The notes beneath the pieces are model-generated. The model ran no database searches, was not told the origin of the DNA, and saw only the letters and a program-made list of their open reading frames with translations. Shown piece after piece: positions 1 through 64,000 of a stretch of DNA of 64,000 bases (the first letter of the stretch is position 1; each line of letters opens with the position of its first letter). The stretch lies in the NCBI RefSeq assembly GCF_964204645.1, contig NC_134030.1:11987947-12051946 (forward strand). The letters are read 5' to 3'. The stretch comes from Tubulanus polymorphus. Taxonomy: Eukaryota > Animalia > Nemertea. Both the position numbers and the translations under genes were made by a program.

Positions 1-1787
1 GATATAAAGGCGCAATCCCATATTCATTTTATAAATCACATAATGATTTTAATATAACTGAATTATTAAAAGAACAATTTTATGATGAATTAAAAAATGA
101 ATATGTTAAAGATGAAGTCTATAATAGAACATTGAATATTTGGAATCATTTCAAAATAGAAAATCATGGACAATTAGTAGATTTATATTTAAAATCAGAT
201 GTATTATTATTAACTGATATATTCGAAAGGTTTAGAGATGTAAACCTAAAATATTTTAACATTGATCCTTGTCATTGTTATTCTAGTCCAGGTTTAAATT
301 GGGATTGTGGTTTAAAATTTACTGATATAAAAATGGATTTGTTAACAAATATAGATCAATTATTATTATTTGAAAAATCTATAAGAGGAGGAGTTTCAGG
401 TGTATTAGGCGATAGATATTTTAATGTAAATGATAACCCTGGATATAAGTTATTATATATAGATGCAAATAATTTGTATGGTTGGGCAATGATGGAACCG
501 CAACCTTATGGAGTATTTGAAAAAAGTGAAGTTTTACAACTATGAAAATAATGATAAATTTGATTGGAAGAAAAGAATTCTAGATATTGCAGATGATTCA
601 GATACTGGTTACTTCTTTGTTGTAGATTTAGAATATCCTGAACATATTAAATTTAAATCTAGAAATCTAGCATACTGCCCAGAACATAAAACTGTAACTC
701 AGGAAGAATTATCAAATTATCAAAAAAGAATTAAACCCGAAAATCATATTCATACAGAAAAGTTAACGGTAACTCAGGAAGATAAATATAATTATGTAGT
801 GCATTATAGTATGTTGAAGTTTTATTTGAACCAAGGAATGGTTCTAAAAATTGTACATAGATATATTTCATTTAGTCAATCTAAATGGTTAGAAAAATAT
901 ATAGACTTTAACACCAAACAGAGAACAAAAGCTAAAACTGATTTTGAGAAAGATTTCTTCAAACTAATGAATAATGCATTCTATGGTAAGACTTGTGAAA
1001 ATATTAGAAATAGAAATGATATTGAGTTAGTAAGTAATGGCAAAAGGATAAAGCATTTACAATCATATCCTAAGTTTTTAGGTAACAGAATAATTGATGA
1101 AAATTTAGCTGCAGTTAAAATGAGAAGAACTTCTATGAAATTTAATAAACCAATCTATGTTGGTGCTTCAGTTTTAGAAATATCAAAGCTATTGATGTAT
1201 GAATTCTATTATAATGTATTACAACCTCATTTTGGAGAAAAACATATAGAAATCTTATATTTTGATACTGACAGTTACATATTAAAGATAAAAACTAATA
1301 ACATAACAGATGATTTAAAAAAATTAAAACATCATTTTGATTTTAGTAACTATCGTAAAGATCATGAATTGATAATAAAAAGCGACCCGGGAAGTTTAAG
1401 GATGAATTAGGTGGTGAAGAAATGATTGAATTCATTGGTATTAGATCTAAAATGTATTCATATAAAACTAAAAAACATGAAGCTAAAAAGTTAAAAGGAA
1501 TTACTAAAAGTGTAGTAGAAAAGAATATTCATTTCAAAGATTATATCAATTGTATATTCAATGAAGAAGTTAGAAAACATAAGATGAAATGTTTAAGATC
1601 AGAAGATCACGAGATGTTTATTGAAGAAATTGAAAAGGTAAGTTTGAATCCATTTGATGATAAAAGATATATTTTAGATGATGGAATTCATACAGTTGCT
1701 TATGGTAGCAATTTAGATGAATATCTAAAGTTCAAAAGAGAAGAAACAAAAGAGAACGAGATTATGAACAGGATTCTAACGTGTTAA
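1..1787 (+). pseudogene. protein-primed family B DNA polymerase (pPolB), C-terminal part, frameshifted into ORFs 132-545, 508-1410 and 1422-1787
   Basis: PolB motifs: exo III YLKSDV, SIRGG, YIDANNLYGWAM, KLMNNAFYGKT, YFDTDS, RSKMYSY, KKLKGI, LNPFDDKRY. Confidence 0.92.
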
Positions 1788-1816
1788 TCAAATTTTAATA
1801 AAAATATGTATTATAA

Positions 1817-2170
1817 ATGGAGAGTAAACAAGCAAACAGTGAGTACAACAAATTATTTCTAGATAGAATAAAAAATACTTCAAATGTTAAATCAGTAGAT
1901 TATAAATTTAAGAAGTTAAAAGAATTAACAATCCATAAGAAATATCTAATTACAAATATTGTTACAGTTACTAACAAATATGGAGATAAATTAGTTATAC
2001 ACTTAGAATATGAAGCATTAAAAAGAAATACATATAAATTCAGAACATATTTACCTGATAGATTTCAGAGATTATCAAGTGAAGATTTAGAAGAATTATG
2101 TTCTGGTGATTTCTATTTCGTATGCAAGGGTAAGAATAAAAAAGGGCACCATGAAATAGATTTCGAATAA
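1817..2170 (+). CDS. conserved small Polinton protein (117 aa), function unknown
   Basis: Intact ORF with TAAATG start; degenerate homolog in copy B at 14732-15084. Confidence 0.65.
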   Translation: MESKQANSEYNKLFLDRIKNTSNVKSVDYKFKKLKELTIHKKYLITNIVTVTNKYGDKLVIHLEYEALKRNTYKFRTYLPDRFQRLSSEDLEELCSGDFYFVCKGKNKKGHHEIDFE

Positions 2171-2184
2171 AATATGTAAAATAA

Positions 2185-2943
2185 ATGGTAGAATTAAAAG
2201 AATACAGAATATTTGTTGATTCTAGAAAACTTACAAATTATTAATCACATAATTTATTAGTACAATTAGATAGAGAATTTAGAAATTGTGTAGATTTAAA
2301 ATTAGTAAATGTAAGTTTATGTAATTCTTTTTATAATATATCAGATAAAAGTATTGAACATAGATTGTTTATGATTTATGTAGAAAATATAGATAAATGG
2401 TATAATCTATTATTAAAACCGGGATTATATAATTTAGAAAAATTAGCACAAGAAATTAACAGAAGAGCACGATTAAAACTTAGAAGTGAAGATAAATTTT
2501 TAATTAGATTCATAAAAAGTGATAGTTCTGATAAAATTAAAATAAAGTTAGATGAAGGAAACAAACATGCATTTATGGTAAACAAACCATTAGCTAAAAT
2601 GTTAGGAATTAAACCATTTACTGTTACAGGAAACGTAGAAGTTACACCAAACTTAATACCTTACACACACTTTTATATTTATTGCAATTTAATTGATGCT
2701 ACAAAAACATTCGAAGCAACTAAAGATAAAACTTGCAATTCTAGTATATTAAATATTTTACCATTAAAAAATGCTAAACAATTTGGAACGCAAATAAATT
2801 ATTATTTAACAGAATGTGATTTTAAACCTTGTATTTCAAGTTTTAACAATTCTAAGTAAGAAGTAAGAAATCACAATGGTTATTTAATTGATTTGAATAA
2901 CTTTCCTGTATTTTATGAATTAGTTATAAGATGTAAAGAGTAA
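2185..2943 (+). pseudogene. probable minor capsid (penton, single jelly-roll) protein with two in-frame stops (2242, 2857)
   Basis: One 252-codon frame: MVELKEYRIFVDSR...VSLCNSFYNIS...KPGLYN...FYIYCNLI...IDLNNFP. Pattern typical of Polinton/virophage minor capsid proteins; homolog in copy B. Confidence 0.6.
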
Positions 2944-2959
2944 TTTTTTTGTTAAATAA

Positions 2960-3306
2960 ATGAATATAACAGTAGGGCCGAGTATATGTTTTGGGTTTGA
3001 TTTTAAACGTGAGAAAGAAATGAAATTTGATATTACTGATGTAATTACACATATTAAAAATATTGCATTTTGTAACGAAACAACATTTGAGTATGAAAAA
3101 AAACAATAGATAAAGAAACTTTTAATGTAGAAAAGATTACCGAGTCTTTAAGATTTTATGAATTAGATTGTGATTTTATCATTGATGATATTAAAAGAAT
3201 AATAAATGAAATATATGAAAATGAACCTAATAATACTATAAATGTTGAAATAATCATAAATAAGATAACTAAATATTTTGAAGGTAGTAATATTTTTGAT
3301 AGATAA
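2960..3306 (+). pseudogene. small Polinton ORF (MNITVGPSICFGFDFK...), frameshifted
   Basis: Homolog of the intact 113-aa ORF 13625-13966 in copy B. Confidence 0.55.
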
Positions 3307-3307
3307 A

Positions 3308-3529
3308 TAAGTGATAATAAGTGGATAATAACTGGATTATATAATGGAGCATTATTATCAGTTGGAACTGTTGGTTATTCAATGGTATCAAAAAAAAGTA
3401 TTTAAAATGGGAAGTGTTAATGTTGATAGATTTGATATAAATGATATCTTAAAATTAACATTAGCAGTTACTTTATCTAATTTAACTGTTGATTATTTGG
3501 AAAAACAAAAATATATTCCTCCTATATAA
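3308..3529 (+). pseudogene. small hydrophobic Polinton protein, start lost and frameshifted
   Basis: Homolog of 13433-13624 (MSDNKWIITGLYN...LAVTLSNLTVDY). Confidence 0.5.
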
Positions 3530-3553
3530 TTGCATAATATTTTTGCTAAATAA

Positions 3554-3976
3554 ATGGCTTCTGTAATTCTAACTATTATAGGAACAGCAATTGTTAACGC
3601 TTTAGCATTTACTGGTGGTGGTTATTTATTTAGGCATATAGATAAAAATAGTTCATTAGAAGAACAAAAAAGACATAATTTAGCATTAGAGAAATATAAT
3701 AAATCAGCAGAAGAATATAGAGAAAAGAGACAAAACTATATGGATTACATCAATAAAGAATTATATGATCAGAAGATTTCACATAGAGATTTTCAATCAG
3801 TTGATGATGCAATGAGTTTATATAACGCGGTAACCAATAAAGAAAAATTACATCTATACAAACCTAAATTATCAGATTATTATACCCCAAGTAAAGAACA
3901 ACAGAAATATGAAATAATTTGGATTTTAGGTGGAACTGTTATTGTTATATTTGTTGCTTATGAATTTACTAATTAG
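3554..3976 (+). CDS. Polinton membrane protein (N-terminal hydrophobic helix, coiled coil, C-terminal TM)
   Basis: MASVILTIIGTAIVNALAFTGGGYLF...EEQKRHNLALEK...IIWILGGTVIVIFVAY; degenerate homolog at ~12945-13359. Confidence 0.7.
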   Translation: MASVILTIIGTAIVNALAFTGGGYLFRHIDKNSSLEEQKRHNLALEKYNKSAEEYREKRQNYMDYINKELYDQKISHRDFQSVDDAMSLYNAVTNKEKLHLYKPKLSDYYTPSKEQQKYEIIWILGGTVIVIFVAYEFTN

Positions 3977-3994
3977 TAATTTTTTGCTAAATAA

Positions 3995-4429
3995 ATGGAC
4001 GATAAAGTTGATAATATTGATATTATTCCTCATGATATAAATAAAACTAAATTAAAAATATATTTAGAAAAACAAATATTAGAATTTGAAAATGATTTAA
4101 AAGTTAAAAAGAAAAAATATTTAAAAAGTAAAATTATATATTATTTGATTATAAGTGGTTCGGTTACAATTAGTTCTGTAATAACATTTCTAGCAATATT
4201 CAGCCCATTAACACATTTAGCTATATCAATTGGCGTGTTAGGATTATCATCAAGTGTTTTAACTGGTATAAATTCAAAATTAAATATAAAAAGTAATAAA
4301 GAAAAAATTAAAACTAATATAAAAGAAATTAATAAATTGAAGAATACACTAGATTATATAATAAGTCTAAATGGCCATATAACAGTTGAAGAACAAGATA
4401 AATTATTAAAAGAATTAATAAATTATTAA
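3995..4429 (+). CDS. Polinton two-TM protein (144 aa)
   Basis: Two hydrophobic helices flanked by coiled coils; degenerate homolog at ~12550-12915. Confidence 0.65.
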   Translation: MDDKVDNIDIIPHDINKTKLKIYLEKQILEFENDLKVKKKKYLKSKIIYYLIISGSVTISSVITFLAIFSPLTHLAISIGVLGLSSSVLTGINSKLNIKSNKEKIKTNIKEINKLKNTLDYIISLNGHITVEEQDKLLKELINY

Positions 4430-4445
4430 TTTTTTAGTTATATAA

Positions 4446-5731
4446 ATGGGGTTTCCAAAAGCTTTCCAATATAATAAATCAATTAAATATAATATTCCTG
4501 CATTAGATTTTAAAAAATATATTACATATAAAAATTTAGTTTTAAATTCATTAACTGATTTAGAAATTTATGCTACTGAATCACAGTGGAAAATATATTT
4601 AATACATATGAAGTTACTTTTACTCGAGATGAATATCATATATATAAAGTAAAATCTAATATGAAATATTGGCAGAATCAATTAAATTTTGCTGTTTATT
4701 GTGCAACAACTGGTTGTGGAATAAGTTGGAATGATCATTTAAATAACTTAGATAAAAATTTGAAGTATTCTGATTTAAAATTAATTCACACAATATTTAG
4801 ATTTCACACATATTTTCAAATCAGAATAATATTAAATGAATTAGAATGTCCTTTACCCGGATCTAAATATTTTAAAGAATTAGACAATAATATTAATCCA
4901 TCTAAGTTTTATAAAATATGTAATGAATTTAATATAAATATTAATTCCGATTTTAGAGCGCATGGTAAATTGCAAGGTGTTGGTGAAGAGTATGAAATAA
5001 AAAGAATTGATTATATGCATAGAATTGGAGCTTATCATAATTATAAAATTGATAATAATCATGGTTGGGTTAATTTCATTTTAGAAAATGGTGAAAGTTT
5101 CACAAAATCAGGTATACAAAGAATAAATCAATCTATTATAACTTATTTGATATGTATTTTAGGTGCGCAAGTTGAAACAAGATCACCAATTGTTGGAAAT
5201 GATAACACTTCATTCGATGCGCAGAAACAATTTAAAGTATTATTGAAGATTCCATTCATAATGATAAAAATAGATCGATTCCAGAAAACATTGTAAGATA
5301 TCAAAATTATTTAGATAAATCACATATTAGATTAAATTATTGTATAGGCCCTAATCTATTAATTAATTCTAATGATTTAGTATTAAAGATGGGAAATATA
5401 ATTGGTTATAATAATCTAATTAAAACTGCAACAAAAAATAATTCATTTGGATTAAATGATATAAATAAAAAGATTATCGCTGCTCCAAAATTAATGGAAG
5501 GTGAAAAAAATAAAAAACATATTCAATCAACAGAAACTAAAACTAAAAATATTAAATTTAATAATGATTCTAAAATAAAAGATTACAATACATCAGAAAA
5601 TATTAAAACTGATAATATTTCAACATGATATAATTAAAACTAATGATGATAATAAATCCCATGAAAATACTAAATTAGCTTTAACTTGTATAGGAATTGT
5701 AATCGGAGGAATATTATATTTTAAATTTTAA
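4446..5731 (+). pseudogene. conserved Polinton protein (YWQNQLNFAVYCATTGCGISW motif) with C-terminal TM, frameshifted
   Basis: ORFs 4446-4652, 4586-5296 and 5389-5628 join into one gene; homologs in B (11480-12527) and C (33774-34665). Confidence 0.7.
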
Positions 5732-5746
5732 TTTTTTATTATATAA

Positions 5747-7430
5747 ATGGAAGAAGATATTCCAATGGATCCTTTAAGATGACGCTCCTGGTATAAGTGA
5801 TGAACAACCACCTGATTTTGATGAAACAAGTTTTAGTAATGATAATAAAACAGCATATAACAATAATTTAAATAATGATGAAGATGATGATTTTGATGAT
5901 GATAAAATTGATACCGAATCACTAAAAATATTAAATGAAATGAAAATTAGAGTAACAGGTGCAGTTGTAAACGAAATATTACCAAAAGTTGTAATAGGTA
6001 AAGTTGGTTCAGAAGAAATTGTAAAACAAATTATAAATGATGACCCATTTTTCACGGATAATTTAGAATTTAAAAATGATGCGTGGTATTATAATCTTGA
6101 ATTAAATGGTGAAAATGTAAAATTAAAATTATCTAAAATGGGACAAGAAAATATGTATGTACCTAAAATGTTAGCAAGATCTACAATTAAACGTTCAAAA
6201 GGTGGTAGAGAATTTCTCAGAATTATATGGAATGCACTCGATAGAATAAATGAAGAAGAACCAATTCCTAAATTTTATATTAACAAATATTCACCATTTA
6301 AAAGTCCAAATTTAAATCCTACTTATGATCCAGAACAGCCGAAACATCGAGAAGAGATATTCAACAAATTGATAATGATTCAAGTCAATTACAATTAGTA
6401 AAACATTTTGATAGCATGTTAGATACAGTTCATTCATTTGAAGAAGAGATGAATAGTGTTTAAGATACACCGGGTGTTGAAACTGGAATAAATCGAATAC
6501 AATCTTTACTAGAAAAAGGATTATTTGATTTAACTGATGATGAATTAGAAGCATTTCCTGAACAAGCACGTAGAGAAATTAAAGGTATGCAAGAATCAGC
6601 TGATAAAATTGCGCATGAAAAAGGTAAAAGAGATATTAAAATTAGATTTTTAGAAAAAGAATTAACTGATAAAAGTAAAGAAATAGAACAATTAAAGTCT
6701 GATCTTGATCGTCAAGTATTTGATGAAATGGAATATAGGCAAAAAGAATTACGTTTAGAAAAAGAAATTGATAATTTAGAATATAACAGAATTACAAAAG
6801 GAAGACATTAAATTATTATTAAAATCATATGATTATAATATTGATAGATTAAAAGTTATTTTTAAAGATTTGTTGATTTAACCAAATTCTGAAATATCAT
6901 TGAAAGATAGAATAAAATTATTATTTAAATTAGAAGGAATAACAATTCTTTCAATTCTAACAGCTGTAACTATGTTATTTACAACAATTGGTTTGGTTTT
7001 AAAGATTTGTTGATTTAACCAAATTCTGAAATATCATTGAAAGATAGAATAAAATTATTATTTAAATTAGAAGGAATAACAATTCTTTCAATTCTAACAG
7101 CTGTAACTATGTTATTTACAACAATTGGTTTAGCTATATCAAATTCTTTGAAATCTACTCCTACTCCAAATAAACCAGATAAACCCCCAGATAATAATAA
7201 TTCTATACAAGATAAAAGTTAAGGATGGTTTAAAGAAATTAGCAAAATATTTATGGGAACTATCTAAAAAATCTGCTGCAGCATTGCCCGTAGTTATTGC
7301 ATCAATTGTTGGTTTTATATTGAAATCTGCAGGAAACATTATTAACTTTGCTGCTGAACATATTATTTTATTTTTAATTACAGTTGTAAGTGCAATTATT
7401 TTGGGTTAGTAAACATGATAAAAAATAAAT
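5747..7430 (+). pseudogene. coiled-coil / two-TM Polinton protein, fragmented, with a ~137-bp internal tandem duplication (~6860-7130)
   Basis: N- and C-termini match the intact 476-aa ORF 32326-33756. Confidence 0.7.
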
Positions 7431-7453
7431 AATTAATTTTTTTTGTTAAATAA

Positions 7454-8573
7454 ATGAGTGGGAGTTATATCAATCCTTCTAAGAATCATAGAATATCTAA
7501 TGCTATTAAAGCAGAAAGATCACATCATATAATTACTCATAACCCTTCTAATATTAATCCTGATGAAACTTTATATGTTAGAATCCCTCGATTAACACAA
7601 AATACTTTTTATGTTCCAAATAGTATTTATTTATCAGCCGATATAAAAGTAACCGGTAATAATAATAATTATGTTGTTGATAATGTTGGAAGATATTTGA
7701 TTAAAAAATTAACTATAAAGATTGGTCCAGAAACAGTTTTCTCATTAGATGATTATAATTTATTTATGCGTTATAAAGATTTATGGTTAACTAAAGAAAA
7801 TAGAAATAATATGATATTTCAAGGAATCCAATCAGAAAACCAAAATAAATTAAGATCAGAAGCACATAATGCAATATCAACTAATGCTATAGATAAATTG
7901 ATAACAAGTATATATGGAAGCAAATATAAAATTCCATTAGACTTTGAATTGATGAATAATAATGCACCTTTATATAAATACGCAATTCAAGAAGAACACA
8001 ATTCAAACTCAATACAATCAAGGATTTTCATTATTATATGATTATATTGATAAATTTAAAACTGTGACTATTAATGCAAATGATGAAATAATTAATGAGA
8101 ATATTAACTTCCCAAGAAGATCTATTAAAGGTATATTAATATTTTTTACCATTGCAACATATACTAATGGTGCAATAAATGTTGATAATTATTATAATCC
8201 TGAAATAACAAAAGTAGAAATAACTATCGAAGGAATAGCAAATAAAATATTTTGTCAAGGAATGAGAATGATTGATCAATGGCCAGAAATAAGAAGACAT
8301 TTTATGAATGAAAAAGTAAAATCATCTGAAAATTGTAATATTAATCAAATTGATTATTATACAGGTAATAAATATGCATTATGGTTAGATTTTAGAACAA
8401 CAGAGGATAATTCATTACATGGTTCTGGAAAAAAACTACAGAACAATAAAGATGGAATACAATTATTCATGACAAAGAATAAAGGAATCAAAAATTTTAA
8501 AATGCACATTTATATTATATCTGACGCGCAATTAAATATTGTAAATTCTGAATTAAATAGTGTTATGTATTAG
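7454..8573 (+). pseudogene. major capsid protein (double jelly-roll, hexon-like) with a frameshifting internal deletion near 7995
   Basis: Near-identical to the intact 415-aa ORF 31034-32281, but lacks the segment DIIFEITF...NENIAS. Confidence 0.75.
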
Positions 8574-8605
8574 AATTTTAACTTTAATAAAAAATGTTAT
8601 ATTAA

Positions 8606-9830
8606 ATGGAAGGTGGAATATATGAAATACAAACTCCAAGTGAAATGATATCAGATATATATTATATATTACCTTATGATAAATACAGTAAGTATTTTGG
8701 AGATAACTTTATTTAATTCAAATATAGAATAAGTAAAATAGATAAGAATATTGAAACTAAAATAGAAAATAATATTGGAACTAAAATAGAAGATAAGAAT
8801 GATATTGAATATAAAATAGAAGATGATATTGAATATAAAATAGAAGATAGTAATAATATTGAAACTAAAATAGAAGATGTAACAGCAGCTACATCTTAAA
8901 ATATACCCTCTACATATGATATTGAATCAAAAAAAGATTATTATAATCCAAAATATTGTGATGTATGTAAGAAATATATATCATATAAAAATTGGGCATC
9001 ACATAAGAAATCAAAGAAACATATAGAAAAAGAAAAGAATAATAATGATAATAATATATCAGTTAGTAATATAAAAGATAATGTTAATACAATTGAAACA
9101 AATGATACCATAGATAATATAACAGATAATGTAATAAATAATGTTAACCCAATTGAAACTAATGATAATGATATAACAGATAATGAAATAATTGATGATT
9201 CTAAAAAACATTGTAACATTTGTAATTTAGATATTTCTAAAAGTAATTTTTCTAAACATAAAAAATCTCAAGCGCATATGGAAAATGAAAGGAAGTTAGA
9301 AGAACATGAAAAGAAATTAGAAGAAATAGAAAGAAATAAAATGTGCCAATATTGTAATAAAAAAATTGAACCTGTTGATGAAAATACTCATTATAAATCA
9401 AAATTACATCTAATAAATGTTTATAAAATAATGGGTATGATACCATTGTTAAATAACCCAGAGAAATATATCAAATATTTTAATCCTAAAACTAACCAAT
9501 ATTATATATTCTATAAGTTGTTATTTGATAAATTATTAGCTTATGCAGAAGATAATCCTGAACAAATATATAAATTATTAAATTATTATATTTAGAAAAA
9601 TAGATTTAAGTTATCTGATAAATAATTTTAGAAATCATTTCGATTTTGATTATGATGATTTTGATGAATACTTAGAAAAATTAAGAGAAAAAGCTAATTT
9701 ACCTACTAATTATTATGTTAAGATGACTCGACTAAAATCAATAAATATACATAATACTTTAGATGAATTAGATATAAACAGAGATGAATTTATAAATGTA
9801 TTAGAAGCAAAATTAGAATAATTATTATAA
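8606..9830 (+). pseudogene. low-complexity protein(s) with U1/matrin-type C2H2 zinc fingers, fragmented
   Basis: CDVCKKYISYKNWASHKKSKKH, CNICNLDISKSNFSKHKKSQAH and CQYCNKKIEPVDENTHYKSKLH read in frame on +. Confidence 0.55.
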
Positions 9831-10147
9831 AACTAATTTATATATCAATGTACTAGACGTACGTAAGAATCTTGGTACGAATCCAAGAATCCAAGAAATC
9901 TTACTTTCTTACTCGTACGTCTAGTATATAGATATATAATTCAGTTTTTATAAAAATTAAAAACATAAAATTATTAATCTAAGTATAGAAATAGTTATAA
10001 TATAATCTATTTTTATTTTTATATAATTCATTTAATAATTTATATATCTATGTACTAGACGTACGTAACAATCTAAGAATTCTTACTTTCTTAGCAAGAG
10101 TCTTGGATTCTTACGTACGTCTAATACATAGGTATATAAATAGTTAT
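9826..10147. promoter_or_regulatory. pair of related long imperfect palindromes (9826-9952 and 10034-10147) at a convergent gene junction
   Basis: Four arms of about TATATATCWATGTACTAGACGTACGTAAGAA in alternating orientation; function not established. Confidence 0.6.
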
Positions 10148-10755
10148 TTTATAAATTTATATTCATAGGGAAATTGAAACCTAAGTAATAATTTTGAACC
10201 TTTATTATTCTTTAATTTATTAATATATTCATCATATAATTCAGTAGGTATAATATCATTTTCTTCCAATGATTGTTGCATAGATTTTTTAGATTTGTTA
10301 TAAAATAAAACTAGAAATCTTATATTAACCCTAAAGTCTTTAACAATTGAATTATATTTTTGATTTAAAACCCATGTTGTTATCCCAAAATGTCTCCCAG
10401 AGAAAGCTAAATAACATAACTCACTTTCTCTAACTTTTGAATCATGTAAATTTGTACAATCATCTATATTGAATAATGTATTTGATCCTTTATAAGTATC
10501 AATTGCTATTTTAATACAATTATCTAAATTTTCTTTTACTGTTTTAGGATCTAATATAATAAACTTTTTCATCTTAACTATATCTCTATTATATGTTTTA
10601 TTCATTTCATAAGTAGGACAAAATAATATTATATTATCAAAATGATTCTTATAAATAGTTTCTAACAAGTCTAATATGAAATGTGTTTTACCACAGTTGG
10701 TTGCCCCAGTTATTAACATATTATGTGGTTCAAATATAAATAAATCTTTATTCAT
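10144..10755 (-). CDS. A32/FtsK-HerA family DNA packaging ATPase
   Basis: Walker A GATNCGKT, Walker B IDD, A32-type SGRHFGITTWVLNQKY; intact ORF. Confidence 0.9.
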   Translation of the reverse strand: MNKDLFIFEPHNMLITGATNCGKTHFILDLLETIYKNHFDNIILFCPTYEMNKTYNRDIVKMKKFIILDPKTVKENLDNCIKIAIDTYKGSNTLFNIDDCTNLHDSKVRESELCYLAFSGRHFGITTWVLNQKYNSIVKDFRVNIRFLVLFYNKSKKSMQQSLEENDIIPTELYDEYINKLKNNKGSKLLLRFQFPYEYKFIK

Positions 10756-10759
10756 TTAT

Positions 10760-11480
10760 TCTTTTAATTTTACCAGATAAAATCCATTCATTAAATTTAT
10801 CATCATATCCTTTATATTTCACCAAAGAATACTTTTTTCCTTTAAGAGTTTTTGTTTTCAATACTTTTTCTATTTTGTATTCTATTTCATCTGGGTTTGG
10901 TACAAGTGATAATTCTTGTTCATAGAAATAACCTAATATTTCTTCATCTTTTAGATCTCCTAGTTTATAAACAAAAGGTTTAGTTAATATTATCTTTTAA
11001 ATCTTGAATATTTCTTCTGTAAAATTAGGGGTTTAACCTTTATAAAAGGTTTTTCTATATTTAGATATTCTAACGTGTTGTCCAATTTAAAATTTAGGTT
11101 CACCGAAATCATGTGTAACAAATGCGCCATATAAATTATTCCATACTATTTCTGAATTATCTTCTTTTCTAGCTTGTATAGGTTTCATTTTTATAGAACT
11201 ATGTTTAGAATTATTATAACCTTTCACTAAATCATCTAACACATCGATATATTTATGTGTTTCATTAGCAGTAAAAAATTTCCACATTCTAGTTTTCAAT
11301 GTTTTATTAAATCTTTCTATAATAGATGTTTTTTTATCTGAGTGTGTTGAAAAATAATCTACATCGTTATCAGATAATAGTTTTTTTGAAATGTTTGTTA
11401 TAAAATTCCTTACCTTCATCAAATATTGATTTAAAAGCATTTGTTACTTCTATACCAGTTTTATTTTTGATTGCTGGCAG
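10760..11480 (-). pseudogene. Polinton rve integrase with C-terminal chromodomain-like segment, 5'-truncated
   Basis: IIERFNKTLKTRMW...YNNSKHSSIKMKP; downstream YKIEKVLKTK...KGYDDKFNEW; several stops. Confidence 0.85.
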
Positions 11481-13624
11481 TAATCTTTTTATTTATACAA
11501 TTTAATCCAAATGAATTATTTATTGTTGCAGTTTTAATCAAATTATTATAACAAATTATATTTCCCATCTTTAATACTAAATCATTAGAAATAATTAATA
11601 AATTAGGGCCTATACAATAATTTAATCTAATATGGGATATATCTAAATAATTTTGATATCTTACAATGTTTTCTGGAATCGATCTATTTTTATCATTATG
11701 AATTGAATCTTCAAATAATACTTTAAATTGTTTCTGCGCATCAAATAAAGTATTATCATTCCCAACTATTGGGGATCTTGTTTTAACTTTTGATCCTTAA
11801 ATACAAATTAAATATATTCGAATAGATTGATTTATTCTTTGTATTCCAGACTTGGTAAAACCTTCACTATTTTCTAAAATAAAATAAACCCAACCATTGC
11901 CATTATCAATTTTATAATTATGATAAGCTGAAATTCTATGCATATAATCAATTCTCCTTATTTCATACTGTTCACCAATACCTTGCAATTTACCATGCGT
12001 TCTAAAATCGGAATTGATATTTATATTAAATTCATTACATAGCTTATAAAACTTAGATAGATTAATATTATTATCCAATTTTTTAAAATATTTCGATCCA
12101 GGTAAAGGACATTCTAATTCATTTAATATAATTCTGGTTTGAAAATACGTGTGAAATCTAAAGATTGCATGAACTAATTTTAAATAAGAATAATTCAAAT
12201 TTTTATCTAAATTATTAAGATGATTGTTCCAACTTATACCACATCCTGTTGTTACACAATAAACAGCAAAATGTAATTGATTCTGCCAATATTTCATATT
12301 AGATTTTATTTTATATACATTATATTCATCCCGAGTAAAAGTAACTTCATATGTATTAAATATATTTTCCATTCTAGAAATAAAGACTTTGTTTCAGTAA
12401 CATAAATTTCTAAATTAACTAATGAATTTAAAACTAAATTTTTATATGTGATATTTTTATTGAAATCTACTGCGGGAATATTATATTTAATTGGTTTATT
12501 ATATTGGAAAGCTTTTGGAAACCCCATTTATATAATAAAAGAAATTAATAATTAATTAGTTCTTTTAATAATTTATCTTGTTCTTCAACTGTTATATTAC
12601 CATTTAAACTAATAATATAATCTAATGTATTTTTTAATTTATTAATTTCCGGTTAAAAGACTTGAACTTAATCCTAGCACGCCAATTGATATAGGTGTTA
12701 ATTGTGAGAATATTGCTAAAAATGTTATTACAGAACTAATTTTAACGGAATCACTAATAATAAAGTAATATATAATTTTACTTTTTAAATATTTTTTCTT
12801 TTTATTTTTTAAAATCATTTTCAAATTCTAATATTTGTTTTTCCAAATATAATTTTAATTTAGTTTTACTGATATCATGAGGAATAATATCAATATTATC
12901 AACTTTATCATCCATTTATTTAACAAAAAATAATATATAATTAATTAGTAAATTTATATGCAACAAATACAACAACAACTGTTCCATCTAAAATCCAAAT
13001 TATTTCATACTTCTTCTGTTCATTACTTGGGGTATATTAATCCGATAATTTAGGTATATATAGATGTAATTTTTCTTTGTTACTGCGTTATATAAACTCA
13101 TTGCATCATCGACTGATTGAAAATCTCTATGTGAAATTTTCTGATCATATAATTCTTTGTTAATATAATCCATATAGTTTTGTCTCTTTTCTCTGTATTC
13201 TTCCGCTGCTTTATTATATTTTTCTAATGCTAAATTATGTCTTTTCTGTTCTGATAATGAAGCATTTTTATCAATATGCTTAAATAAATACCCACCACCT
13301 GTAAATGCTTAAGCGTTAACAATTGCCGATCCTATAATAGTTATAACTGCAGATGCCATTTATTTAATAAAAATCATGTGTTTATAGGAGGAATATATTT
13401 TTGTTTTCCAAATAATCAACTGTTAAATTAGATTAATAATCAACTGTTAAATTAGATAAAGTAACTGCTAACGTTAATTTTAAAACATAATTTATATCAA
13501 ATCTATCAACATTAATACTACCCATTCTGTATACTTTTTTTAATACCATTGTATAACCAACAGTTCCCACTGATAATAATGCTACATTATATAATCCAGT
13601 TATTATCCACTTATTATCACTCAT

Positions 13625-13966
13625 TTATTTATAAAAAAAAGCACCTTCTTCAAAATATTTAGTTATCTTATTTATGATTATTTCAACATTTATTTCATTA
13701 CTACCTTTATGATTATCATATATTTTGGATAATATATTTTTAATATCATCGATAATGCCATCTTCATTTAATTCATAATATTCTAAAGATGTTTTAATTA
13801 AATCAATTTCTTTTTCTATATTATAATTTTCTTTATTAATCATTGATGCATTATTAAATGATTTACTATTAATATCAGTAATTACATCATTTAGTTTAAT
13901 TCTCATTTCTTTAACATGTTTAAAATCAAACCCAAAACATATACTCGGTCCAACAGTTATATTCAT
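13625..13966 (-). CDS. small Polinton protein (113 aa)
   Basis: Intact ORF with TAAATG start; homolog in copy A. Confidence 0.55.
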   Translation of the reverse strand: MNITVGPSICFGFDFKHVKEMRIKLNDVITDINSKSFNNASMINKENYNIEKEIDLIKTSLEYYELNEDGIIDDIKNILSKIYDNHKGSNEINVEIIINKITKYFEEGAFFYK

Positions 13967-15113
13967 TTATATATCAAAAAAAATTACTCTACATCTTAAA
14001 CTAATTCATAAATTACAGGAAAGTTATTCAAATCAATTGAATATCCATTGTGATTTCTAATTTCTAATCTAAAGTTATTACATTGAGGAATGCATGGTTT
14101 GAAATCACACTCGGCTAAATTATAATTTATTTGTGTTCCAAATTCTTTAACATTCTTCAATGGTAAAATATTCAATAAACCAGAATTACATATTGTATCT
14201 TTAGTTGCTTCAAATGTCTTGGTAGGATCAATTAAATTGCAATAAATATAAAGATGCGTAAAAGGCATTATATTTGGTGTAGCATCAGCATTACGTATCC
14301 TTACATCTGAGTTTAGCTAAAGGTTTTTTAACTAGAAATTGTTGTTGATCTTCATTGCCTAATTTTATTCTAATTTTATCAGAGCTTTTAATAAGTCTTT
14401 ATCCAAATCCAGCAGATGCACCCATTTTTAAGCGTGCTCTTTTATTAATTTCTTGAGCTTATGTTTCTAAATTATATAATCCTGGTTTAAGATAAAGATG
14501 AAACCATCTATTTTTATTTCTATCATGAATTAAAAAGACAATATGTTCAATACTTTTATCCGATATATTATAAAATGAGTTACATAAACTAATATTTACT
14601 AATTTTAAATCAACACAATCTTTAAATTCTCTAATTGCACTAGTAAATTATGAGATTTATAATTTGTAAGTCTTCTAGAATCAACAAATATTCTGTATTC
14701 TTTTAATTCTACCATTTGTTTTACATATTTTTTATTCGAAATCTATATCATGGTGCCCTTTTTCATTCTTACCTGTGTATATAAAATAGAAATCACCAGA
14801 ACATAATTCTTCTAAATCTTCACTTGATAGTCTATGAAATCTATCTGGTTAAATGTTCTGAATTTATATTTATTTCCTTTTAATCCCTCATATTCTAAGT
14901 GAATAACTAATTTATCTCCATATTTGTTAGTAACTGTATCAATATTTGTAATTAGATATTTCTTGTGAATTGTTAATTCTGTTAACTTTTTGAATTTTTA
15001 ATCTTCTGATTTAGCATTTGTAGTATCTTTTATTCTAACAAAGAATGATTTGTTGTTCTCGCTGTGTACTTGTTTACTCTCCATTTTAATAACATATTTT
15101 TTATTAAAATTGA

Positions 15114-15622
15114 TTAACATGTTAGCATTCTTTTAATAATCTCATTCTCTTTTGTCTCTTCCCTTTTAAATTTTAGATATTCATCTAAATTACAACCATA
15201 AGCAACTGTATGAATTCCATAATCTAAAATATATCTTTTATCATCGAATGGGTTCAAACTAACTTTTTCTATTTCTTCAATAAACATTTCGTGATCTTCT
15301 GATCTTAAACATTTCACCTCATGTTTTCTAACTTCTTCATTGAATATACAATTGATGTAATCTTTGAAATGAATATTCTTTTTGACAACGCTTTTGGTAA
15401 TTCCTTTTAACTTTTTAGCTTCATGTTCTTTAGTTCGATAACTATACATTTTATATCGAATACCTATAAATTCTATCATTTCTTCACCACCTAATTCATC
15501 TTTGAATTTTCCAGGCACCGTTTTATTATCATTGTCAAACAATTCATGATTTTTAGGATAATTACTTAAGTCGAAATGATGTTTTAATGTTTTTAAATCA
15601 TCTGTTATATTATTAGTTTTTT
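15114..15622 (-). pseudogene. pPolB C-terminal fragment (copy B)
   Basis: PGKFKDELGG...KKLKGI...LNPFDDKRY; similarity to copy A stops abruptly at ~15622. Confidence 0.85.
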
Positions 15623-15989
15623 GACGCCTTATAAAACGTTACCATTATGAAACCTAAACAATGATAACCATTCAGCGTCATTTTACAAACGACAACCGGT
15701 AATCGATGTGCAAAACGTCACAGGTTTATGTGTACACATACAAGCTATTTGGCAAAATATTATTGATAAAGATGTAGAATGGCTCCCTGGGATTATATAA
15801 TGACCTCTATTTGAACGTCGAAATGTTATATCGCATTGAATATCATGAGAAGAAGTATTGTAATAGTAAAGGATGTATGATTATATCAGGAGCAGCAGGG
15901 ATTAATAGAAATGATAAGTAAATCGGATTATTCGGTTAAATGGCGGATGTATACACGATTTGGAAGTCTGATATAAAAGTCAGACCCTT

Positions 15990-18900
15990 TATATATTGGT
16001 TACAAAAAGAACAGAGAGACATGTGACAGGCAGGTGCCAAATTGGTCATTGTTTAATACGTTAGTGGGCATCTGTCTGAGCACGGATTTACGAATTACTA
16101 GACAAACAAATGGGCAGATAGTTATAGCATGGATAAAATAATACGACTTAAGATACAATAATATCAAAGTAGAAAAGGCTTTGTTATAATTGTGATTAGA
16201 GTTATAGATTAACGGACCCCCGTTCGACTTTAACACTATATAAGTACTGGTGGTGGATGTTCATGTTACATGATTTATTTAAAAATTTTACACATTTGGA
16301 AGTATTAGGATTTCTGCGTATGTTTCTCGGAATAAATCTCCCCCGTTCTTCTCTGTAGAAAGGGCAGATAAGAAGTACATGAAATTCGTCTTCTACTACA
16401 TTCATGCTACATTACTGACAAAGTCTCTCATTATATGGAATTAGGGGTCGTGACCAACGCCCAGTTTCAACATAAAAAGTATGACTTCAGCATCTGAATC
16501 TGGCAGTTGTAACTCTAACATGTTTTGGTAAATTAAGGTACGATTCATGGGAAATGGTTGTTTTGAAATTTCTATAAAATTTAGTTTTATTTGAATTATT
16601 GATCCAGTTATACCATTTTTGTGAAAACTGGTCTTTAATGCGTTGCTCAATAGAGCTAGAAAACCATCATTCATTATCTATAGATTGATTATACCATACA
16701 TTGCCGTAGTCTAAATAACATAAAAGGTCTCTCACTTGAGATGTCCAATTGACTAAGTGTGGTTGACTGTATATCAGCTAGCATTACATCGTACAAATGC
16801 CGAGTTAATTTGCTTGTCTTAGCTTTCAATATCTTTGCCCAGTACTTTATGATTTGTGTTTGGAATTGTACGAAAAGAGGAAAAATACCAAATTCGTCAT
16901 AGACAAAGAAATCCGGCGTCGTTTGTTTAACTCCCATTAGCAGTTTACAGTACTTAGTCACTATCCTCTCCAATTTCTGCTGATGTTGGAAACCCCATAT
17001 TTCACACCCGTAATGAAGCACAGGTACGACCATACTTTAGAAAAATTTCAAGGCTAATTCCGCCGTAATATTTGGGAATTTTTGTATATTTTCAAAAATG
17101 CATAATAGGATGCTACTCCTTTATCTAAGATGGCATCTATGGCTGCTTTATGTTTGCCATTAAAGTTAAATACAAGACCAAGGTATTTGAAACTATTAGT
17201 ACACTCAATGAGTCGTCTATTTACATAAAAATTGGGTAACCTTGTTTTGATAGATTTCCGAAATATTACGATCTTCGTTTCATCGTAATTAATTTCTAAA
17301 CCATTTTATCTGCAATATTCATAAGTATTATTGAGAGCATCTTGTAAACTTCCTTCAGAGCCAGCTAATACGGCTGTATCATCTGCATAAAGGAGTAGCA
17401 TCACTTTTAACAATCCAATGTCAACACCTTCATAGTTGTCCGATCGGATACATTCCTCCACGTCATTGATAAACAAGGAGAATAGTAAAGGAGATAAACA
17501 TTCTCCTTGTCGTTCCCCTACATTACAGGTAAAAGAAAATCAGAAAATGTATTGTTAGTGTAACCGGCTGGTTGTTGTATCGGCAGGCTGGCTGGGGAAC
17601 TAGCATTTACACCAGCGGTACAGGATTCCATCCATCAGGAACAACAAGGCAGTTAAACCTTATATGTACAATCTTTATTGCATCCCGGAATGAGAATGAT
17701 TATCATAGCTTTACATAGTCTTTATATACAGAATCATGAGTATAATGTGAGAACTAGGTGTCAGACAAGTTGTAGACATCAGGACTCACAAACAAACACC
17801 TAGTGACATGTTTGAGAGACATTGATTAATTATCGATGAGCACTGGCTATAGCTAATTATCGTGAAAACATGTTGAGTAATGTCACATGTTGATTACGAC
17901 CTTAAAGCACATATTGACACTATAGTCATAAGTTATATTATATTATTATTATTATTATTATCATTATCATTAATATGTAGTAGAGCTATGAAATATTATG
18001 AACTGTTCGATATGACATTGTAGATCTATATGATTATGAAATATGCAAATTATATCAGGGTGACATTAGCCTTGATACAAGATCTTGTATTTGGTTACAT
18101 AGATTTTATAATTCGTAAAATCTTTCCGTCGATACCAGATAATACAAGTTGTTGAAGAAGCTTTCTTCGGTCTACCAGATCGAAAGCTTTCGTAAAATCT
18201 AAAAAGGCTACACCGAATCTAAAAAGGCTACACCGAGCTTTCTATGTTTAGCGTAAACTACATGATTTATGATAGCATTCAAAACAAAAATTTGATCCGC
18301 CGTGCTATATGACGATCGGAAACCCGCTTGAGATTCACTTAGAATGGAGAATGCATCGCACCAGGAGGATAACCTACTGTTTAATATGGTGGAAAATAGT
18401 TTTCCAAACAATGATAAGATGGTGATACCCCTATAGTTATTACCTATATTACGTAGACCACTTTTAATGAATAGGAACAATATATCCCAAGCTCCACCAT
18501 TCAGGATAGACACCGCTGTCTAAAATAATGTTGAATAAAATAGTTAACTGATGTAAAATCGAGTTCCCACCGACTATAATTTCATCTTTTAGGCCATCAA
18601 TACCGACTGATTTGTTTCTTTTCAGTGATTTTATAGCCCGTGAGACTTCGTCTTGTGTAATAGGTGCATATCAAGTATATGATCAGTATCCAGAAAATCA
18701 TCGAATAAATCTCCCTCCTTGTCATTTTGGTATGAAAGATTCTGAAAATGTGTATAAAGTGCCTCGGGATTAGGCAGAATGTTCTCCTCGTGCTTACAAC
18801 CTTTAAACTTTGACCATAGGTTTGGGGTATTACCGGATTGCAAATCATCAAGTAAATCGTTTAGATTCTGTTCCTCGAAAGTTCTTTAAGCATTATTTAT

Positions 18901-19384
18901 GGCAGTTTTATACTCAGCCCTGGCCTCTCTTACCAAATAGTGATTAAATTCGCTAGAGTACAATTTATAACTATGTACTTTAGTTCTGGCTTTTCTACAT
19001 GTGGCATTATACCATGTTCTCGACTGACTAGTTGCGCGGTCACATATAGCTGGGCCGTGTATGTCACTGACGGCTGATTGTAACTACGAGGGGAATTCAT
19101 TCACCAATTTGTCTATAAAGCTAACGTCATGGTTTCTATTGACGCCAGAGTTGATTATATCAATGAGCGTTGACTGGACATGGTCTGACCAAATGTACTG
19201 ACGAAAATCTTCTTCCTTCGCTTTACGCCGTCTAAATTTTTTGCAAATAGTTTTTTTTGCTAACAGACGCATTTGAGGAATTGTTTGGTTCAATATCATT
19301 AGATTGGCTACGTATTGAGATTTGGATGATAGAATGGTCAGTGAAAGGAAGTTGTTCTGATCTGAAATATTAAACCTAGTAAGA
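15990..19384 (-). mobile_element. non-LTR retrotransposon (LINE) ORF2, 3' part (end of APE, RT, C-terminal cysteine motif), degenerate
   Basis: NNYRGITILS, QAGFR, AFDLVDR, QGECLSPLLFSLFIND, LLLYADD (~17375-17400), YGCEIWG, EDEFHVLLICP; the left boundary is approximate. Confidence 0.85.
17559..18065 (-). mobile_element. solo LTR (507 bp, TG...CA) with 4-bp TSD TTAG, inserted in the LINE RT
   Basis: TTAG at 17555-17558 and 18066-18069; reverse complement of the LTR at 51917-52432; removing it restores the RT sequence RSCIKANNTF. Confidence 0.92.
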
Positions 19385-19716
19385 TGATACGTCGGAGACT
19401 AGCTCAGAAAAGCTCCAGGTTCCGTAAAATGAAACAATGTCCAATCATGAATTTGAGATATACGAGTTTATTCAACCGGCTGGTCCGGATGAGTGTGGGT
19501 GTGAGAATGGCTAATGATCGAGGGAGGGGTGCTACTATATATTCTAACATGATAGGAGTAGAGAATCTCACCGTCGGGATCGGAATTCCTTACCCGATAC
19601 GGTAAACTGACCGACGGTTCAACTCTCTACATGAAATGAATGAGGAGGTGAAATGAAGATGGATCATGGAATGAAATGATGTAAATACACACAACATATA
19701 CATGGGCTATATATCA
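19385..19716 (-). repeat. 3' LTR (332 bp) of the env-Gypsy
   Basis: Inverted termini TGATA...TATCA, preceded on minus by the purine tract GGAAGGTGGGG; internal TATA-like motif and AATAAA. No partner LTR in the window. Confidence 0.7.
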
Positions 19717-21632
19717 GTTGCCCCACCTTCCAAGGATTCGACCCCGAATCGTTAAAATGAAATCATAATGCATATAGTATAGATGCACATAGCAGATGAA
19801 CAATTAATTGATAGTATAGCAAGATTAATAGCAAAATGTAAATAGTAGATAATATGTAGACAGTCGGCAGTATGTAAATAGTGAATAATAAATCTCATAT
19901 GTAAATAGTAAACAATAAATCTCAATCCCCTGGATCACTATACAAGAAAAAAATTAATCCTTGCATCCGCATATCCGGTGATCGCAAAACGCAGTCAGTC
20001 CATAATTGTACCTGGTATTGACTCGAAACGAATGGTCTAACTGTTCACTTAATTGACGCTGTACGCAGTTCTTTTCGAATCACCCGCGAGATTATGGAAG
20101 AGCCAGCATAGTAGTTATGATAATACGGATTGTAGGCGTGTCGATAATTGGATAATTACGTGTCCGGTTCAGGTGAGTGGATCAGTGGAGCCAGAATAAC
20201 ACTCACAGTTTGCTGCGGATGGTGCCACAATAAATTACTTGCATCACTGATACCTCACGCGATAAGCGGATAGATAAACACCTCGTGCGAGATTCCTCCG
20301 ACCATAACGTAACGCACTGTTTATATATTTATATATAGACTAATAATTTGTTCTGCGCTTTTGCATATGTTGACGATTAATTATAGGCGCATGCTTCGGT
20401 TTATCTGACGTAAGTACACCAAGTGGTTAGGCGTTCGCTAATCGTCTTCTGCAGCAAGGCAATGTTTCGTTTTAAAAATACCGGCAAACCGTTCAATGAT
20501 TGAAAGTAAACATGGCCTTCAGCGAGCATAACGTGTACTGGCCGCTCGCTTTCCGATGTAATTCACCGCCATATAAGTCGGAAGTGTATCGATATTGTAT
20601 CTTAGTCGGATTCCGAACGAGCGTCGAAATGAAATCGTTAGACCGACGAAATACGCAAAAGTCCAGCATCTGTTCACCGCGAATTTTGTTCACCGCTCAC
20701 CAGTTGTGGATTCTACGCATTCTGCTGTTTTCGAAGTTTTCTCGCTAGTGATCCAGAGAATCAATAATATTCTACGCACAATAAATCTGAATATAGCAAA
20801 ACATGTTTTTTTTTTTTTTTTTTTTTTTGACATTTAATTTATCTAATCACTAAATTTTCGTCACTAATTTATCGCCTTTACCCAAACGTACCGGAGTTGA
20901 TGACACAAAAACGCGTCAGTTGATTATCAAGATACATTTCGTTACAGCAGACTCTCCTAGAGTGACCTAATCGATTATGTCTCACAGATTTATTATCATT
21001 TAGATACTTTTACCACAAACGTACTACGTCTTAGCCGTATAATATACACATTCATATTCTTAAGCCTTTTTAATACTTTCAATGCATATATGTATTCATT
21101 TTCCTTAAATTTTACTATTCTCGATATCTGTGAAATTGAGCATTACTTTAACTATACGACACAAATATCATTGTTTAACACTGTATTTTCACAAATTAGT
21201 TCTTTTCGTACATAGTCATAGTATTAAGTTAAATGAAGTTACTATCCTCATTTTTATGCATTCTGTGAAGTGCTCGACCAATTTATATAACTAATATTCG
21301 AGATCGAAGTTAGTAGGGCTACCCTAACAAATCCATGCTGATGAAACTCGTGAAACTGTGGGGAATCGAACCCCCTACTGTAAGACATGCTTGTCCCAGC
21401 AGTCGCCGCTTCCAGGATCACGGTCAAGCATAGTTCGGCAGGCGTGAACTCTGTTTAAAATCCAATCCGATAGTTACGTAGTAGTAAAGTAAAGTAAAAA
21501 GGTAAACAACTAGCATATCGATCAGTATCATTCGAGGAACAATCTTCCGAGTAAGGAAAGTAATGTTGTTACTCAGGGCTGCAACAGCATGTGCAAGATA
21601 CCTGTTAACATATGTTACATTAATAATCTAAA

Positions 21633-24152
21633 CTAAACATGCGTCAGTACAGGTAATGCAATCATTCTGCCGTCAGGGAACGCTAAGTAAATAAAAACAG
21701 AGAAATCGCTGTTTAAAATCCGGCTAACCCGACGGGCTGCAAACCACGGTAGTTTAAAATTAGTGTTCAACTTAATCGGTTTGGTGTTCCCATCAGATTT
21801 TGCGATGAGATGCGATTCTCGCCAATTTATGATTAGGCTAGGTATCCATCCCCGTTTTACATTCACGGCAAGGCCAGTCGGGTGCTGATTCATGCAATAT
21901 GAATGTGGGCAATTGGGCAGCGTCAGCAGATCGATGTTCATGCAATCGTCTAGTGCTGATAAACATAATACTAATTTACAACCAAATTGCCTCTGGTAAA
22001 ATCTTTTTAACAGAAGATGCGCAACCACAACTAACACCTGTGAGATGCAAATTAAGATAAATAGACCAATAAAAATCTGTTTTTCATCCTGAACGGTTGA
22101 CAATATATTTTCTAGGAGTGACGCACTATGAACTGAGTCGTCCTCGCTAGCAGGTGGTCCAAAATGTAGCGGGTGCTTATTTGAGACTAGTTTAAATGCG
22201 TTGGTCGCAGGTAGTTGACCCGATGTAATAACGGCTGCAGCTATTGTTGAAAGAGTTCGCCGCATTAACATGATTAAATAAGTTGAAAATGCGAGTGAAA
22301 TTAAGCTAAGAAACAGAGATATTGACGCCAATAATCGATCCTGACTTATTCCAGGAATAAATGAATCAGTGTCTGTCCATTTCGCAGATAGAAGCGCGTC
22401 CGCCTTAGTAGCGAATAGTTTTACATTTTTGTGACCATTTTCTGTCAGTTTCTTGAAATTAGCGGTGAATTGTCCCTCATTGTGAGCTACCTGGTTCCAA
22501 TTATCCCGAACTAATTTAATCTCCGGTAGAGTCACTTGGTGAATTTGAGACGAGTGACTTTCCGTATCCAAAATTTGTTGCCTCTTATTAAAATCAAGAT
22601 GCTTGAAAAACGCCAAAATAACTGGTAGATTGATTGGGTGTGAATATACCGGTGACATATCATTTTTGTGACAATTTGTCATTTTTGCGGGGATTTTGAA
22701 TTTTGATGATGTTATTCCGCAACCGCACGGTAGTTTTATCAGGCACATTGTGCATGCAGTTATAGCTTTTACAGGCTTACCAGGGCAGGTCATGGACCAC
22801 GACGAGTCCCTGCCGCTTGCTAAGTATGTTCCAGATCCTAAGTCTAGGGCGCCCTCATAGAGCCCGGATTCTTGATACCTAATATCACAACGACGCATGA
22901 TGTTGTTATGATCATTGAAAAAAAGTGCGCTGGCGCAACTAGATACAGAACGCGACCTCATGGACCTAGCTGTCGGACAGGTTTTCACCCCTTTACCTTC
23001 ACACGTGGCATAATCGCCCGTGTCGAGTTCAGTATAAAAGTCGCCCGAATTAGTTACACCTATGTATGCCGGTAGGTCCTTTATTAAAGTGCAGTTATCT
23101 GATGAGGCATTGACTGGTACCGGAATAGCCGATATTGAATATATATTAAATTTGGTGCTAATTTTGGAAATTGGAAATTTGACGGTAATATAAATAGCTC
23201 TGTCTGTCCTGGTGTACAGAATGTCCCGAACCTGATAATAGTGACCAGGGTCCGAATACGATATAGAAAAACCTGGGTAATCTTGGGATAGCATATCACG
23301 GATCGACCCAATTGTATGGGCTATAATTTTGCTAGGGACTAAACTCATCGGCAAATAGCCGTCAACCAGGGTTTGGACACCTGATAGCCAATTGCGTGCC
23401 TCGAGTTCAATTTGCATGGCTGCTTCCTGATAGGCTGCAAAATACTGAATGAAATTGCTGATAACGGAGACTGAGGTGCTAAGATCTGAAATTCGTGCCG
23501 AGTTACGCGAAGATAACTGTGACAGCTTTACAAGATTGGTCTGCAGATATGATATTAAGTTATGGTTATTTCCAATGGCTGTCATGACGTTTTTGAAGCA
23601 AGCAGAAGTTAAATTCATAAATGACGACATTTCGTTTCCTTGTCGAATGAGTTCATTCTGCGTCAATTTGGCAAAATTTTCGAGCTTCTGCACGTGGCCC
23701 CGTATCTCGTTTACTTCGTCCTCGGTGGCCGTTCCAAACAAGCTTTTGGATATGCTACCCACAAAATTTAATAGGCCCCGCTTAGAGCGGGGGGACACAG
23801 ATAATTTTCTGGGCATCAAAAGCTTGATTTCGTTTGACACCGATTGAAACTGTGACGCTGACCGATTGCGTTGCTGTGTTAGTAAGTGTACACACTCGAG
23901 TAGTTGGTGACATACGTCGTCAGCATTTGGCGGACAGACCGGTGGTTTAAAAGAGGGGATCGGATACTTAATCCAAGGTAGTGAGTACGTGTGGCTCCAA
24001 TATGAACCCGCATTATCAATTTGGCTTTGGAAAGAGAAAAGGATGCCGTAATTTTTCCTCAAAATAACTTTTTCGTTGCCGATTTCACCATCTACTCGAT
24101 TGAGCAAAATAAAAAGGTTAATAAAAACTGATAAGACTACCGCGTCGATCAT
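21633..24152 (-). CDS. env: envelope glycoprotein, baculovirus-F/errantivirus-type class I fusogen (839 aa)
   Basis: Signal peptide, furin site RSKR followed by fusion peptide GLLNFVGSISKSLFG, heptad repeats, Cys-rich region, TM; intact ORF. Confidence 0.85.
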   Translation of the reverse strand: MIDAVVLSVFINLFILLNRVDGEIGNEKVILRKNYGILFSFQSQIDNAGSYWSHTYSLPWIKYPIPSFKPPVCPPNADDVCHQLLECVHLLTQQRNRSASQFQSVSNEIKLLMPRKLSVSPRSKRGLLNFVGSISKSLFGTATEDEVNEIRGHVQKLENFAKLTQNELIRQGNEMSSFMNLTSACFKNVMTAIGNNHNLISYLQTNLVKLSQLSSRNSARISDLSTSVSVISNFIQYFAAYQEAAMQIELEARNWLSGVQTLVDGYLPMSLVPSKIIAHTIGSIRDMLSQDYPGFSISYSDPGHYYQVRDILYTRTDRAIYITVKFPISKISTKFNIYSISAIPVPVNASSDNCTLIKDLPAYIGVTNSGDFYTELDTGDYATCEGKGVKTCPTARSMRSRSVSSCASALFFNDHNNIMRRCDIRYQESGLYEGALDLGSGTYLASGRDSSWSMTCPGKPVKAITACTMCLIKLPCGCGITSSKFKIPAKMTNCHKNDMSPVYSHPINLPVILAFFKHLDFNKRQQILDTESHSSQIHQVTLPEIKLVRDNWNQVAHNEGQFTANFKKLTENGHKNVKLFATKADALLSAKWTDTDSFIPGISQDRLLASISLFLSLISLAFSTYLIMLMRRTLSTIAAAVITSGQLPATNAFKLVSNKHPLHFGPPASEDDSVHSASLLENILSTVQDEKQIFIGLFILICISQVLVVVAHLLLKRFYQRQFGCKLVLCLSALDDCMNIDLLTLPNCPHSYCMNQHPTGLAVNVKRGWIPSLIINWRESHLIAKSDGNTKPIKLNTNFKLPWFAARRVSRILNSDFSVFIYLAFPDGRMIALPVLTHV

Positions 24153-24439
24153 CGTGTATAACTGTGTAGATATTCTGTGCCTGAAATAGATTCTGAACGG
24201 TTATAGTTAATTCGTGGATCTAGAAAAAAACACATTCTCTTTCATGTAGCCCGTTCAATAAACTTTCATCTCTCTGTAATCAATAGATAGCATGCATGAG
24301 TACGAGTTAGCGATTCCTATCGTCCAGTGATAATAAATGAAATAATTGTGTATACATATACGAGTAATAAGGGGATATGGGGTACAACGTCGGATATTGC
24401 GCGTACTTAGTTAACCGATGGGTTATTTTTTTTAGCTGA

Positions 24440-27400
24440 TTAGCGTTTTCTTTTCTTAATTTTTGACAGTCTAAGTGATTCTATCAGCCGTTTGTCGAGT
24501 ATATTGCTGGCTGGCTCCCAGGACGGTGGATAGTCACCGACCCACTTGACCAAATACTGCCGTTTATTTTTTCGCTTCCGCGATTTTAACAAACACTCTA
24601 CGGAATAAGTTTCGTCATTTTCATCAGTCTGGGCGTTGTCGGGGAAGGTCTGGTCTACCTCACCGATCTGATTTGTTTGCTCCACGTCATCGTCTGACCG
24701 GTCTAGGGGTCTGTCTTTTGGGTGGATATAGGTCTTGAGTCTGTTTGCATGGACTGGGGCCCGCAATACTCTTCCTGCCTGAGTTTTTAGTATGTAGTTG
24801 ACAGGTGATACCTTTTTGGTGACAATGTACGGGCCATGATACGGGTGTAGGAGTTTCTTAGTGAGGCCCTTGATGTTTCTAGAATTATGGAGCCAAACTA
24901 AGTCACCCTCCGCGTACGGTGGTTCGGTGGCCTTAAATCGATTATCGTATTGTTGTTTTGTCTTTTGTTGGGTTTTCTCTAGGTTTAGTTTGGCCCATTT
25001 ACGTGCCTCCGTTAGTTTGATAATTACGTCGTTGATGTATTCATTCGACGATTGAAATTCGTGTTCGGGTGGCAATAGCATTACGTCAATTGGCATGCGA
25101 GCTTCTCGTCCATGCATCAGATAGAACGGCGTATAACCCGTGCTTTTGACAACTGAGGTTCGGTATGCGTGGAGCATAGCAGGAATAAACTCATCCCAGT
25201 CAGTTTGTTCAGAGTTACAAAACATACTTAAGCCTTGGACCAGAGTCCCGTTGTATTTCTCCGTGAGGCCATCAGTACACGGATGATAGGATGACGTACG
25301 CGCCTGATTGGTCCCACAAAGCTCACACAGTTCTCTGACTAGGGAAGATAGGAAATTTTGACCTCGGTCACTAAGGATTGTGCCGGCTGCCCCATGACGA
25401 CAGAAAATTTCGTCAAAAAGTATGCGGCCGATGACTGGCGCAGTTATTGATTTCGTGGGAAACGCTTCTGCCCATCTAGTTAAATAGTCAGTAATAACGA
25501 CGATATATTGATTCCCTCTCTTTGAGCGATGTATTGGGCCCACGCAGTCGATAGCAATTCTGTCAAAAGGCGCTGCAACAGCAGGTATTGGTATCTGCGG
25601 TGCTACCTTTTTGTGTTTTGGTGTTTTTCGGGTAGAACATGGGACACACGATTTGGTCCAATGCAATGTGTCCTCATACATTCCAGGCCAATAGTATTTT
25701 GCTCTAATTTTCTCATATGTTTTTTCAAAACCAAAGTGGCCCCCTGTCACGTCATCGTGGTACGCGGTGAGGATGGAATCCCTTAGCGACGTTGGTAAAT
25801 ATATTTGCATACCGGAGGGATTGCTCCGCCGTTTACGGTTTAACAACCCGTTCCGGTCTACGTAGTAAAATTCCGAACTCAGGATCACTTCTCTAGCTAG
25901 GCTGTCATCGGCAGGAAGCTCGCGAGATACTAGATAGTTTATAAGGTCGCAGGACCTAGGATCGTCTCGTTGAGCTTGAAATATTATAGGGATTTGGTCG
26001 TCCAATATACGGGTTGCCCCAGTATCTAGTACTGGTTCGGATTGTGAATCGGGATTGTCCAGTGCATTCACATATTGTCGTCTAGACAGGGCATCGGCAT
26101 TGCAGTGTACGCGGCCAGCTCTGTGGACTATCTCCATGTCGTATTCTTGAAGAGCTAAGGCCCAACGACATAAGCGACCCTGGGGTTCCTTCAGTGTCAT
26201 GAGCCACCTTAGGGCGTTGTGGTCGGTTACGACTCTGAATCGGCGCCCATGGAGGTATGGTTTAAATTTCTTAATCCCCTCCATAATTGCGGCCATTTCG
26301 CGTTGCGTCGTATCCCAGTTCTTTTCGCGGGGTAGAAAATTTCGTCCACCGTAGGCAATCACGCGTTCGTTGCCGTCAATACGTTGACACAGAACCAGAC
26401 CGATCGCGGTCGCGCTTGCATCAGTGTGTAGCTCGAAAGGTTGGTTAAAGTCCGGAAAGGCTAGGACTGGAGGACTCGTTAGCCTGACTTTGAGCTCTTG
26501 GAATGCTCGTTCGCAGTCCCCGTTCCACTCGAACTTAGCATTTTTTCTGGTGAGTGCGTAAAGTGGACTACATATTTCGCTAAATTTTTCAATAAACCGA
26601 CGATAGTATGTCGCTAGACCGACAAAGGCTCTAACGTCTTTCAATGTTGTGGGGACTGGGTACTCGTTTATTGCTCGACATTTCTCTGGGTCAGGCTGGA
26701 TGCCTTCACCACTGATAATATGGCCCAAATACAAAACGCTGTCGAGAGCAAAATGACATTTATCGGGTTTTAACGTAAGGCCCGCATCTCGAAATCTCAT
26801 AAAAATCTGTTCAAGGTGAATTAAATGTTCCTCAAAAGTTCGTGAAAAGACGACGACATCGTCTAGATATATTAAACAGATTTTCCAGCTTAGGCCTCGG
26901 AGCACATTCTCCATCAATCTCTCAAAGGTGCCTGGACTATTGCACAAGCCAAATGGAAGACGATTGAATTCGAATAGGCCCCTGCTACAAGCAAAGGCGG
27001 TAATCGGCTTGGATTCCTCGTCAACTTCCACTTGCCAATATCCTGATCTTAAATCAAGAGACGAGAAATATTTTGGTTGTGTCGCACCGAGGCTATCGAG
27101 AATATCGTCGCACCTAGGCATTGGGAATGAATCTTTGCGTGTGATGGAATTTACTTTACGGTAGTCAACGCAGAATCGTGTTTGGCCGTTTTTCTTTTTC
27201 AGCAAGACGACCGGGCTACTCCAGGGGGAGTTTGATTCGCGTATGATATCTGCCTTGACCATTTTGTCAATCTCATCTTCTTCTATTTTCCTCATTTCTG
27301 GGGTTCTACGGTAGGCTCTTTGTCGAATCGGTGGGTGACCCTGAACGTCAATATGGTGTTTGATTAATGAAGTGTGGCCTAACTCACTGTCGTCATTCGC

Positions 27401-28634
27401 GAAAACGTCGCGATATTCGCTAAGTAGGTTTGTCAGTGTCTGTTTCTCGCCTTTCGTCAGCTTGGCGTCGCTCAAGTCCACGTTTGGTGGGTCTAGGTTT
27501 GGCTTACCGTTTCTAGTACTTATGTGGCACATATTGCATCTTTCCTGGCTGACTGGCGGGGTGTCAGTTTCTTCCAGGGTTGAGTGAACTTGGAACGACT
27601 CAGTCGACAGGTGCCCCAGCGTTGTACCCTGGAACAGCTGTATAGGATTGACCGTAGGGTTACAGATTCGAAAAGGGGACAGTTTGGTTCTTTACTAAGG
27701 CGATTATTTTAGCCCCGATTAAGTTCGACTTTTGTAATTGTGTACTTGGGTCTATGTAGCACTCCGTGTCATCTCTTATTCTGTCGACGACTTAAGCAGG
27801 GATAACTATCTCAGTGAATGGCGGGACGACTGTCGTCTCTTGAATGCAAATTTTAGTGTCACTAACTAGGTCGAACTGTCTCTGCAATGATAGTGGTCTA
27901 CTCCCTGGAAATTGAATGGTTCCGACCCCCAGGTCCAATATAGCGTTGTGGGATGTAAGAAAATCCATACCTAAGATGACATCATAGGCCAACCCTGAAG
28001 CTACGTGAGCGTCAATCGGAATGCCTATGTTACCAATATCCAGACTGAAACTTATTTTCCCTAACATTTTAATCGGCGAGCCATTGGCTGAATGGACATT
28101 GCGACTTGTGGGCAGGTCCAATTGTTTACCCTTGAAAAAATCCAAAAATCTAAAAACATTTTCACTTATGACAGTTATCTCGCTTCCACTATCTACGAGG
28201 ACAGTGACAGTGTTAGTGCCAATTTTCCCATGCACTGAGTTAGCTACTGAGGCCAGAATTGTCTTTGGTCTATCGGCATCAACCGTCGGATTACGGGCAA
28301 CATCTGAGTCGACTGGCCCCAAGATCATATCAGGGTCTCTCGGTGCATTCCGTACATTAGCTACAGAATCTTGAAGTAGAGTCCGGTAAAATAATAGACT
28401 AGAATCTAGTTTAGACATTTGCGAGGACACGTAAGATAAAGCATATTTCGATTTCGAGTATAAGTATGTAGTGAGTATATATGAATAAGATATAAATAAT
28501 GATGCAGTATATATGACAAATATGTGTGTCCATCCGAACACTGTTACACAAGATAATTTCACAATGTTAATCATACAATATAAGAAAACCAATAAGTAAA
28601 ATTGACCATTCCCGAATAAATTTCTCTCGGGCTC
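24440..28634 (-). CDS. pol: Pol polyprotein (protease, RT, RNase H, integrase, chromodomain), broken by a stop at 27792 and a frameshift near 27670
   Basis: VLVDSGS protease; RFCVDYRKVN, LPFGL, YLDD; TDAS and TDHNAL; HHCC, SDRGQNF, GPY; chromodomain YLVKWVGDYPPSWEP. Confidence 0.93.
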
Positions 28635-28659
28635 TTAAGGTATCTGGCGTAGGATTTAG

Positions 28660-28710
28660 ATTGGACAGCCCGAATGAACCCACATTTAGACGGGCTTCAC
28701 TTAGTTTCCC
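28660..28710 (-). promoter_or_regulatory. putative -1 ribosomal frameshift signal at the gag end
   Basis: G GGA AAC heptamer in the gag frame directly before TAA, followed by an AGCCCG...CGGGCT stem. Confidence 0.6.
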
Positions 28711-29933
28711 CGCTTCGTCGAATACACGTTATCTGTCAGCGCACCCCGTGGTTGGTAGTTTTGATTTCCGGGATTATGATAGTTCGTAGGGCGCCCACGA
28801 CGCGATCGAAAATCACGCCCATCTCTACAATAGGTCGCCGTGTGACCGACACGATTACATCGGCCACAAATAGGATCACCCGAGGTCGTTCGCTGGTTCC
28901 TGTACTGATCAGGAGGACGAACGTTCTGGGGAGGTCGTTGGTTGCGCATTTCCCTCACCTCGTTTCTCAGGGAAGCGATCTCATCCCTTAAAGATTGGAC
29001 TAGTGATTTATCGTCAGACATGGCTGCGACGGTTGCTGGCGGATCAAGCTGGTTAATTAATTCAGCCGTCAGTGCGTGGTTCACAGCCTCGTCCACATTT
29101 TTAGGGTGCTGTGTGATGACGAATTTCCTAATATCGGACCGTAGACCAGACATAAAAATATGAAGCCGAGAAGCGGCAGGAGTACCCAGTTTAGTAAATT
29201 TAGAAGTCAGGTCTTGAGAATAGGGGCGGACTGGCTCGTGGGGACCCTGCTTTCGGCCAAGAAGTGCCTGCTCTTGTACCCAGTACAAATCTTGAGGATC
29301 TAGCTTCGTTTGTAGCCCCGCCTTAATAACAGAATATGTAGGGGGGTCCGGACCAGAGTGCTGGGCCATTACATCGTCATAGTGGTCGCGTGCAACACCT
29401 GTCAAATAGGCTGGGAGTGCGGCGGCCTTCATGTCGCTACCCCAATTATTCAGCACGGATAGGCCTTCAAAGTCTTTTATGAAACGAGAAAAATCCTCCG
29501 AGGCCGATCCAGAAAATTTATCTAACTTCGGTGGCTGGAATGTGGGTCTCTGAAGACGGTGCACAATTGAGTCGATAGACCGTATATATGGTTCGGCCTC
29601 ACGAGCAGTAGTTGGACTCGGTACAGAACCTAAAGGGGATTGCGGACTCGGTGATCGGGGCCGTGGTCCTGATGGAAACGGGCCGGTTGGACCGAGCCGA
29701 GAGATGGCCGTGCGAGGAGTACTCGATGAGAAGTGCACCGCTGTTTCGACATTAGAGGGAGATGTTACAGCCGGGAGGATCTCCCGCGTAATCGCTGCGG
29801 GTCGGACAGTGACCGTCCCCGAGTCAGTGCTACTGTCGCTGGTACCGGTCGATACATTTGTCACCTCCATGATAAAAATATAGGCAACGTGGATAGGTTC
29901 AAAGTAATATAGGTACCAAAAATATAGACACAA
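28701..29933 (-). CDS. gag: Gag (true start probably MEVTNV at ~29870)
   Basis: Capsid-like FSG...YLTGVARD...FMSGLR region; CCHC knuckle CGRCNRVGHTATYC. Confidence 0.88.
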   Translation of the reverse strand: MCLYFWYLYYFEPIHVAYIFIMEVTNVSTGTSDSSTDSGTVTVRPAAITREILPAVTSPSNVETAVHFSSSTPRTAISRLGPTGPFPSGPRPRSPSPQSPLGSVPSPTTAREAEPYIRSIDSIVHRLQRPTFQPPKLDKFSGSASEDFSRFIKDFEGLSVLNNWGSDMKAAALPAYLTGVARDHYDDVMAQHSGPDPPTYSVIKAGLQTKLDPQDLYWVQEQALLGRKQGPHEPVRPYSQDLTSKFTKLGTPAASRLHIFMSGLRSDIRKFVITQHPKNVDEAVNHALTAELINQLDPPATVAAMSDDKSLVQSLRDEIASLRNEVREMRNQRPPQNVRPPDQYRNQRTTSGDPICGRCNRVGHTATYCRDGRDFRSRRGRPTNYHNPGNQNYQPRGALTDNVYSTKRGN

Positions 29934-30097
29934 TAGCTAGTAACCCGAAAGCAAGACGATATCGACTAGACAAAAAAACAGTGATCATTAGCTAGGACTG
30001 CAATAAATCAAAATCATTAGCGGTAGAGCACACGCTTGGTAACAGCAAGAAAGTGTCTGAAATAAAGAAACTGATAGTTAGAAAAAATAACACTCAC

Positions 30098-31003
30098 CGG
30101 TTTTGTTGTTATAACCTTTTTTATTTTATATATTTCCCTAGTAAAATTTCGATCGTATCCTTTGTCAAATATCTTTTTATACTTAGATATTCTAACATTT
30201 TGGCCAACTTTAAATTTAGGTTCACCAAAATCATCTACAAGAAATGCTCCATATAAATTATTCCAAACAATTTCAGCATTTTCAGATTTTCTAGCATCAA
30301 TAGGTTTCATTCCAATAGAAGAATGATAAGAATTATTATATCCTTCTATCAATTTTGGTAAAATATCAATCCATTTAAAAGTATTATTTGCTGTAAAATA
30401 TTTCCACATTCTTGTTCTTAATGTTCTATTAAATCGTTCAACAACTGCTGCTTTTTTATCTGATTTTGTTGAAAAATATTTAATATTATGATTATCTAAG
30501 AGTTCATGAACAAGTGAATTATCAAACTCTTTTCCATCATCAAATTGTATTTTTTCTGGATTTAGTTTATCATCCGAAAGAAATTTTCTTAAAACATTTG
30601 ATGTTTGTACAGCATCTTTTCTATAAAGTGGGAAACTCCATACATAACGACTAAAAATATCAATTATATTCAATAACCACCAATAATCATCATTATCTTT
30701 CTTAACATTTTTCATATCAATTAAATCTCCTTGCCACTGTTGATCTACATAACTTACCATAGTTTTACGAGTTTTATATTTTCTAACAATTTTTTTATGT
30801 GTTGTATATGTTGGTTGTTCTAACATAAATTCATTTATATCTTTATATTTAACTAAATTTTGTGGGATTATCTTATCTAATTTATCTTGTTTTACTTTAC
30901 GCCATATATTTTTAGTAGAAGAATAAGCAACCGAACTCTCAGGGTTGTAATATAAATTTCTTAAATATTGTTCTTTAGTATTAGGAGTTTTTTTACCACT
31001 CAT
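30098..31003 (-). CDS. Polinton rve integrase, C-terminally truncated
   Basis: QWQGDLIDM, IIDIFSRY, QFDDGKEF, VVERFNRTL; integrase similarity ends at TTKP (30098). Confidence 0.9.
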
Positions 31004-31033
31004 TTATATATCCTTAATTTTAACTTTATATTT

Positions 31034-32281
31034 CTAATATTGAATACTATCTAATTGTGAATTTACAATATTTAATTGTGCGTCAGATATAATATAAATG
31101 TGCATTTTGAAATTTAAACTTCCTTTTTTCTTTTTCATAAATAATTGTATTCCATCTTTTGTATTCTGCAGCTTTTTCCCAGAACTATGTAATAAGTTAT
31201 CTTCAGTTGTTCTAAAATCTACCCATAATGCAAATTTATTACCGGTATAATAGTCAATTTGATTAATATTACAATTTTTAAATGATTTTATTTTTTCATT
31301 CATAAAATGTTTTTTAATTTCTACCCATTGAAATATCATTCTCATTCCTTGACAAAATATTTTATTTGCTATTCCTTCGATAGTTATTTCTACTTTTGTT
31401 ATTTCAGGATTATAATAATTGTCAACATTTATTGCACCATTAGTATACGTTCCAATGGTAAAAAATATTAATATACCTTTAATAGATCTTCTAGGGAAGT
31501 TAATATTCTCATTAATTATTTCATCATTTGCATTAATAGTTACAGTTTTAAATTTATCAATATAATCATATAATAATGAAAATCCTTGATTGTATTGAGT
31601 TTGAATTGTGCTAGCAATATTTTCATTAGTTATTGTGTTATATTCTAAACATATATTCGATAATTTATAACTCATATCTTTAACAACGCTAGATAATACA
31701 ATTTCATTTACAGGAGCAAATGTTATCTCAAATATAATATCTTCTTGAATTGCGTATTTATATAAAGGTGCATTATTATTTATCAATTCAAAGTCTAATG
31801 GAATTTTATATTTGCTTCCATAAATCTTTTTAATCAAATTGTCTGTGGCACGAGTTACTACTGCATTATTGGCTTCAGATCTTAATTTATTATGGTTTTC
31901 CGATTGGATGCCTTGAAATATCATATTATTTCTATTTTCTTTAGTTAACCATAAATCTTTATAATGCATAAATAAATTATAATCATCTAATGAGAAAACT
32001 GTTTCCGGACCAATCTTTATAGTTAATTTTTTAATTAAATATCTTCCAACATTATCAACAACATAATTGTTATCATGGCCAGTTACTTTTATATCGGCTG
32101 ATAAATAAATACTGTTTGGAACATAAAAAGTATTTTGTGTTAATCGAGGGATTCTAACGTATAAAGTTTCATCGGGATTAATATTTGAAGGGTTATGAGT
32201 AATTATATGATGTGATCTTTCTGCTTTAATAGCATTAGATATTCTATGATTCTTCGAAGGACTTATATAACTCCCACTCAT
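31034..32281 (-). CDS. major capsid protein (double jelly-roll), intact 415 aa
   Basis: Size, beta-rich pattern (KIPLDFEL, FPRRSIKGILIFF, LWVDFRT), position next to the integrase and strong conservation between copies. Confidence 0.75.
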   Translation of the reverse strand: MSGSYISPSKNHRISNAIKAERSHHIITHNPSNINPDETLYVRIPRLTQNTFYVPNSIYLSADIKVTGHDNNYVVDNVGRYLIKKLTIKIGPETVFSLDDYNLFMHYKDLWLTKENRNNMIFQGIQSENHNKLRSEANNAVVTRATDNLIKKIYGSKYKIPLDFELINNNAPLYKYAIQEDIIFEITFAPVNEIVLSSVVKDMSYKLSNICLEYNTITNENIASTIQTQYNQGFSLLYDYIDKFKTVTINANDEIINENINFPRRSIKGILIFFTIGTYTNGAINVDNYYNPEITKVEITIEGIANKIFCQGMRMIFQWVEIKKHFMNEKIKSFKNCNINQIDYYTGNKFALWVDFRTTEDNLLHSSGKKLQNTKDGIQLFMKKKKGSLNFKMHIYIISDAQLNIVNSQLDSIQY

Positions 32282-32325
32282 TTATTTAACAAAAAAATTA
32301 ATTATTTATTTTTTGATATCATGGT

Positions 32326-33756
32326 TTACTTGATATTTTTTGATATCATATTCACTAAACCAAAAATAATAGCACTTACAACTGTAATTAAAAATAAAAT
32401 AATATGTTCAGCAGCAAAGTTAATAATGTTTCCTGCAGATTTCAATATAAAACCAACAATTGATGCAATAACTCCTGGCAATGCTGAAGCAGATTTTTTA
32501 GATAGTTCCCATAAATATTTTGCTAATTTCTTTAAACCATCCTTAACTTTATCTTGTATAGAATTATTTCCTGGAGGTTTATCTGGTTTATTGGGAGTAG
32601 GAGTAGATTTTAAAGCATTTGATATTGCTAAACCAATTGTTGTAAATAACATAGTTACAGCTGTTAGAATTGAGAGAATTGTTATTCCTTCTAATTTAAA
32701 TAATAACTTCATCCTGTCTTTTAATGATATTTCAGAATTTGGTTTAATCAACAAATCTTTAAAAATAACTTTTAATCTATTAATATTATAATCATATGAT
32801 TTTAACAATAATTTAATTTCTTCTTTTTGTAATTCTATGTTATATTCTAAATCATCTTTTTCTTTTTCTAAACGTAATTCTTTTTGCCTATATTCTATTT
32901 CATCAATTACTTGATGATCTAAATCAGACTTTAATTGTTCTATTTCTTTATTTTTATCAGTTAATTCTTTTTCTAAAGTTCTAATTTTAAAATCTCTTAT
33001 ACTTTTATTATGTGCAATTTTATCAGATGCAAGTCTTATACTAATAATTTCTCTAATTGCTTTATCAGAAAATATATCTAAATCTTCTAATTCTTGATCT
33101 GTTGCATCAAGTAATCCATTCGGTAAAAGTTTTTCAATTGGAACTTTATTTGATTTAAGTTTACTATTTTTGGAAGTTATATTCTGTTCAGAAGTTGTTT
33201 CTGTTTCTGATTTCTTTTTGATTATTTCAAATAATTCATTAATTCTTTGTTTAAATACATCTATATCATTATCAGTTAATTCTTGTTTTATAACATCAGT
33301 TATTTCATTACTATTACTTATTATTTTAATTCTATCTGGATCTAATTTTCTCAAAGTTGATTTCGCTATTATTTTATTTCTATAAGTGATATCAATATAA
33401 TAATCACCTTTCAAACGATAATAACATTTACCATTATCTAAAAATTTTAATTGATCTGCTAAAAGTCCAACGTCTTTATCATTTATGTTAAAATTAGATT
33501 TTTCAATTAAATCTTCTAATTTAGGTATTTTGTTTAAATTATCTAAATCTTGTTTTACTAAATCTGGGTCTAAATTTTCAGGATTTAATTGTGATTCAGC
33601 ATTTTTAATATAATCAGGCATATTCAAATTATTATTATATTCTGGTTCATTACCATCATTAAAACTTGTTTCATCAAAATCATGTGGTTGTTCATCAGTT
33701 ATGTTAGGTTCATCAAAAGGATCCATTCCAATATCTTCTACACCTTCTACATCCAT
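32326..33756 (-). CDS. coiled-coil protein with two C-terminal hydrophobic regions (476 aa)
   Basis: Intact ORF with TAAATG start; homolog in copy A. Confidence 0.7.
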   Translation of the reverse strand: MDVEGVEDIGMDPFDEPNITDEQPHDFDETSFNDGNEPEYNNNLNMPDYIKNAESQLNPENLDPDLVKQDLDNLNKIPKLEDLIEKSNFNINDKDVGLLADQLKFLDNGKCYYRLKGDYYIDITYRNKIIAKSTLRKLDPDRIKIISNSNEITDVIKQELTDNDIDVFKQRINELFEIIKKKSETETTSEQNITSKNSKLKSNKVPIEKLLPNGLLDATDQELEDLDIFSDKAIREIISIRLASDKIAHNKSIRDFKIRTLEKELTDKNKEIEQLKSDLDHQVIDEIEYRQKELRLEKEKDDLEYNIELQKEEIKLLLKSYDYNINRLKVIFKDLLIKPNSEISLKDRMKLLFKLEGITILSILTAVTMLFTTIGLAISNALKSTPTPNKPDKPPGNNSIQDKVKDGLKKLAKYLWELSKKSASALPGVIASIVGFILKSAGNIINFAAEHIILFLITVVSAIIFGLVNMISKNIK

Positions 33757-33773
33757 TTATATAATAAAAAAAA

Positions 33774-34665
33774 TTAAAATTTAAAATATAATATTCCTCC
33801 TATAACAATTCCTATACAAGTTATAGGTAATTTAGTATTTTCATGGAATTTATTATTATTATCAGTTTTAATTATATCATGTTGAATATTATCAGTTTTA
33901 ATATCACTGTGTGGGTGCCGTACGGCACCATTTTCTGTAGTATTGTAATCTTTTATTTTGGAATCATTACCCAATTTAATATTCTTAGTTTTAGTTTCTG
34001 TTGATTGAATATGTTTTTTATTTTTTTCACCTTCCATTAATTTTGGAGCAGTTATAATCTTTTTATTTATATCATTTAATCCAAATGAATTATTTATTGT
34101 TGCAGTTTTAATTAGATTATTATAACCAATTATGTTTCCCATCTTTAATACTAAATCATTAGAAATAATTAATAGATTAGGACCTATACAATAATTAAGT
34201 CTTACATGAGATTTATCTAAATAATTTTGATATCTTATAATGTTTTCTGGAATCGATCTATTTTTATCATTATGTATGGAATCTTCAAATAAAACTTTGA
34301 ATTGTTTCTGCGCATCGAATGAAGTGTTATCATTTCCAATTATTTGGGATCTTGTTTCAACTTGCGCACCTAAAATACATATCAAATAAATTCTAATAGA
34401 TTGATTTATTCTTTGTATACCTGATTTTGTAAAACCTTCACCATTTTCTAAAATGAAATTAACCCAACCATTATTATTATCAATTTTATAATTATGATAA
34501 GCTCCAATTCTATGCATATAATCAATTCTTTTTATTTCATACTGTTCACCAACACCTTGCAATTTACCATGCGCTCTAAAATCGGAATTAATATTTATAT
34601 TAAATTCATTACATATTTTATAAAACTTGGATATATTAATATTATTATCCAATTCTTTAAAATAT
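33774..34665 (-). pseudogene. C-terminal part of the YWQNQL-motif Polinton gene
   Basis: Near-identical to ~4870-5731; the 5' part was removed by a deletion. Confidence 0.75.
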
Positions 34666-35914
34666 AATGTTCATTTTAATCTTTTTTGTAATATAACAAA
34701 TCTATAGCATTTTCATCATCATAATATTCTGTTGAATATAAAGCTTCCAATGTATAATCTTTAATATTTTCACCTTTTGTCTTTGGTAATTGCATTAATT
34801 CAAATACATTTATTTTTAAATTATTAATTTTTTCTATTTTAGGAATCATTTTTATAGTTACTGGATATTGATCAATTTTATATAATGTTTCATATTTCCG
34901 ATAATCTGTTATTCTACAAACATTTTCCTGTGTTGGATGTAAGCAACTAATAATTGACCATAGAAAACATTTATTATCTTCATTTTGAATATTTATTACT
35001 GCTTTTGTTGTAAACGGTAATTTGATATAACTTGATGCTTTCATATCTTTTTCTGTTATAAAGTTTGAATCATTTTTAAACATTTTATTACTTTTTGATG
35101 TTTTATTCCTTTTTGTATTATAAACATTTAAATCTAAATATATAATTTCGTTCAATGTTAAGCCAGAACCCTCAAAATATCTTTCTTCAATATGACGTTT
35201 AAATTCATTTAATATTTTTTCTAACTTCTCTTTTATTTGTGTTTTTGAAATTATTTCTTCAGAGAGTGTTTGAATATTATAATCCATTTTTTCTTCTGAC
35301 TTTATAAAACTTACTTTCCCAGAGATACTAATTTTTGGATATTCAACATCTGTTATCAAATCTAGTATTTTTTCTATTATTTCATTAAATTTACTATAAT
35401 CTTCTATTGTTGTACCTTTAAAAAATCTAAATATAATAGCTGCAGGACCAATTTTACTATGTAATGTTTCTAAAATTTCAATTGTATCTTTTATTTCTAG
35501 TGAATCAATATAATTTCTAACATTTTCCATGTAAGGTTTATTTGAAATGGATTTAGTTTTTGAAGTTGATTCTTTTACTTGTTGAGGTTTATTATCAAAA
35601 TATTCTAATCCTAAAACATTTTTATTTAAATTTTTATAATGTTTTTGTGATTCGAGATGTCTATTATAATTCCTTTTTACTATAAATTCATTACAAACTT
35701 CACATTTTATTTCATCCACATTCATATTTTCTAATCGTTCTTTTCTTTCATTGGAATTTTCTGGAGTTTCAAAATCTATAACATTTTTTATATGATTTGA
35801 AGATTTTTCATGTTTAGATTTATTAGATTTATCGATGTATTTTTTACAATATTGACAATAATATTGATTTTTATTGACATTATTGTTTTCTAGTTGGTGT
35901 TCATTCTCCCCCAT
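34666..35914 (-). pseudogene. pPolB N-terminal region (zinc fingers plus terminal-protein-like domain), truncated
   Basis: Two C2H2 fingers, then EGSGLTL and SSYIKLP...INIQNEDNKCFLWSI...LHP, typical of the Polinton pPolB N-terminus. Confidence 0.75.
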
Positions 35915-35999
35915 TTATTAGGAAAAAAAATTACTTGTGGTGATGAGTGGTGTCTCGTACTCTCGTACTCTGATCTGAAACCCCACTTTTCTAATTACT

Positions 36000-37100
36000 G
36001 ATATGCTAGTATTTCATCACGTAGGTTAGCATAGATCCTCACAGGTTCTACTATCACATGACATATAAACAATACTTACAAAAATGTCTTCCTCTAAATG
36101 GAAAAAATGTTTACATAGCTTTACCCACATTATATCTGGGTGATAACTTTCAACTAATTTTAATCCTTGTTTTAGTGCAGACGGGTAAAGGAAAAGTAAT
36201 CCTCCGGAATTTCTGCGTGCTTTTCTACGAACACTTTGAAAAAACGAGTATCCATTCGGGGTTGGAAATACAGTATGTTTGCTACTCCAAGTCTCGCATA
36301 GCAAACTAAATGATTTCTCACCTGTCAGATTCTGTATCTCTGGTAATTCCAGTTTTAATATCATTTTGTCCGCTATTATTTCCCGCGTATGCCTATTCGG
36401 TGTTAATTCCTCCCGGTTGATTCAAACTCGCATGCACCTGGTGTAGTACATCATTCACATTCGGGTGACCGCTATCAGCTTCATCACTGTGACGCTCGGG
36501 TGGACTTATACGCGTTGAGTTCAGGCTTGGGACATGATCACGATGTCCGGTTTTATTTTCAGGATATTTCACATCAGACGCGCGTTCTCTGTGTTGTGAA
36601 CTGGGGACGGCCCTCTGCAGACGAGTTGGTTGTCTATCATGACTGGGATGTTCATCATCGTTCCCTGTATCACCAGTGTATAACCTGTTGTTCACATACA
36701 ATTTATCGCGCACAAATTGGAATTTTTGGAACTGGCCGATGCGATGTGCGCGTGCAGATCTTATGCGCCTACGGGCGTCTGTATTCTTTACATTTCTCTC
36801 AAGCACATCGTGCACTCTTGAAGCTGGATCTTCGCCTTTTGTCTCGGGTATATCGAAAAACAGCAGATTATCTCTCATTGATCTCATTTGCAGATCCAGG
36901 ACGGTATCCTTTAAGAGCATATTTTCATGTTTATTGATACTACATTGGCAAAAATATCTTCATAGAAACGCGCGTGGCCACCGGTTGAGTCAAGCGCAAA
37001 GCGCACGCGAGTGGTTGACCGTCGATTTTCTGCATGCGCAGATTACGCTATTTTCATGGCAATTTTCTAAAAAGAACAAAACTAACACAACACAAAAATA
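36000..37100 (-). mobile_element. LINE 5' part: ORF1 remnant (36393-36920) and APE endonuclease N-terminus (36026-36364)
   Basis: ORF1 motif LQMRSMRDNLLFFDIPE; APE motifs LCETW, RNSGG, IMWVKL. Confidence 0.78.
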
Positions 37101-37164
37101 ACACAAAAATATAGCTGCAAAGCAGCGATAACGGGTTTTCTGCACAGTCTTAGAATCCTGTTCA

Positions 37165-37460
37165 ACGGTGGATTTCAACAAAGCATTTGATAAGGCTCAA
37201 CATCAGCCATTACTGAACAGGCTATTAGGAAACAGTATCAATGATAGGTCGCCCAAATGGCACAGCAGTTATCTCTGAACGGAAACTTGTAACCGAAATC
37301 AACGGAACGCCTCATCTTGGAATGAGACTGTCTAACTAGTGGAGTCACGCAAGGTAGTATCCTAAGTCGTCTTCTGTTTAATGTCCTGACAAATGACATA
37401 CACAGTAATCCAAAATATACCAGACCGAGTAAATTTTCAAAACAACCTTAACACACTGTT
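37165..37460 (+). pseudogene. short CR1/L2-like RT fragment
   Basis: DFNKAFD and SGVTQGSIL..LLF motifs, interrupted by frameshifts. Confidence 0.6.
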
Positions 37461-37479
37461 CGACCAAAAACTTAATGTT

Positions 37480-37787
37480 CCGACAAAACCACGGGTGACA
37501 AAACCAAAATTATGAATTGTCGCGGGTGACAAAACCAAAATATTGAATTGTCACGGGCGACAAAACAAAAATAATGAATTGTCGCGGGCGATAAAACCAA
37601 AATAATGAATTGTCGCGGGCGATAAAACCATAATAATGAATTGTCGCGGGCGTTAAAACCAAAATATTGAATTGTTGCGGGCGATAAAACCAAAATAATG
37701 AATTGTCGCGGACGACAAAAACAAACTATTGAATTGTTGCGTGCGACAAAACCAAAATAATGAATTGTCGCGGGCGACAAAACCAAA
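37480..37787. repeat. 31-bp satellite, ~10 units
   Basis: Unit GACAAAACCAAAATAATGAATTGTCGCGGGC. Confidence 0.9.
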
Positions 37788-38939
37788 CTAGGGGTCCAGG
37801 GACACCATGCTCACTTGGGCAGTGGTTTAAAATGCTCAACAATCTAACAATTTCAATACATAACGCCCTCTAGTGACCATATACAAAAACCAATGACCTT
37901 GAAACCCACCACAATCATAGAACATGTGAGCAGCTATGATTTTGTAATTGATTGTGATAACAAAATATGCCTCGTTACCAATTTAATATGGAAATACTAA
38001 GTTATTCTACTATTCAACGCCCCCTGGTGACCATATGCAAAACCCAATGACCTTAAAACCCACCACAATCGTAGTACATGTCATGAAATAGAACTTTGCA
38101 ATTGATCATAGTAACAAAATATGCCTAGGTACCAATCTAATAAGGAAATACTAAGCCATTCTACTATTGGCCCCCTGGTGACTATATGGAATAACTAATG
38201 TCCTCAAAAACTCAACACAATCATAGACGACGTCATGAACTACAACTTTGCAATGGATCATGGTAACAAACTATGCCTAGGTACCAATCTAATAAGGAAA
38301 AAATAAGCTTTTCTACTATTCAACGCCCCCTGGTGACTATATGGAATAACTAATGTCCTTAAAAACTCACCACAATCATAGACGATGTCATGAACTACAA
38401 CTTTGCCATTGATCGTGGTAACAAAATATGCCTTGGTACAAATATAATATAGCGATACTAAGTTATTGTATTATTCAACGCCCCCTGATGGCCACATACA
38501 ATGACCAATGACCTTGAAACTCACCAAAATCATAGAACACGTTATGGGCTACAACTTTCCAATTGAATATAGTAACACAATATGCTTAGGTATCAATTAA
38601 TTGTGGAAAAACTTTTTCCCACCTACGAATGAGTACTGATGACACCAAGATGGCCGCCAATTGCGTCATATTTGGCTGATCAAAAATACCTGTCCCAGGT
38701 ATAAAACATCCCTCTCTAAAGAATATCCATCAGCAATTGCAATGAGAAATGGCAAACCAGTAGGAAGCTACAGGACCTAGAATTCTGGCCAAAATTGACA
38801 TTTTTGGGCACTAAAAAGGTCATAGGACGGCCATCTTGAGTCAGATCGACCCAATTTTCTTATGCTGATGGGCCTTTGGTAGATTCAAATATAAAGGAAA
38901 GATCAAGGTAATTGATCAAAGCGTCTTCAAAATTTTCTT
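37788..38939. mobile_element. probable non-autonomous element with ~5 internal ~155-bp tandem repeats (Helitron/HINE-like layout), sitting between satellite blocks
   Basis: Units start near 37862, 38016, 38168, 38322 and 38477 (AACGCCCCCTGGTGACCAT...); superfamily uncertain. Confidence 0.5.
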
Positions 38940-40887
38940 CGGGTGACAAAACCAAAATAATGAATTGTCGCGGGCGATAAAACCAAAATAATGAATTGTC
39001 TCGTGCGACAAAACCAAAATAATGAATTGTCGCGGGCAATAAAACCAAAATAATGAATTATCGCGGGCGATAAAACCAAAATATTGAATTGTCGCGGGCG
39101 ACAAAACCAGAAAAAAAAATTGTCGCGGGCGACAAAAACAAAATATAAAACCAAAATAATGAATTGTCGCGGGCAATAAAACCAAAATAATGAATTATCG
39201 CAGGCGATAAAACCAAAATATTGAATTGTCGCGGGCGACAAAACCAGAAAAAAAAATTGTCGCGGGCGACAAAAACAAAATATAAAACCAAAATAATGAA
39301 TTGTCGCGGGCGTCAAAACCAAAAGAAGAATTGTCGCGGGCGACAAAACCAAAATAATGAATAGTCGCTGGAGATAAAACCAAAGTATGGAATTGTCGTG
39401 GGCGATAAAACCAAAATATTGAATTGTCGCGGGCGACAAAACCAAACTAATGAATTGTCGCGGGCGACAAAACCAAAAAAAGAATTGTGGGGGCGACAAA
39501 ACCAAAATAATGAATTGTCGCGGGCGACAAAACCAAAATGGTGAATTGTCCAGGCGACAAAACCAAAATAATGAATTGTCACGGGCGATAAAACCAAAAT
39601 GATGAATTGTCTCGGGCGACAAAACCAAAATAATGAATTGTCGCGGGCGATAAAACCAAAATAATGAATTATCGCGGGCGATAAAACCAAAAAGAAGAAT
39701 TGTCGCGGGCGACAAAACCAAAAAGAAGAATTGACGCGGGCGACAAAACAAAAATAATGAATTGTCGCTGGAGATAAAACCAAAGTAATGAATTGTCGCA
39801 GGCGACAAAACCAAAATATTGAATTGTCGCGGGCGACAAAACCAAAATATTGAATTGTCGCGGGCGACAAAACCGAAATAATGAATTGTCGCGGGCGACA
39901 AAACCAAAATGGTGAATTCTCGCGGGCGACAAAACCAAAATAATGAATTGTCGCGGGCGACAAAACCAAAATAATGAATTGTCGCGGGCGACAAAACCAA
40001 AATGGTGAATTGTCCAGGCGACAAAACCATAATGGTGAATTGCCGCGGGCGACAAAACCAAAATAATGAATTGTCGCGGGCGATAAAACCAAAATGATGA
40101 ATTGTCTCGGGCGACAAAACCAAAATAATGAATTGTCGCGGGCGATAAAACCAAAATAATGAATTATCGCGGGCGATAAAACCAAAATATTGAATTGTCG
40201 CGGGCGATTAAACCAAAATAATGAATTGTCGCGGGCGACAAAACCAAAAAGAAGAATTGTCGCGGGCGACAAAACCAAAATAATGAATTGTCGCTGGAGA
40301 TAAAACCAAAGTAATGAATTGTCGCGGGCGATAAAACCAAAATATTGAATTGTCGCGGGCGACAAAACCAAAATATTGAATTGTCGCGGGCGACAAAACC
40401 AAAAAAAAGAATTGTCGGGGCGACAAAACCAAAATAATGAATTATCGCGGGTGATAAAACCAAAATATTGAATTGTCGCGGGCGACAAAACCAAACTAAT
40501 GAATTGTCGCGGGCGACAAAACCAAAAAAAGAATTGTAGGGGCGACAAAACCGTAATAATGAATTGTCGCCAGCGATAAAACCAAAATAATGAATTGTCT
40601 CGGGCGACAAAACCAAAATAATGAATTATCGCGGGCGATAAAACCAAAATATTGAATTGTCGCAGGCGATAAAACCAAAATATTGAATTGTCGCGGGCGA
40701 CAAAACCAAAAAAAAAATTGTCGCGGGCGACAAAAACAAAATATAAAACCAAAATAATGAATTGTCGCGGGCGACAAAACCAAAAAGAATTGTCGCGGGC
40801 GACAAAACCAAAGTAGTGAATTGTCGTGGGCGATAAAACCAAAATATTGAATTTTCGCGGGCGACAAAACCAAAATAATGAATTGTC
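38940..40887. repeat. 31-bp satellite, ~60 units
   Basis: Same unit as 37480-37787. Confidence 0.95.
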
Positions 40888-40953
40888 ATAATCATATAGA
40901 TCTACAATGTCATATCGAACAGTTCATAACATTTCATAGCTCTACTACATATT

Positions 40954-41002
<49 letters not shown>

Positions 41003-41427
41003 TAATATAACTTATGACTATAGTGTCAATATGTGCTTTAAGGTCGTAATCAACATGTGACATTACTCAACATGTTTTCACGATAATTAGCTATAGTCAG
41101 TGCTCATCGATAATTAATTAATGTCTCTCAAACATGTCACTAGGTGTTTGTTTGTGCGTCCTGATGTCTACAACTTGTCTGACACCTAGTTCTCACATTA
41201 TACTCATGATTCTGTATATAAAGACTATGTAAAGCTATGATAATCATTCTCATTCCGGGATGCAATAAAGATTGTACATATAAGGTTTAACTGCCTTGTT
41301 GTTCCTGATGGATGGAATCCTGTACCGCTGGTGTAAATGCTAGTTCCCCAGCCAGCCTGCCGATACAACAACCAGCCGGTTACAGATGGCGGAGAACCGG
41401 GTTTACCTTCACAGATCGAAGGTTACA
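40884..41427 (+). repeat. 5' LTR
   Basis: Near-identical to 51917-52475; contains (AAT)n and AATAAA. Confidence 0.88.
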
Positions 41428-41429
41428 GA

Positions 41430-41439
41430 TGGTGGAGAA
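41430..41439 (+). promoter_or_regulatory. primer-binding site, tRNA-Ala-like
   Basis: TGGTGGAGAA 2 nt after the LTR end, complementary to a ...TTCTCCA-CCA tRNA 3' end. Confidence 0.6.
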
Positions 41440-41954
41440 CCCAAATTTAAGTCCTCGTGACTTACACAAGTACAGATGAAGCTGCTGATATACGGATTGT
41501 GACTGAAACATACCACAAAATAGAAGATCGCATTCAACTACACTTGTGACAAGACCGTGCTGATCGCCGAAATCGCTGCTGTTTTGGTGGATCCAACACA
41601 TTATGGTAACTTGTTGTCAGCCATAGGTAATATAATTGAATCTTCATCTCGAATTAGTGGTCGGATATTGAGTATAGGAAATTATAGCTCTTTGAGTTTG
41701 GGAGCATTACTGTGTAGTTGAGCAGTTTGATATATATCTCAAGTTTCGATTGTTCAATTCAAAGCATTTTTCTAGCAAACATTATTCATAATCAGTTTCA
41801 TTTCGTTCTGTACACTTACGTGGTATACACTTCAAAAAGATGAAGCGCATACATTGTAGTAAGGATGTTTGTCGCAAAGAAGCATCTCGATTATGGGTAC
41901 CTGATATCAATGCGGTTGATATAAGCTTAGTTTCAGGGTTGAATCGGAATATTA

Positions 41955-43258
41955 TAAAACGGAATTATCATAGTCATCCAACACCCTTACAACCATTACC
42001 AATTGAAGGCTTATTCTCCAGATGGCACATTGACTTCCTTTGCAATCTTCCGGAGACACCTGATGGTAATAAGCATATTCTACTCGTGGTAGATAGCCGG
42101 AGTAAATGGCCCGAGGCTTTTCCTCTCAAAACTCAGGAAACAACAGAGGTAGCAAAGGTTCTCTTTAAAGAGATATTTTCGCGGTATGGTGCTCCTCATT
42201 CTTTAGTCTCTGATCGCGGTAAAACATTTATGTCTAAGTTAGTTGCAGCTCTCTGTGAATTGTTTCACGTGAAACAACATTTCACCGCTCCGTACCATCC
42301 TCAATCAAACTCAGTTTGCGAAAGAACTAACCAGTACATTTGGCAGTCGCTTAGGTCGTATTGTAACTAGGATCAGACTAATTGGGATACACTAATGCCA
42401 AGTGTAATGATGAGTTATAGGCATGTTCCCTCAACTGAAGGTTCAGGTTTTAGCCCTTACCACATGTTATTTGGTCAAGAAATGCGTCTACCAATAGACA
42501 CGGCTTTAATTCCACGGCATTCGTTAGCTACTGATCATAAGGCATACTTATCACATATATTAAGGCAGCTGGTCATATCACGAAATATCGCTAACGAGAA
42601 TATTAAAAGAGCTCAAAATGAGTATAAAACTCAGTTCGATAAAAAGGCATTAAAACCTCAGTTTCAGATTACTGATCGCGTTTGGCTAAAAGTCATGAAA
42701 GTTAAGAAAGGAAAATCACCAAAACTGTGTAAAAAATACGTAGGTCCCTATTTCATTCAGTCAATAGCTAGTAAAGGGGCTTATCAATTACGAAAAATCT
42801 CTGATAACGTTTTACTCCCATCGCATGTCAATGGGAACCGTCTTAAGTTATACAAAGATCCCTCATCGCGTCCAAATTATGAAGAGGTCGCATGGGATGG
42901 TTCAACAGCTGAGGAAAACCCTGAATTATTCGACGAGATTCATGGGCGCTTAAAATATAAACCTAGCAATTTAGCTGATACTCCAACTGACACTCAAATT
43001 TCGGCTGACGATAACAAAGATAGACCGGTAGTTACTGAGACTTTCAATGAAACAGATATTCAGAAAATTCTACAGTACAAACTAGAAAGTGGTTTATGTA
43101 AATATCGCGTAAAATGGAAGTCAGATTTAAATCGTGGAAATTCTTGGGAATTAGGAAAATGGATCCCAAATAAACTAATTCGACACTTTCACGAAAACTA
43201 TGCGGCATCAGGCAAAAAACGTAAGAAACCTTGCAAAAGTGGCTCAAGTCCATTATAG
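41955..43258 (+). pseudogene. Gypsy integrase core, GPY motif and chromodomain; in-frame stop at 42368-42370
   Basis: WHIDF, SDRGKTF, YHPQSNSVCER, YVGPYFI, YRVKWK...SWE. Confidence 0.88.
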
Positions 43259-43727
43259 CATTAAATAGTTCCAGCAGAGACTTATTACATCGGACTGGTA
43301 TTTGAAATTAATCCGCCAATATCGGACATATTGAATCTTATATTACGCACGAATACGACATAACGCTATACGGACAAACCAACATACCGACAAACCGACA
43401 AACCGACATACCGACAAACCGACAAACCGACAAACCGACATATCGACATTGGCATTTAACAAAAGAGAAATATTATTACGGAACTTATTATTAATAGCAA
43501 TAACATACTGAATGCTTGGCGGATTATGTATCTTTGGGTTTCACACGTTTAAAAGTTTTTCCAGTTATTTCATCGTATAAATGCTTTTAATATAAGTCTA
43601 TGAATTGCAACGATTATAAATGATATCGGCCATAATATCGACGACGAGCGACCACCCATAATTGGTTATCAAATCATGGGATAATCTTCAGATACTTTAA
43701 GACGGGTTTACGGTTACTTGATGAGGT

Positions 43728-46700
43728 TCAAGATTCATCCGACTCATCCGTGTCGTCGACCTGCGTTAACATTTCTTCAAACGCCTCTATTTCTGGATGA
43801 TGAATTCGACAAGTGGTTTTCATGGCCTCGGACATACTACTCGTATCATTAAACTTTGCCCGATATACGTCTAAAGTTGTGTCTGTGCATTTGAACAGAC
43901 TGTCTTTTTCGAAAAGTGCGTCTGGCAATTTCTTGAAGAAAAATAGTGTTGATCTTCCAGCTCCTGCTTGTTTTAGTGTTTTCAAGTGACCCAGGTTTTT
44001 CCTGCTCAGCTCCTGCAGACTTACTGGAATAAGAGAGACGAAGTATATCAAATACATGTGCATGTGATGGCTTTTGTTGAATTTGCATTCCATTACATAT
44101 AAGCCAGCCAATTAAAGAATATTCTTTTAGGCCTTTTTTAATGTTATAGAAATTATCCTTTTTTATCGGACGAGTTTAGCCGATTGTTCATTCGTTCGTT
44201 CGTTCTTTAAATTGATACTATAGAAACCAACGTAGTATTATTAACAATCCTTACAGTTTCAACCGAAATTGGTAAAATAAGAATGGTGAATTTCGTAGCA
44301 TGTCCCGGTCTATTGGAAATTTCTCCACTTTTTCATGATTGTAAAAAAGCAATTGATTTTCTGCTAGATCATGAAGTTCTTTAATCAGCAAATGATTGTG
44401 ATGTGTGCATTAAACCAATGTTATTAGTACCAAGAACATCAATTACTGATGGATTTATTTGGTTGTGTAATGAATGTGGCTGCAATCGGTCTATCCGAAC
44501 TGGAAGCATCTTTGAGGTAATATTGTTGTTTTTTCAACGTTATGATTTTGGGACGTGTGTATTAGCGTGTATTACACTTTATAACATTATAGAGATCGAG
44601 GAGCCGAGTGTGCCCGTGTATTACACTTATATAAAGTGGCTGAGATCGAGGGGCTTTGAGGTGCGTGGATTACCCTTATATAAAGTGGCTGGGATCGAGG
44701 GGCTGTGTGTGTGCGTGGATTACCCTTATATAAAGTGGCTGAGATCGAGGGGCTGGGTGTGTGCGTGGATTACACTTATATAAAGTGGCTGAGATCGAGG
44801 GGCCGGGTGTGTGCGTGGATTACCCTTATATAAAGTGGCTGAGATCGAGGGGCTTGGTGTGTGCGTGGATTACCCTTATATAAAGTGGCTGGGATCGAGG
44901 GGCTGTGAGGTGCGTGGATTACCCTTATATAAAGTTGCTGAGATCGAGGGGCTGTGAAGTGTGGCTGAGATCGAGGGCTGTGTGTGTGCGTGGATTACCC
45001 TTATATAAAGTGGCTGGGATCGAGGGGCTGTGTGTGTGCGTGGATTACCCTTATATAAAGTGGCTGGGGTCGAGGGGCTGTGTGTGTGCGTGGATTACCC
45101 TTATATAAAGTGGCTGAGATCGAGAAGCCGGGTGTGCCGTGTATTACACTTATATAAAGTGGCTGAGATCGAGGGGCCGGGTGTGCCCGTGAATTAGGCT
45201 GCATTATAAAATATTTTTTCATAATTTCTACAGGGATCCAAACTGTCGTTGTGCTCTGCTCTGTTGATCGTGTACGGATTTGCAATTGATCTACAGATTT
45301 ATCAAGTGCAGAAATTGGAACCTAATTTGAACGTGAAGACCATCATGAAATGGTATGACAGGTTGCGTGAAGTTTGTAGCGATTTTCTAAGGCGTAACCC
45401 TGTCATCATAAAAGGTGATGTCGCAGAATCAATTTCAGAAATTGATGAATCACTTTTCGGAAAAAGACGCAAATATAACAAAGGAAGCGGAAAACAGGAC
45501 ACATGGGTTTTTGGAATCTTTGAACGTGGTACACGGAATGTTGTAATGTCAATTGTGAACCGTAGAAATCGTGAAACTTTATTGCCGATTATAAAGAAGC
45601 ACGTTGCAAGTGGCTGCACAATTTATTCAGATGGTTGGTCGGCATATTCGGCGTTAAATGAAACGTATAACCATGGTGTTGTTAATCATTCCAAAGAGTT
45701 CAAATCTGTCGAAAATGTTTGCACGAATGGCATTGAAGGTATGTGGGGTATGATGAAAGGTAGGATCAAGAAAATGAAGGGCGTTGTCCACCAAAGAATT
45801 GGAATCTATATTGATGAATTTGTGTATAGGTATAGATTTGGACACTCAAATGGAGACATTTTTTGGGCATTTTTCCGTCATATAGGGCAACTAAAAAGAA
45901 TGGAAAAATTGAGTCGGCCTAACTTACATTGAACATTTGAAGCTGTGACTGCTCGTCCGCTGAGATTTTTCTGGATCATACGGAGAGTAACCAGTGGCCC
46001 AGGGGAATGAATGACAACTCTCCAGACTTTTTCGTCGAAACTCTTTATTGATTTATTCATTCTGACGGTTTTTGTGTCATTTCTTGAAAAGCTTTTAACG
46101 GCCTAAAATGATCAAATAATCATAAATGTGTTCATATTTTCATTAATTAGCAGTTAAATAAATGTTACCAGGTTATATTGTACTATATTTGTATGTTTAA
46201 TAGAAAATATATTTTCATTTACCTGTAAAATCACATCTTTTTGTTGAACAATTACATGATATAACGTTTTGGCGGCGATGACGGATTCTAATCCAATCGT
46301 CTTATTGAATCGGAATTCATTTTCTTTGTCCGTTAAAAAGTGATGTAGGTATTGACTTTGGATACTTAAGATGGCTGCAATCCTTAGAATATGCATAGCA
46401 TCTTTTGAACTTACGAGACTCGTTTCTTCAATATTTTCATCTGGAACAAACATGATTTTTGAGTGCAATTGAAGGCACGAACCCGTGTTTTAATATTGGT
46501 TATTTTGAAATAGCAACTGAGACTTGAAATCCTGAGTTAAATTTTTTGTGAATTCTGTCATTATGCAAACTGAATTTAAACGAACATATAGTGGTAAATT
46601 AGATATAAACTTTCTTTATCAATGATTTTCTTTAACTTTCTACTTGAAGAGGTTTTAGGATACATACCGTCACTCGAGTCTGAATCGTACATTCGGTTCA

Positions 46701-47571
46701 TATACATTACGAATTCGTCACGAATTTTGTTAAACGCGGTTGTTGCCTCTAGTGAAAGTTTTAAAACCGTTTCCTTAGATTTGAAATCATTGTAAATTGC
46801 CTCGAATATAGGAATGAAGCTTTCTAATCCTGATTGTGACAACAGTTTATAATTGTCTTTACAAACGCTCGATGGTTGGATCATTGGTTTTGAGACGAGG
46901 AACAAGAACCTATCCCAGAATCCGTCACCACATTGCTGACTTGCACCGTTAATCATTTCCCTAAACATGGGTTCTGGTTGAATGAAGACAAGCATAGATA
47001 TTGCTGTTTTTTCGAACCCTCTGGTTCCTGTTGACAATGTTGATGCATCGCCATGTCCACCCCATACTTTATTAAGGAAACTCCTTTCTGATTCGCCATT
47101 GCGTTGTTTCGTATTAATTTCGGCCATCAGCTTCGCACCTTCATCCTCGCTTATCAAGCCATACCCACGGTTTTCTTTTTGATGGTTTTGTATTCCAGCG
47201 GAGGTGTATTTACCGATCAACAATGATTTACCACTTTTTGTTGCATAAACCCTATCGGCTGGTATTACGATCTCATCAAATGCTCGCGATTTACCTCCTC
47301 CACACTCGCAAAGACATGCAATAAACGTGTTCAGGGTTGATGTAAAATCGCCGTCTTCCGTTTCAGCTACACATCCAGGCCCTATCAGACTTGCTGTTAT
47401 TGGTAGCAATGCCCCAACTAAAAGATCGAGTGGACAGTTTTTTACCCTTGAGTAGATCCTTAACCATTCTAGTTCCTGTTCGTTGACAATTTCTGCCCAT
47501 GGTACTTTAATTTTCCATGCTTTTTTATATATTTTAGCAATATCGGAGCTGCATAGAATAGATCTCGACAT
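43728..47571 (-). CDS. DUF3987/YfjI-like P-loop ATPase with C-terminal winged-helix-like region; 4 exons (47571-46668, 46440-46223, 46102-45928, 44023-43728), 530 aa
   Basis: Walker A CGGGKS, Walker B ISEDEG, FIQP, DGFWDRFLF, KDAMHILRIAAIL. All three introns are GT..AG with matching phases 1/0/1; the summed exons (1593 nt) give one uninterrupted frame. Confidence 0.8.
44283..45932 (+). pseudogene. Merlin/ISXO2-like DDE transposase; 2 exons (44283-44516, 45234-45932), 310 codons, one in-frame TAA at 44382
   Basis: Zn ribbon CDVC..CNEC; the splice joins SIRTGSIFE|GSKLSL; catalytic EIDES, IYSDGW, TNGIEGMW. Confidence 0.88.
44560..45192. repeat. 50-bp minisatellite inside the transposase intron (~12 units)
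   Basis: Unit TGGATTACCCTTATATAAAGTGGCTGGGATCGAGGGGCTGTGTGTGTGCG. Confidence 0.93.
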
Positions 47572-48702
47572 CTTGGCAATTATCTTTGATCTGACTTAAC
47601 AGTTTAATCAGTTTAATTACGAATTCAATTAAGATATGTATCCATAGTAACACTAATTACAGTGGCTAAAAGAAACTATGGACGCAGTGTTTGTTCTATA
47701 ACAATAGAATTTTCGGTATCAAACGAATGACACTGTAGGTAATGAAATCAATTCGCAAATTCTTATTATATTTTCATCATTTAAATATAATGATGTTATT
47801 GGATTAAGTAAAACATGTCATCGATTAATTTGTTACAGAAATACAAGTAGAAACCATTAACAAACAAACATGGGGACCCAAACATGGTTACAAACATTAC
47901 ATTTAGTTTAATGAGAAGAGATATGACACAAGAGGAATTTGCAGTACCAACTGAGCCACAACATTTCCAACAAACTTGAAATCTATTAATCAATTTATTG
48001 TTTTAATGTGTGCAATATAATAAGTCTAATACAATAAGAGCATCGCAAGACGCGTGAAACCCAAAGATACATAATCCACCGAGCATTCAGTATGTTATTG
48101 CTATTAATAATAAGTTCCGTAATAATATTACTTTTTTTATTAATGCCAATGTCGGTTTATCGGTATGTCGGTATGTCGGTTTGTCGGTATGTCGGTATGT
48201 CGGTTTGTCGGTATGTCGGTTTGTCTTGAAAAGTATGCAGCCGAATTACTCCCTTTAAAAAAATGTATCTTTGAGCGGGGAACTATTCCACGCTATACTG
48301 GACTTGAACCGCAGAGGTAAGTTTTTTTATCGCATTACAGACAATTCTGATAATAATCAGGGACATCAAAACGATCGAAATGAAAACGAGAATGACGTAG
48401 CAAATATTATAATCACAAATAGAGATAGATGTCAGGATAGTGAAGTAGAGATACGTGAAAAACCTAGAAGAACATTAAATGGAACCGTAATACAGGGTGT
48501 ATATGTTACTAATGATCGCTTACAGGAATTTGATAATCAGATGTCTAATGAAGACTCATCAAATAATGAGAATGTAAATAGAGTATATTGTTCAGCTCGA
48601 TCGAAAACTCACCAAGATCATACGAATCAGGGCTCAACTCCAGAACAGGTAAAAGTAGATCTGCCCAGGCTGAGTACATAGCACGTATTCTTCCGCGAGC
48701 CA

Positions 48703-50472
48703 GGTAGCCGACCTGTTTTACTCGTCGACAATTCCGACGATTTAGAATTGCCCACCTATTATACTCGTCGATAATTCCGACGATTTAGAATTGCCCACCT
48801 ATTTTACTCGTCGACAATTCCGACGATTTAGAATTGCCAACCTATATTACTCGTAGACAATTCCGACGATTTAGAATTGCCGACCTATTTTACTCGTCGA
48901 CAATTCCGACAATTTTAAATTGCCGACCTATTTTACTCGTCGACAATTCCGACGATTTAGAATTGCCGGCCTGTTTCATTTGTCGACAATTCCGACGATT
49001 TAGAATTTCCGACCTATTTTACTCGTAGACAATTCCGACGATTTAGAATTGCCAACCTATTTTACTCGTAGACAATTCCATGGATTACCCTTATATAATG
49101 TGGCTGGGATCGAGGGGCTGTGTTTTTGCGCGGATTACCCTGATATAAAGTGGCTGGGATCGAGGGGCTGTGTGTGTGCGTGGATTACCCTTATATAATG
49201 TGGCTGGGATCGAGGGGCTGTGTTTTTGCGCGGATTACCCTGATATAAAGTGGCTGGGATCGAGGGGCTGTGTGTGTGCGTGGATTACCCTTATATAATG
49301 TGGCTGGGATCGAGGGGCTGTGTTTTTGCGCGGATTACCCTGATATAAAGTGGCTGGGATCGAGGGGCTGTGTGTGTGCGTGGATTACCCTTATATAATG
49401 TGGCTGGGATCGAGGGGCTGCGTGTTTGCGTGGATTATCCTTGAATAAGGTGGCTGGGATCGAGGGGCTGGGTGTGTGCGTGGATTACCCTGATATAATG
49501 TGGCTGGGATCGAGGGGCTGCGTGTGTGCGTGGATTACCCTGATATAATGTGGCTGGGATCGAGGGGTTGCGTGTGTGCGTGGATTACCCTGATATAATG
49601 TGGCTGGGATCGAGGGGCTGCGTGTGTGCGTGGATTACCCTGATATAATGTGGCTGGGATCGAGGGGCTGCGTGTGTGCGTGGATTACCCTGATATAATG
49701 TGGCTGGGATCGAGGGCTGTGTGTTTGCGTGGATTACCCTTGAATAAAGTGGCTGGGATCGAGGGGCTGCGTGTTTGCGTGGATTACCCTTGAATAAGGT
49801 GGCTGGGATTGAGGGGCTGTGTTTTTGCGTGGATTACCCCTGATATAAAGTGGCTGGGATCGAGGGGCTGTGTGTGTGCGTGGATTACCCTGATATAAAG
49901 TGGCTGGGATCGAGGGGCTGTGTGTGTGCGCGGATTACCCTGATATAAAGTGGCTGGGATCGAGGGGTTGTGTGTTTGCGTGGATTACCCTTGAATAAGG
50001 TGGCTGGGATCGAGGGGCTGTGTGTTTGCGTGGATTACCCTTGAATAAGGTGGCTGGGATCGAGGGGCTGGGTGTTTGTGTGGATTACCCTGATATAAAA
50101 TGGCTGGGATGAAGGACCGTGTGTAGATTACCCTTTATAGATACAAACTGCAATCGGCATCAAGTGGCCGTGTCGTTGCTTGAAAATTTATCTTCCCTTC
50201 AACAATTCTAAATCGTCGGAATTGTCTACGAGTAAAATAGGTCGGCAATTTAAAATCGTCGGAATTGTCGACGAGTAAAATAGGTCGGCAATTCTAAATC
50301 GTCGGAATTGTCTACGAGTAAAATAGGTCGGCAATTCTAAATCGTCGGAATTGTCGACGAGTAAAATAAGTCGGCAATTCTAAATCGTCGGAATTGTCGA
50401 CGAGTAAAATAGGTCGGCAATTCTAAATCGTCGGAATTGTCGACGAGTAAAATAGGTCGGCAATTAGAAACC
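48703..50472. mobile_element. foldback-like non-autonomous element: inverted arrays of a 43-bp unit flanking a 50-bp minisatellite
   Basis: 43-bp unit CGACGATTTAGAATTGCCGACCTATTTTACTCGTCGACAATTC ~8.5x at 48707-49079 and ~6x inverted at 50203-50465; ~21 50-bp units at 49080-50135; GG..CC ends; flanks GAGCCA/GAACCA. Confidence 0.7.
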
Positions 50473-50599
50473 GAACCACTCACTTCATTAAAGAAAATCC
50501 TCCACGATGGAACTATATTGACCTATTCTGGAGTTGAACCCGAATCAGGATAGCGTTAAGAGTAGTTCAGATTCAAGTAATGTCGCTATCGAAGAAGCT

Positions 50600-51040
50600 A
50601 TTCGGACGGGAAATCGTCGAGCATTATGACCGTGCCCTACAGGAAAAACGGTTGTTGCTACCAAATTTCAAAATAATGTGCTATTCGTAAAATATTACCA
50701 TGACAGTCCATGGTACCGGGCATCAAAACGAGATTGGTTTGAAGTAAGTGATTACGGAGAGAGTCTTAAACATGTATGGGGTATATATCATGTCATCTTG
50801 GAAAATGAAAGGCCTCCCACCGAAACCGAGCTCAAAAACATTATACCTACTGCCGCACGAGCCGTATCAACACGTTTCAACGACCAGGGAGTCTTAGAAT
50901 ACTATGTTTTATTTGGGCGGTTCGCTCCCCCTGCATGGCGGCCTTGGTATGAAACAACTCCTGGCACACAAAGTCAGTACGCTTCTCGTTTAAAATCTAT
51001 TTCTTCGAAACTCAGTAGTAGCTACAGTAGGTTTTCTTAA
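50600..51040 (+). pseudogene. accessory ORF remnant of the LTR element, possibly chromodomain-like
   Basis: 120-aa ORF with GVLEYYVLFGRFAPPAWRPW, a weak chromo-like pattern. Confidence 0.3.
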
Positions 51041-51916
51041 GCTTTCCAGGATATCATATGGATATCAACGATGAATTGATCAGCTTATTACTCGTACGTA
51101 TATTTTCAGTTTATTTACGCCCTGAACGGTTCAAAGATCGGATAGTTCATACGTTCAATTAATATATGCTAGTCATTTTAAGTAGAGTACATGAAATCTT
51201 TCGTAGAAAACACGCAAATAACGTCATTGTAAATCTAATACGAGACATAACTGAGATGAGTGTACGGTACGGTATGAATTTATCAATGATATAATATAAC
51301 GTGGATTAATTGAGACAGCGATGATAGGTGTTAAAACAGTTCAGTTATGCTGGTGGTATCATCTTTGCTCAATTACTATGGTTATTCTTTATTTACTTCT
51401 GACCACTTATTTTGGATGATGATAATTTTTTCCTTTTGGCTGACAAGGGTAACTGTATTTGTGTTGTGTCATTGCCTGAACTCTGCTCTGATGTCAAATG
51501 TTGCATGTTACTATCATTGTGTCACGAAGTTATTTCCAGTCAGTAATCGAAAGATCTTCAAAACAGAGAAATGCGTACTACTTGCAACTTGCATCACCAA
51601 CTGATCTTCGGGACGCTATAACTACACAACACGTCGCTACTTCTGTTCGTCGCAGAACCAACCAGAATTCGGGGATCGTTTGCAGATCATTCAAAATTAC
51701 AGTTAACGTATCATCGCATCGTCCGTATATAACGACAACATGTGACTCTTTCGTGAATGACTGATAATCCGGATGTTACTGTCCAGCGTTTGCACATTTT
51801 TGCGCGGTGAAAGTCAATCTTTCATGTTTTCGCGATGGAAGGAGTTTTGATGAACTTATAGTATCTGCGTTTTCCGCAAATTCGGAGGACCAAATTTAAT
51901 TGGACAAGGGGGCATC

Positions 51917-52010
51917 TGTCACCCTGATATAATTTGCATATTTCATAATCATATAGATCTACAATGTCATATCGAACAGTTCATAACATTTCATAGCTCT
52001 ACTACATATT

Positions 52011-52050
<40 letters not shown>

Positions 52051-52475
52051 TAATATAACTTATGACTATAGTGTCAATATGTGCTTTAAGGTCGTAATCA
52101 ACATGTGACATTACTCAACATGTTTTCACGATAATTAGCTATAGTCAGTGCTCATCGATAATTAATTAATGTCTCTCAAACATGTCACTAGGTGTTTGTT
52201 TGTGCGTCCTGATGTCTACAACTTGTCTGACACCTAGTTCTCACATTATACTCATGATTCTGTATATAAAGACTATGTAAAGCTATGATAATCATTCTCA
52301 TTCCGGGATGCAATAAAGATTGTACATATAAGGTTTAACTGCCTTGTTGTTTCTGATGGATGGAATCCTGTACCGCTGGTGTAAATGCTAGTTCCTCAGC
52401 CAGCCTGCCGATACAACAACCAGCCGGTTACAGATGGCGGAGAACCGGGTTTACCTTCACAGATCGAAGGTTACA
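51917..52475 (+). repeat. 3' LTR
   Basis: TGTCACC...GGTTACA, directly after the PPT. Confidence 0.9.
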
Positions 52476-52665
52476 ATTGTAAATAGTTGATGTATATATA
52501 TTTTGTTACGTTTTCATTCTCTAAATTTTAATCGCTTCAGTGTTGTTTTGTAAATATTTGTATATACATGTGTAATAGTTTTCCTCCATATACCATGGAA
52601 ATGGTTGGAGTGTAAATAAATCGTAATCGTAATCGTAATCGGTATCGTAATCGTAATCGTAATTG
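52476..52665 (+). repeat. probable LINE 3' tail ending in AATAAA and (TCGTAA)n
   Basis: T-rich UTR-like sequence, short stem-loop, poly(A) signal, then a hexamer microsatellite. Confidence 0.45.
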
Positions 52666-54092
52666 GAACCCAAATCTCCATGCTCTAGTTCATTTGCAAT
52701 GAAAATCTCTCGCTTCAAGTTTTCAATGAGCGATATTTTACTTACTATATATCGTCACGTGTAATCCTTTAAATATGTTATCCTACCGCTAGGTTGGATA
52801 TGATAAAACCTCACTGCAAAGGCTAGAAATCACTATAAATGTCCCAAAATTATCAAAAAAACATTTTGCAACGGCTGAAGATGTAAAGACTGGCTGCCAG
52901 GTATCACATGGTGGCAGCACTTGACGGCCCAATTTCGATTGTTGGTTCGAGTCCTGGTACTTGTCATATTTTTATTATGAATCTACGAATGTAGTCCCTC
53001 TAAAATCAATTTTACTTCGTAATATTATTTCATATTTATCAGCGCAAATCACGGATTCGGACTCACATTAGTCCGGACACATCAATTCTCGTAGACTGGT
53101 AGCCTGTCCCATTCAATATGGGAATTAATTAGGTTTTGCCCGTCCGCCATCTTCCGCGGAATATGCGGATCCAATCAGATTTCAGTATTTCATCACGTGA
53201 ACAATGTAACATGGCCGCTTATAGTCAGTAACCTGACTGTGGTTTAGTTTCACGATCGGATATTTTCGCAAACCATAGTCAAGAATAGGAAGGTCATTTT
53301 TCAATGATATCTTCGTGAGTCAATTTGACTCACGAGTAATATGCCTGGCATTTTCTGGTCTTTTGAGATATCCGTCTAATTTTTGTTGTAATCATCGTCA
53401 ATTCAACGGCGGCCATTTTGAAAAATTGTGGAGGGTACTGGCACCTGTGGACTGAGGCCAGGACCACAACACAAACTAACGAAACGAAACGACGAGATTG
53501 AAAAAAATTAAGAAATCAACACTTATTCACATTTCTCTTCAATCAGAATTAATTTTATTTATTATTTATTATGGAAAACACGAAGATTTGAAATATAAGT
53601 TGGAAAACTATCAAAAATGAAAATTATTGTTTCGTTTTGAAAGTTTTATATAAATCCTTGTAGGTCACCTTGTCTATCATGCCACATGTATGCAATACAG
53701 AGAAATTGCGGCCAATGGCGAAATTTGTGGAGAAATTAATTAATTAATTAATTCTCAAAATAATGTTGATTAATCGCTCGAAACATACATAAAATTGGAT
53801 TATTTCAAAAGATACCTGTGTTAGTGTGTGAATTAAGCCATTAATTGTGGACTGAAGTCAATAGAAAGTATATTTTTGAAGAGTTACTTTTTTCAACCGT
53901 GTTTTGGCCCTAGTCATCCCTAACGTTGGTATAAGCCCATCCCATTATAAAAAGCTTACCACCAACGATTAGGTAACTAACTAGGCAGCCTACAGACTGT
54001 CTCGATTAACGTTCCATGGATCTCTTTAAAGTCGTTTTTAAATCAATGAAGAAAGAAATTCCATTGATATTGCCAGGAAACGCTTCTGGAGG

Positions 54093-55780
54093 TTTAACAA
54101 CACTAAATATTACTGATAATTGTTATACATATTTCATCTATATTTCGTATTTCTTTATTGGTTTATGTCTCCATCTTATTACTCATTGTCCTCTGAGACT
54201 GTTTGTCTGTGTCAGAATGTGTTAATTGTTGTTTGTCTCACTGTCATGTCACTACTCGTCACCTTTGTTTTTGTATCATTTGTTTTATATAAATAGCTAT
54301 GTGTAAAAATAAAGTCAGTCCAGTTTTGGTATTCCAAACTGATAGTTCGCTCGTTACTCTTTCGTTCTGCTCCGGATTTCCGACGTCGACCATTCTTCGA
54401 GAATAGGACAGAATATAGCTTTGCTAAATTGGTGTTAGAACCGGCGGGCAAGTTTTACATTCAACTGCCCGTATAAGATCCTGGTACCGCGCTCTCACCA
54501 GCTAGTTTTCCCCATCACGATGAATATTCTACCACCGGCAGTCGTAGTAACTCTTCAAGAGGCTGGATACCACCAGGCACCTCAGAATTGGACTATTAAT
54601 GCCGAAGAAGGATGTATCAAAGTTTCACTGACATGGACAGTCCAGTCATCGAAGCCTTCGAAAGCGGTGAAATCGAAGTCTACTCTGAATCGGGACCGTA
54701 GACGTATGCAGGAATTCCTGAACCGAAGGATGCTGAAAACAGAAGTTCCGAAGTCAACGAAATCAGATAACGCTACCATGGACACAGCGGTCATGACTGT
54801 CAACACGACTCATGAAATAGGATCTCAGACAGTTGAGGACGTCATAACTACCGCTGAAATAAAGAAATTGGAAGAAATCTCGCAGAAACTTTCAGGTGAA
54901 CTTGTCGATTTGAAGGTCAATGTAGAATCAAAAAAAAGAACTATTATTGGACAACAAAAAGAAATCTTTGGACTACAATCAAAATTGGATAAATTAGAAA
55001 TGCAAAATTATCCGTGTCATTGCGCTAAAGATCCGAAAAACACTCAAACATGCGAAGATACATTAACTGATATCGGGGCTCTTTACGAAGCAGACCAACC
55101 GAAAATCATGGCTGCAAAACGATCAGGAATATTATATGAGGTCCGGGTACAAGATCCAATCTCGAGAAAATATGCTGATTTCTTTGTGCACTGGGGACAA
55201 TCATTATCATCAGTTTTCTATGACATTTTGAACAGATACGATTTGGATATGAAATCATTCACCTATCGCGAACCAAATTCCAAAAATGATTAGCTTGTGA
55301 ATGATCAATACTTTTAATGTATATATAAATATTGTTCTCAAATTGATAATTCTTCATTAAATTCATTTCATCTAATTTTCGGGGACGAAACTTTCAGAAC
55401 GTAGTGGAGGAGGATTTAACAACACTAAATATCACTGATAATTGTTATACATATTTCATCTATATTTCGTATTTCTTTATTGTCTTATGTCTCCATCTTA
55501 TTACTCGTTGTCCTCTGAGACTGTTTGTCTGTGTCAGAATGTGTTAATTGTTGTTTGTCTCACTGTCATGTCACTACTCGACTCGTCACCTTTGTTTTTG
55601 TATCTTTTTCCATGTCTCAACCTGTCTGAATCTGTGTTATATAAATAGCTATGTGTAAAAATAAAGTCAGTCCAGTTTTGGTATTCCAAACTGATAGTTC
55701 GCTCGTTACTCTTTCGTTCTGCGCCGGATTTCCGACGTCGACCATTCTTCGAGAATAGGACAGAATATAGCTTTGCTAAA
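54093..55780 (+). mobile_element. small non-autonomous LTR element with TTTA...TAAA termini
   Basis: Direct repeats 54093-54428 and 55415-55780; PBS-like TGGTGTTAGAA at 54430; TTCGGGGACGAAA and PPT GGAGGAGGA before the 3' LTR; flanks GAGG/CAGG. Confidence 0.82.
54520..55293 (+). CDS. orphan 257-aa protein with central coiled coil
   Basis: Intact ATG-TAG ORF filling the internal region of the LTR element. Confidence 0.65.
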   Translation: MNILPPAVVVTLQEAGYHQAPQNWTINAEEGCIKVSLTWTVQSSKPSKAVKSKSTLNRDRRRMQEFLNRRMLKTEVPKSTKSDNATMDTAVMTVNTTHEIGSQTVEDVITTAEIKKLEEISQKLSGELVDLKVNVESKKRTIIGQQKEIFGLQSKLDKLEMQNYPCHCAKDPKNTQTCEDTLTDIGALYEADQPKIMAAKRSGILYEVRVQDPISRKYADFFVHWGQSLSSVFYDILNRYDLDMKSFTYREPNSKND

Positions 55781-58148
55781 CAGGCACACTTGTTTAGTGT
55801 GTGTTACCGAATATATCGGTATTCAATTCAGGATGTCTGCGTTACAGCGCCGTCAAAACCTACAGGTCGTCAATCAGCAATTTGGACTGGAATCAACAAC
55901 TGACTACTACTGACATACTGCACCATGCATCAGAGGCTACTTGTTTGTTCACTCGAGGCGATTGATTGTTCTGAATGTGACATTGGACATCAGCAGTTGA
56001 TCCAGTGAAAATAAAGACATCCAGGTAACATCACTTGCTTACTTAATTCATTCAAAACAATTGTAAAAATATGAACAATTGAATATTATGAGTGCTATTT
56101 CACAAATACTATATTGATTGTCTATTGTAGATTATTGTGAGTGTTTTAGTGATGATTTTGTGAATCACAACTCGTAGGATGTAAAGGAATTGAAGTAATG
56201 CGTATCAAATTAGCTCAACAGTAAAGAATAGATTGCAATGCATTAAGGTAAGTTTGAAAAACGGATTCTGAACCATAAATTGAAAAGTCAATCCAGGTTT
56301 AATTGTAAGTGATATGTATTTTAATTTCAGAAAGATAACATCATGCAGTAATCAAAGAGAAAAAAGAATCAGCACTAGCTGTCATGAAATGAGATTCCAA
56401 ATAACGGGCGTTGAAACTCCTTGATTCTGATTAACTGATGAGGTTTATAGAGCTGGATTCTGTGAATAACTGCACTAGCAAGCCTTCAATTTGAATTGTG
56501 ATTGGATTATCTGTCTGGTCAAGGCTTGGTCTATATGATTCTAAAGACGCTATTATTCAAATCAGGGATATCAGGAGCATCTCAATTTGTCGATGATTAA
56601 AAAAACTACTGTTTTATGTCATGGAATACATAGTGTCATTGCTTATTCTCTTGTCAGGGGCTGAACAAGATTTTGTACCAGAAGTGAACAATAAGTATTG
56701 AATTCAGTGAAAAAGAGTTTGAAAGTCAATTTTGACATTGTGTGGTCCAGGAGAGGAGGATATTGCGAATTTCCAGTGTGATCTGAATAACTTGTCTGGA
56801 CCAAGTCTCTTAATTATAGTGTCCCAACTTGCTGTCTGTATCAGGAAATCAGTTGACTAAGGTAGATCCAAATATCTGATCGCACAAAGCACTAAAGAGT
56901 TCAACAATTGTGAACTTTATTCAGATACTAAATATAGTCATTTTACAAAACTGTATTAAAACATCAATTCACTAAATACATCTCACGAACGGTAGATATA
57001 GAAAAGATGTCCCCTGTTCCTTCAGAATGTTCTGTATTCAGTGACAGTCGGGGCTGAGCTCACCTCGCAATAGATTTCGATCCTGCTTGTTAGTTTGTGT
57101 TCCGAGTACCAGGTAAGTTATCAGCGGATTTATCTGATACCTACAGCAATTAATGTCTTTCCGTCCATTGTAAAGTATCCTTTTGTTTGTTGATTACATT
57201 GTTGATTTGTTGATTATTAGATGCTATTGTAATCATTTATACCAGGGCAATTTCGATATCGCTCGAAGCTAAGCCGATTCGAAGAGACGCCATCTTAACC
57301 AGGAAGTATCTTGCTTCTTTACATGTTTGACCTTATTTGACATGATCGAAAATGCAAAATGGAGGATGGGCACAACCGGTCTCTAATTGAAAATAGAGAC
57401 CGGTAACCAGTCTACAATTCTCGCTATCTGATTCATATATGAGCGATTCAAAAAGCCACCATTTTGTTTTTGCAAATCACGTAATCGGACTAATTTAAGT
57501 CCCGATCCATCATTTCCCGTTTCTGTTTCATCTATCGCCGCCATTTTGTACCATCTTGATGCAGATGAACCTAACATTACCTAAATCGCTTTAAAGACGT
57601 CGACGCAGTTGATGCCACATCATGTTCGAATCCCGACAGTGCAATAATTTTGATACCAATAATTCCCTCTTTGTGATTGAAGTGAATTAATGTTCATTGA
57701 GTATACGTGATTAAGTTTGTTTTCAAAGTTGTATAGTTCAAACATATGTGCAATATGTAAACCGTCACAGATAGATGAAAACAAAAACAACTTTTTTTAA
57801 AATCGTTGTATATTCTGAATGCAAATTCCTCACTGAACAAATTGATGCATAAAGGTAGAGCAACCTAGTATAAACGAAATTATCGATCAAAACGCGCAAG
57901 GAGAGCATGTGCGACACACAAGTTCATGCAACTGCCACCAGGGGACTTTGAAAGAACCATATCTTCCGTTGAGCCATTTTGGTACATCGATACTTTTTAC
58001 GTGGTAGCCCTTGTATGTAGCTGGATCCACATATCCAGCATAGTGTTGACCCAGGTTGCGCATCTTGGAAATAAGTCATATGTTATGGATGTAGAATTAT
58101 TTCGATGACCCTTCCCAGTGCGATATATGAACCATTTAGGCAGAAACC

Positions 58149-58379
58149 TATGGTGGCTGATTCGGGCCATGTAATAAGAAAATCACAAACGTTACAAATT
58201 TCTTTTTGCAGACGCTTAAAAGTTGTTTTATTGCGCAATAACGTGTTTAACGTGGTAATTTCTGTTTTTAACGTGGTAATTTTCGTTTTATTGCGCGATA
58301 AAACGACTTTTAGGCGTCTGTGAAAAAAAAAATTGCACCATTTGTGTTTTTTTTTAGATGGCCCGAATCAGCCACCATA
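58149..58379. mobile_element. palindromic MITE with 6-bp TSD GAAACC (IS3EU-like TAYGG...CCRTA ends)
   Basis: TIR TATGGTGGCTGATTCGGGCCAT; GAAACC on both sides; an internal second inverted repeat. Confidence 0.78.
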
Positions 58380-61300
58380 GAAACCCGTTATCGCTGCTAT
58401 GCAGCTATATTTAATATTATGTTTCGAGTCCATGCTTAATTAGCCGACATAGAAATAGTCGTCCAGCGATCAACATCGATTGAATTGTAGTTTATTTGCT
58501 ATCGATAAGAGTTTAATATTCATCACATTGAAACAGAGAAAGTACGCAGCAGTAAATTATCTAGGAGGGGTTCATTTGTGAGAATGTTGAAAAGCCATCT
58601 ACCACTTTGGGAACGAAATGCTTTTTCACCAAATCAACGATGCCGTTAGGGCCAGGGAGTCCGGTGGTCCCCCCCCCCCCCCAAAAAAAAAAAGTTGATG
58701 AAAATAAGACTTTAAATGATAATTTTTGGGGCTCCAATGCATAAATTCCTGGCCATGGATATACTCAATATACATAGCTGCCGGTTTGTACCAACATGTA
58801 CAACAACGGTTTTGTTGCCTATAAATAAAACGTGTATCATTTCACCCTATCCTATTTCCGACCATCCTCCGCGGCAGGGTTTCGAACCTCGAGATTGCCA
58901 CGGTACGAAACCCTGCCATACTAGAACGAGTGCGCGAATGTCATTATATGTCTCTCATTATATTAGATGTCATTATAAGCCAATCAGATATCCCATTTTA
59001 GTCCGGGTTTCCCATTTAGAGTTCTTCCGTGAAATGTACCTCAGCGATTACACAATCTGATTCGTGCCGCAAGTTTTCGCACGGCAAAGCTGCGCGTGTA
59101 TCTGCGCACTGGTCTAGTATGACAGGGTTCGTGCCGTTGCTGGGTGAAGCGATGCCATCAGGTTCGAATCCCAACCGAGGGAGGATGATTTCCCACGATT
59201 CTGTTGCAGAAAAGGAAAGCTTATTTAGGCGTTAATATCGCTATATGCATCGGCCCAACTCCGCGCGGTTTCGCCACCGCGTGGGATTTACGCGAAGCAG
59301 CAGGAGGCAATAAACATGGCCAAACTTCGTATATTCAAAATGTAGAAAATCTGTATGGATTTCAATTATTTCAGCTGTGAGGGTTTCAATGCACAATAAA
59401 ACTGTTTGATAGGATATGGCAGCGTTAAGGAGTGATATTGCCGCAGTGAAGCTAGTGAGGAACTGTCCCGATTGGGTGTACAGCGGTCAAAAACATGTAA
59501 ATTTGCGTGATTACGTAACTTGTTGCAGTGATTTGCAGACGAAACATGAAGCCTTTAATGGCCGTTTACAAAAAGATTATAGCAATCACAAAAGTAAGGA
59601 AATTATGAGATAGGACCTAAGTTAACATTTCTAAATTTTCTAAGACTATTTTACTTATTTTATTTCATTCACTCCAAATGTATTATAACGTACTAGCTGA
59701 ATACCCGTCTAATGGACGGCGCATAAATGCAGAATCCTGTTATTTTTTGACAACGAAAATCATTCATTAATTGGCCGGGAAATGAATCTAAATGCTTCAC
59801 ATGTTTAGAGTTCTTGGAACCAACCCCACACCCCCTACCCCGTCTGACCTGTCTGTGGTACAAAATCTATCATTCAAATTACTAACAGTAAATTCTGCCC
59901 CAGCCGTTTTTAGGCCCCTCCTCGTTCGATCTAAGCACTTTCTATATTGACGGCGCCACCCGTACGTTCATTTAAAAAGCCCTTCCATTTCAACCAACGA
60001 ATTGCATGATATTATGCTTAAATTGAGGGACTATTAATTGAAAATTGCCGTGATATTAGGATTCTGTATTTTGTATTACTATTTGACATTTATTTTTTTT
60101 ATATCTCTCACATACATTTTCTTAAGAGAGCTCCTGTCAGAATAGTACGTACATTTTGCTTTGACCCCCTCCCCGTACAAAGTTTTACATTATTTCTTTA
60201 CCCTTCCCCAAAAACCGTATGTACCATTTGAAAACTCTCTTATAAAATTTACCACGAACGCACGCATCGGCAGCCCCCAGAGCCATTCCGAGAGGCTGCG
60301 TTTGGGCCTCCCTATCTGTGGTATGGAACCATTCTGAAAAACTGCGCAATGGGCCTGTCCCCCTTCAAGAACCATTCTGAGACGTATGCGTATGGGCCGG
60401 CAACACGGTCAGGACATATCGCTAAGTCCAATCATATTAATTTTGATCCAGAGATTACGTGTGATGAATGTCTTAACCAATGTTTTAAACAACTGAGGCA
60501 CAAATCAGTGTTGAGAGAACTGTGTCGTGTGCTGTTCTGATGCTGCAGGTCAGTAAATTACTGTATGTACTACTACAGAAGCATAGTACGGTACTTTACT
60601 GTTAGATGGCGAACACATCTTTTTTAACCGAATTTTAGCGCGGGCTTAGAATGAATATTGTGACTCCCTCGGACCACTAATCTGTTTGAAACATGTAACT
60701 TGATGACTGGAAAAACTGGTATTAAGCATCAGTAAAAGGACGTTTCAATACATGCATCAATTTCCCTATAATGTGTCGCGGTAAATACCGTCTGTTCTGC
60801 TTTATAGTATAGATTATCCAGCAAGTGCTGCCAACTCAGCCAGATCAACATCTAAAAATTATAATCTTATTGGCGTCTGCTCCGCACATTAATAAAATTG
60901 CGATATTCCATCATCGATGCGGACGTTTGTTATTTTCCCAATATAAACAGTACTAGTCTACTCCGCCTAACTCGACTCTATTTGGACCGCTGTTTTTACT
61001 GAGTTAACCGAATACCGACTCAAGAGATTAAGAAATCCTAGAATGTTTACGTTGGGGATTGGTAAATTTATCACCGATGCAGTCGCTTTACCCTGTCACC
61101 GGTACCGAGTAGGGCGGAGTCTCTTGTACATAAGTTGCTATGGATGGGTTGCCTTGTTCACAATTCCACTCCCTACCTAATTTCCCCCGTTACCTCTCCC
61201 TTAACATTGACAACTACCTCTCCCTCAACATTGACAACGATCGTTGTGATCTGTGTGCTGGCTAAAAATGCACTCAAATCACGCACTACCGACCGGACCA

Positions 61301-62680
61301 CTAGCTACCCCTAACTGCTTTGCCTTCCAATTATCTAGTGTGTTTCTCCCTGGATCGTAAGATGACGATTGATATCTCGGGGGAGTTGGTATCCATGCAG
61401 TTAAACTTTGTGAAGTGTCAATGGCGAAATGAAGTGCTAGTATCGTCAGTACAGTTAAACGCTACTAAATATCGTTCTTCCGTTCGTGTTATGTACGAGA
61501 GCCTATGCACTGATATTGCCAAGTACATGTATTGTATTCCCTGCTTGAGGCCGTCACTTTGTTTGGTGATCCGAAGTAAATTTCCAATACTATTTAACGT
61601 TGGTTTACAACCATCGTTACTCATGAATGCCGCACAGATATACCTATACTAAATTGCTACACGTTCCTTCTACTAAAAGCGACACATATTGAGCATCATT
61701 TTTATCAGTAAAAGATGGACAATCGATATTTCATATTCGTTTTCATTAATTCTTATTTTTGGAGTTTACATATTCCATTTATTTTGTAACATATGCTGAC
61801 AGCATTGTTTTGATGAGCAGACATCAAGTCTGAACAAGTATTGTTTAAATCTCAGAATAGCTACTGAGCCGGAACAGCTAATTATCACAAATTCACTAAT
61901 TACTGACATTGGTTTGAACCTAGTAACAGGCAATCTCGGTGTCGAAAACAATGCCTGACCAATCAAAAAAGTACATCGGTTACCTAGTCCAAGGAGGCGG
62001 AGTCAAAACCATCGACGTCCAGTACCGGCCATACTAGGACACTCTAGTTTTGGACTCCGACGAATTAAAACAATAATCAAATATACGATATATATATTTG
62101 TCTATCTTCTTGGATATTACAGGTTTCTCGTGTTGTTCGCTCTCACCACGCTAGTTACCCCAGAAATAGATATCACACAGTTTTGTGATGTTATACAGCT
62201 TTGCGGTTATCCAAGTCAAAAATTGCTAGCGATTATTGCAGGTGTTGAGCGAAGATCGTCCAATGCAGGAACGGCACGATATTCAGCCGCACAATATAAA
62301 TCGGTGCTGGCTATCCTCAGTATGCGTGTCACATGACCACAAGATGGGAGCTTACAATTTATCATGTTGAGATTAAAAAGTGTTCTCCTCATTTGAATTA
62401 GGATACATAGATAAAAAACGATAAGTTGCATAGCGTTTGAGCCGGAAACGGAGGGAGCGATGTGTGTAGACCAGAAAATAAAGACACGTTAAGAAGAGAA
62501 AATTTTAATCCGGCCAATTTATCACTGTTTTTTTTTCTAAGCATCCCGACATTATAGTGCCGACATCGACGTCTAACTAAGTGAACCCGTTCCTAGTATT
62601 TCGAATGTTTAGCATTCATATCATCTTAAATCCGTACGTGCAATATCAATATTTAAAAGAAACATTAGAAAGTTTATAGC

Positions 62681-63265
62681 CAGGGGCGGATCCAGGATTC
62701 TAGGAAAGGGGGGCGCCCATCTCAATTTTTCTTCTACCTGCCGAAGCGCGAAGCGTGCTCGGCTTCGTTAAAAGCGTTTTTTTCGCCCGAGGGCCGAAAA
62801 AACACGCAGGAACGAACAGGGAGAGCGCGCGAGGGAGATGAAATTTTCGAAATTCCTGCTTCTCAGACTCAGACTTCAAAGACAATCTAAAGGCTCAAAA
62901 TTCAAATAGTGTGTCTGAATTTAAACTGATCGTTTTCTCTTTTAAATCGTTGATATCAGTAATAAACTCTTTAATTACAAGTTCTGCGTGTGTTATATGG
63001 TCGTCCGCGCCCGAGGCATGAAACGTGGCCGCGGCATGTCCGGTACCAGGTATAACAAAAGTTTAAACAGGTGAATAACCCACTATCAGGAGGCGCCGCG
63101 TTGGCCTAATCACAAATGTGATTGCTGCTCTTGTCTATATACAATGCCGATGCCTTTGTGAGGTAAAATAACGTACGTATTATGATAATTGCGATGAAAA
63201 AATTTTCGAAAAAGGGGGCGCGCGCCGGCGGTGTTCCCCCCCCCCCCCCCATGGATCCGTCACTG
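62681..63265. mobile_element. hAT-like MITE with 5-bp TSD ATAGC
   Basis: CAGGGGCGGATCCA...TGGATCCGTCACTG termini; ATAGC at 62676-62680 and 63266-63270. Confidence 0.75.
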
Positions 63266-64000
63266 ATAGCTGCCTATCAATTTACCGAACATTCACTGTT
63301 ATTCAACATATTATTTTTGTATTGAATAATGTACTTCAATAGATTATTTCTCTTTGATAAAAAAGCGTCCTGATATAAATAGATAGATAATGTGTTCCTG
63401 ATATTTTTATTATTTCTCGTTGAGTTCTTCTCTTTTGTAACATTCGAGGGTGACACATAAACACAGACACCAGCTTTCTTTGTACTATCCTCGCTTGCTT
63501 GTTCTGACATTTCATATTTCTTTTATTGCCGAATGTTGTTACACAAACGTACATGTAATATATCAATATGTATGAATATATGATGTAAAAACAATTGTAT
63601 TAAGATGAAGTTAGATACTAGTATTGCAACTGAAAGTAGTGAAGTTCGTGTAGAATGGGTGAAATGTAGTTATCACACATATAGATGAAAATTCGTTTTC
63701 AAGCACTTTGTAGGCGACTATATAGTCAAGACTGAACGCAATTGCCACCACTATATTGTTTTCTCATGATTAATGAGCTAGGAGCAAAAATCTCATTTCA
63801 ATCGGGTACCGGTCCTCGACCCAGTACCGCGCACAGTGGCGGATCAAGCCTTCTGCTGCTACCGCTTGAGCGGTATTCACGTTTGTAGAGGTGTCCTTCT
63901 ATTTTTCAAGTTCTGGTAGAAGTTATTTAAATGGTCATTTTTGAATAATCGAAAGTGATCAACTGATTAATGTGATTTTATTTAACAGGTCAAAATGCCT

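Follow-up and report, generated by a model that had tools for sequence, protein, structure and literature searches.

Do a transposase gene and an ATPase gene, the former lying antisense within an intron of the latter, make up a single mobile element, and if so what does the second gene do for it? Merlin is regarded as among the simplest superfamilies of eukaryotic DNA transposons, with one gene and short ends. Described Merlins are short (mean 1.6 kb in a survey of bivalves; PMC10294476), and a second functional gene was absent from a eukaryote-wide survey of the superfamily (PMC8101967). The element analysed here occupies 5070 bp (43241-48310) of the window, the whole 64,000-nucleotide stretch of Tubulanus polymorphus DNA that was analysed, and holds a transposase gene inside the third intron of a gene for an MCM-like helicase. 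We conclude that a lineage of two-gene Merlins, with transposase and helicase between their ends, is real, and that the element in the window is very probably a worn, no longer autonomous copy from that lineage.

The limits of the element differ from those first proposed. A sequence-only reading had placed them at 43373 and 48225, but these positions bound a subterminal inverted pair (91% complementary), and similarity to a sister copy (L013, on C10) and to short derivatives of the family (MITEs) extends further out, to imperfect terminal inverted repeats of ~32 bp accompanied by 8-bp target duplications (Table 1). L013 shares these true ends and has a perfect 8-bp target duplication, as do four of the six MITEs with the same ends that were examined, with a 7/8 match in one other. 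Termini of this type number 155 in the genome versus 0 in the reversed control, the ends are common to about 75 short derivatives, and MITEs carrying neither gene are the most numerous members of the family. Inspection of the element for inverted repeats revealed no inner terminal repeats or duplications around the nested transposase, in agreement with the initial claim that none lies inside, but the companion claim that the 176-bp pair are the only terminal inverted repeats gave way to the ~32-bp repeats at 43241 and 48310. Beyond the transposase and the helicase, no conserved open reading frames or domains were found inside the element, including no primase and no polymerase.

Table 1. Features of the Merlin element and its flanks (window coordinates)
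Feature	Position	Strand	Remarks
Candidate 8-bp target site duplication, left flank	43233..43240		GCAAAAGT; 6/8 positions match GCAGAGGT
Left terminal inverted repeat, true end	43241..43272	+	Begins GGCTCAAGTCC; similarity to L013 and MITEs starts exactly here
Left arm, 176-bp subterminal inverted repeat	43373..43548		Includes 9.5 copies of an 8-bp unit (43373-43448)
Helicase exon 4	43728..44023	-	Second half of winged helix, C-terminal helices, stop codon
Helicase intron 3	44024..45927	-	1904 nt, GT..AG; contains the transposase gene
Transposase exon 1	44283..44516	+	78 codons; zinc-ribbon-like CxxC...CxxC; in-frame TAA at 44382-44384
Transposase intron	44517..45233	+	717 nt, GT..AG; occupied by a tandem array of 50-bp units (44592-45196)
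Transposase exon 2	45234..45932	+	DDE_Tnp_IS1595 domain; TGA stop (45930-45932) overlaps last bases of helicase exon 3
Helicase exon 3	45928..46102	-	Linker and first half of winged helix
Helicase exon 2	46223..46440	-	AAA+ lid helices
Helicase exon 1	46668..47571	-	N-terminal helices and AAA+ core: Walker A, Walker B, hairpin, arginine-finger motif
Right arm, 176-bp subterminal inverted repeat	48050..48225		Includes 8-bp repeats at 48149-48225
Right terminal inverted repeat, true end	48279..48310	-	Minus strand reads GGTTCAAGTCC
Candidate target site duplication, right flank	48311..48318		GCAGAGGT

Analysis of the transposase gene revealed a Merlin enzyme in a damaged copy. Exon 2 matches Pfam PF12762 (E=2.6e-28; score 99 bits, cut-off 27), and its translation contains the catalytic motifs D (EIDES), D (YSDGW) and E (NGIEG); the intronless transposase of another Tubulanus family, L017, is collinear across the exon junction. 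Zinc-ribbon Pfam models gave nothing above threshold on exon 1, the sole match being a weak one to DUF4428. With Merlin, the kin of bacterial IS1016/IS1595, the present lineage shares the DDE_Tnp_IS1595 domain, the N-terminal CxxC...CxxC, terminal inverted repeats beginning GG, many MITEs and the 8-bp duplications that Merlin and IS1016 both produce (PMC10045372). Unlike the described single-gene Merlins, members of the lineage are 4.7-5.1 kb long and have a conserved gene for a helicase, which is a point of difference and no ground for exclusion from the superfamily.

The coordinates initially given for a two-exon transposase antisense in intron 3, with its stop overlapping exon 3, were confirmed, but the gene is not whole as had been implied: exon 1 is interrupted at codon 34 by TAA, where L013 and two read sets (X2 and X3) have TAT. 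Three sister copies are broken at sites other than this one, and none of the family's copies has both genes intact. Most of the changes separating the window copy from L013 are non-synonymous, the pattern that dead copies should show.

The helicase gene was reconstructed from four minus-strand exons, as the sequence-only reading had proposed, which together comprise 1590 coding nucleotides (530 codons) with matching phases and three GT..AG introns, the AG acceptor of exon 4 lying at 44024-44025. The exon peptides tile in order along an intronless homologue of 515 amino acids (P0007), exon 4 aligns with the C-terminal domain of homologues (E about 1e-9), and the three intron positions match those of RefSeq models in Mytilus and of the L017 family, intron 3 falling at the same codon position in both. 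The predicted splice junctions are thus supported by homology, through collinear peptides and conserved intron positions. Read runs of unrecorded type cover introns and exons alike and are therefore probably DNA; one possible RNA run had nothing on the stretch, and no read spanning a spliced junction turned up.

DUF3987 helicases usually have a primase (AEP or DnaG) or a polymerase as partner, neighbouring or fused. Proteins of this group have been described as replicative helicases related to MCM that bear a winged helix at the C terminus (PMC4889955), and ATP-dependent 5'-3' helicase activity has been demonstrated for one of them (PMC11724360). In searches made with each window exon singly, exon 1 matched Pfam DUF3987 (PF13148; E=5e-19, 69 bits, cut-off 27) and a PHROG DNA helicase (E=3e-10), and homologues matched PF13148 at E=1e-20 to 1e-28. 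The motifs GGGKS, SEDEG and DGFWDRF are present in the window protein, as first read. Across 27 relatives the residues E, Q, G and R are invariant and K nearly so, and the window protein has the Walker A, Walker B, Q and R that the family keeps. The fold was tested on the homologue P0007, which is 35% identical over exon 1: its model (pLDDT 85.5) returned only MCM proteins among the top 50 Foldseek matches, with Z 15.5 and rmsd 4.5 over 270-280 residues by VIA. The model of the C-terminal domain (pLDDT 88.8), to which window exons 3 and 4 align, returned only winged helices among its top 50, at a modest Z of 5.6-6.9. The partner protein is, by the predicted structure of this homologue, an MCM-type AAA+ core (superfamily 6) followed by a C-terminal winged helix, a more specific assignment that agrees with the ATPase plus winged helix initially described.

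The present protein resembles DUF3987 superfamily 6 helicases such as AgaPH, which are found in phages, plasmids and integrated elements, in its Pfam match, Walker A/B motifs, arginine finger, MCM-like AAA+ fold, C-terminal winged helix and mobile-element home. In contrast to them, it is encoded by a spliced animal gene with conserved introns, its partner is a DDE transposase rather than a primase or PrimPol, and it has no PriCT or primase domain and no pairwise match to phage records; a tblastn search of phage genomes gave no match. A profile search of solved structures (PDB) found only weak HerA P-loop matches, and a profile word-index search returned only five metagenome proteins, which gave no taxonomic guidance.

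Could an ordinary single-gene Merlin simply have inserted into an intron of a DUF3987 gene of host or foreign origin, the outer repeats being coincidental? The transposase does lie wholly within the intron, and single-gene Merlins are present in the genome, but this explanation is extremely improbable: the transposase has no inverted repeats or duplications of its own, its stop codon overlaps exon 3, and intron 3 predates the nesting. Moreover, in all four copies of the window family the entire 5-kb unit has moved as one between shared outer ends, in one of them with a perfect 8-bp duplication, and the gene pair recurs elsewhere. The second family, L017, is a 4.7-kb element whose single pair of ends encloses both genes in head-to-head orientation, and four copies of it are 99.4-99.9% alike, each with its own perfect 8-bp target duplication; this family was recently active and its genes are naturally intact. 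In the genome as a whole, a Merlin transposase lies no more than 10 kb from 14 of the 26 helicase loci, versus about 0.3% expected per locus, and the same pairing was found at a Mytilus edulis locus and on a metagenome scaffold. The claim of one integrated two-gene unit is therefore borne out, by both genes lying inside one duplication-flanked pair of ends in the window family and L017 and by the genomic linkage. The suggestion that the nested layout itself might recur at many loci did not hold: in most relatives, among them other Tubulanus families, the mussel locus and the metagenome scaffold, one pair of ends encloses the two genes in head-to-head or tandem order. Nesting is thus specific to the window family, in which the transposase came to lie antisense in the helicase's old third intron.

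Pairing is not universal among Merlins. About two thirds of the genome's Merlin transposase loci lack a nearby helicase, and MITEs are the commonest members of the family, so that mobility as such does not require the helicase. Monophyly of the helicase-linked transposases was rejected, since transposases from Merlins with and without a helicase mix on the tree, which demands at least three changes; repeated loss of the helicase is the simplest account of this pattern, though it may also reflect gain. Trees of the helicase and of the transposase do not conflict, but with most branches poorly supported they give no evidence of co-divergence. Homologues on three metagenome contigs (L037-L039) were cut too close to the gene start for an upstream transposase to be tested, and no transposase lies within 6 kb of the distant helicase homologues in Nematostella and Pinctada. 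The distant homologues, the interleaved tree and the many Merlin loci without a helicase are consistent with the helicase being cargo without a role in transposition, whether as a selfish rider, as a gene that counteracts silencing or defence by the host, or as a gene heading to host domestication. We consider a cargo gene quite improbable, however, as the pairing persists across families 35-45% identical and two phyla with catalytic motifs kept, and outlasts three different gene arrangements, which argues for selection on the gene pair.

We tentatively propose, as the likeliest role, that the helicase aids transposition-coupled DNA synthesis or remodelling. As a trans-acting accessory protein of the transposon, it would unwind DNA either on the element itself or at the gap or intermediate left behind by it, and this unwinding would couple DNA synthesis to transposition by copy-out, replicative or repair-coupled copy gain, bypassing the host's licensed MCM loading. 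Cleavage and joining of the ends, with the 8-bp target duplications, are the work of the transposase. That chemistry does not require the helicase, as the spread of single-gene Merlins and of MITEs that carry no gene indicates. Counting against the proposal are the missing primase and polymerase genes, the many Merlin loci that have no helicase and the fact that every copy of the window family is damaged in at least one of the two genes. A bolder form of this proposal, which we hold to be unlikely, is that these are the first eukaryotic DDE transposons with their own MCM-like helicase, that it would load without origin licensing and make transposition replicative, and that the 8-bp and 50-bp repeats would be its loading sites.

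A possible, though on balance not likely, alternative is that the AAA+ protein acts in the manner of MuB, TnsC or IstB, forming an oligomer on DNA in an ATP-dependent way, capturing or marking the target and activating the transposase, with no unwinding. Bacterial DDE transposases with AAA+ partners (MuB, TnsC, TniB, IstB) provide precedents, and as in those systems an AAA+ ATPase is here encoded with a DDE transposase in one element, in several arrangements, has a predicted winged-helix DNA-binding domain and would act in trans, given that MITEs spread. The systems differ in that the present AAA+ clade is MCM-like, the host is eukaryotic and the transposase is not of Mu, Tn7 or IS21 type; no AAA+ partner of the MuB/TnsC/IstB kind is known for the IS1595/Merlin group. 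Kinship with these ATPases, to which the sequence-only reading had compared the protein, is not supported, as it has no Pfam match to IstB-, MuB- or TnsC-type models, no fold match to these families was seen, and its fold matches are all MCM. The sole characterised DUF3987 protein is, in addition, a true helicase (PMC11724360), in keeping with the unwinding role proposed above.

None of the papers searched links Merlin to an MCM-like helicase. The helicase of AcademH belongs to a different class from the MCM-like helicase reported here. AcademH (Kojima 2020) is, in the passage of PMC10045372 that cites it, likewise a eukaryotic DDE transposon lineage encoding a helicase besides its transposase, but that transposase is of the Academ superfamily and not of Merlin.

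Maintenance of a helicase gene beside the transposase, in three arrangements and at least two animal phyla, suggests that some animal elements of the cut-and-paste type depend on, or profit from, an unwinding motor of their own. The lineage offers a tractable system in which to ask whether eukaryotic DDE transposition can be coupled to element-directed DNA synthesis or to target handling. It also indicates that a helicase family of the prokaryotic or viral replication type lives as a spliced gene in animal genomes, where annotation treats their products as host proteins and, in mussels, even misnames them RAD54, and that the family's MITEs and 50-bp arrays contribute abundant repeats. Another locus considered as a second nested family, L016, was rejected as such since the adjacent transposase fragment lies head-to-head; the transposase downstream of L016 may belong to another element.

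The window locus is a decayed copy of a genuine Merlin-superfamily transposon that carries a second gene, encoding a DUF3987 helicase. The source assembly is eukaryotic (268 Mb), and the exons of both genes were searched singly rather than as joined proteins. In agreement with the sequence-only reading, the helicase is predicted to be one spliced minus-strand gene of 530 aa: the phases of its four exons agree, all three introns (227, 120 and 1904 nt) have GT..AG borders and pyrimidine tracts, and the coding total is 1590 nt, or 530 codons. Its assignment as DUF3987-like also held, through the Pfam match of exon 1. That reading had further placed a two-exon Merlin transposase on the opposite strand in helicase intron 3, and this is what we found, with a transposase intron of 717 nt (GT..AG) and a TGA stop (45930-45932) overlapping the final bases of helicase exon 3. 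The transposase junction is gap-free and collinear with the intronless 349-aa transposase of a second Merlin family of this genome, the L017 family. The window transposase is not whole: codon 34 is an in-frame TAA (44382-44384), whereas it is TAT in L013, a sister copy, and in contigs from two runs of another sample.

Exons of the two genes of the window element
Feature	Position	Strand	Remarks
Transposase exon 1	44283-44516	plus	inside helicase intron 3
Transposase exon 2	45234-45932	plus	DDE_Tnp_IS1595 match, E=2.6e-28
Helicase exon 1	47571-46668	minus	Pfam DUF3987, E=5e-19; PHROG 'DNA helicase' family, E=3e-10
Helicase exon 2	46440-46223	minus	phase matches neighbours; 72 residues
Helicase exon 3	46102-45928	minus	phase matches neighbours
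Helicase exon 4	44023-43728	minus	phase matches neighbours

The predicted splice junctions of the window gene are backed by homology. On P0007, an intronless metagenome homologue of 515 aa, the window exon peptides tile collinearly (exon 1 on residues 10-300, exon 3 on 373-421 and exon 4 on 431-515), and exon 2 fits the gap of 72 residues between exons 1 and 3, where similarity is undetectable. On the Mytilus galloprovincialis RefSeq protein P0157, the end of exon 2 and the start of exon 3 fall on adjacent residues, and mapping RefSeq models onto DNA showed that the positions of all three introns are matched in the Mytilus gene. Intron 3 also has a counterpart in the L017-type family, and alignment suggests one for intron 2. 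Because its position is conserved in Mytilus and in the L017-type family, intron 3 predates the nesting, and the transposase gene moved into an already existing intron. A search for sequencing runs turned up no RNA run with this stretch; the runs that cover the element showed similar coverage of exons and introns and no spliced joints, so these runs are probably DNA.

Comparison with L013 (on contig C10) defined the ends of the element. Similarity between the two copies extends left to 43241 and right to 48310, where imperfect terminal repeats of ~32 bp start GGCTCAAGTCC and GGTTCAAGTCC. The target duplication is a perfect 8 bp in L013 and matches at 6 of 8 positions in the window copy. A 176-bp inverted pair had been taken for the only terminal repeats; the pair is real (91% complementary, its outer half an 8-bp repeat array) but subterminal, because the true ends, common to L013 and to short derivatives, lie outside it. 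Ends and 8-bp duplications of this kind characterize Merlin/IS1016-type DDE integration (PMC10045372), and those of both the window and L017 families are of the same type.

Most of the window family consists of gene-less MITEs. Termini of the window type numbered 155 genome-wide, compared to 0 for a reversed control pattern, corresponding to roughly 75 elements, only four of which bear genes; in read runs the termini were ~50 times deeper than the element interior. Short derivatives of 0.9-1.2 kb have exactly the two ends of the window element, and among six examined four had perfect 8-bp duplications and one more matched at 7 of 8 positions. The predominance of gene-less derivatives shows that the proteins act in trans. 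The transposase intron contains a tandem array with a 50-bp unit (44592-45196), which reached a read depth of up to ~100,000, compared to ~100 for the genes. Its copy number differs among copies (~50 units in L014, another sister copy), and in some read contigs it directly adjoins the subterminal repeats, an arrangement also seen in MITEs; the array may be a satellite seeded by the window family or a protein-binding array.

The proposal that both genes form one mobile element was borne out in two families. In all four gene-bearing copies of the window family the order exon 4, transposase, exons 3, 2 and 1 is kept between the same ends. Both genes are intact in none of the four: L013 has an open transposase of 310 codons but a frameshifted helicase exon 1, and L014 and L015 have both genes broken. 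The window copy and L013 differ little, and most of their differences are non-synonymous, the pattern to be expected of copies that drift once inserted. In the L017 family, a 4714-bp element (L017:1423-6136 on C7), both genes lie head-to-head within one pair of ends. Its four copies (L017; L018 on C4; L021 on C6; L022 on C9) are 99.4-99.9% identical, each with its own perfect 8-bp duplication, so the family was active very recently; in L022 an internal deletion has removed the transposase. At another locus, L045, a transposase 97% the same as that of the L017 family has no helicase within 5.8 kb. The alternative that an ordinary Merlin simply inserted into the intron of a host gene is contradicted by the outer ends common to the copies, the overlap of the transposase stop with helicase exon 3, the lack of inner repeats around the transposase and the recurrence of the gene pair at other loci.

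Genome-wide and cross-species co-occurrence, a check proposed earlier, was found for the pair; the nested layout is specific to the window family. A Merlin transposase match lay within 10 kb of 14 of the 26 helicase loci in this genome (chance ~0.3% per locus). Further Tubulanus families share 35-45% identity with the window element in the helicase and 35-50% in the transposase, and have their genes head-to-head (L019 and L020) or in tandem (L051, C12). In Mytilus edulis, an annotated 513-aa DUF3987 gene and a 289-aa DDE_Tnp_IS1595 gene are arranged head-to-head and separated by 138 bp, and a 5.4-kb metagenome scaffold carries helicase and transposase in tandem. Public records call the Mytilus edulis DUF3987 transposon proteins P0003, P0155 and P0162 'RAD54' or 'RAD54L'; nothing in this analysis supports the name, the only recorded Pfam match of P0003, and likewise of its close relative P0157, being DUF3987.

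From the transposase side, only 15 of 44 loci had a helicase nearby, and several are plain single-gene Merlins. Two-gene and single-gene kinds are interleaved in the transposase tree, with two-gene members in both deep clades; the simplest interpretation is an early pairing that was then lost repeatedly, although the helicase partner may instead have been gained repeatedly. At the loci open to inspection, the more distant homologues from Nematostella, Exaiptasia and Pinctada (~20-25% identity) lacked a transposase within 6 kb. The Nematostella vectensis gene (P0108, locus L027), which is DUF3987-like but distant, has long introns, is located antisense inside a PELP1-like gene and lacks a Merlin transposase within 6 kb; it may represent a relative that was domesticated or is carried in some other way. 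A 1709-residue predicted protein on a 370-kb metagenome contig (P0098), in which the helicase core is matched in ten separate stretches, may reflect either tandem repeats of a gene fragment or an array called wrongly.

The fold of the partner was modelled on the natural full-length homologue P0007 with a 27-relative alignment, and the fold evidence is thus that of the homologue and not of the window protein. The expected AAA+ domain with a winged helix emerged in the model (mean pLDDT 85.5) as a predicted MCM AAA+ core: the best 50 Foldseek matches in the PDB were all MCM subunits, and a second structural aligner gave Z 15.5 over 270-280 residues (rmsd 4.5 Å) against the MCM AAA+ domain. The C-terminal 131 residues, modelled separately (pLDDT 88.8), matched only winged-helix domains (SelB, MarR/SarA, Z-alpha and Cdc6/Orc1), with modest but uniform Z of 5.6-6.9. 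Window exons 3 and 4 align with this domain and their junction falls inside it, consistent with the earlier suggestion of a winged helix spanning the last junction. The window protein has all four (near-)invariant residues of the family, the Walker A lysine, the Walker B glutamate, the glutamine past the conserved hairpin and the DRF arginine. These features agree with published work, which places DUF3987 proteins among the superfamily 6 helicases related to MCM and describes a winged helix at their C-terminus and primases as their usual partners (PMC4889955). A member of this group, AgaPH, is oligomeric and acts as an ATP-dependent 5'-3' helicase (PMC11724360).

The helicase is dispensable for Merlin mobility in general. 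It probably raises the success of the element, since the pair has been kept in three gene arrangements and two phyla with catalytic motifs intact; this retention also makes it improbable that the helicase is cargo unrelated to transposition. A role like that of MuB, TnsC or IstB, either at the target DNA or in controlling the transpososome, seems somewhat less likely than the reading preferred below; in neither sequence nor fold is the protein a relative of these ATPases, and its best fold matches are all MCM. We tentatively prefer a reading by analogy to characterized relatives, which are true replicative helicases: the helicase would open duplex DNA at the element or at an intermediate of it, and copying could thereby be coupled to transposition, bypassing host licensing.

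Described Merlins differ from these elements. A eukaryote-wide survey reported single-gene elements only, plus one chance antisense ORF (PMC8101967), and Merlins of bivalves average 1.6 kb (PMC10294476), compared to the 4714 bp and two genes of the L017 family. The papers searched contained no link of Merlin or IS1595 with DUF3987 or any helicase, and mentioned DUF3987 only in bacteria, archaea, and their viruses and mobile elements. Conceptually, the closest eukaryotic precedent is AcademH, a helicase-encoding Academ lineage as cited in PMC10045372. The window locus contributes a separate family, closest within this genome to L016 (helicase 44%, nearby transposase 62-69% identical to those of the window element), together with nesting in a conserved intron, the true ends and a large MITE progeny.

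In the surroundings, a 287-codon ORF (42395-43258) weakly matches Tf2-type SH3 and chromodomain and corresponds to the C-terminal part of the integrase from a Ty3/gypsy-like retrotransposon. Because this ORF continues into the left end of the element, the Merlin copy sits at the 3' end of the pol gene of a retrotransposon. Elsewhere in the window, long blocks (1-15000 and 30001-36000) have 21-25% G+C, compared to 35-47% in the remainder, and show strong strand skews whose sign flips around 10 kb.
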